A stretch of DNA of 45,114 nt, counting the filler, from Catajapyx aquilonaris (taxonomy: Eukaryota), in the NCBI GenBank assembly GCA_000934665.2. It is 2 parts of 2 records of this genome, joined end to end, with 100 filler letters (N's around TTAATTAATTAA, not from the genome) between each part and the next. Parts side by side here need not be neighbours in the genome. Positions count along the whole stretch, not along the records: positions 1 to 22,502 come from KZ539427.1; 1 more part is not named here. One strand, written 5' to 3'. Below are positions 1 to 45,114 of this stretch, in pieces. The translations under genes were made by a program, and so were the position numbers. The notes beneath the pieces are model-generated. The model saw nothing but the letters and a program-made list of their open reading frames with translations. It ran no database searches and was not told where the DNA came from. Each line of letters opens with the position of its first letter. Within the stretch, counting starts at the first letter, position 1.

Positions 1-145
1 TGGCACAGGAGCACTTGAAACCGACGTTTCATCGCTTAATTCCATGGTGAATGTGTTGGCCGACACGCACATATGCGTGCCCACCCCCACTGCTTGTTGC
101 CGTTTTCCCCAACAGAGCGCGCTAGTGTAGTTGCGCACGAGGCCT

Positions 146-217
146 ATAGGCCTGCCATTTTTCATTTCATACCAAATTTATTAATTGCGATGGTATTAAC
201 TAGATTGTGGGGTCCAA
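146..217 (-). repeat. Fragment of the piggyBac-like MITE family seen at 15501-16123
   Basis: Near-identical reverse complement of about 15528-15598 (ggcctgccattttcatttcataccaaatttattaattgcgatggtattaactagattgtggggtcc). Confidence 0.75.
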
Positions 218-563
218 GCTTCCAGCTTTCAATCATTTCAATCTCATATCTTAGAAGAGATTTTATACTTTGCCAATGACTGATTACAACATGGGGGAGG
301 GCGACTGTCGGACTAGACCAGGGGCCACTTGTTGGCACAGTTCAACAGTCAAATTTAGTTCCGTCCCCCCCTGAATATACAGAATACATATTTTCCTGCA
401 TGGGAAACAACCTCCCCATAAAAAAATACTCCCAAGACTTATGAAGACAGATTTGTACGAGTATTAGTTGCCATATTTGCTACCCCTCGATTGAGCCCAA
501 CACCTTCAGTGGCTGAAACTTCAACTGCAGCCCAACAACACCAATTCTAGTCTTATACGTTAC

Positions 564-719
564 CTGTGAGGCTTCTTGTATGATCTTGTTAATCTTTTCC
601 TTGTCGAGACCCTCCATACCCGCCTTGGTATCATTCAACTCCATCAGTCGAAGCCCAGATCCAGCACCTTCCTGGGGCGATCCTGCCTTTGACGAAGACT
701 CCATGACCATTGCCATCAT
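564..719 (-). CDS. POLK: DNA polymerase kappa (Y-family), first coding exon; rest of gene runs off the left edge of the window
   Basis: Translation LRLMELNDTKAGMEGLDKEKINKIIQEASQ matches the characteristic POLK N-clasp (LNDNKAGMEGLDKEKINKII); GT donor at 563-562; in-frame TGA upstream at 734-732 supports ATG 719 (or a nearby ATG); candidate 5'UTR donor GTAAGT at 1096-1091. Confidence 0.9.
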
Positions 720-1400
720 CTCATCCAGATCTCATCTGTTCAAGTCGGTACCCGTTCAAGTCCTGTCTTGTTCAACTGCTGGTGTCCGCCAATCTTCAGC
801 GGGTCCTATATAAATAATAATGCATTTAGGATACATCCCTGGCGATTAAAGTATATAAATGATTAGAAAATCCGGCTAGATATTAATAGGATAGTGATAG
901 TGTTTCTTACCAACGCACCGGCTATGGCACCGTGATGGCACCGGTTCTTACCAAAACGATATATGCTAATATGCACGTAAAAGCATAGCTGCTATTAATA
1001 ACTGCTTAATTATGTAGTAGTTTTTTGATTTGAAATTGATAGCATGTTATTCCTGTCTCACTTTGAGGTACTTTTGGGTGTATTTTGCAAACTTACTCGC
1101 GACACGTGTCATTTTTTAATTTTATATTTAAAACGCGCAATGTCCCATTGACGGAAGCAATCAAGGTCACTTGCATTGCAACCTGCTTTTCAAAAATATA
1201 GGTAATATTTAAAAAATTGTCCCCTATTACACACCAGATATACGGTGGTACTGTACCTTATTTATCTGTGTTTCGTAACACTTTAGGTATAATTTGATGC
1301 TTAGTTTAATATTACATGTCTCTGTCATGGATTATGTCTGTCATGGTTATTCGTGTAATCTCTTCGAGAAAAAATATAATAGTGTAAACTATGTGAGGAT

Positions 1401-1619
1401 CAGTGGCGGATCTAGACCTCGTTGTTGGGGGAGGGGGGGGGGGGTGATTTGTAAAAAATTTCTTTCCGCCATGCTTGNNNNNNNNNNNNNNNNNNNNNNN
1501 NNNNNNNNNNNNNNNNNNNNNNNNNNNNNNNNNNNNNNNNNNNNNNNNNNNNNNNNNNNNNNNNNNNNNNNNNNNNNNGCTTCCGCTGGGGGGGGGGGGG
1601 GTGATCAGGTCCGCCACTG
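1401..1619. mobile_element. Non-autonomous hAT-type element (MITE) spanning an assembly gap
   Basis: TIRs CAGTGGCGGA / TCCGCCACTG; perfect 8-bp TSD GTGAGGAT at 1393-1400 and 1620-1627; interior contains the N gap. Confidence 0.85.
1478..1578. other. Assembly gap (101 N)
   Basis: Run of N flanked by poly-G tracts. Confidence 1.
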
Positions 1620-2273
1620 GTGAGGATCCACCTAAGGTCCTAAGTTAGTAAGGTCCTATAATAATCAATGCAATCTTATCAATGCACCACGACGTGATAA
1701 TAAATGGACGCCATTTATTACTCAAACAGATGAAATACAGTACATGATGAATACGGTATATTATCACTTCATATTCAAACATCGAAATTCAAGCAGAATA
1801 CTTAATATCGTGGAGATATGTGGTTATATGGCCAAAATTATCCGACTTTATGTGACGGATAATTTTAGATACTAATATTGTGGTTTTATTTGGATTCATG
1901 ATCCAAAATTAGGTCATTCAAATGAGAACAAAAGTTTTTATAATTGCGATTTCACCACCAATGTCACTATAATGATTAGGAGTTCTAATTTATGAGACAT
2001 CTGTTCGCTTCACATAAGCCGCCTCATTACTTGTATTTACATAGATGCACTATTTGAACACATATCATAAAAATACACATCGTATGTACACACGGTATAC
2101 ACTGATACAAAAAAAGCTAACATTCACACTCCATTATTTTTAGTACAGCTCTCTTCCCCCCACCCCCTACCCCCCACATAAAATAAATAGGTCGTTAAAA
2201 GCACATTATCACTTTTGAAGAACAGTCCAACACCAAATATCTGCTCACTGAGAAAAAAAAGTCTTGTCCCATA

Positions 2274-3849
2274 TTACGAACTCCATAGATGACATGCGCT
2301 TCTGTAGTTGCACATATTCTTGGGGCAACATGATCTAAACAGCCGGTATTGCTCATCCTGTCTACGTTGACGCTGCTGAAATGCTTGGTCCTCTTCAGCA
2401 ATTGCTTCTCTGACAGCCATCAAAATGTCGTCGTCGTCGAAGATACCCCACGCTGATCGACGCAGACCTGAACGGTTGTAAAACATATAGTATCAGTTAG
2501 GAGATGTAAGGTTTGATTAGCTGACAGTGACTTACGTCCATATGCTAGGTCTCTTATTCGTCTCGAGAGTCGACATGATTCTCGAACTTGGTCGTCGATG
2601 TATTCTCGTCCACAGTAGTTGACGCTGTTGGCACTGATGTATGACCAGCAGGATATTGGTGCCATGAGTGACGCCAGCAGAAGGAACCAAACTCGGTAGG
2701 AGCAAGCCTTAGGGAGTTATATCAAACAGCTATTAGTTCATGTAAGCCTAAGCTTATACAGTATAGGTCTACCTCTGGGGGAAATTACATTTAGGCTAGG
2801 AAAATATAGGTAGGGCCTAAGTAGTCTACCTGGGTATTACTATAGATGCAGCTGTACTACTAAAGTAGTATTACATACTTTAGACACTTCAAAGTCGTAT
2901 TACAGCTATGAAAAACATGTTATAAAATCTGTTCATTTGTTCTTTCATCTCGAGGACTATAAAATGTCGGGTAGACCTCTATAATGGTTAGTTCCTGTTT
3001 CATTAGTGCATTGAATGCTCTATTGTGAGAACAGCTGCTCCATTTTGCCAGTATACATAGTAGTATTTTATTACTGTCAAGGGATAACATATTAGTGTTT
3101 TCTTAGATAAGCTAGCACCACTAACGTAGGCTACGGCGTTTTACCCATTGGTGCACGAATGGGGAGGCTGGGATAGGCCGAGCGAAGGGTGATATCGTAT
3201 GTACTATTGTAGTCGGAACATGCAATATACAGTATTGTGTAGAGAAACACTATGTAGGACACGAAAATGCTGTATGTCAGCACTACTATAAACGTATTGA
3301 ATTTGGTAACTATTGATTCAGCCCTAATATTAGGGAATTATTACAATATGACTTATCATATCTATTATTTCATCTGTCTTATATTTATCATGTGAACCAT
3401 AAAGATCGACACAAAAAAACCTTAAAAATTAATCAGGATCAGTTTGTTACTTCAACATAATTTAATGGAGGCTAGGCTACAAGGGCAACAGGTCTCATTT
3501 GCAAGGAGAAAAAGTCAACCCCGATTCGTTAATCTAAAGTATAGGCACAGTGTAATGATCTCAAGTTCGTCTACAAAACATACTCAATTACAGAAGTCCT
3601 ATTTCTTAAATACACGCATCCGCATTAAAATTCAAAGCAGTGTAGTTTATCTAGATGCTAAATAGATATTGGCGCGGATTTTTTTTAAAAGCTGCGAGAC
3701 TTTGTATGCTACATGGGCTCTAAAATCAAGTTTAAATTCATCGTTCAAAAAGAATAGTGCAATTTGGGTAAATGCCTACATAGTCCTACATGTACGATGT
3801 ACTATGACTATATTAGTTTATGGAGTTCGCACAGCACTGTACTTACCAT
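2274..3849 (-). CDS. Insulin-like peptide precursor (122 aa), gonadulin/Dilp8-like cysteine spacing; coding exons 3849-3847 (ATG), 2707-2536, 2467-2274
   Basis: Splicing ATG|GTAAGT, AAG|GCT...GGA C|GTAAGT, CAG|GT gives one open frame: MACSYRVWFLLLASLMAPISCWSYISANSVNYCGREYIDDQVRESCRLSRRIRDLAYGRLRRSAWGIFDDDDILMAVREAIAEEDQAFQQRQRRQDEQYRLFRSCCPKNMCNYRSACHLWSS; hydrophobic signal peptide, B chain CG...C, basic cleavage sites, A chain CC..C..C; branch-point CTAAC in intron 2. Confidence 0.85.
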
Positions 3850-3877
3850 GGGTGATATGCAAGTGACGACTGCGCGA

Positions 3878-3981
3878 GAAATGTGCGCCGTCTGTAGCTC
3901 TCGACGCTTTTATACCGCCTTCCTGCATTCTTCGCAAAGGGGCTGGGCCAAGTAAAGAAACTGCAGCTATCTCAACCAATC
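3878..3981 (-). promoter_or_regulatory. Core promoter of the insulin-like peptide gene (TATA box, Inr-like element, CCAAT box)
   Basis: TATAAAA at 3914-3908 (-); Inr-like ACATTT with A at 3882, 32 nt downstream of the TATA T; CCAAT at about 3977-3981. Confidence 0.7.
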
Positions 3982-5093
3982 AGATTCGAAGAGCATTGTT
4001 ACACTCGATAAGATAGCTGATAATAATGACATTTTTCCAGCTCTTGGTATTTTACTGCACAGCAAGAAAGCATTGTTAAGCATGGATTCTTCAGCGCATA
4101 TCATTCGTGGTGTATTTTGATGGACATAGTTTGTCCAAGTCATCCACACCATATTATGCAGGTCCACGTGCGGTTTCAAACCTTGCAGTAGGAAAATTAT
4201 ACTGGAATTGTTTCAATTGCTTCATTTGTTTTTTTAAAAATCTGGCAGGCCTTCTCTCTCTCTTAGGAAGTTCAATAAATGCATATATTTACTTTACTTT
4301 TTACTGTAATCTATACGATATACTTTATAGGCACAGTTACATCATTTTGCCATGTCTTCCGGCATAATCGTGCTAGGTGAGCAATGAAATGCTCTGCCTT
4401 ATACAACATTGCTTATATTACTGGGACTATATCATGGTACATTTGACATCAGTGACATTGAAAATGCATTGCAGCAAATTCCGTCTTTCGGGCACATCCA
4501 TTAAGTCACCTTTGATAGGATAATAATAATTCAATCGACACTGCAGAAGTGCAAGGAAATAGCTGCACTGTTAACCTTCAAATTCGTGGTTTATTTCGCA
4601 TGCATTAATGCGCTCTATAATAGGGCTATAACGAAGCGTGAAAAAGGCCAACATGTCACGAAATGGCGGCTCAGCACTACTTGACTCAATCCACGCCAGC
4701 ACTGAACATGGCTGCCACCTCACGTTTTCTACCTTAAATCAGGCAAAAGATATATCACATTCTTATCCCATCTACTATAGGTCAATAGTCCCATCTGAAC
4801 CCGATTCTGTACTATCGGCATGTGGAATGTGACCTACATATATGCCCGCCAAAGAACAATGCTCCAAGCTTGGCCTGCATGATGAGTGAGTCGCCATCTC
4901 AACCTTCATTGACTGTCGCAGTTAGATAGATCAGGTATGGCAGCCATGCCCCACAAGCATCTTATTTGGTTTGAAGTTAGGCCAGTACAAAAGGCACTTA
5001 CAGAACAGGATGTCACATGTCACATTGTTGGTTTAAGGAATTTAGAAGACATTTCGTAGGACTTGAAACAAAAGGTTCCATTAAACTCTACGC

Positions 5094-5336
5094 CAGTGGT
5101 TCCCAACCTTTTTCAGGTCGCGACCCTCTTTCGTGATAGTCAAGTAACTTGCCCCCCCTCCCACACCAGTATTAGTAGAATATTAATGCAGTGTAGACAT
5201 ATTAAAACATTTTTTTAAACCTTCGTGGTAAAATTCCTGAAAGTTCCCTATGAAATTTATTGCACGTCAATATTACCGCGGACACCGCGCGACCCCCGGA
5301 AAAGGCTTCGCGACCCCCAGCTTGTGGGAACCCACT
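5094..5336. mobile_element. hAT (Charlie-like) MITE
   Basis: Left end CAGTGGTTCCCAACC, degenerate right end GTGGGAACCCACT; internal GCGACCC subterminal repeats; TSD degraded. Confidence 0.7.
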
Positions 5337-6319
5337 ACGTAATAAAACTGTCTGTTTATAAGCAGCCCGTTTGTTGAACAACTTAGGTGCGTTGTTGTTC
5401 AACACGCTACTACATACTTGCATAACTCGAAGATGTATAATATAGTAAGTGCGATTCATACAGCTGAATAATTAACCTTGGCGAAGAGGAAATCTCCAAA
5501 ACGGAGTGTGTCGGTATACAGTACCGGTACAAGACACAACCCGGCTCTGGAAGCAAATTATTGGTTTAGCAGTTCTGTATAGGCCTACTCATAAAAGTCA
5601 TAAGACATAAAGCCATAAAAGGTAAAGCTATCGGTTGAGCCATTTGAGTTGGAATTTGTCGGTACCTATATAGTATAGAGTATACCTACGTAGCTAAACA
5701 CATGACATAGAATTCACTCCCCGTAGGCTAATAACAAAAACATGAGGAACCATCTGGATCTGGTTTCCTCCGTTTCGGAACCTGTCACACGACTGTGCTC
5801 CTTCGCGAATTTCGCATAGCATACACCTTGGTTTGGAACCAGATTGCCAGCGTATGCATTATTCAGTCAGCATAGTGTGTTACGCAAATGCGTATATCAG
5901 TTTTAATTCCTGTGTTGGTGTTCACGTGTTCGAGTGTTTCTCTATGGTGACATACCACTGGGGCAACAGTTCTGGCTGAAACACGGTGTTTTTGAAAGAT
6001 TTATTGTAAATATCGGGTATGCCCATTTATTGGAGAGAAGCGCCTTCATGGGCTTCTTCCTCAAGGCAGAGATGGACATGTCCGATGCATACATTCATGA
6101 CTGCATCCGTTCAAGCAATGCACCCCAGGTGGGTATCAATACCTAGTAAAAATATTGTACCTTATTATAAACTACCCACAGTTAGTTAGCCCTAGTTTTC
6201 ATAGTAAATGTAGGTGTTCTAATATAGACCTTTAATAAAAAATTATTATTTTATGGTCATATTTGAAATATTCATTTTCGGATTTTCATTTTGAATGTAC
6301 AATATCATATAATGTCGGT

Positions 6320-6536
6320 CAGCGTCGGATTTCCCAATAGACAGAGTAGGCAATTGTCTAGGGGCGGCCGCTATCTGGAATATAATTATACATTTTTTTG
6401 AAATAAAATAAAATAAAACAAAACACAGACGAGAACACAGGAGAAAAGTGAAATTTTTATGCGACATATGGGGGGAGGGGGGGATCTCAACTGCCTAAGG
6501 CGGCCCAGGGGGGGCCGGGGGGTAAATCCGGCGCTG
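6320..6536. mobile_element. hAT-type MITE
   Basis: TIRs CAGCGTCGGATTT / AAATCCGGCGCTG; 8-bp TSD ATGTCGGT (6312-6319) / ATGTTGGT (6537-6544). Confidence 0.85.
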
Positions 6537-7533
6537 ATGTTGGTTACTACATAATTATGCAATAGCAAACTATTATTAGCCCCACTGCACAGAGGTGGCT
6601 GATGTCACAAAATTATTGTGGGCATACAAAAGATATCCACTAAGTCCAAAAAAGCAGTTTCGAGATAATCCAAAGCAAAGATTTAACTGTATTTTCTTAC
6701 ATGCTATAGTGATGACAGAAAAACCCTGGCTTCTTGGCTCATTAGGAATATATTGAGGACTAAATGGACTTCACCAGGCGACAGAGCATAAAAAATGCTA
6801 CTAAGTGGTGTAAACCCCTGAAAAACGCCAAAATTGGATTTAGTTGTTAGTGAATTTCTCCTGTATGCTGGCAATATACCGCATGATAATAATGATTATT
6901 AAAAAGTCTCAAGTCATAATCATTACTTTCTTTTTACATGCTTTACTTTTTTTACTAACTGTAAGCTATGAAGCTGTTTGTGAGAATGGTGACATACCGG
7001 TACTAGTACTCAAAATACTGTATTGTTACATAGTAGGCCTACTGTATTTCATAACCTGCCTTACTATTATTTTAAAGAACACTACATCGCTGTCTTCTCC
7101 CTATCTGAAAAAGACTTGATTGTAGTTATCTGTGTAAGATTCTCAGCACGTTTGAGAGGGGACAAGAATGTTGCTATGTCCCAGAGACAAAACATGTTTT
7201 GGTTTTATTGTTGATGTTGCCCATGACAAACAACAACAGTGCTGATTTCAGCTTCCCAGACCTACATCACTAATCTCCTTCAGCATTTCTACTTATCTCA
7301 TGTAACTGTTAAGGCATATACATGATATACTGTGCAGTGTACTACAATGTGTGCTGTCAAAGCAACATTTCAGAGTGAGAAAGGGGAGAGATATGATAAG
7401 GGGACTGTTATTGGTGACCATTTCAGCATTACATAGTTGGATTACTACTGTGCACTCCAAACTTTTTACCCAATCATAAATTAGGTTGCAAGTTAGCAGG
7501 TGATAATGGCTTTATAGTCACACACTTAAATAC

Positions 7534-7803
7534 TTTTTTTTTTTTAAATATTAGATCCTCTCCAATAGGCCTGTGACCTCCTCAGGAAGGTTTTAAATAT
7601 CTGTCTTAATTAGCACTGAACCACTTACGGATTTCGAGAGTGGGAGGAAATGAGGAAGTACTGCGAAAACCACATGACCGCAGGCAGAAGTCTTGGAGAC
7701 CCAATCAAAATTCTTCCCATGCGCTAAAATTAATCCAGGGATTGAACTCATGTCTTCCGAGATGGTATAGAGGTGGCGTGAATCAATACACACTGAAGTG
7801 GCC
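7534..7803 (-). mobile_element. Degenerate tRNA-derived SINE related to the 33160 element
   Basis: Poly-T tail on + strand, shared core (GGATTT..AGTGGGAGGAAA...GAAAACCAC) and degenerate B box (GGGATTGAACTC). Confidence 0.55.
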
Positions 7804-8730
7804 TAGCAGAGTTGTTAGGCCTTCAGGCTGCCATTTAGGAGCTAATAGGTGCTAATCCCAGGAATGACCATCCTGACTTTGGACTATCCCTGTGTTGCTC
7901 TGGATCACTTCCAGGATGAATCCAAGCGTTTCCTTTGAGATTGACCTTGGCTGCTTACTTCTTGTCCTGCTCCTCTACAATGTTGTACAAAGGTCAATCC
8001 TGTACCTCCCTGAGACTTCCTTCGTTGCTTGCTCATGCTTATCTAGTCCAGTGGAGTTTTAAAAATCTTGTAATATTTATTCTTTGAGTTCACTGCATTT
8101 CAATGGAAAACCAGCTTGGAGACATAATTTTGTTGAGCAGGATCAAGAGTCAGTGCAGATCTACACACCATTTGCAACACCAGGAAGAGTAACGAAACTT
8201 ATCTTGAAATTCTCTCAAGTCTTCCTTTTACGAATAACTGGGGTATGAACAAATTATCCCTAGGAATAAAGCAGCCAAAAGTAGCGTCTCTTCAATCGAT
8301 ACATCACAGCAGAGGTTCATGATCTGTTCCAACTTCGTTACTAATTGGATCCCTTAATTAATATTTTCTGCCCACTAATCACCTATTTTTCATCTCGAAA
8401 GTGGCCATCAACCTGCAACTTGCACGTATTGCATTAATTTAGTTTTCTTGTTGATGCCTAAAAAACACAATGCATTTTTTTCCTTCAAACTGATTCGTAA
8501 ACCTTGACCCTAAGGATCAAATGGAAATGAACTCATTTTTTCTGTATCCAATAGTACATCAGCAGAAGGGGATAGGAATTTCCTTTGTCACTCTAGGGTG
8601 AGCAATAACATTCCCTCCAGGATTGACGTCAAGTGAGTTTTATTTTCAAGACACAAAGTAACTCCAAGCCATAATAAGAGTAACAATGCAGAAAGAAAGG
8701 AAATGGCAGAAAATTCATTTGGTGTTCTCA

Positions 8731-11700
8731 TTAAGCGCCAACGACAACCTTCTGAGGCCCCTTCTGGCTCATGCTTATTTTGTCTCCCATGCTCAAAGCC
8801 ATGCCCTGAAAAGAAATAATAACAATATAATAATATCCAGCACATTCAACTTCATATATGTCCAAGTACGACTATCAGGTAATTATTTACATTGTAGTTA
8901 TTTCTGTGTATTGTACTATAAGGATGTTAATTTGGACAAACAATTACCAAAAGAGCTGACCATGTATGACTGTAGATAATTATGTAGACTTTACTTTGTT
9001 AATGTTGGAGATTTTAGTAACGTGGTGAACAGTTTCTCTTAGCAAGTTGTTCACTTTTTTGAGGACATGCAAGATGTGCGTAATATTGAGTACCATCATG
9101 GTAAGGTTTTGTGAGACATAGCATTATGCACATATCTGGTGATTGGCTAGTACAGTGCTGGACATTAATTATGTCGTACTGGTAGCGACATTTTCCGATG
9201 CGGCAGAAGTGCGAAGAGAATTGATGGAGTGTGAACTGGGTGAGTAAGAAAAGGTAGGCCTTGGATGACGTCACCAGCTGTGGGCAATGGGGAAAAGGCT
9301 TGTCTCCCAGCTAGTGACGTCACCCAAGGCCTGCCATTTCTTACTCACACGGTACACACTCCATCAATTCGCTTTGCACTTCTGCCACATCAGAAAATGT
9401 CGCTAGAAGTACGACAGAATTAATGTCCAGCACTGTACTATGCTTAGGTCCTTGTGCATATCGACTGCTCAAGTCATGGGGTTGAATAACTAGGGCTCAA
9501 GAGTGAATCAGGGTTGAACCCAGAATCAAGTTGGATCTGTCTACATGATTTAAAACAAGCACAAGGTTGCACAACTCCAAGCACTGGAACTATGTCTCAA
9601 CCTGTTGTACAGTGCATGATAACCTAACTGAACACAAGTAAAATGAAAGTAAATTTACATCTGTTCTGATACACAAGTCAGAACTGTCCCTATGCATTCA
9701 TTCCACTTTAGCTAAAGTTGTTGTCGAAGATTTATTTTACACAAAACTTAGGTATGCATGAATGGTGCAGTACTTGTGTGAGCAAGAAACTAGTGTAGAG
9801 TCTACACAAAAGTGGGTCAGACTTCTGCTTGGCCTAGTCCACACTGGAAAATGTTGGTTCAGCTGAATTAGGCCTACATGTTGCAAATAATGCACCACAT
9901 ACCTGACTCTTAGCCCTAATGCGAATGTGTCCAACAACAGGTGCATCAGGCTTGTTTGGCGGCTTCTCCACACTCAGGTTTGCCAGTGCATCTTCTCCAA
10001 AGATAGATCGAGCATACAGGTTGGCAGCCATGAACCCACATTCACCAGAAAGTGCCTGTTGAATCAGAGTTTCATAGTATAAGAATGAGAAAAACTACAC
10101 AACAAAATTAACAGTGTAAAAGCATCAACTAGTGATAAAAATCACATTATGTAAAATTGAAAATAGGGAGTAGACATGAACAAGATTGACCTGACCATTC
10201 TTTGAATAAGAGACTCCCTTACTGCTGGGATTATTGCGGGTAACCCATTAATCTCGTACTTCAAGTGGGGTATGGAAATTATCATGATGATACATATGGA
10301 GGACTGCAGAATATCCTGGCCTGTTGGTTCATTATGAGTCTTTAGTACGAAATGGCTTTAGCCAGACAACAGCAAACAAATGCTACTTGGGGCAGGTTGT
10401 ATGCACATGGGTTAAGGTTAACTATGGAGTTAGGTGTTACCCTTAACTAATGTTCATACAACTGGCACTTAGCTATATAAATATCGTAGCTCTGGAGTCA
10501 AAACAGCATAACTCGCTTTTCTGCCGATTTCGGGTTTTTTATTCTGAAAATTTGGCATTTTGTGCTGCATCTGCCATCAAAACGGCGTAATTTTTTGCCC
10601 AATAGGAGAGAAGATATGGCCAGGTTAAAAGACTAAATCTCAATGCAAGAGTAATTTTTTTTTCCAGTTTTTTGCTCTCCTGAATAATTAGTATTATTCG
10701 AGTTACGTGGTTTTGACTCCACAGTGCCGATATCTTAAAACCGTCAAAATGGGTCTAGTGGATTTACCACAATATTCCACATGTGAAATTGAAGTATATT
10801 TAACCAGTAGTTTAAAAGGTAGTCATGATCAGTGTAAGATACACTCTTGCCTTTACCTAAAAAGTATAAAATATTTTCAATTCAATTTTGCATGAGTCAA
10901 CTTGAATGTTTATGATAAAATGATTGTTCTACTGTATATCAAATCAACTTCTAATAAAATTAGAGAAAATAAAATCAGTGCCATACCATGCAACATATTA
11001 TACAAACAAACAAAAACTCATCCATCTGAAAACTACACACATATTTAGTGATGAGACCTCCCCACAGCATTCTCACTCACCTTGTCTGGAGTGAGACACT
11101 TCATGTTAGTGGTCTTGATTAGATGAACAAGGTAATCGTTAAGGTCAGTGATGTTGGTGTTAACTGACACCTTATTCTCCCATTCAAATTCTGCCCACAT
11201 GGCACGGAATTCCGAGTCCGTGCAGGTGGCTGGGACTATGTAGTCGATTATATCGATGTGAATGTCATTCAGCACCACGACATTCCGGTCCGAGGTAGCA
11301 CCTGACACATCATACACTGCATAGAAAAGATAACTGGGTTAAAACTCTCAAAATAGTAATCACTTAGAAAAAATTTTATCAGAGAATTTTCAAGCAAGGG
11401 CTAACATTCAAAAGCAAAATGCTTGATTGCTATAATCTGGACAAGTTCATACCAATGTTGCCAAATATTATCCCATTTTCAGTGGAAGCAACCTTGACAT
11501 TGGCCTTAATATTGCAGAAATCATGTGGGGCCAATACAATAGGCTGAGGCTTCTCAACCAGTTTAAGATCACCCAGGGTAGCCAACTCCAAGGTGCAGTT
11601 CTGCAATGTGTCACCTAGAACACAGATAAAAAATATATATTGTACTCTCATGTCCATTATAAGCCATTAATAAAAATTCATTCCTTCAGGAAGAACTGCA

Positions 11701-13551
11701 TTATCCACATGTAGAGTGAATCAACAAGGATCCCTAATTTTGTGAATGTTCCTCATTCATGTGCTTTTTTTCTGCCACACACGTGAAGGGGCAAACCATT
11801 AGGACTCAGTAAGTACATCATTTGGTTTCTACTGATGCATGTAACATAATATTTTCTGCCTACTGGATAACAACTAAACAAAGACAACTTCTATAAGCAC
11901 AGTGGTCCTTCTCTGTTGATTCATCCTACATAAGATCACATTGGCACAAATTTGCATTCAGTCATTCTTAATCTGCATGCAGATGTATTTCCAGTCAGCT
12001 GGACACCACATAATTTTATACATAACATATGATCTTACAAGTACAGTAGTTTATCCAACTCCTTGGATTATCCGACCGTCCCGCTCCAGCAATACAGTCA
12101 AATGTCAATATAAAGCTCGCGCATATAATGCTTTCCTGCGTTTAATGCTCCTTTTTTTGGTTCCCTTGATCATTTCCATTGATCCCACATGTAACGCCAT
12201 CCCGCTTATAACGCTACTTTTGGGCGATCCCTTGAAGAGCGCTATATCGAGGTTTTACTATCAATGTATGTTTTCTCATCAAATACTGCAATGCAGGCCT
12301 ACTAATCATTTGTTTTGTATTGCCTTAGTTAAATTTTAAACAGCAGAGTGTGTACGTAAAAGATAAATACTTCTCTATTTCTTAGAAAAGCATAATATTG
12401 TAGATTATTACATGGTTTTTTAAATGCTTTTTGTTGTGTTTTCCTTTGCTCCTCGGATTATCTGACCTTGACTGTTATCCGACAATTCCCCAGTCCCGTG
12501 GGTGACGGATAATCAGGGTTGTTGTACTAAAACGTTAAAAAATTAAGATCTTTGATTACCTGTCTGGTTGACAACAAGGACATCAAGCACAATGTCATAT
12601 TGATTGACATGCACATAGGCCTCTGCATAGACCGGGTCAGAAAACCCAGTGAGCTGTGTGACTTTGTTTAGCTTGGAGGCAGCAATGTCAAGGGCCGCCC
12701 CATCCTTCTTGGTTACACCCATAGCCTGGCTTAGGCTCAGCTCAAAAACATTCTCACTCCCAGCAAGATCACCCTTTGAGGATAACTGCAAGAATGAGAT
12801 GGGGTCATCTGCTTGGACAGCCCTGGACTTGGCATCACTGCGGGACGATTGCTTCACTGTGGCCAACTCCTCCTCTGCCTTCTCTGCCAGCATTATTGAT
12901 AAGGCTTGACGGCAGTCAGACACAAATACCTAAAATAGCGGGCCAAAATGTGAGGAACAATTTGATATTCAATGTGTAAAAAGAGCAACACCACGCCATG
13001 GTATTCTACAGTGAAACTCTGTTGAACCCATGCACAGTACACACCTTAACCAACTGTGCTGGTCGCTCTGCAAGCACCTTGAGACATAGGGCAATTCTGT
13101 CTGCATCATCCTCAGTGACTGGTTTAGTAGGGAGTCCTGAGCGTCCCAAATGCAGCACAGAAGCCAATATTAGCATGGCCTCTGCACAAAAACGGTTCTG
13201 CTTGATGCAGTCCTCCTCGCTGTCTCCACAGAGAGAAGCATAACGCAGGGCCAACTTTGCCAAAGTAGGGCCAAGAGATGCTCCCAGGAAGAAGTCGCCA
13301 TCCATCAAGTATTGTCGGAGGGGTGGACGGTCCTGTGGTTTCTTTGGGGTACTTGACATGGTGGAGAAAGGACACATCAGAATGTAATTCTTGTACATTT
13401 AAAACAATTTTTGTGGTCTGCATCACATAAGGAGGAACAGACTTCGTTGTCATTTTACACGTAGTGTACAAATAAAATCCTATTTTAAAATCCTAATAAC
13501 TAGAAAAAATTAATGTCATCAATTAGATCAATTGATAGATTAGACAGTTGC

Positions 13552-13640
<89 letters not shown>

Positions 13641-16600
13641 TCATACCCCGTTATCAGCCATCGGCTCTTTAGGGGGGAAATTTGTTTTGCCCGGAACTCT
13701 TTGCTTTTCATTTTACTGTGCTCTTTGGGGTAGGATAGGGAAGGAAGGAAGCGGCTGTGGCCTATTAATTACGGAAGCAACTCCGGAATTTTCCTGGAAG
13801 GACCGTGGGAAACCACAGAAAACCACGGTCAGAGTTGCCGGCCCCGGGATTTTATCCCAGGACCTCCCGATTAGCAGTCGGACACCATATCCCCTCCTCC
13901 AAACTGCTTCGATGACACAGTTGCATAATCAATGATAAACCAAGGAAGTCATTAATCCCATACAAATAACACAGGATCAACCAGTGACTTCAAAATTACT
14001 ATGGTACTATCGCATACCAATTGTCTTTCTTTTCTACTGTTAATGAAGTGGGCCCCACTCCAAAAATATTTCTGGCTATGCTAGTGCTCAAAGCTTACCA
14101 TCATTCATGCAACTGGCTCTTAGTATATACTGCAACCAAAGGTCTATTCATCACTCACACTGCAGCACTAAAAGCAGACTGCGTAGCATATGTCCCATCA
14201 GGTGTCACCAACTTCTGAACTGGCATCTGCTGGGTCATTAGCGAATCATCCTGTTTCTCCCCAGCAGCCAAGCGCTGCTCATCCTCCACAATGGGAAGCT
14301 ACAGTGGGATATGATATACATGGATTGATCATATCTGTTGAAAAACACACAGGAACTAAATAAACGTACCTCTCCAAGCAACTGCCTGATCTGGTTCATC
14401 ACTGTCTGAATGTCTTCTGGTGAAGTAGCATACTCCCCAAGGATCCAAAGAGCAGCACGGTGGACACGCACCACTTTTATGCCCGGAAATGACTCCAAGA
14501 GACGCTGAAAAGGGGGCCATTATTGACGGCATAGCACTCCACAGGGAAAGTAACAGGAACTGTTAATGCCATGTGACTTTACAACCATAATTTGATGAAG
14601 ATTAAACAGCTAAATACGTTACTCCAATTTTACAACTACCAACACCTTTCCACAACAAGTCATATCCTACCTCAATGATGAGTGGTCTAAGGGGCTCAAA
14701 CTTCTGAATGGCTTCCCTGACAAAAACAAGCACATCCACTGCAGCTAACTCATTGGTATCAGAAAGAAATTCCATGAGAACAGGGATGACGGTTGCAGCC
14801 ACATCTGGAAACTTGATACAACAGGAGTGCAGAGTGCGAACCAGCAGTTGGCGATAGCGGCCCGTGTCCTCATGTTCCACCGTGTTGTGAGTCTTCGACA
14901 CCTCCTTCTTTAGCACCAAAACCATCTCTTCAATGTTGCGAGAGGACACCAGCTCCATTGCTAGCCAGGTGAAACAAACTTCAGTTAGTTGGGGGTTTCT
15001 GCCTTTTTTGTACTGACAGTTTACAATTAGGCAATGAAATAAATTGTGAATATTTTTCTCCAAGTTCCAATTAATGAACATTCAAGCAACAAATTAGGTA
15101 GGTCAAGAGCGAAGTCCAGATTGCAATAGGAACATAAATTTAGGAGTCAGATGAATAGTGAATTTACCATCTCTAATCAACTCTGACCCATATCGTAAAT
15201 TTATATGAAATGTTAGGTTAACAAGTTTAAGTTATGTAGTAAACTCCTACAAAAGTACAACAACATGAATTGAGGTGCTCAGAGGAAGAACGGCATAGCC
15301 CAACTTGAGTTCATTTTGAGAAAAATGATGGACAAATTTTACAAGTGGAATATGTGAGCTTTGACATATCCCAATTCATTTGGTACTTCAGCACATGAAA
15401 GGTAGATGGCAGGAGAGTACAACAGCACTACAATCTCAAAATTGGAGGTCAGTTGGGATATGCCGTTCTTCCTCTGAGTACCTCAATTGTGTATATTTAA
15501 CACTTAATCACCAACGTGGGGTCATTTTGGACCCCACAATGTAGTTAATACCATCGCGATTAATAAATTTGATATGAAATGAATAATGGCAGGCCTATCT
15601 ATATTCCTCAGACATACTTTCTTCGATCCAATGACAAATTTTGACATCAGTAGAATTTTTTTTTGTTGAGTTAACGGTACTTTTATGCTGCTAAGAGTCC
15701 CTGTGGGGTCCAGATATACCCCACGTCGTAGCCAATGTACATAATTTTTTAGAGAACCCATCACAGCAAATTGTATTTTATAAAGTGTGAGTGTTGTTAT
15801 TCAGCAATAAATATTGCTCAGAACTAAAATCTTGCCAACCCTGCAGCTGGGAATGTTTACGTTATAAGCCATTACTTACTGCATCGAGCTGGAAGGCTAC
15901 GAAGCTGCAATAACGGAGTCTCAAGTCCCTTATGACTCAACTAATGGTCACAGGAGATCGAATTTTTTTTACACATACAGATGAGAATACAGGCCGAATT
16001 TAGCGGGGAAGAATGGCTTTAGTGCTATTAAGTCAAATTTTTTAAAAAATGAAAACTGCGTGGGGTCCGTAAAGACCCCACGTCGTAGCCAATGTATGGC
16101 AGATTCACGTTGGTGATTAAGTGTTAAGTGAAGTTTTAAGTCTCTAAGCATCAGCCAAAGTATATGAGCCCGCCTAGTCATTTAGATTCAAATTAACATC
16201 AACTCCATGTCCAAACCTGTGCAAATCCCATTCATTAAGCCATAAATTTGAGTTGCCCAAACCAAAGTAGGATTTGCAGTTGTCATCAACCTGTTAACGG
16301 AACCCTGCAGGGAGGTATTTTTAGTTTTACGTACAACTGTAGCCGTGTGTCTTTAGTTTTAATAGAGTAGGTCATGAATTGTTTATGGCTGCTTTGCCTG
16401 TAGTGAGAAAAAAATTGGGAGAAGTTGTAGAAGCTATCATTAGAATATAAGAATACTCCAAGCTAAGTACAGTACATATAACTATAGGCTTGGTCTAACA
16501 GGCCCTCCTCCATTCTAAAATGCATCTGCATGAAGGGTTCATCAGTTTTGGAAAACAATAATTTCATCTTGTTCCAGTTAACCATTTGTTGTCTATTATA

Positions 16601-18972
16601 ATACAACCACACAAAATAATTTTTTTTAATGCACTGGTATAATCCCGATGGAAATTTCTTTCACCATAGCCTTAGGTAACTCTTCTTGTTTCTATGTATT
16701 TATGCCACCTGTGTCGTATTTTTAATGGTACGACGTCATAGGCCAAAGGTCTCACTCATTGTAAAGAAACACTTACTGCACAAATTTAAATACACATAGC
16801 TCCCTGCCAAATATTTCCCGGTAAGTGGACAAAAGTGTCCTTGCTCCTAATTGGCCGGGCGGACTGCTCAGAGCTCTAGGCAGTGGCCGCTTGCCACCTG
16901 GTGGCTCACAAGACTTCTGTTTAAACTAGACCTTTGAAAATTTTTAAATTGACACTTCATGTTTTCATAATTTATCAGAGGGAGTGGGCAAACATGTAGA
17001 ATTATCTTGGATTATTACGAGGGGTGGAATCCGCCTAAAAAAACCATGTAGATGTCGCAATAGGATAAAGTCACCTTCTCGTGCATAGCATATGGACAAA
17101 ATGTTTATTCTGTTCCCAACCCCTGGGTCGCCTTCATGTTTTTAGTGGTCGTGAGGAAGGCAAGGAAAAGGCAATTAAAATCAAGAGGAAAAAAACAGAA
17201 GAAAAAAACAAGGCAAAGAAAATTTAAGGGTGGAAATTCATCTCAAATCTACATAAGCATTGTGCCAGGGTGAACATTTTGGTGATAATTCTTCTTGGAA
17301 AAATCCAGGATGGGGTCATACGGGTCGCCCGACAAGTTGTCCATAGGGTCGCGACGAAATCAGGTTGGGAATAATGCTGGATAGTCAGGATAAACATGTT
17401 GTCAATAGAGTTGTACCATTCTTTTTTATGAGAGAGACTGTACATGGTTCTCTCATGATGCAACTTGGGTTTGTAGGTCTCAGACGCTTCAGCCCCATCT
17501 TGTGCATGAATCGAGAGCGAAACCAATGGTGCCAGATCCAGTGATTTTCACCTAGGGCGCTATTTTTAAACCCCCCACGCAAAGAGTGCATAATGCAGCG
17601 GGAGACAAAAGGTTAACCAATAAATTCTTCGATACAAAATTATGACAACACATCTAACATTCGAAGCTAGCCTGAAGATTGCATGGGCTATCTGCCAAAA
17701 GAATTGCATTGCACATATTAAAAGGTGTATATCTTGCTGATTTGGTCCCCATGTGTAAGCCAATCATCCCTGATTGCTTCAATAACTGACAAAAATAAAC
17801 AGAATAGAACAGCTAGGGGTTCACCTTGCATAACACCCTGCTTAATGTTCATTGCTGGACGAGTCTTTAAAATTGCAGATATAAGACTCTTCTAGCCTAT
17901 GGACTGACCTAGATTAAGAGTCTTCTTCCTGACTTCAAGGTCTGGTGATGACAAGACCCTCAGGATATCCATGACAAGATCTTGTAGCACCCTCTCGTGA
18001 GTGGGGTGATCCTTCAGAGCCACCAGCCTGTCCAACACAATCAGCTTAACATTGTTATCACTCTCCTTCACTATCAGATCAATGTAGCAACTGGCAGCAG
18101 CTTTGATGGCTGTTGGAGCAGTGGACAATGTAACTAGAGTGCCAGCTGCCTCATAGCGAACTGCTGCTGAACTTGAGTTCAGCAGGTTGTAGATGCAACG
18201 GATGAAGCGTGAACGCTCAGAGGGGTTTGCATGACAAACCTACAAACATAAGAAATAGGAGATACAGTTAGTAGTAATAAAAACTCTTCCTGTGGGAGTT
18301 CAGCGAACTTCACTGAACTATGTTAACACACTGTTCAAACACCTCATGTCAAACTGACACCAACCTTGTAGATGAGTTCAACGATGACAAGCTGCAAGAT
18401 GTCTCCAAAGGAGTTCACCTGATCAACACATGAACTGAGGTAATTGAGAGCTCGGTCTTGATCAACATGTACCAGCATCATGAAAGCATTGCGCTTGCAG
18501 CTCATGTCCTGCTCCTGCTCCAGGAAGCTGGCAATCAGCTCTGGGGCATCCGGGATCAGAAACTCAAAGTTGCGATAGATTGTGAAGATGGCCAGGACAG
18601 CATTGCGGCGCACATAGGAATGCCGATGCTCCAGGCAGTTTCGGATGGCTGGCATGAGGGGCTCCAGCAGCTCAGGCTCCTTCAGCTTACACAGAAAGCG
18701 GAGGGTGGAACCACGGATGAACTCATTGGGATGTTGCAGGTCCTTGCGGTACGCATCACACACCAAGATCATCTCCTGCATAAGTTTGCCATCTTGTGTG
18801 GTCTTGGGAACAATTTCCCAAAAGACAAGCAGCAACTTCTTGATGGTGTGGTCTTGCAAGGGCAGCACAAACCGTATTATGGTCATCAACAAACCAGGCA
18901 GTTTTTCGCCATTTAGAATCATGTAGATGGTCTTCTTCAGAGCTTCAATCTTCTGCTTCACATCCCCCTTTT
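8731..18972 (-). CDS. COPB1: Coatomer subunit beta; exons 18972-18365, 18239-17909, 14960-14671, 14504-14370, 14298-14159, 13351-13045, 12929-12560, 11614-11453, 11316-11081, 10055-9903, 8805-8731; first coding exon (~30 aa) not found
   Basis: Highly conserved beta-COP peptides ([99 protein letters not shown]); GT-AG boundaries and phases are consistent; stop TAA at 8733-8731. Confidence 0.97.
9153..9435. mobile_element. Foldback MITE (Tc1/mariner-type, TA TSD) in the last COPB1 intron
   Basis: Termini CAGTGCTGGACATTAATT / AATTAATGTCCAGCACTG; almost the whole 283 bp is an imperfect palindrome; flanked by TA. Confidence 0.85.
10481..10733. mobile_element. Degenerate MITE
   Basis: Inverted termini ATATCGTAGCTCTGGAGTCAAAACAGCATAACTCG / CGAGTTACGTGGTTTTGACTCCACAGTGCCGATAT. 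Confidence 0.6.
12044..12524. mobile_element. pogo/Tigger-like MITE with a second Tigger-like MITE nested at about 12095-12260
   Basis: Outer TA-CAGTAG start with GGATTATCCGAC / CGGATAATC subterminal motifs; inner termini CAGTCAAATGTCAATATAAAGCTC / GAGCGCTATATCGAGGTTTTACTA. Confidence 0.55.
13552..13640. repeat. (AAT)n microsatellite, about 29-30 units, forming the SINE tail
   Basis: Perfect trinucleotide run. Confidence 0.98.
13557..13916 (-). mobile_element. tRNA-derived SINE with (ATT)n tail, resembling insect Lm1/Talua-type SINEs
   Basis: 13-bp TSD ACAGTTGCATAAT at 13544-13556 and 13917-13929; body GGAAGGAAGCGGCTGTGGCC...GGAAACCACAGAAAACC...CCCAGGACCTCCCG; family resemblance is from memory. 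Confidence 0.8.
15272..15484. mobile_element. MITE with GAG..CTC termini and 4-bp AATT TSD (Sola-like)
   Basis: About 34-bp TIR GAGGTGCTCAGAGGAAGAACGGCATAGCCCAACT / AGTTGGGATATGCCGTTCTTCCTCTGAGTACCTC; AATT at 15268-15271 and 15485-15488. Confidence 0.8.
15501..16123. mobile_element. piggyBac-like non-autonomous element
   Basis: TTAA TSD (15497-15500, 16124-16127); perfect 18-bp TIR CACTTAATCACCAACGTG; internal direct repeat GTGGGGTCC..CCCCACGTCGTAGCCAATGTA near 15702 and 16059. Confidence 0.88.
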
Positions 18973-19230
18973 CTGAAAATGTCCAATGTAAAATACATAA
19001 GGTTTTTTCTCTCTTACCAGGAACTGAGCACTTGTAAAGTGAATTCCTCAGCCTTGTGGACTATACATTATTTTGCACTTTTTGTTGCAGTATGCCAAGA
19101 AAATCAACATCATTCAGATATGAACCTGTCTAAATTATCACCATATGAAAAAAGGCAGCATATCTCAAAAGTCTAAGTACATTAGAAAATAAAAGAATTG
19201 GTGAGGTAAGAATTACCTAGGTCACATGTC

Positions 19231-19418
19231 ACAAGTCTAAAATGTAGGGGTGAAAAATATCGAAAACCCAGCTGTTAACTATGTAAACCAATGATGAACA
19301 TTTGCCTACCCTCATACGGAGGATATGCCTGCCAATGTGTAGGGTAAACCAATATTCGTCGTCTACGTGGTGAACAGTTGGATTTTCTACATTTCTCACC
19401 CCTACATTATCAACTTGT
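19231..19418. mobile_element. Palindromic MITE
   Basis: Arms ACAAGTCTAAAATGTAGGGGTGAAAAAT... / ...ATTTCTCACCCCTACATTATCAACTTGT. Confidence 0.7.
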
Positions 19419-19526
19419 ATTTGGTCAACAAGTACACTAGTAGTAGTTTGACCTGGCATCCAGACTCACTCTGCCAATACTAATACCCGATTTCTCGAAC
19501 AGTGGTTCAAATGTAAACCCGGTTCA

Positions 19527-20322
19527 TTTGTCTATGTAATGATATATTTGAAACTCAGAAATCGCCATTTGTGTAATCATAATTAAGTTAATTGCACACA
19601 CCTGTTATCTCGCCCATTTACAATCCGAATTACTTTGCGACTGTATCGATGGCAAGCCAGAAATGTGTGTGATGAAATTACATCGTGCTCTATTACACTA
19701 AAAAATTTTAATGTATTTAAAAGTATCGCCGTCTATTCTGGCCAGAAAGCGGGCTGAGTACTTGTCAATAAACCGACTAAACCAATACTTTTAAAATTTT
19801 TAGTGTAATAGAGCACGATGTGATTTTATCACGCACATTTCTGGCTTGCCGTTGATACATTCGCGAAGTAATTTGGATTTTTTTTTTTTTGCATTATCCC
19901 ATTGGGAGTTACATCTCCTTTAGGGGGGTGGAATAACCACCATCTGGGTGGAACCAGCATACTAAGATAGTATTTAGTGTGTTCCAAGGGTAGGTAGGAG
20001 GGGATGTGCAAAGTGCATGTGCAATGTCTCTAACGGTCATTTTGTGAACTCCCCCGGGTGGCTTAGTCTATCGGAAATTGCCACCCGAAATGAAGCCAGA
20101 GATGGCCCAACTCTGCACGGATAAAGGTGGGAACCCCGGGTGGGGATTGAACCCGGGACCTTAATATCCGTGGGCGCGCGCGTTACCGCGGCGCCACTTC
20201 ATCTCCCCGCAGTAATTTTGATTATAAACGGCCGAGATAACAGGTGTGCAATTAACTTAATTATGATTACACAAATGGCGATTTCTACATTTTAAATACC
20301 GGTATATCATTACATAGACAAA
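19527..20322. mobile_element. Long foldback element interrupted by a SINE
   Basis: Left arm 19527 to about 19720 pairs with 19785-19879 plus 20209-20322 (e.g. AGAAATCGCCATTTGTGTAATCATAATTAAGTTAATTGCACA / TGTGCAATTAACTTAATTATGATTACACAAATGGCGATTTCT). Confidence 0.8.
19880..20208 (-). mobile_element. tRNA-derived SINE with poly(A) tail
   Basis: Head GGGGAGATGAAGTGGCGCCGCGG (A box)...GGTTCAATCCC (B box); T-run at 19878-19890; about 15-bp TSD GAAGTAATTTGGATT / GCAGTAATTTTGATT. Confidence 0.85.
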
Positions 20323-21164
20323 GACTTGCACTATCCAGGGTTCACAGGGAAAAATTTTTGGCCTCCGAGAAGTGTCATGAAAAATTCATTTTGCGGCATA
20401 TCGTCGGCAACTAGTCAAAAAATGTCACTTCAAATTGGATGTCCCTCTCTCCACCTTCTAGACTTGCTGACTGGCGTTTATTTACATGCCGGTAAAGACT
20501 CCCGCAGAAGTTCAGACCGTTCGGGGAAATGGGGAGGACACAACATGTGGCAACGGCGCAATCCAAACGTGGACGTGGCGTTCGCATAGTAACCTAGTTT
20601 GTTTACGCTCGAGAAATTCGCACACTTGGAAGGGGAGTTTAAACTTAATCCAGCATGTAGACGCAAACCCAGTTCAAACAGACTTGAAGCACTGTTCGAG
20701 AAATCGGGCATAAGCAAGTCACAGTAACAATGGCAACATAAGTGAAGTTCAGTTTCTGAATGAGTACTCCCTTAGTGAGCAGTTAACAGCACTGCCATCC
20801 GTAGCAAAATGCCCCATCTGCACTGAGCAGAGAGATGAACATTGCTAGAGCCTGGATAATCTGAGCTTGGCATTACTGCACATTGCAGAAACAGCTTTTA
20901 TGCTATGCAGGGCAGAACAGCATTCATTGTTCCACAGGGATATGATCTGTGGTATTGAGAGAATGTGTAGATGCCTCAGTGTCAATATTTTACCAAGAAT
21001 GCGCTTATTCATGTCTTTACAATATGACCATTATATCACAAAACTTCCATGATATCATACATTACAGCATTCATAACTTGTGAATCTGTTGCAATCACAA
21101 ATTTAATTATTAATATGAATGATAATCTCTCTCAAATATAGAATCCAATCTATATAACCTAGTA

Positions 21165-21315
21165 CAGTGCTGGCCAATAATCGAGGCAACCGCCAGCGAA
21201 GCGGCAGAAGAAGGAATCGAAGATAAGCATGCTACAAGCCGGGCGAGCCAGATTCCTTCTTCTGCCGCTTCGGAAAAATGTCACTGGTGGTTGCCTCGAT
21301 TATTAGCCAGCACTG
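21165..21315. mobile_element. Foldback MITE sharing CAGTGCTGG termini with the 9153 element
   Basis: CAGTGCTGGCCAATAATCGAGGCAACC / GGTTGCCTCGATTATTAGCCAGCACTG; TA flanks; internal GAAGCGGCAGAAGAAGGAATC palindrome arms. Confidence 0.82.
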
Positions 21316-22428
21316 TACTGAATATTCTTGAATACCATGAAGTGACATTTTGACCATTGACACATCCAACATGGCTTGTTTTAGCAGATATGCCAGTAAC
21401 AATAACGTACATTCAGCAATAAGCTTATGCCGCTTTTACATGTGCACGTTTTGATTAGCGATTTGCAGTGATGAGCATCGCTGAGCAATGCGAGTTGTGG
21501 CGGTTCTGACATCATTATGCAAGTGATAATGCTTTTACATTGCATATGCGCTTACAAGCCAGCAATTTGCATCGCCCGTGCGAAGGACGATGGGAAGGAG
21601 ACAAAAGACAATCTAGTTGTTTATCGCTCGAATTTTGGAATGACAAGAAGCTTCATGTTGAATGGAACATAAACAGTCAGGTGCCTTCATGTCGCCATGT
21701 GCCGTCACAGTATTGCTACTCAAATACGCCATGGTGTGCTGCTCCTTCATTGTTCAGTTTGCTTCTGTTTGTGGGTTTTTCTGTGACACCATGGATACAC
21801 AGTGATTTGCAGCAATGTGACATCGCCATCGTCTATTTCAAACGGACCTGAGCGATGTCATCGCTGATGCCCTCCCTTCTTCAATGCAATTGCTACTTTC
21901 GGCCAAAATCAATGCTTTCATCACTCACAGTAAACACAGCCTGAAGTCTGGCCACAAACTAGAGTAGAGGAAATGGATCCCTAGGCAGATTGTAGTTCAG
22001 CTTTTGGCTGATATTTCCTCACCATCGCCTAACTTTATAGCAGTGCTTCAATTTCCCCCGCTCACAAACGATATCCAGCATGGCTCCGCCCAAGACAGAA
22101 GTTTGTTGCAGGCTTGCAGAGTTGTACTTTCTACGAGGGCCGTACTAAAATGGGTAATTGTGCAGTTTAGAGGGCCATGACCTACAGCCGTTCTCGTGAT
22201 ACTCGCTATTAAACTAAGTGTCTAGATACCTAGGGCTGCCTCTTCCGAGGCGCGGAAGACCTATTTCAGCGCAAACACCCGTGTAGAACCGAAGTTACGA
22301 ACATATGAACACAACGGCCACACATTCCATTACTCCTCGCGGCGCCATATTTTATAGGGCTCCTCGGCTCGGCCTGAGTTGATACCAATGGTTGCACCTC
22401 TCGATACTCGATACCCTATCTAATAGAT

Positions 22429-22490
22429 GAAGATAGGGGTGTATCCGCTGAAGGTAGGGGTGTATCCGCTGAAGATAGGGCTGTATCCGC
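22429..22490. repeat. 21-bp tandem repeat x3 next to the contig end
   Basis: GAAGATAGGGGTGTATCCGCT repeated three times with single substitutions. Confidence 0.85.
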
Positions 22491-22502
22491 AATTTCGGAG
22501 GT

Positions 22503-22602
22503 NNNNNNNNNNNNNNNNNNNNNNNNNNNNNNNNNNNNNNNNNNNNTTAATTAATTAANNNNNNNNNNNNNNNNNNNNNNNNNNNNNNNNNNNNNNNNNN
22601 NN
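22503..22602. other. Artificial contig-joining linker N44-TTAATTAATTAA-N44
   Basis: TTAATTAATTAA at 22547-22558 places stops in all six frames and sits symmetrically in a 100-nt spacer. Confidence 0.92.
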
Positions 22603-23296
22603 GGGGGGGAATCACGTACGCATTGATTCAACTAATCTTCTAATGAAATAAAAAGTTATCACGTGGTAACACTTCCTGGAAAGAATACAATCACTCTTGC
22701 TTGCAGGCAAATAATGTCTCTTGCTAAGTTAGTCAGGTGTCAAATTAGTTTCTAAACTAAATTCCTTCAAATTTAATAGCCAAGTATAACTTATATTAAA
22801 TTGATATTATTAACAAAATCAAGAAGCTGGCTATGTGTCTTGTTTCCAACCCCATAAGGCAAATGCATGGAATGATAATAAACCATAATCTTCTCGAAAA
22901 GTTTTATAGGCCTATGCCACCCAATCTTATCAGTTCGAAAGCAATGTACAAATATATTTTTCTAATTAATGCAGTGGGGCAAAAAAATTTACTTCCTGGA
23001 TTATCTCACTGCCCGACACCGCATATCCTCTGACATTAGTTATAAAGCAGGGTGAAATGTTCATGAACCTATCGCATTCTGTCGTTGTAACATTTGTGAC
23101 GTATGGGGTTTGGGGGAGCACTACAAATATTTCCCTGCGCACTTTCGCCACCGGAAGGTCTGTTAGATATTGATATCAAGTCTTGGAAAGCAGCGCAAAC
23201 CGGCTAATAATTTCCGATTCATAATTTGTGCAAATTATAATAAGAGTGAGTCGAGCGTAGGGCATCCAGTCGGCAGCCAATTCAATCCTGAGCAGC

Positions 23297-24469
23297 ATGG
23301 AGGGATGGGTTCTTCGGTGGACTTGCTTGTGCATTGCAGCTTTGACCTCATTACCTGCTATCCTTGGGGAAGTGGAGGAGATGGGCGAAGGTGATACTGA
23401 ATGCCCTGATCCGTACTACCGCCTGGGACGACATTGTTACTTCTTCAGCGGTTCACTCTCTTTCAACTGGTGGACAGCTGGAGAATTTTGCCGGACATTG
23501 AAAGGAACACTCGCTGACATTCATGACGAAGAGGAAAACGGCCTTATTTCAAGTTATATCAACACCAGTAAGTATATACTAGTATAGTTTCATTTTATGG
23601 TGAAAATAATATTTTATGTATCGTAATTATTTACTGTGTAGCAAATCCTGGTTACTATTGGATTGGAGGCTACGACCTAGGACACCGTGGTTATTGGTAC
23701 TGGGAATCTTCCCGAGAGCCCATGACATTTACCAGACTGGCACAAGGCACACCTCATGTAGTAGCAAAAATGGTCAGTTCAAAGGATCAACATTGTCTTA
23801 CTGTCCAAGTTACCAGTGCACTATGGAAGAGGGCAATGTGCATGCAACCTTTGCCCTTTGTCTGCAAGAGGAGCGATTCTCAATGTGTAGACGTTCAGCA
23901 GAATAATGGTAGGCCTACTTGATTATCTACGTCAGAAAAAAATGTTCCCTATCTGTTAATATCGTAATATTTTCCTGGAGGTTTCGGAAGTTGTCCTGAA
24001 TCATTCGTCAGGCTAGACACGGGATGTTATTTCTTCAGTGACAATCTGGAAAGTGACTGGCCTACCGCATCCGCAAGTTGCAACAAATTAGGGAGTCGCT
24101 TGGCTATTGTCGAGACCCCCGAAGAAAAAGCAAGCCTCGAGCTTCATGTTCAGCAAAGTGAGTTGTTCAATTTCCTTCTCATTTGATATCATTGCTTACT
24201 CATTCGAGTGGTATTTTTCAGATTACCCCAACACTTCCTTTTGGCTTGGAGCAGTCAAAGTTAAGGGTGAATGGGTGTGGGAGGGGTCTGAGAACGATGT
24301 GCAGGAATGGGAGGAAGACTATCGCGAGGATGGTCAGCAGCAATTGGTTCATGGAGGCTGCATGCTGATGGCGGAACCGAGGAATTCATTTCAGAGAAGC
24401 GAACAAGACTGTGGGTTTCCCCACAACTTTGTGTGCGAGGCTGGAATAGCTGATGGGGAACTCGCATGA
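23297..24469 (+). CDS. Secreted dual-domain C-type lectin-like protein; exons 23297-23567, 23642-23908, 23981-24157, 24222-24469
   Basis: Signal peptide MEGWVLRWTCLCIAALTSLPAILG; two CTLDs each with CP..CYFFS..W..A...C...LA.I, WIG/WLG and C...C.....FVC; phases consistent; AATAAA near 24623. Confidence 0.9.
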
Positions 24470-26369
24470 CAACGTACATATATTCTGGATCTTCAGTGAC
24501 ATCTGTGACCTGTCATCTTGTTGTGTATGATGAACGCAGCAACATCATTATTTGAAGAAAAATATTTTCATTTATCATTTTGATACTCGAATTTCCTTTA
24601 TGATATTTTTGTAAACGAGGAAAATAAAAAAAACAGGCTCCATCTTATGCAGCTTTTTAAATCAAAGAACATGTTGAGACAGCATAACAATTATACCGGA
24701 ACGTTTTTTTTCAGCACACACTGCAACATTGCTTCTCTCTTCGCCTATAGCAGTATAGATCTGCATCGTCATGAAACACCATGCTCTAGGCCAAATGCAC
24801 CTGAGTGGATTGAATCAACAGATAAATAGTTACTATGAAAACATAAAGTATTGAGATGCTGTAGAAGGACTTTCCCCTGAAATAAAGCAAATAAACCCAC
24901 CTGGGGAGCTGCTAGGGTGAGTGGTTTGGGAAGCAATAATTTATTGACGCCCCCTACCCTCCAGAAAGGTGGCTTCAGAAACGCACAAAGCTTCAGGAGC
25001 AGTGTTATATTGTTTAAATTTCTAGTTTGTTGTATTTCTTAGGAGACGCAACTGACATTGTAGAAACAGATCGTATATGCCTAAGGCATCATTGGCCATG
25101 GTTTCGTAAGTAAGCACTCAGCAAACTAGAGCTTCAATGGTTCATGATGGTTCGGTGTGTAGCAATATTTCTACTTTTTAAAAAGGTTTATAGCCAAGCT
25201 TCTGTGCTACCCCTGCTACCATCGTAAATCACCCGGACGCATGGGCAGTGAGACCAACACACCTGGAAAGGAAAAGCCATTAGACACTCCTCCTTCCTTG
25301 TCACCAAAGAATAAAAGCGAGAGCAATATTTCCTGGAGGAAATCTTTCAGACCAACAGGTATCATGACCCATTATTATAGCGTATTAAAAAGGGCTGCAA
25401 GACATGACAATCGCAGGACATAAATAATAAATTACACTTCAGAAGTACCAATAAGAAAATTGAGCAGTTGAAGGCTAGTAATAATGAAGTTATATTGCAG
25501 ATCTTGGTGACGAAGTATGCAACAATTCGCAATTAGAAAGAGGAGGTATGAGGCGCTGCGTCTCCTGTCGCGAAATGCGGATCGTCAAATTATTAACCGG
25601 ATGGTAAGGGTTCAATAAGTATCAATAACCATCAATATAATATCACAAAGTAATTATTCACTTAGCATTTCCACTGGCTGGCCAGAATGCCCTGGATGGT
25701 CTGTTCAAGCGGAGTGCAAGAGACGACTCCGGCTAAATTCTTCCTGCCATTCACGTTAGACAGTGTGGGGTTGGGGGGTAACACAGTGAGAGTTTGTGTG
25801 TTCATAAATAAATTTTAAGTAATGTACTGACGGACCAAAATTGACCTTCATTTGATCATGGAGAGATTAGATCCACCTGGCCTGTGCTCTCCGAAAAAGT
25901 TTGCTGTGATGGCCAAATTACGTCGAGTCTACGTGTTGTTGCCAAAATTGGTTCAGGAGAAATGGTGCATGCCCACTCATTTCATTTAAACATACAAAGC
26001 ACTGGGAGGCGGGAATATCGGGGAATATAATATGACCTTTTATTTCTTCAGCAGGAATATCACATTTGAGTGTGGAGACGTAATCGGGAGGGGACGGTAC
26101 ATTGAGACATTTACACGTGCTCTATCATAATAAGCCACGAAAAAAGAAATTATTGTTTACTTTCTGGTAGTAGAAATCTGACAAAAACACACACAAAATT
26201 ACATTTTTTTCCATTTCATAAGTATCAGTAATGACAACTTACTCATAAGTCACTCAACTCACACCCTGTATATATGCCCTTCCCATAGATATTTGACCAT
26301 GACAAATGCACCTAGTAATCCGTGTCACGTGCTTGTCCTTCCTTGATTACTCATTGCGATGCTCAAAAT

Positions 26370-27913
26370 ATGCGCCTCTTGCAGTACTTCGTTCTCAAAA
26401 GGCAAGATATAGGTATGCAGGGGGCCGTACCGAGGATCCGTCCTGGCCAAGTACAGGTGACGGAGATTAGACAGGTGGTGAGTGCAGTGAGCAACCACGT
26501 TAGCTCCTGTCACAACTGCGTCTACCTGACCACCGAGTACTCCTGCCCGTGGATCGCAAGATACCGCACTTTCCTTGCCCTTCCTGGAGACACGAAGGAG
26601 GACACCATCAACTACGCCTTGAGCCCTGGCAGTCGGGGACACCTTACGGCTCCTGTACGAGCTGCACTGGTGGACACTCTGATGGACTGCAGCATAGTTC
26701 ATGTCGAGATTCCCTGGGCATTTCACGACGAGGCCAACATGGTCGGTGTCAAGCCACAGCATTGTTACAGGAAGGCCATGAACCACGTCATCGAGAAGGG
26801 TGCCAAGCTTCGGACACTCTTGGCGGTGGCGGCGCCAGACCCACCCCAACAACATGCGAATGATGATCAGGAGGTTAGGTACAACATGTTCGAAGAGTGG
26901 CTGAAGAAAGTAGGGATCAAATGTTCCAATTTGGCCAGGCTTGCGGTTACCAAGTACACTGGAGATGAGGTCAATCTGGGTAGGATATTAGCTTGTCCCG
27001 AAGGAACGGGTCAGCCGTTCACCAATTTGGTAGAAGTCATCATGCAGGTCAGATTGGACCATTTGCATTTGACGTGAGAAGTGACTTTCAACGTATTATG
27101 TAATGATTTTTCAGGTAACTCCTGGTGGTGCGAAGACAATGTTGAACAAGTTACCAAGTTTTAGATCACTTACGACTGCCTTCTTCAAAATCAACGTCAT
27201 CAATCCTGTAGACCATACACTGAGGATCACGGTTACTGGTTATTACAATCAGACGCTGCAGGAACTTCAACCGGTTTGAGCTGTTGTAATTTTCACACAA
27301 ATTCTGTAGCTATTCACAGGCATCATTTCAGGCATTCCCTTCACCTTTCGAGTTAGCCGTGCAAGGAACAGTCCAGAGGCAGTCGTCGGCATCGCCAGCC
27401 CTTCCATCAATCCAGTTTATGCCGATGGTCCAGGATCTAGATGCTGATGGGCAACAACCCTCGACGTTGAACTTATGCATGTTGAGCAATCTCTACCATG
27501 ACTTGACTAGACTGGTCCTGATCCGGGTGGCCTGCACTTCTAATGGGGATATTGTCCGCTTTCCCCAGTTGAAAGTCCTTCAGCTGATTGGAATTATTCC
27601 ATCTCATTTGGACCTGATCTTCCAGGATGCCATCCAACTAAGCCATCTTTGCATTTCGGAAATTGGAGATTTTGGGCCACTGATGGATGCAGTGCATAGT
27701 GGTCAGGTACTGAATGGCCTTTTAGTGCTAGAAATTGTCAGACCCTCGGATTTTAACGTGGATATATGTATCTTCTTGCTGGATAAGTTGCCGTCGGTAT
27801 ACTTCCTGTATGGTGCTCGCAGTTGGGGTTGGGGACAGGGAGAAATAACTAATTTCAGGCATTATGTCGCCCAATGGGGCAGGGTCTTTGTAGTGAATTT
27901 TGGAAATCTTTAA
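26370..27913 (+). CDS. Uncharacterised ~470-aa protein with degenerate leucine-rich (RNI-like) repeats; exons 26370-27047, 27115-27273, 27332 (or 27320)-27913
   Basis: Three open exons joined by short phase-0 GT-AG introns; LxxLxL motifs (LTRLVL, LKVLQL, LSHLCI, LLVLEI); AATAAA near 27976; start codon uncertain. Confidence 0.65.
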
Positions 27914-28050
27914 TCACATCTGTCCAATTATATCAATCGAGATGATCATGTAAATTGTATATATAATGCTGTTTCAATAAATTTATGTTGTGTTGGGCAA
28001 TAAGTTGACTAGGAAATTATTACCTACTACCATACTACCATACATTTTAG

Positions 28051-28617
28051 CCTAGAATGCATAGGCCTAAGGCCGAAGTCCAGAGAGCATAACTTTTCAG
28101 GTGACACAAAAAAACTGTGCAAAAGAAACTGTCAACATTATGAAATTGAACTTTTCCTCCTCCATGCAGGATGGGAGAAGCTCTGTGCACAATATACATG
28201 CACACCATACGATGCTGTCACTTATGCAGGTGAATAGGAAAATATTTTTGAAGATGCCGGACTTGGGCCTTATGCATTCTCAACGACCTGTGAAATATTA
28301 CTTTCCAGTGTAAACACGAATTATTTCATCTCTAAACTCACTTGTGGCCCAGCATAGACTTTTTGTGCTGTAAGGAGCCAATCAATCTGTCTGTCTGACC
28401 AGTAAAGCATGACACCATGATCTCGCTCAGAATTCATACAACAAAAGTCCCTAACTTGGGTTATGTACGTTCCAGATGCCAATCCCATTTTAGTGCGCCA
28501 GGAATGAACTTGGGTTGATACCATTCTATCAGCATGAGGGCGGATGCTATCGGAACTCTTCCACGCCTGAATCTCATTTTCGAAAAAAATTGACTTAGGC
28601 CTATTGCATTTTATAGG
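28051..28617. mobile_element. Degenerate inverted-repeat element
   Basis: CCTAGAATGCATAGGCCTAAG / CTTAGGCCTATTGCATTTTATAGG termini. Confidence 0.4.
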
Positions 28618-29006
28618 CAAGGTGTATAGAGGATAAGGTGAGCTCGCACCGCGAGACAGTTGATCGCTTGTTTGACCGCCGAAGAGAGGCTTGACCAGCC
28701 TGCCGAGAGTTGGCGCTGTCGTCATGGATTGGGGCGGTTGGCCTGGGTCGCTCATGGATTGGGAGACAACACAATTCTCCAAATTGTTAATTACGTACTT
28801 CCCTACAATAAACTTGATCCCAGGAAGGAGGATGTGCTGCACACTGCAATTCAATTAGGGAAATAAGAATTTCGTTTGGAATAAAATATTTATAGTAACT
28901 TGACCCTTACTACTATAAACCAGTCAACTTAATTATCAACATATGTCAAGTAACAGGTTGAGCAACAAGATCAACTAATGCAATCCAGTTTGAAAGGTAC
29001 TGCATT

Positions 29007-30347
29007 TTATTGTGTAATATCCACAATTTCATCATCACACAAGTCCTCAGTTTGCTCCATGTAGGCCTTAATGATTACACATTTGGCAACACCACAATCA
29101 CATGGGATGGGATGAATCTCAGTCTCTGGATCCAGCATGGTGAGGCCAATGTCATACTTGCGAGAATCTTCACTACTCTGCTTGAGATCAAGCTGCCATC
29201 CAATAACTTCCCCTTCTTCAACCAGCACTGTGGCAGGCAACACCAAAGCAACCTGTTTCCAGTGTGTAATCTTCTGGTTTGGCGATGTCGACAACAGGTG
29301 ACCCCCTGGAAAAATACACTCAAACCACACACACAAGCCCTGCAACTTTCCAGCCTTCAGAGCTGACACAAATTTCGTATCGTGGATCCCTCCAACTTCT
29401 GCAGGTGTAACCTTATACAAATCCCAGTCTAATATTAAGGTCGGCTCAGCCAAACGGTCATCTGGAAAGATTTGGGTGATCTGAGGACCATTAATAATTG
29501 CTGCTAATGCATGTGGCTGCACCGGAGTAAAGTCAAAGCCGTACAATTTGGACGACCAAAAGTGAACTGAGGTAGAATAAATTGAAGGCAGTGAAACAGG
29601 GCAAGCAAAAAGGCGAGCTTCTGAAGGGAAAAGATGGCCATCAGGCACCAACAAGTTGTCACGTGCATACAGCACAGACGAAAGCATTGACTCGTGTAAG
29701 AGGTATATTCCCATCCATTCTGAAACTATGACATCTGCTTTTTCTGGCAATGTGGCATCTTCCACTCGAGAGTTGATGACCTCCACCACAGCCTCGAAGC
29801 CATTCTTGGACACAATCTCTTTCAGGATAGAAGCGGTGCTGCTTGCTTCAACTGCATACACTCTTCTGGCACCAGCACTGGCGCTCAGGAGGGACAGAAT
29901 GCCTGTTGAGCACCAATTAATAGCATTTACCTCTGAAGTCATGCAAATGTTATATACCAACCCAGTCCTGCTCCAACATCGAGGACAACCTTCCCTTGGA
30001 ACAGGTGATTGTTCCTCTCGATGGCCACCCGGTACGCTTCAACCCGAGAGTCATCCTCCATCATGGTACGGTGTACCTGGACATGATAAACGGTGCTCAT
30101 GACAACAACACTCTACAACGTGGTCGCAACAAGCATCCTTTACGTCCAGATCTTGGTAGCTGGCGTAGTAAGGATGGTCCGTCATCTCCGGCTGCTGGTG
30201 GTCCCCTCCTGCTGGCCCCTCCACTTCCTGGTCTCGCTGCATGGTTGCTGTCCCCTCTGGGTCGGCGCGGCGCACGTGGTCCTGGCACCGGCTCCAAAAA
30301 GTGTTCACCGGGATATTAGTCCCCATTCTTCCCGCCAGATGGTGCAT
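29007..30347 (-). CDS. Type I protein arginine N-methyltransferase (Art8/PRMT6-like); exons 30347-30144, 30076-29962, 29902-29007
   Basis: YYASYQDLD|VHRTMMED (YFxxY-like helix), motif I VLDVGAGLG|ILS, post-I VYAVEAS, double-E loop SEWMGIYLLHESML, THW loop, C-terminal HPIPCDCGVAKC; start ATG uncertain. Confidence 0.92.
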
Positions 30348-30800
30348 CCATCTCTCCCTTATGACGACACCAAATATGGCGGACTCTGGTCGAGTTGTTT
30401 TTTCCGATTCTTCCGCCTACAAAGTGCGCCTCTGCCTTCCTCGCCCACTGGCTGTGTGAGTGGAGGGGGCACTGACACCTCCCTCGCACTGCACTCTCCA
30501 GGCCCTCTGCCCCTCTGCCACACCAGGCCAGGAGGCCTCTCCTCCCTCTCCATTGGGCGAGATTGATATCCCTCCGTCGGAGATACGTGCTTGCGTGTCC
30601 TTGGGGATCAGCTGCTCCACCACATCAAACTGCGGAGTTGCTGCCTGTCAGAAGGATCGGGCCTGGTAGGTACGGGGTCTGCTGGGAATGAGTTGTTATG
30701 GCCGGGGTGGGTGGGGGGGACGGTCATGTGGGTCATGTGCCCCGGCGGTTATGTCACGGTTGCCGGGGGTCGATCCATCGCATCGCTGGCGTTACCCATT
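30100..30800. promoter_or_regulatory. GC/CpG-rich putative bidirectional promoter (PRMT / TBC1D9)
   Basis: CpG-rich island between divergent genes; YY1/Pho-like AAATATGGCGG at 30372-30382. Confidence 0.55.
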
Positions 30801-31826
30801 ATCGAGTAGACATAATATTATGTATTCAGCAGCACAAGGACGAGCCATTAGCCATGCAGCCTGGGGTGCAGGGGGATTTGGTATCTTGGTGAGGTCACGT
30901 GAGAGAGTGATGACCACAGAGGAAAACACGTAGGTCAGGGTTGGAGATCACTCATTATCCAGGGGCATTACATGTGCAGTTAAATTGGGAAGTTTGGGGT
31001 TATCCTGTGTGTGAGATTAAAGAGAAGGTTTTTGTTGTGGTGTGTTATCTCCTCTGCTTTTCTCTCTCTCTGTCATGCATACTGTATTAGTGTTTGCTTG
31101 CCCCCTCACTTCCATAGTTGTTATCTGTGGTGAGTGTGTGCACCAGATGTTTGACAGTGCCCTCAGCTGAGGCATGCTATGTGAAATAAGCGTGGTTTCC
31201 ATGTACTCTGGGGCTGTGAGGATACACCTGCACGGTGGGATAAACATAACAACTGCCACACGTTTTTCAACATGGTGTGTGGCCGTTGTATTATTCAGAA
31301 AATCTCTGATATTGCATACATTTGTGAAAAAAGTTTTGAACTTGAAATTGTATCCAGAAAATGTTGAAGGTGAAAGATGTACTTTGCCAATGAGCGTGAC
31401 ATTTTGCTTACAAATCTGTAGCAACACACAGTAGTGTTTCATTTATCCAAACTTCTCTGGGCATCCTCACATTAATATTGTGTTACTTATCAGAGTTATC
31501 ACTATTTACAGAGTGTCCTGTGTGCGCAGCTTGACATGTAGTGTATATTTACAGTCAATCCCAGATATAGTTTGTCAGTGGGTCAACTGCAGTACTCAGT
31601 TTACATTTTTGTAGATTAGATATGTGAATTTAAATTTATACTGTGCTTTCATTTTGTGTAATTTGGTCATTTTTAAACATGTACTCACTGAACAATCGTG
31701 TTTAGTCCAGATAGATAATAATCAAGACTATTGTAATATGTATGTTGAATGACAAAGGTCCTTCACTTATTTCAGAAGTAATGCATCCCACTTCATTGTG
31801 ACCAGCGATCGCACATCCGAACAAGC

Positions 31827-34800
31827 ATGTGGGTCAAACCACAAGAAGTTCTTCTTGCAAATGTGTTCTGGTAATTGCCCTTATTACTAAATGAAGTCCT
31901 CAGACTAAAGTCATGGTTCATTTTTTATACTCTGCTCAGTCTGCTGTAGTACTGACAAATGATGAAAAACCAAAGATCCATGGCCCCATTCATTGCCATT
32001 GCAATCCTTGCCTTTAAGGCCAGGTTCACCACTCAAGGAAGATGATCCTAACCTGGATCTAATAAATGTTATTAATTGTTTATTATTGCCAACAGTGAAT
32101 TTAATATATTAAATCCTGGTTAGATCATCTACCTTCTACCGTGAGTGGTGCAACCCGACGAAGTGAACTATAGCAACAGAGGTTCTTGTTCGGTGTTCTT
32201 GGGCCTCACTCATTGATTATTATAATTCATTTTAATAATGGTCACCAACATTGTCAATGATTATCTGCCACAAATGGGCATGCTGTTGAACCATCAAGCA
32301 AGTGAATGGAACAAGTCCAAAGTTTAGTAAAAGTGATAGGAGGAAGTGTTGCCATAGAAAATTATGCTCCGCCTGATAACTGTCAGGATCTTCAACTGTG
32401 ATGACAGGTCAGAGGCACTCTTGGTGGCCACTTGGAAGTGAAGACGAGTAGGTGCAACAAATCGGGGAGGATTCATCAAATGTCGTAAGTCAAATTTTAG
32501 TCGTAAACGGTAGTAACCATAGTTACTAATAATTAACTATGGTTATGACTGGTTCTGGCAAAAATTTGACTTGTGACATTTGATGAATCCCCCCCCTCAA
32601 GACTTTTTTTTTTCCTTAATGAAATATTAAGGTGGATGAGTTGTTATTGTAGCTATGCATGTCATCTAGTTCAAACTCTTAACACATTAAATCCACACCT
32701 TGACAGGACAACAGAGCATGCCAATCTGTACTTTGTGCTGCAGCGTCGGAAAGGCCATGGGGGAAGCAAAGGACTCTCTTCAGTATTTGTGGGCACCCTG
32801 GACAGTGTCTTTGATACCAAGCCACTTCCATATCGGATCTTGCACCAGACACCTAACTCAGAAGTGTACCATTGTAAGTAGTTGACCCTGAAAGCCACTT
32901 AGTTAGTAGTCACATCAGTAGTAGTGGTGGTTGTAAATGTCCTGGTTGAAAGGCTAGGTCATAATGTTTTAAAAATGCATTTTTATTATTTATTTACAAT
33001 GTGGAAATTAAGATCTGGGGAAAAAAAGACTCATATTTTGGGGACTTAACTGCTTGCAATTTACCACTGAAAACCACAGCCTTGACCAGGAAGGACCTAA
33101 AATAGTAAGCCAGTAATAGTGGAAGAGCCAAACCAGACTTATCATATCACTCTGAATATAATAATAATAATGGATACCCCGTGATAGGCCCCTTGGGCCT
33201 CTTAGGGGATCATCTTTTGAATTACCGACTTTAATCATTTGCCTGAAATGTGATGGATTTTGATAGTGGGAGGAAACGGGAGAACCCCGAGAAAACCCAC
33301 GTGAACACGGAGAGAACCCATCGAAACTATCCACATAAGTATCCTCCGTCCGACCCGGGGATCGAACTCGGGACCTTAGAGGTGGAAGGCTGCGGCGCTA
33401 ACCACTCCACCACCGTGTCGCCCTATATCACTCTGAATATTATGACATGCCTGTAAAAATGGAGTGGCCAGATTATATAAAATGTATATCAGATGGCATG
33501 CCAATTCCCAGTGTAAGGCAAGGCATATCAGCATAGAGATGAGTATTGCATACATTTTATCTGCAAAGAATACAGCAAGTGAAAATTGATTTCTCCCCAG
33601 AAGGGGAAAAATATATACAACTATACCTAGGCTCTCTCCCACATCAGTTAGTGTCCATTTGTAAAAACTCGACGCTATCACTGCGCAACTGTTCATATAA
33701 TGCAACCTTTGCCAGACTATCATTTTTGTGTAAAATCCTGAGTTGAATTTATACTTTGATCGTGTAAGTTTTTTTGCCCGTCCACACTAGGCAGTTACAA
33801 TTAAAATATCTAACACTTTTCAAGAGACTCATGTGGAAGTTTGTCAGAATTTGTCCCCCTTTATATTGGCCAGATGGCTTCTCTGAGGTATTCCTGTCCT
33901 CTGGTCAATCTCCGAATCTTGGTTAATGCAGTGCTGTTGCTACTTGGGAGGTATAAATATCAGTCCCCTTTTTCTTTTAACAGTGATATCATGTGCCCTG
34001 ACTTATCAAGAAATACTAGATGACTGGAATTGGTTAGAGAAGAACTTGCTGGATGTGCTCACTAACTTTGACTCTGAGGATGATATAACAGACTTTGTCA
34101 GATGCAAGGTACACAGCTTGATGGCCAACAGCCAGCGCAACCTCCAAGCATCAACCGAAGATGATGAGTCTCAGGCCTTCAAGACCACTTCTCAAAAGTT
34201 TCATCGACTTTTCAACATGAAATCTGGAGAGAAGCTTGTCAACTACTACTCTTGCAGGTACTACATTACTACTGAAGTCCATAAGCTACCAATGAATATA
34301 CTTAAAATTAGCTTTTGACACAAGATTCACCATGTTCACACTGGGCAATCCGAAATATTACAGTATTATAGCTTTCTTTTGCATATTGACAAATTTTACA
34401 TGCATGATTGTGTCCATTCAGCTATTGGAAAGGAAGAGTTCCATGGCAGGGTTGGATGTACTTGAGTGTGGACCATCTCTGCTTTTACTCTTACCTGCTT
34501 GGGAAGGAGATCAAGGTTAATCTCAGGTGGACAGAGGTGACTGCACTTGACAAGAGAAACTCCATGCTTTTTCCAGACAGTATTCGAGTGGCCACCAGAG
34601 AAAAAGATGTGAGTAATATTCACATATTTTTGTGTGATTGGTACCCTGGAAATAATGTATTTCTGACATAATGTTTTCCCTGCTCCTGCAGTATCACTTC
34701 TCCATGTTCATGGGAAAAACGGAAACTTTCAATCTCATGGAACAGCTTGCCACCATGGCCATGCAGAGGTATATTCTGCCTTCTAGTAATTGGGTAATGT

Positions 34801-37800
34801 TCTTTCTCTATTCATTTCAATTGTTCTAGGCTTATGAATGAGGAAGGGTTCCAAGCTGACAAGGACCTAGCCAACAAATTGAGGTATGTGACACCATTCA
34901 TTATGGTAAAAGGCTACTATCAAGAGTTGCGTTTTTAAAACTATGATTTATATCACCAAACTCCTGTTGTTAATGGTCAAGTTGCAATAGGGTTGCTTGT
35001 AAATATTCATAATTCTGCCAAGTAAGGTAGGGAATCTGTAGGGCACCTGTTTTGTTTATGTCACTAAGATTTTTGGTTCGCAGGGGCTTGACTGTGTCTG
35101 TGACAATATTTAAAGCTAAATTGTATGGAATAATGGATAATGGGATAATGCCACAAAAAATTGAACGAGTGAATGAAAAGTTTTGATGAACAAATGTCAG
35201 TCATAAAATTAGTAAAATATACCTCTGCCATAAAAATTGAGATGAAATTTTTTGCAGAATCCTAGCCTCTTCAACTTTCAACTGACTGACCTGTACACAT
35301 TAGTTCACTTATTCTGTGTAATTTTTTAAAATTTTTTTTATGTTGCAGCTATTACTTAGAAGACATTTTCAGGTGTCTTTGGACCAGAAATCTTAGCCTT
35401 CTATGAAAAACAAGCAACCTGCAGATTCCCACTTCACTTACAGTTAGTAGGATCCCATTAACCTTGTGTGTAATAAATAATCCGATACATATTTTTGGTT
35501 TGTGTCCAGCTACGTAGTATGTTAGATTTTGATTTTATTCTGAAAATTGGAGCCATACTAACCTTCCTTCCTCAGCAAAAATGTGCCAAGGAAACCTTCA
35601 TACTTAAAACGGGATCTTGATGCTCGTGCCCATTCTGAAGCCTTCCGCATGGCCTTTCGCCTTCCGGCAACTGAGAAGCTTGATGGAAGCACTGAATGCA
35701 GCTTGTGGACTCCATACAATAAACATCAAGTGTCTGGGAAAATGTTCCTTTCCCAGCACTACATGTGCTTTGAGAGCAGGGTGAGTTAAAGTACGAGACC
35801 AACTCTTCCAGTTCTAATTGTTGATTCTTGGCAGGTAAAGGATCTGGTGTCACTAGTAATTCCCCTACGAGATGTCATGTTGGTAGAGAAGGCAGAGAGT
35901 CGTAGTGGTGGTAACGGAACATCTGATTCCTCCATGTTGGTGACCAATCGAAATCGAACCAGCTTTCTCTTCTCCAACGTTCATGACAGAGACTTTGTTG
36001 TAACGAAAATTTCAGAACTGCTGAATCGAATCGTTACAGAGCGCCAGTGAGTATGAAGAAAGAGGAAATTTTATTTGTGGGTTTTATTTATTTTTTAATC
36101 CTTTTCCCTTCATAGTGGCAAGAGTGTGGATAGCAGCAGTCTATGTGCTTCTGGATCAAGTAGCAACAACAGCTTTGTTATGATGGAGGCTGAGCCTGAG
36201 CAGCAACAGGAGCAGCGACGCTGCTACCCTGCAATCATTCAGACCCAGCCCCTCATGCGACAGTTTCCACTCCCATTGCCAGGGGATGTAGTTGCCAGAG
36301 AAGCAGCCAAAAACAAGATGTGGGAAATGCACTTTTGTGAATATGGGAGGGGAGTTGCCATGTACAGGACTTCAGAAGTCACCCAACTTGTGTTGGAAGG
36401 GGTTCCAAATGACCTCAGGTCAGAGGTCTGGATGGTTTTCTCAGGTCAGGGAGTTATTCATATGGAGTATTCATTGGAGTTAAAGGAGAAGGAAGGTTTA
36501 ATCTGACTGTCATACTGAGAGCTCCACTATTTGCAGGTGCTTGCAATGAAATGGTGACCCATCCAGGCTACTATCAGTCACTAGTTGAGCAGAGCCTTGG
36601 CAAGTGCACTGTTGCAAATGAGGAGATAGAGAGGGACCTGCACCGCTCTTTGCCTGAGCATCCAGCTTTTCAGAGAGATGTTGGAATCAGTGCTTTGCGA
36701 CGAATTCTGTCAGCATATGCCTGGAGGAATCCCTCGATAGGATACTGCCAGGCAATGAACATTGTTGGGTCTGCCTTGCTGTTGTATTGTACAGAAGAGG
36801 AGGCTTTCTGGTTGTTGGTGGCTCTCTGTGAGAGGATGCTCCCAGACTACTATAACACCAGAGTTGTGGGGGCTCTAGTCGACCAAGGAGTGTTGGATGA
36901 CTTGGTCAGAACTCACCTGCCTGCCTTGCACTCTAAGCTGCAGTGCCTCGATATGATCAGGATCATTTCGCTCTCATGGTTTCTCACCATCTTTCTCAGG
37001 TTGGAAGTGAACATTAATTTTACTTCTACAGTTTTTAAGTGTGGAAAGTGACAGGAATCAATTAGGGCCCAACCATATGTAGTGTAGATCTCTCCTTCCA
37101 AAAATAGGTTCAAAATTTTTACCAATATAGGGCTTCAATGACATTGCTGATATTGATGATGACAATAATCAGGAGGCTATATTTTTGTTGTGAGTCCATT
37201 AATAAATTGCGGAGCTTGTCACGTTGTCCATAGACATTGTATGATTGTACCGTCATAATGAATTGTGTGTATGGCAATCAATTGTACATGTGTACAAGTT
37301 TTTCACATGTGATTTATCATAGCAGTAAATGTCTTGGCAGGGACATTTCTGAATGACATTGCATAAATGGAAGTTGATCTTGCTTTCGAGTTTAGATGGT
37401 TTGAAGGCAGCAGTTCCTTTTCTTCTGTTCCAGTGTGATGCCATATGAGAGTGCAGTGAACATAATGGACTGCTTCTTCTATGATGGTGCAAAAGTGATC
37501 TTCCAAGTAGCCTTGACAGTCTTAGAATCAAATCAAGAGACTTTGTTAAGTTCACGTGATGATGGAGAAGCTATGCAAATTCTCACAGAATACTTGGATA
37601 GAATTCAATGGAGAGAGGTCCCAGATCTTACTGCTGAGGCAGCTGAAGAAGTGGGTGAAGAGGAAGAGCAGTCAAAAACGAACAAGCAACCAGGAATTTC
37701 CATTGGAACACTCATCTACAATTCATACTGCAGGTGAGTTTCATAAACACACAGACACAGACACACACCCAGATTTGGGTTAGTGTTATTCATCATAATC

Positions 37801-39493
37801 ACCAAGCCATTGGATTGGTGATTTCTAATATTTTTGCATTCTTATGATGGACAACTCAATTCTAGATATGGTCAGCTTAGTGAAGGTGTGATAAGGCAAT
37901 TGCGTCTGAAGCATCGCTTGAAGGTGGTCCAGAACCTGGAGGACTCAACTATGAAGAATGTGATACAGAGTGTATCTGCAGAAGGATACTTTGGGGAGAA
38001 GGAGCTGCAGGGTTTGCTGCAACTTGTGAAAGAAGACCAGCTCTTGCAGCAGACTTCACAATGCCAAAAAGAATCTCCATCAGCTGAAAGATTTGATCCA
38101 ACCTTACCATACTACGAACTATATCGAGTGGATTTTGAATTTTTCAGGGTACTCTTTGCTGCCCTTTCACCTTGGGGACATGGAGTTCAGGCAGAGGTGC
38201 TTGCTGCTAGAATTTTTAGGGTGAGCATATCTCACTAATTTTTCATTATTCACCTTGTGGAATAGTTATGTTGTTGGCATAGTGTTGTACAGGACATGAA
38301 GTGAACATGGTAAAAATTTTAAATTAATTCCAGTTGTGTCATTATTTACAGCTGATGGACCGCAATGGTGATGGCCTGTTGTCCTTCCTGGAACTGGTCC
38401 GAGGCCTGGGTCTGACTTGCTCTGCTGATCTTCTGACCCGTCTTCGCCTCTTTTTTTGCTTACACCTCCCTCCTTTGCTGTCAACTGAGGAGGCCTCAGC
38501 AGACTCACCCAGGGCAGAAGATGGAGCAGAAGTGGCCACTGAGGCATCAGAATTTTTTGACAGCCTGGAAAGAAGCACCACTTCCTCATTACTTTCCCTT
38601 TCCTCGTGCTCTGGTAGTCTTGCAACTCTCACAAGCACATTGTTGGCAGCTCCACCAGATGAGCTGCACAACATTGAGTCTGCGTTTAAAGAACTTCGAT
38701 CATGGTCTGGAAGTGGAAGTAGTCTTGGATCCAATCCTGCACCTACATTGGGTGGAGGCGGTGGGAAAAGAGAGCTGGAGAGCATGGATGCAAGGTGCAC
38801 AGCTAGTTTGCACTCGTTGGTGATACAGAGGAAAGATGCTGGTGGAGGGGGAGAAGCAAGACCCAAAGTTGTGCCTCCTATGCCTCAACCTAATTTTGTG
38901 GCCATGTGGAAAGCTCTGTATGATCTGTTTGTGCATCAGGCTGAGGAGCAAGACATTTACAGGTCCATTGCCATTGTTGGTAAGTCAGTTAACATGATTT
39001 TAGCCAGTGGAATTGTCATGCGGTACTCCGAATTGTTTCCATCATCACGAAGAGTCATTTGTTGCACAAGTCATAATAAACAAAGAAATTATGTGACTTG
39101 TAGTTTAACAATATGCTTAAATGTCTCATTATAGGCACCCGTCTGCTACAAATAGGTGAAGTTGGACATCGCTTCCAGAAGAGTCCCACTCAGGTGACGA
39201 CAACTCAACAATTTTCATCAGGCGAAGAGAAGTCAGAGGATGTTGAGGATTTTGTCTCATGCCCTCTGCCAGTGCCAGGGAGCAGTAACAATGAGTCTCT
39301 CCCATCATCAAATTCACCTCATCCTTCCCCTCCCCAACATTGGTGCATCACATTTGAGCAGTTCCTGGCGTCCATTTTGACTGAGGCCCCATTGGTAACC
39401 TTCTTTGAACAGCGTTACAACCTTTGTGAGGCCATCGATTGCTTCAAATCTCACCGACTCGCTAGGCAGGTCAGCCTTGCAACTACACCCTGA
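31827..39493 (+). CDS. TBC1D9: TBC1 domain family member 9/8-like RabGAP (2 GRAM, TBC, EF-hand); exons 31827-31870, 32707-32873, 33984-34257, 34422-34608, 34692-34768, 34830-34883, 35576-35780, 35835-36046, 36116-36444, 36537-36999, 37434-37733, 37866-38220, 38352-38979, 39135-39493
   Basis: N-terminus [35 protein letters not shown]-finger [14 protein letters not shown]-finger GYCQAMN, EF-hand [13 protein letters not shown]-terminal [15 protein letters not shown]; splice phases consistent. Confidence 0.95.
32018..32160. mobile_element. Short hairpin MITE (PIF/Harbinger-like)
   Basis: GGCCAGGTTCACCACTCA..AGATGATCCTAACCTGGAT / ATCCTGGTTAGATCATCT..GTGAGTGGTGCAACCCGAC. Confidence 0.5.
32464..32595. 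mobile_element. Short hairpin MITE
   Basis: GGGGAGGATTCATCAAATGTCGTAAGTCAAATTTT / AAAATTTGACTTGTGACATTTGATGAATCCCCCC. Confidence 0.75.
33160..33424 (-). mobile_element. tRNA-derived SINE with conserved central domain (V/Meta-SINE-like)
   Basis: 16-bp TSD ATATCACTCTGAATAT (33144-33159, 33425-33440); head GGGCGACACGGTGGTGGAGTGGTTAGCGC...GAGTTCGATCCCC; core GTGGGTTTTCTCGGGGTTCTCCCGTTTCCTCCCAC; short (ATT) tail. Confidence 0.88.
35025..35436. mobile_element. Degenerate DNA-transposon remnant
   Basis: Inverted ends GTAGGGAATCTGTAGG..TGTTTT / AAAACAAGCAACCTGCAGATTCCCAC. Confidence 0.45.
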
Positions 39494-40475
39494 GAAAAAT
39501 ATATTGTTAGGGACATGTTAGAAAGTTTCCATGCCAAGTGGTTTCAGGAGCTAGAATTGCAACAACAGCATCTCATGAAAACATGATCACTAGGATATTT
39601 TTTTGTGATCAGAATGCGTGTGGGGTTTCAAAGCGAGAAGCTCATTTCTCTTATTGCTCCTTGAATCGATTGGATGGATGATGATCATATTCTAACCAAA
39701 TCATTTACATTTATGGGCAATGTTGGGTTTTTAATAACTGCAATTATAGTGCTGCTATCTTATTTTATTATTGTCACCATTTTTGTGTTTTTTAGCAATA
39801 TATCACATTCCCAACAGATGCATTTTCTCAATAGTCATTTTTCGGAGACCAAAATTTTCTACCATTTTTAATACCATGCGACAGGATTATGTTCTCTACA
39901 CAGCCTGAGTTGAAGACAATGCATCAATGTCTAGGTATCTGTATAGTTTTCATCACAGTCAGGTGCTGTCACCTCATGTACAGTGTAAGTAATGTAAAAC
40001 AAAGGATAAATAAAGAATCTGTATACAAATATTATAATATCAGACATTACTGTATTTTTTATTCTCTGGTGACCATAACTGGCATAACAGGACACACAAC
40101 TAAATTTGCACATTTTCTGACTTTTGCTATTTTTTCCACGCATTGGAGATATTTAGTTCCATCTTCTACTCTGCAGGGAAACAACCAGATGGTGACAGAA
40201 TTAGGGCTTGAATGAGTCAATTTTATTGGTCCTTACATAATAATTCTTGTGGACTTTCAGGACGTGTTAATATGTGTTCATACTTCGCTATTTTATTGAT
40301 TTTATTTTTATTGTCGTTGGCCTTGCAGCTCAACTTGACACTTGGCATGTACTGACAACAGTGACATCTAATAGCAGGAGTTCCGTGATTCAACATACAA
40401 TATTCCTCTCTCACCAATTGAATAATTCATCCACCTTCCTCTGAAGGAGAGGAGCTTAGGTTACTGAGGCAGCTC

Positions 40476-42540
40476 TTAAACAACTGGGGGGCATGTTGGT
40501 GCTTCCCAATCCACAGACTGTTTGTTGTACCAGATGTACCCTCCTCTTGGTTCCTTGACGTCAGGTGGTAACAGAGCCAACCAAGATGGTGCAGCTGCCC
40601 CTGCAAAGACACATTATTGTACATGCAGCATGGTCTGTGACTGTCTCATGAAATGAAATAATGTGGAGAAGAAACAGCTACATGAAATATGCAATGCAAT
40701 CACAAATTCATGTCTAGGAGGAGGACTGCAACAAAATGAAACCACAAACAAACCTAATAAAGGAAATGGAGATATAGAAAAAATGAATTAGGCACTACAC
40801 ACTGCCTCTGTACGAGGCAGGACAAAAAATTCAATTTCAACATGTTTCAATCACAGCATGAATGTGCCATTACTTCTGCAGAAGCAATCAAAGTGCAGCA
40901 GTTATTATTAATACTTATCACTTTGTAATTACTGAACTAGATGCTTCAGAAAAATGTCGCAGCAGTGAACTTTTATGCATAACTGGGTAAAATTGGGTTA
41001 CCATGTTGGTGACCTGTCAGGCACAACCATTATTTTCCTTTAATGGAAAGAGTTTTCATTTGCTAATTTTTTCACCTGCAGTGCAATTACACAATGATAC
41101 CTTCTTTTGTGGAGAGAGGTCCTTTTCCACTGGTCATGTCTGTGTTGACATAGCCTGGGTGAACCGAGTTGACCACCAAGTCAGACCGGGAGTCAGCATC
41201 AAAGGCACGCTGCTGAATATTTGTCAGGGCAGTTGTACCAACCTTGGACACAACATAGGTACTATTGGGCCAACCTAGCTCAGAGTGGTTGCCAGCTTTG
41301 GTAGCACTGAAATTAAGTTCATTACAAGTCTTCAGTACATGTTCAAAGTTCTGATATGAGGAATTAGAATATGTAATTTCATTACAAAGGTTTTTGGCTG
41401 ATTGGCATACTTCCTAATATTTGTTTGTATATTTGAGTGAGAAGGAAGCAATGGACTCCTCCGGGGTATACCAAGAGCTGGGTATACTGACCCCCTGGTG
41501 GAGCTAATTTTATACCACCATGCTGCAGATTGCTTGGAAATAGTGTGCTTATTACATAGCACAATGCATTCTGTCTTCTCTCCTTCACAGCTTGGAAGCC
41601 ATTAAAACACCACACTTGGCTAGTTTGTATGAGTTAACTTTACCTCACAAACTGATTCATGAGGTCACATAGCTGATCCTCTGTGAGGTCTTTCGATGCA
41701 AACTTCTTCCTAAGCTCTGAGGCATTTGGTTCCTGGCCATTGATGCGGGACAGGTGCCCGGCAGAGCTGGAGAGATTAACCACTCGAGCATGGGGACGCA
41801 GCAGAGGAAAGAGGGTGCGGCACACATGTAACAATCCAAAGACGTTGACTCGGATCGTGTTGGCTGCCTGCTCTGAGAAAGGCTCAGTGGCTGCATTCTA
41901 GAAGTACATTCAGAAACTGTGTTTAGTAGTGGGAAATCTGGAATCATGCCTCAGTTTTGGATGCAATGAGTTTCCAGGATATATGCGCATGCATCAATGG
42001 TACTCCCAAGAATGGAGGTGCAGTACTGTACTTGACTGTTATTGTTTTGCTATCTAGGCGGATTAGGTTGGTTATCAGTATCATTTCAACTGTTGGTTAA
42101 TAATGCTTTAGACCTTGAACAGTTACATAACTTGCAGCCAAATAGAGGTGTTGACGAACCTTGTATGCGATTGACGCATTGTTGACGAGGACATCCAAGC
42201 CTCCGTAGGTGTCCTTCAAGTAGTCCCTCAGCTTGTCGATGCTGCCCTGATCATCAATGTCCAGCTTATGGAACTTGGGGTGCAGTCCATCCTGTTGTAC
42301 ATACAATTATGGTGAAAGGAACGACTCTGATGTGTTACATAATCTGCCTAGATGGCTGATAAATGCAGTGTGACAGTATACACGTACCTTAGTGAGTAGC
42401 TGCAGTGCCTCCTTCCCCCTCTCCTCGTCCCTGGCGGTGAGGTAGACGACCCCGTCGAACTTGGCGCACAGCTCCCTCACGATGGCCAGTCCGATCCCCT
42501 TGTTGCTCCCCGTCACCACAGCCACCCTCGTCGAAGCCAT
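40476..42540 (-). CDS. CBR1: Carbonyl reductase [NADPH] 1/3-like SDR; exons 42540-42388, 42291-42160, 41897-41644, 41306-41101, 40600-40476
   Basis: VAVVTGSNKGIG Rossmann motif, YGGLDVLVNNASIAYK, RVVNLSS, catalytic YVVSK, HPGYVNTDMT; GT-AG phases consistent; stop TAA at 40478-40476. Confidence 0.93.
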
Positions 42541-43703
42541 ACCTTCTCACTCGTCAGACAATCAGACACTAACCGCGTGATGAAGGCGAGCGTGTGATGC
42601 CGGTGTACGTCCTGGGAGCGAATGAAGGGCACAGAGTCGCTCTTATCGGCTCGCCTGCAGGGCAGATGAGCATAGATATGCCAACCAGTGGGGTGCCAAT
42701 GGGTGGTCGGAGGATGACGGAAGGATCAGCGGCCTTGACCTTGAAGGGACGCCGCGTGATAACCCGCAAGCAAGCACACTTGGAGCAATAATTGAGTTGA
42801 CACCTTGTCAACCTTAGTTGTCGACAGTGCAAGATGCCGCCTCCGTTGCTGGTGCTTCGCTCTGGCGGGGATATCAACCAACTGGTGTCCCCTCTGCACA
42901 GTCCATGTCCCGTGCCACAGATGGAGTCACTCGACCTGATATTCCAAGATGGAGAGCTTGGGATGCTGGTCCGTGGACCCGGGAAACTCAACGGATCAGG
43001 CAGCCTGACGCTGTGACCCCCGAAGAGGGACACCACCAACAGTCCGACTCAGACACAACCTACCGAGCTGCCATCCATGCGAACTTGGAGTCTATTTGCT
43101 GCGAAACTGTTGGAGAAGGAAGAGCAGTGGCAAGTATCCTCACAGTTATCATGTGGCACCTGATGGTATACGTTGGTGTCCCACATTAACAAGCGTCCAG
43201 GTTAGATTAGGAGCACACTAAACGTCACTTAGCCTACATTTCTCTTCCCAGTTACCATTCCCTAGACTCGGACATTGTCATAAAATATGCCAACACTCAA
43301 CAGCAATAACAAAAAACGTCCGTGCGATATACTCGACCTTGCAGGTGTGATAACTGTAGCATTATTGTGCGCATATACAGTGGAACCTGCCTGAAGCAAA
43401 GGTGGTTTGTTTGATAGGCTGTCTTTATATGCCACAAAAATACTGTAGCGAGTAGCCTACTGTAATTGAAAATTCGGAGCAGGACCAAGGGAAGTTTCGT
43501 AATGGGACATGCACGCATCGCTGTTATCTAACCACTTACTGCATGTGCACGGACTTCTCTGCCTGCTTCTGACTGCATTGTGTTGCCGCCTATGTCTAGG
43601 GGCAGGCCAATGTGTCTGGTCATCGGTTGGTCATAGCTACGATTTTTCTCTCCCATACAACTCAGTGGAACGGGAGTCCCACTGGAAATACACACCCAAT
43701 ATT

Positions 43704-44060
43704 TTAAGGGCGATAGCCCTTAAGTAAGACCGTAGCATAGATTTCAACAATGTTTCAACAATGAATTTTTCCTACTTGTTCTTCTTCTTCTTCTTCTTCT
43801 TCTTCTTCTTCTTCTTCTTCTTCTTCTTCTTCTTCTTCTTCTTCTTTTTCTTCTTCTTCTTCTTGTTGTTACGTTTTTTTTATTCGCCCTAACTCCAGTT
43901 CTGCTGTAGGTAGAGCTTCCAAATTTTGAACACAGATCCCCACCGTCGTGACTTGATTTCCTACCATTTACACTTTTACTTAATTCCTCTTCAAAACGCC
44001 GCAAAAAATTTAAAACCACCAAAAAATACGTCTATATTTTTTTCCTCAATAACTATTCTG
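43704..44060. mobile_element. Helentron/DINE-1-like (HINE) element with internal microsatellite
   Basis: Stem-loop TTAAGGGC-GATA-GCCCTTAA at 43704-43723 shortly followed by (CTT)n; right boundary uncertain. Confidence 0.4.
43779..43864. repeat. (TTC)n microsatellite
   Basis: About 28 units with one interruption. Confidence 0.97.
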
Positions 44061-44308
44061 AATTCGGTTCCTTCTTCAACAGGCCGAAGGTGCAGTGGGA
44101 TGGTGCGGATCTATGTTCAAAATCTCACAGTTCCACCTGCTGCAAGATTGGAGCTGTGATTTTTTTACATAAAATTTTTATGTCATTAATTCATTCGTTC
44201 ATAATGCCATCACCTAGAAACGTCAATTCTTGTTTACCCACTAGCCAAATTGTTATTATCGAAATACCCTGCCGCTGGTGTGAACGCATTGCACTTATTA
44301 CAGATTTA

Positions 44309-44738
44309 CAGTTGAATCCGGATATAACAGCCTCGGGTATAACAGACTTGGTTATAAAGGCCGTCCCGGCATGCTTCCATTAGGACCTGTGTATTTGCAC
44401 TTCTGATGTAACAGACTCATTTTCACCTCACCTCGGGTATAACAGACCATTTCTTGGACCCTAGGTGGGAAAATATTGTTTTCCAGGTATAAAATATGCA
44501 CAAAGGAGACGGCAGAAGGAAATTTCGGATATTTTGGTCCTGCATAATTTTCGGGTGCGCCAATATTGCATTTTTGACAGATTTCATTAATCGGTATGTA
44601 GTCTAGTAGTGCATAGTACAGCCATATTGAAAGCAGAAATTTATGTTTTCGTTGCGTGACGATTCGGCTATAACAGACCTCGGTTATAATATACTTTTTT
44701 CGCAGTCTCTTGAAGTTTGTTGTATTCGAATTCAACTG
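44309..44738. mobile_element. pogo/Tigger-like MITE
   Basis: TA-flanked TIRs CAGTTGAATCCGGATATAACAG / TTGTTGTATTCGAATTCAACTG; repeated CTCGGGTATAACAGAC subterminal motifs. Confidence 0.82.
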
Positions 44739-45114
44739 TACTATTAAGCCGTTCGCTCCCTGCTATATCGCCATCGCCAGGTAATACCGGCCAACTCTTA
44801 AGCTGATTTAATTATGAAATTATGTTACAGTATGCGGAATATCTAACTTGAGAAATGTGCCAGACAAATATTTGCTGCAATCGTTTCATTTCGCGAAAAT
44901 TAAATAAGTTTGGGAGTTTTCAGATATGACCGAGGCAAGCCACACATAGTATTGATTTAATTCTTGGAAAGTTCCACGATTTCAGTAAATTCGTCTGGTA
45001 CGGTTCTCAATGTAGCCTACACTCTTAGTCCGGTCACCTTTAATATCCCCTTTAGAGTTGTTTTAAAGGTGATCCGTAATGCGGCAGTAGGGAATTATAG
45101 GGGATTCGTTGAAT

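Follow-up and report, generated by a model that had tools for sequence, protein, structure and literature searches.

A transcribed three-exon gene of Catajapyx aquilonaris encodes a candidate insulin-superfamily prepropeptide resembling the arthropod gonadulins

The canonical cysteine spacings of insulin, IGF and relaxin precursors are C-x11-C in the B chain and CC-x3-C-x8-C in the A chain. The vertebrate insulin gene is laid out in three exons; one of its introns is at or close to the 5' leader, and the other, of phase 1, interrupts the C domain. In insects, hormones of the gonadulin/Dilp8 type link growth, tissue damage and reproduction with one another, and the Drosophila hormone Dilp8 acts through an LGR3-type receptor. 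Gonadulin sequences are so variable that homology searches fail, and members of this type have therefore mostly been found only by hand.

PMC8286064 describes a C-domain intron of phase 1 as characteristic of all insulin genes. Four types of insulin-like peptides are present in decapods (10.1101/2020.03.19.998484). According to the same decapod preprint, insulin, relaxin and androgenin invariably bear an acidic residue immediately ahead of the A-chain CC, and every gonadulin intron is of phase 1. In some insects and spiders the gonadulin gene adjoins the aIGF and/or relaxin genes.

Here we describe a gene of Catajapyx aquilonaris (GCA_000934665.2) that we compare with these systems. It lies on the minus strand, in three exons, between POLK and COPB1. 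The window analysed is a stretch of 45,114 nucleotides, filler included, joined from two parts of the assembly, and the first part (positions 1 to 22,502, from KZ539427.1) carries the gene. We consider that this expressed gene probably encodes a divergent prepropeptide of the insulin superfamily, most like the arthropod gonadulin/Dilp8 type. The features of the locus, from the 5' to the 3' end of the gene and followed by its neighbours, are these.

3914-3908, minus strand: TATAAAA box, a putative promoter element by its position only; the RNA contig has its 5' end 37-43 nt downstream
3847..3871, minus strand: exon 1, the part supported by the contig, with 22 nt of 5' leader and the ATG at 3849-3847; the true start may be further upstream
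2708..3846, minus strand: intron 1, 1139 nt, GTAAGT...AG (acceptor AG at 2709-2708), phase 0, directly after the ATG
2536..2707, minus strand: exon 2, encoding residues 2-21, in the signal peptide (2707-2648), and residues 22-58, the B-chain region (2647-2537), and closing with base 1 of codon 59
2614-2612, minus strand: codon of Cys33, in the B-chain region of exon 2; Cys46 is also encoded in exon 2
2468..2535, minus strand: intron 2, 68 nt, donor GTAAGT at 2535-2530, acceptor AG at 2469-2468, phase 1, splitting the Arg59 codon at the border of B chain and C domain
2274..2467, minus strand: exon 3, coding part, with RLRR, acidic connecting peptide, RQRR, A-chain region and the TAA at 2276-2274
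Residues 59-62, down to 2457, minus strand: RLRR site, in exon 3
Residues 63-90, 2456-2373, minus strand: acidic connecting peptide, 28 aa, net charge -7
Residues 91-94, 2372-2361, minus strand: RQRR site, in exon 3
Residues 95-122, 2360-2277, minus strand: A-chain region, with CC at 2330-2325
1808..2273, minus strand: 3' untranslated part of exon 3, drawn as far as the contig reaches, which does not define the real 3' end; AATAAA at 1890-1885
480-731, minus strand: N-terminal exon of POLK (E 7e-7 against human POLK chains)
About 19060 down to 8623, minus strand: COPB1

The initial annotation had placed a TATA box, an ATG-only coding exon and a GTAAGT donor at the start of a cryptic hormone gene between POLK and COPB1. 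Reading of the sequence bears out all three elements at the positions claimed, and both neighbours were matched. The donor of exon 1 (GTAAGT at 3846-3841) abuts the ATG, which is thus the sole coding codon of this exon. A search of positions 1-9000 against Rfam returned no family.

The gene is real, transcribed and spliced as proposed. A single contig of 856 nt, assembled from a public run, spans all three exons with 0 mismatching or other letters. It aligns in segments at 1808-2465 and 2534-2706 and in a last segment of 25 nt at 3847-3871. The joints between these segments fall at 2465/2534, where 68 positions are skipped, and at 2706/3846, where 1139 are skipped. Both joints read CT..AC on the plus strand, that is, GT..AG on the minus strand. 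The two splice junctions that had been predicted from the genomic sequence (3847/2707 and 2536/2467) are accordingly both present, without a mismatch, in one RNA-derived contig. The 25-mer of exon 1 is unique in the window and was matched in none of 100 shuffles. The record of the run carries no RNA label; the run was taken as RNA-derived because another of its contigs, of 3139 nt, joins the exons of COPB1 across introns. The run provides no contig cover over intron 1, over 1650-1807 or upstream of 3871, and contigs of this kind cannot show starts, ends or absence. Contig depth was 78.3 for the candidate hormone gene and 30.7 for COPB1, a measure that cannot rank genes.

The exons join into a frame that looks coding. 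Joined by coordinates, the coding sequence has 369 nt and gives 122 aa with no internal stop; exons 2707-2536 and 2467-2274 are in frame across the 68-nt GT-AG intron, as had been claimed. The first ATG of the mRNA (nt 23) opens this frame, which is also longer than any other in the mRNA (the runner-up has 53 aa). Its codon log-odds per codon are 0.042, the remaining five frames giving values of -0.14 to -0.39, and 0 of 2000 shuffles reached the score of the observed frame (z 3.3). GC3 of the frame is 0.49, compared with 0.50 in the clear exons of the window, where the overall GC is approximately 0.40. The transcript might instead be a spliced non-coding RNA, or the leader of a neighbouring gene, in which the 122 codons are open by chance. 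We regard this as most improbable. The frame is kept over two splice junctions, begins at the first AUG, is the longest available and scores as coding against the five other frames and all 2000 shuffles, and it also bears a signal peptide and an ordered cysteine frame. A leader of another gene is further opposed by the contig itself, since the three exons account for the whole of it and zero letters are left for another gene.

The translated exons include YCGREYIDDQVRESC, RQRR and RSCCPKNMCNYRSAC. The B chain, acidic C peptide, RQRR site, A chain and six mature cysteines of the initial annotation are all present in this translation. Of the eight cysteines of the product, residues 3 and 21 belong to the signal peptide and the other six (residues 33, 46, 105, 106, 111 and 117) to the mature part; the mature cysteines are spaced C-x12-C ... 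CC-x4-C-x5-C. The first B-chain cysteine is part of a 'CG', and the last cysteine is 5 residues from the C-terminus. The N-terminus has one Arg followed by a hydrophobic run of 13 residues, with Kyte-Doolittle values of up to 2.5 in 9-residue windows (residues 7-15). A signal peptide is called here by a heuristic, and small residues at Ser-Cys21 or Ser-Ala27 would permit cleavage. Two R-x-R-R sites, at 59-62 and 91-94, bracket a spacer of 28 aa with a net charge of -7 and are putative cleavage sites. Intron 2 separates the first base of codon 59 from the other two, where the C domain begins, 13 residues past the second B-chain cysteine. When six cysteines were placed at random in the 101-aa mature part, 47 of 1,000,000 placements fitted a loose insulin/gonadulin frame, a pattern that was defined post hoc.

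Searches by similarity returned no relative of this product. The Pfam Insulin profile (PF00049) matched neither the exon-2 nor the exon-3 product at E values up to 10, each half containing one chain only. An exhaustive HMMER search of the exon-3 product against 1.84 billion representatives found no relative; its sole match (E 8.7e-5) is of a repetitive kind and falls on the acidic helix. A word-index protein search with both halves (in the 'longer' class only) gave nothing, the Atlas and PDB sequence searches gave no relative, and six short motifs were present in 0 of the three supplement files of PMC7357564. The proteins of the organism itself seem to be absent from the collections searched, in which its COPB1 has no match above 92% identity. 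The best named COPB1 matches, from an ostracod, spiders and scorpions, have 90-92% identity, and this protein is too conserved to tell more than that the genome is arthropod-like. AlphaFold2 models of each exon product, made separately, have low mean pLDDT (62.1 and 62.5) and are uninformative on the insulin fold. In these low-confidence models the exon-2 product has helices at 4-29 and 39-56, and the exon-3 product has one at 11-45.

The sea-anemone toxin family ATX_III (PF08098) was considered and rejected. Its match to RSCCPKNMCNYRSAC is sub-threshold (E 0.027, 15 bits, where the cutoff is 25) and covers only profile positions 1-15 of 27.

The claim of a divergent insulin-superfamily hormone gene is thus upheld in part. 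The gene is real and spliced, its frame is coding-like and its layout is that of the family, whereas the searches gave no PF00049 match for either exon product and no relative, and the cysteine spacing is non-canonical. The product could lack homology to insulin and be a secreted, cysteine-rich peptide restricted to its lineage (for example antimicrobial, toxin-like or of the pheromone type), in which case the cysteine order and the dibasic sites would be convergent. This reading is unlikely. No sequence method ties the product to insulin, the spacing of the cysteines departs from the canon with an x4 loop seen in none of 43 gonadulins, and the weak match to ATX_III points the same way. Against it, the members of ATX_III have six cysteines within about 27 residues, while the matched stretch holds four. 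A phase-1 intron at the B/C border is expected of insulin genes and not of a generic cysteine-rich peptide. Also as expected of an insulin are the pair of R-x-R-R sites around an acidic spacer, the CG at the first cysteine and the last cysteine near the C-terminus.

As in the canonical precursors, the candidate has the order of B chain, C domain and A chain, basic cleavage sites, and a Gly after the first B-chain cysteine. The gene also has three exons, one intron at or close to the 5' leader and another, of phase 1, within the C domain, as the vertebrate insulin gene does. Unlike the canonical precursors, its B chain has few hydrophobic core positions. Its C-x12-C and CC-x4-C-x5-C differ from the canonical insulin spacing, from which recognised gonadulins also depart.

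The gonadulins were tallied by eye, in our own count, from 43 gonadulin sequences of supplement file 2 of PMC7357564 (Veenstra 2020). The B-chain spacing is C-x12-C in 21 of the 43 and C-x11-C in the other 22; the candidate has x12. The loop from CC to the next cysteine has 3, 5 or 7 residues, and the x4 of the candidate occurs in 0 of 43. The last A-chain loop is mostly of 8 residues, of 10 in scorpions, and of 5 in four of the 43 (Dilp8, Glossina and two Hermetia), and the loop of the candidate is likewise of 5. The candidate and the gonadulins have in common a signal peptide, six cysteines in the insulin order and a variable loop from CC to Cys. As in the gonadulins, the position just ahead of the A-chain CC is not acidic in the candidate (Ser is at -1), and its intron 2 is of phase 1 as are gonadulin introns (10.1101/2020.03.19.998484). 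Asp/Glu is found 8-9 residues upstream of this CC. The rule of an Arg at -3 before the A-chain CC in decapods (10.1101/2020.03.19.998484) is not followed by the candidate, which has Arg at -2 and -5 and none at -3. Arg at -2 is likewise present in the aphid gonadulin, which shares two motifs with the candidate, CG-x-E-[FY]-I (B chain) and F-R-x-C-C-x-K-N (A chain), a likeness judged by eye. The cleavage sites of the candidate are furin-type and not neuroendocrine-type, as the gonadulin papers (PMC7357564; 10.1101/2020.03.19.998484) expect for peptides from outside neuroendocrine cells.

The same evidence of layout would serve equally for another subtype of the superfamily (insulin/IGF-type or crustacean androgenic-gland type), which would act on the insulin receptor tyrosine kinase and not on an LGR3-type GPCR. 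The COPB1 matches, which put the genome among the arthropods and possibly near crustaceans, and the existence of four insulin-like peptide types in decapods (10.1101/2020.03.19.998484) leave room for such an assignment. We nonetheless find it improbable. The B-chain spacing is x12 and not x11, a Ser takes the place of the acidic residue that precedes the A-chain CC under the rule of the same preprint, and the short last A-chain loop was found only in the Dilp8-type gonadulins of the tally. The gonadulin/Dilp8 type is the favoured comparison.

A working model of the gonadulin-like hormone can be drawn from the gene and its translation. A putative promoter region with a TATA box lies ahead of the mRNA, which has three exons and is at least 856 nt long; its first AUG opens the frame of 122 codons. 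The hydrophobic N-terminal segment would direct the product to the ER and would be cut after Cys21 or Ala27; either cut removes the two extra cysteines. The remaining six may pair as in insulin, Cys33 with Cys106, Cys46 with Cys117 and Cys105 with Cys111. A furin-type convertase is predicted to cut after RLRR62 and RQRR94, freeing the acidic connecting peptide of 28 aa. In the resulting two-chain peptide the B chain would have up to 37 aa and the A chain, with Gln as its first residue, 28 aa. From what is known of the family, it is presumably a secreted signal of growth or reproduction. If it is a gonadulin, it would signal via an LGR3-type relaxin-family GPCR, as does Dilp8 in Drosophila.

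A bolder and rather doubtful proposal is that the gene founds an undescribed branch of the insulin superfamily with a disulfide frame of its own (C-x12-C; CC-x4-C-x5-C), a Dilp8-like hormone with a short A chain outside the flies, standing alone between POLK and COPB1 instead of in a cluster of aIGF, gonadulin and relaxin genes. Were this so, the short Dilp8-type A chain would either predate Diptera or have arisen twice, and a new ligand would be at hand for probing LGR3-type receptors in a non-insect arthropod.

The more general assignment to the gonadulin/Dilp8 type, if confirmed, would add a data point from another arthropod lineage, with an unusual cysteine frame, on the range of loop lengths that the insulin fold can accommodate, together with a candidate ligand for the relaxin-type GPCRs of that lineage. 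For specialists this would be a useful and expected addition rather than a surprise. The case also illustrates that raw sequence can reveal a gene whose first coding exon is a lone ATG, with public RNA contigs then serving to verify it.

The genomic setting of the candidate differs from that of some gonadulins, as no aIGF or relaxin gene is alongside it in the window, where POLK and COPB1 flank it. When all six frames of the 45-kb window were scanned for cysteine patterns, no second insulin-like gene was found. The scan returned three A-chain-like cysteine patterns, and only that of the candidate has both an open frame and a B-chain partner.

The gene proposed in the initial annotation between POLK and COPB1 is transcribed and spliced as predicted. 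The elements claimed for it are all found on the minus strand (the TATA box, a coding exon consisting of an ATG and followed by a donor, and exons 2 and 3 with GT-AG sites), and both neighbours are present.

Candidate gene, as read from the sequence, and its neighbours
3914-3908, minus: TATAAAA
3849-3847, minus: ATG, with a GTAAGT donor immediately after it
2709-2708, minus: AG acceptor of exon 2
2707-2536, minus: exon 2
2535-2530, minus: GTAAGT donor after exon 2
2469-2468, minus: AG acceptor of exon 3
2467-2274, minus: coding part of exon 3, with TAA at its end
480-731, minus: N-terminal exon of POLK (E 7e-7 against solved human POLK chains)
from about 19060 down to 8623, minus: COPB1 (open frames, RNA contig and sequence matches)

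A run of N at about 1480-1580 is an assembly gap that separates the 3' end of the candidate gene from POLK's first coding exon, so that the promoter region of POLK is incomplete. The N in the window total 189.

The public sequencing run X1 contained one quarter of the words sampled from 2100-4100, and its contigs were aligned over 1650-13500. The run is taken to be RNA-derived and from the same organism because a 3139-nt contig links COPB1 exons across six introns. A single 856-nt contig, without mismatches, covers 1808-2465 and 2534-2706 plus 25 nt at 3847-3871. Both of its joints are CT..AC on the plus strand, that is GT..AG on the minus strand, and once the cut offsets are applied they coincide exactly with the proposed junctions 2467/2536 and 2707/3847. 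The 25 nt on the exon 1 side occur once in the window and were matched by none of 100 shuffles. Since contigs cannot fix the ends of an RNA, it follows only that the mRNA starts no further downstream than 3871 and extends at least to 1808.

The exons joined by coordinates give a CDS of 369 nt encoding 122 aa with no internal stops. The first ATG in the mRNA, at nt 23, opens this frame, which is also the longest ORF; the second longest has 53 aa. Scored with codon frequencies derived from the window's clear exons (1409 codons), the frame reaches 0.042 bits per codon versus -0.14 to -0.39 in the five other frames, and 366-nt windows of intron 1 have a mean of -0.64 and a maximum of -0.40. None of 2000 shuffles attained the score of the candidate frame (z 3.3), and its GC3 is 0.49 versus 0.50 in the training exons. 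Housekeeping exons score higher (0.17-0.31); a lower value is to be expected of a peptide gene that is short and evolves fast. The candidate is almost certainly a real, expressed protein-coding gene.

The B-chain string, RQRR and the A-chain string claimed for the 122-aa product are present in the exon translations. Residues 1-21 (or 1-27) are predicted to form a typical signal sequence, with one Arg followed by a 13-residue hydrophobic run. Six Cys are left after the predicted cleavage (residues 33, 46, 105, 106, 111 and 117) and form the frame C-x12-C, 58 residues, CC-x4-C-x5-C, the last Cys lying 5 residues before the stop. When six Cys were placed randomly in the 101 mature positions, a loose insulin/gonadulin frame, defined post hoc, arose in 47 of 1,000,000 trials. 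Putative cleavage sites of the pattern R-x-[KR]-R, RLRR (59-62) and RQRR (91-94), flank a 28-residue spacer with a net charge of -7. Intron 2 is in phase 1 and cuts codon 59, at the border of the B chain and the C domain. PMC8286064 describes such an intron as a hallmark of every insulin gene. The accessible text of a preprint on decapod gonadulins (10.1101/2020.03.19.998484) describes all gonadulin introns as phase 1 and furin as the expected convertase. Predicted folds of each half alone, and hence of one chain only, have mean pLDDT of 62.1 and 62.5.

Canonical insulins have the spacing C-x11-C and CC-x3-C-x8-C, from which the candidate differs. No match to Pfam Insulin was obtained with the exon 2 or exon 3 product scanned separately at E up to 10. 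The one Pfam hit of note, to the ATX_III toxin family, stayed below threshold at 15 bits against a cutoff of 25 and was rejected. Among 1.84 billion representatives the exon 3 product had no relative, and its one match was repetitive, to the acidic helix. A word-index search ('longer' class) returned nothing for either exon product, and the Atlas and PDB sequence searches returned nothing related to the candidate. These blanks carry limited weight because gonadulins are described, in the accessible part of Veenstra 2020 (PMC7357564), as too variable for such searches, and because the proteins of this organism seem to be missing from the collections, as the best match of its COPB1 is at most 92% identical.

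Published gonadulins come from insects, decapods, Daphnia, spiders, scorpions and a mite. Spacings were tallied by eye in 43 gonadulins from supplement file 2 of PMC7357564. The B chain has x12 in 21 and x11 in 22. The loop after CC is x3 in most, x5 in six and x7 in three, and x4 in none of the 43. In the last loop x8 predominates; the 13 scorpion sequences have x10 there, and four others have x5 (Drosophila Dilp8, Glossina and two Hermetia). By this tally the C-x12-C and the five-residue last loop of the candidate are gonadulin/Dilp8 traits, and its x4 loop is new, yet inside the range of the tallied sequences. By eye, the candidate shares two motifs with an aphid gonadulin, CG-x-E-[FY]-I following the first Cys of the B chain and F-R-x-C-C-x-K-N around the CC of the A chain. 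The residue preceding this CC is Ser; according to the preprint, insulin, relaxin and androgenin invariably carry an acidic residue at that position. The Arg at -3 that the accessible preprint text gives as a rule is absent, Arg being at -2 and -5. In some insects and spiders gonadulin lies in an aIGF-gonadulin-relaxin neighbourhood, whereas a six-frame scan of the 45-kb window found no second insulin-like gene, and thus no such neighbourhood here.

The claim of a divergent insulin-family hormone is partly supported, by the spliced gene, the layout and the phase-1 intron; neither exon product has a Pfam Insulin match, and the spacing is not canonical. Assignment to the family is based on the layout and the structure of the gene, with no contribution from sequence or fold. 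On these grounds we consider an insulin-superfamily member somewhat probable and the gonadulin type specifically a tentative assignment, the candidate being best filed as an unusually spaced addition to the gonadulin-like peptides already described.

From the observed TATA-flanked three-exon gene, spliced mRNA and open, coding-like frame, the motifs suggest that the product would enter the ER, lose its signal peptide and form three disulfides paired as in insulin. Furin-type cuts after RLRR and RQRR would set free the acidic connecting peptide, leaving a two-chain product in which the B chain has at most 37 aa and the A chain 28 aa. By analogy with the family, this may be a secreted signal for growth or reproduction and, if a gonadulin, may act on an LGR3-type GPCR; Dilp8/gonadulin is linked with LGR3 in the accessible part of PMC7357564.

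Other features of the window
8804/9902, 10054/11080, 11316/11453, 11612/12558 and 12927/13043, minus: joints of the last COPB1 exons in the 3139-nt X1 contig (CT..AC on the plus strand)
23261-24469, plus: C-type lectin domain pieces in three open stretches (Pfam Lectin_C, E 6e-4, 8e-7 and 1e-4)
29007-30038, minus: 343-codon open stretch, protein arginine methyltransferase C-terminal subdomain (PRMT_C, E 1.7e-23)
36099-39493, plus: RabGAP-TBC domain gene (E 1e-35 on 36413-37048)

The large COPB1 exon (18344-19060) shares 90-92% identity with its arthropod counterparts, the best named matches being from an ostracod, spiders and scorpions. A COPB1 intron holds a long trinucleotide microsatellite at about 13560-13650, which in one frame reads as some 35 consecutive Ile. 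Several X1 contigs of low likeness at 12066-12513 differ at many bases, have loose ends and show the odd joints 12091/12263 (AT..TC) and 12293/12369 (CA..AT). They look like a dispersed repeat within a COPB1 intron whose transcripts come from other loci. The lectin pieces probably belong to one gene with two C-type lectin domains. The long open stretches after the RabGAP-TBC domain (38328-39131) are without a Pfam match, and a 180-aa open frame overlaps them on the opposite strand. At 26319-27077, where G+C is raised (0.46), a 252-codon plus-strand frame with no Pfam match overlaps a 220-codon minus-strand frame, and the pair could be a remnant of a repeat or mobile element.

Follow-up and report, generated by a model that had tools for sequence, protein, structure and literature searches.

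Results

A spliced minus-strand gene for a secreted-type precursor

The window, that is, the whole stretch of 45,114 nucleotides analysed here, carries on its minus strand a three-exon gene. Its product, read from the open frame and the contig joints, is a secreted-type precursor of 122 amino acids. The gene is made up as follows, from its 5' side:

3908-3914, minus strand: TATA-box-like element by sequence, about 60 nt upstream of the ATG; function putative
3847-3871, minus strand: exon 1, 5' UTR ending with the ATG (3849-3847), GT donor directly after; from sequence and 25 contig letters, which set the visible 5' limit rather than the true 5' end
2708-3846, minus strand: intron 1, 1139 nt, GT-AG, phase 0, immediately 3' of the ATG; from a contig joint (CT..AC on the plus strand)
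2536-2707, minus strand: exon 2, signal peptide, B chain and start of the C peptide; from sequence and contig
2642-2707, minus strand: predicted signal peptide, residues 2 to about 23; hydropathy peak 2.5 over residues 7-15, cleavage site by eye
2573-2614, minus strand: B-chain core C-X12-C, Cys33 to Cys46; from sequence
2558-2563, minus strand: Arg-Arg 50-51, candidate B-chain end at +4/+5 from Cys46; from sequence, cleavage putative
2468-2535, minus strand: intron 2, 68 nt, GT-AG, phase 1, within the C peptide; from a contig joint
2274-2467, minus strand: coding part of exon 3, acidic C peptide, A chain and stop (at 2274); from sequence and contig
2292-2330, minus strand: A-chain core CC-X4-C-X5-C, Cys105 to Cys117; from sequence
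1808-2273, minus strand: 3' UTR spanned by the contig, AATAAA at 1890-1885, poly(A) site unplaced; from contig and sequence

The first-pass annotation had reported the cysteine spacings C-X12-C for a B chain and CC-X4-C-X5-C for an A chain, and both were confirmed in the product of this gene: Cys33 (2614-2612), Cys46 (2575-2573) and Cys105, Cys106, Cys111 and Cys117 (2330-2292). The interval 2289-2614 thus extends from the first B cysteine to just beyond the last A cysteine. By themselves, the B and A motifs are not beyond chance. A six-frame scan of the window returned 12 CG-X9-12-C matches and 2 A-type matches, and A-type motifs near a stop, of which 2 were observed, averaged 0.52 and numbered at most 4 across 60 shuffles. 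It is the splicing, not the motifs, that carries the case. The B and A motifs are read in different frames and are brought together by removal of the 68-nt phase-1 intron. A contig of 856 nt from run X1 spans 1808-2465 and 2534-2706 with 0 mismatches in both listed pieces, omits exactly the introns of 68 nt and 1139 nt, both with GT-AG ends, and continues for 25 letters past the second joint; it is unspliced across the 3' UTR down to 1808. The splicing evidence comes from this single run, the only one listed, whose kind and tissue are not on record, but which also omits five introns of the neighbouring COPB1 gene and therefore behaves like RNA. The hormone gene is real and spliced.

Within the precursor, the C peptide lies between two R-X-R-R furin-type sites (residues 59-62 and 91-94). 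Ten residues separate the second of these from the CC of the A-chain core, and five residues follow the last cysteine. The signal-peptide cleavage rule and the insulin disulfide pattern used in this work are general knowledge; cleavage after residue 21 or 23, placed by eye, would take away Cys3 and Cys21 and leave the six core cysteines. A start at the second methionine (residue 16) was rejected, since a precursor beginning there would have no proper signal peptide and the contig joins the upstream ATG exon to exon 2. A form that retains intron 2 and encodes the B chain only was also rejected; its frame is open, but it has no contig support and an open run of that length is unremarkable. This exon-2 frame (2420-2716, minus strand) continues across the 68-nt intron as far as a stop at 2420 and would add two new cysteines.

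A phase-1 intron in the C peptide is the typical insulin-family position according to PMC8286064 and PMC11863921. The order of parts, with a signal peptide, a two-cysteine segment, a basic site, a linker, a second basic site and CC-C-C near the stop, is likewise the insulin-family design. Both features speak against the idea that this is some other secreted cysteine-rich peptide without an insulin fold, its layout being coincidental. Such a reading would fit the failure of either exon to match Pfam Insulin and the lack of a match among solved structures, but the Pfam scan met half of the domain at a time, and we hold it to be very improbable.

Neighbouring genes and the lineage of the host

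The hormone gene is flanked by two genes:

480-731, minus strand: first coding exon of DNA polymerase kappa (POLK), E 1e-6 to the solved human protein; runs off the window start
about 8620-19100, minus strand: COPB1 (coatomer beta), matched in 11 pieces, with contigs that skip five of its introns

POLK lies 1.5 kb downstream of the hormone gene stop and COPB1 4.8 kb upstream of the gene. Neither aIGF nor dilp7 was found beside it, the flanks being POLK and COPB1, and in the six-frame scan of the window no other insulin-type A motif fell within a plausible gene.

Several other features were noted along the window. Between the hormone gene and COPB1, a short open frame (about 6000-6150, plus strand) resembles by eye a decayed reverse-transcriptase motif. 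At 23260-24470 (plus strand), at least three exons with C-type lectin pieces (Pfam) probably represent one or two small secreted lectin genes. Two long open frames of 252 and 207 amino acids at 26319-27913 (plus strand), with no Pfam match, look leucine-rich-repeat-like by eye and possibly belong to a divergent F-box/LRR-type gene. A protein arginine methyltransferase gene with a 343-codon open frame (PRMT_C, Pfam) occupies 29007-30400 (minus strand), a RabGAP-TBC gene (Pfam; by eye TBC1D8/9-like) about 33900-39500 (plus strand), and a short-chain dehydrogenase exon (Pfam) 41087-41413 (minus strand). Two trinucleotide microsatellites of about 30 copies each are located at 13552-13640 and 43775-43864.

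COPB1 was used to place the host. In a FastTree phylogeny of 62 of the 120 matches plus the window, the window fell outside a 31-row clade of named crustacean, myriapod, chelicerate and non-arthropod rows (support 99). In an IQ-TREE phylogeny of 16 named matches plus the window, it was sister to all eight winged insects, with support of 100/99 for the eight and 87/80 with the window included. Judged from this one gene, whose named rows include no springtail, dipluran, silverfish, remipede or branchiopod, the host of the hormone gene is probably a wingless hexapod and not a malacostracan. An echinoderm origin, to which a similar-looking part of the C peptide had initially pointed, was rejected on the COPB1 trees.

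This placement bears on a further reading, in which the peptide is an androgenic-gland hormone (IAG or androgenin), a Dilp7-type relaxin or an aIGF. Given the probable wingless-hexapod host, IAG is unlikely: reports of it come from Malacostraca, whereas the window COPB1 falls with the winged insects (87/80) and away from the amphipod and stomatopod rows. A Dilp7-type gene, as described in PMC11863921, should carry a phase-2 intron as well as a spacer ahead of the B chain, neither of which is present here, and an aIGF (compared through 10 of 70 matches) requires a long C-terminal extension on extra exons, whereas the window frame stops five residues after the last cysteine. The spacing gives this reading some footing, as CC-X4-C occurs in two and X12 in one of the five arthropod relaxin sequences seen, which come from 10 of 37 matches. 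It is nonetheless largely refuted already by the gene structure, and we attach almost no probability to it.

Searches for relatives

Every query consisted of one exon or less, which halves the signal. With the exons scanned separately against Pfam, exon 2 had no match and exon 3 gave only sub-threshold matches to unrelated families, with no Insulin match. No relative was found for exon 3 or exon 2 in a word-indexed search of 5.8 billion proteins, covering longer proteins only, and phmmer with exon 2 against 1.84 billion cluster representatives gave 0 matches at E 0.001. Four sub-pieces of the precursor, compared with solved structures, returned just two unrelated chance matches, and both exons were without a usable match in the ESM Atlas. 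Metagenome contigs contained no relative either, since all five loci retrieved were rejected: four were acidic C-peptide look-alikes within a 256-aa open frame of GC-rich contigs, and the fifth was an intergenic chance match in a bacterial-looking contig.

Searches of the open-access literature returned no gonadulin report for wingless hexapods, including Diplura, and no report on insulin-like peptides of Folsomia candida together with dilp8. The main text of PMC4770511, on non-pterygote hexapod neuropeptides, has 0 mentions of insulin, ILP or relaxin, and supplements 1-12 of the 17 that accompany PMC11863921 contain none of six wingless-hexapod genus names.

The lack of a homolog, in 1.84 billion representatives for exon 2 and in the 5.8-billion set for either exon (longer proteins only), could be taken to mean that the gene belongs to a separate early-hexapod ILP subfamily. 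Such a subfamily would have a unique X12 / X4 / X5 frame and an A-chain C-terminal helix that is nearly deleted, and its receptor would be the orphan LGR5 (GRL101-type) or a diverged second insulin receptor, not LGR3 or the canonical insulin receptor. The absence of this frame from 43 gonadulin and 79 insulin rows agrees with it, as does the occurrence of LGR5, an orphan, in hemimetabolous insects. Against it, each query was one exon of about 60 amino acids, with limited sensitivity, and PMC7357564 states that gonadulins escape BLAST and are difficult to detect unless a close relative is available. Since gonadulins also vary widely in spacing, orphan status is expected for a gonadulin, and we rate a separate subfamily as improbable.

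Comparison with published gonadulins and insulins

The peptide was compared with the sequences in Spreadsheet S1 of PMC7357564, whose protein column was scored by eye and counted by hand. The gonadulin set comprised 43 rows (49 minus 6 'not found'); the insulin set comprised 79, two of them partial without the first B cysteine (n=77 for that feature). One insulin protein duplicates another, the Drosophila and Bombyx neuroendocrine ILPs are absent from the set, and the rows are non-independent, with many spider and scorpion paralogs. The scores were:

C-X12-C in the B chain: gonadulins 21/43, insulins 0/77; window peptide, X12
[KR]R at +4/+5 past the second B cysteine: gonadulins 14/43, insulins 0/79; window peptide, present
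Non-acidic residue before the A-chain CC: gonadulins 38/43, insulins 1/79; window peptide, Ser at -1
Tyr before the last Cys: gonadulins 0/43, insulins 79/79; window peptide, absent
Gly after the first B cysteine: gonadulins 7/43, insulins 75/77; window peptide, Gly (insulin side)
CC-X4-C, first A gap of 4: gonadulins 0/43, insulins 13/79; window peptide, X4 (insulin side)
Last A gap of 5: gonadulins 4/43, all flies, insulins 0/79; window peptide, X5

The X12 / X4 / X5 combination was found in none of the 122 rows scored (43 gonadulin plus 79 insulin). Gonadulin spacing itself varies, with a first A gap of 3, 5 or 7 and a second of 5, 8 or 10 in the 43 rows; X8 is present in 26 of them, from Daphnia, spiders, a mite, hemimetabolous insects and Hymenoptera. 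Positions 2-5 of the window B loop are basic, acidic, aromatic and aliphatic, like bug gonadulins in the table, and an aromatic followed by an aliphatic residue at positions 4-5 occurs in 6 of the 21 gonadulin rows with X12. Decapod gonadulins have an Arg three residues before the A-chain CC; the window peptide has Phe at -3 and Arg at -2, one position off. Their introns are reported to be all phase 1; the window gene also has a phase-0 intron after the ATG.

The first-pass annotation had taken the spacing as a pointer to a gonadulin/Dilp8-type peptide, giving C-X12-C and CC-X3-C-X5-C for the Drosophila hormone, and these spacings agree with the published Drosophila row. As evidence, the two halves of the argument fare differently. 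X12 is a fair pointer, although it is not exclusive to gonadulins because one of the five relaxin sequences seen also has it. X5 carries little weight: only four fly rows among the 43 gonadulins share it, against the 26 with X8, so the likeness to flies is probably convergent and would represent two independent shortenings. The lean towards a gonadulin, away from insulin-receptor ILPs and IAG, stands all the same, mainly through the residues around the cysteines and the host lineage, which the annotation had not cited.

The same tally bears on the origin of the peptide as a fast-evolving, lineage-specific offshoot of the insulin-receptor ILPs (sirps). Its action on an insulin receptor, as a ligand or an antagonist, would be weak, local or confined to a gland, and it would perhaps co-evolve with a diverged receptor copy. 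The Tyr-Cys-Gly start of the B core is typical of insulin rows, cockroach and termite sirps other than atirpin regularly have CC-X4-C (PMC10148640), and gland-specific ILPs such as BgILP8 are described in PMC12364350. The neuroendocrine insulin and sirp marks, however, are all missing from the window peptide: X11 (77/77 insulin rows), X8 (79/79), an acidic residue before CC (78/79) and Tyr before the last Cys (79/79). Derivation from a sirp needs four independent departures from these invariant or near-invariant features among the 79 insulin rows, and also the gain of a gonadulin-type basic pair after the second B cysteine, seen in 0/79 insulins. We therefore consider a sirp origin unlikely, if still worth entertaining.

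Discussion

A probable gonadulin of what is probably a wingless hexapod

Taken together, these results lead us to favour, with somewhat better than even confidence, a very divergent gonadulin (Dilp8/relaxin-type) hormone of a probably wingless hexapod, acting through LGR3. Sequence and contig establish the spliced open frame of 122 codons, the order signal peptide-B-C-A, the six core cysteines and the basic cleavage motifs. Four features of the tally place the peptide on the gonadulin side: X12, the basic pair past the second B cysteine, the non-acidic residue before CC and the lack of Tyr before the last Cys. The B chain follows close behind the signal peptide, without a phase-2 intron or a long spacer, and the layout, judged from the gene sequence, is of the relaxin/Dilp8 type rather than the Dilp7 type as these are set out in PMC11863921. 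Both ends of the C peptide are furin-type and not KR, which fits a non-neuroendocrine source.

Several findings run counter to a gonadulin. Gly after the first B cysteine and CC-X4-C are insulin-like, and of the four supporting features two consist in the lack of a residue, as is expected in any degenerate ILP as well. Synteny with aIGF or dilp7, a supporting but not required feature, is also absent; gonadulins of cockroach, termite, stick insect, spider and locust are reported to adjoin aIGF.

By analogy with the family, the gonadulin precursor would enter the secretory pathway and form three insulin-type disulfides, Cys33-Cys106, Cys46-Cys117 and Cys105-Cys111. Cleavage by furin at both R-X-R-R sites would yield a hormone of two chains, with the A chain extended at its N terminus. 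Since no more than five residues lie between the last two cysteines, the C-terminal helix of the A chain should be very short, perhaps down to about one turn. In DILP5, the A-chain Val-Val-Asp and the final Tyr are insulin-receptor contacts (PMC12569033), and their counterparts are missing in the window peptide. As the A chain thus lacks residues with which insect insulins engage the insulin receptor, an LGR3-type receptor is favoured: the hormone would most likely signal in neurons by way of LGR3, a leucine-rich-repeat GPCR, and cAMP. PMC4640092 reports that Dilp8 increases neuronal cAMP signalling via Lgr3, yet in a ligand-capture assay described there Dilp8 bound InR and not Lgr3, so the choice between LGR3 and the insulin receptor that the first-pass annotation had posed is drawn too sharply. 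The most likely source of the hormone would be the gonad, and its most likely role, as reported for locust and fly gonadulins, would be to link reproduction or tissue growth with feeding and moulting.

If the gene encodes a gonadulin, the family would extend to wingless hexapods. These animals have neither metamorphosis nor imaginal discs, and the gene would therefore be suited to testing whether Dilp8-LGR3 signalling ancestrally served reproduction or acted as a checkpoint on growth. On this reading, the shortening to five residues ahead of the last cysteine would have happened twice, in flies and in the host lineage, which suggests that LGR3 ligands may not need the A-chain C-terminal helix on which insulin-receptor ligands depend. 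The advance is real but incremental, since strong divergence and varied cysteine spacing are already familiar traits of gonadulins.

Relation to known systems

Arthropod relaxins (Dilp7 orthologs) resemble the window peptide in a first A gap of 4 in some and X12 in one scorpion paralog, but the window gene lacks their phase-2 intron, the spacer or F-domain before the B chain and their well-conserved sequence. With sirps (LIRP type, the Blattella and Periplaneta ILPs) it shares the Tyr-Cys-Gly B start and the phase-1 C-peptide intron, and CC-X4-C is found in many cockroach and termite sirps; their X11, X8, Tyr before the last Cys and acidic residue before CC, on the other hand, are all lacking in the window peptide.

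Drosophila Dilp8 and the Glossina and Hermetia gonadulins share with the window peptide both C-X12-C and the five residues between the last two cysteines. They differ from it in a first A gap of 3 instead of 4 and a longer C peptide, and no residue likeness is evident by eye.

The gonadulins of hemimetabolous insects, Daphnia and spiders described by Veenstra 2020 (PMC7357564) are like the window peptide in C-X12-C, the basic pair at +4/+5 past the second B cysteine, the absence of Tyr before the last Cys and the short tail, and have, as it does, an extended A chain without the Gly-Ile/Val-x-acid-acid start. They are unlike it in being mostly CC-X3-C-X8-C, with a first gap of 3, 5 or 7 and in none of the 43 rows of 4; they seldom carry Gly behind the first B cysteine, and several adjoin aIGF.
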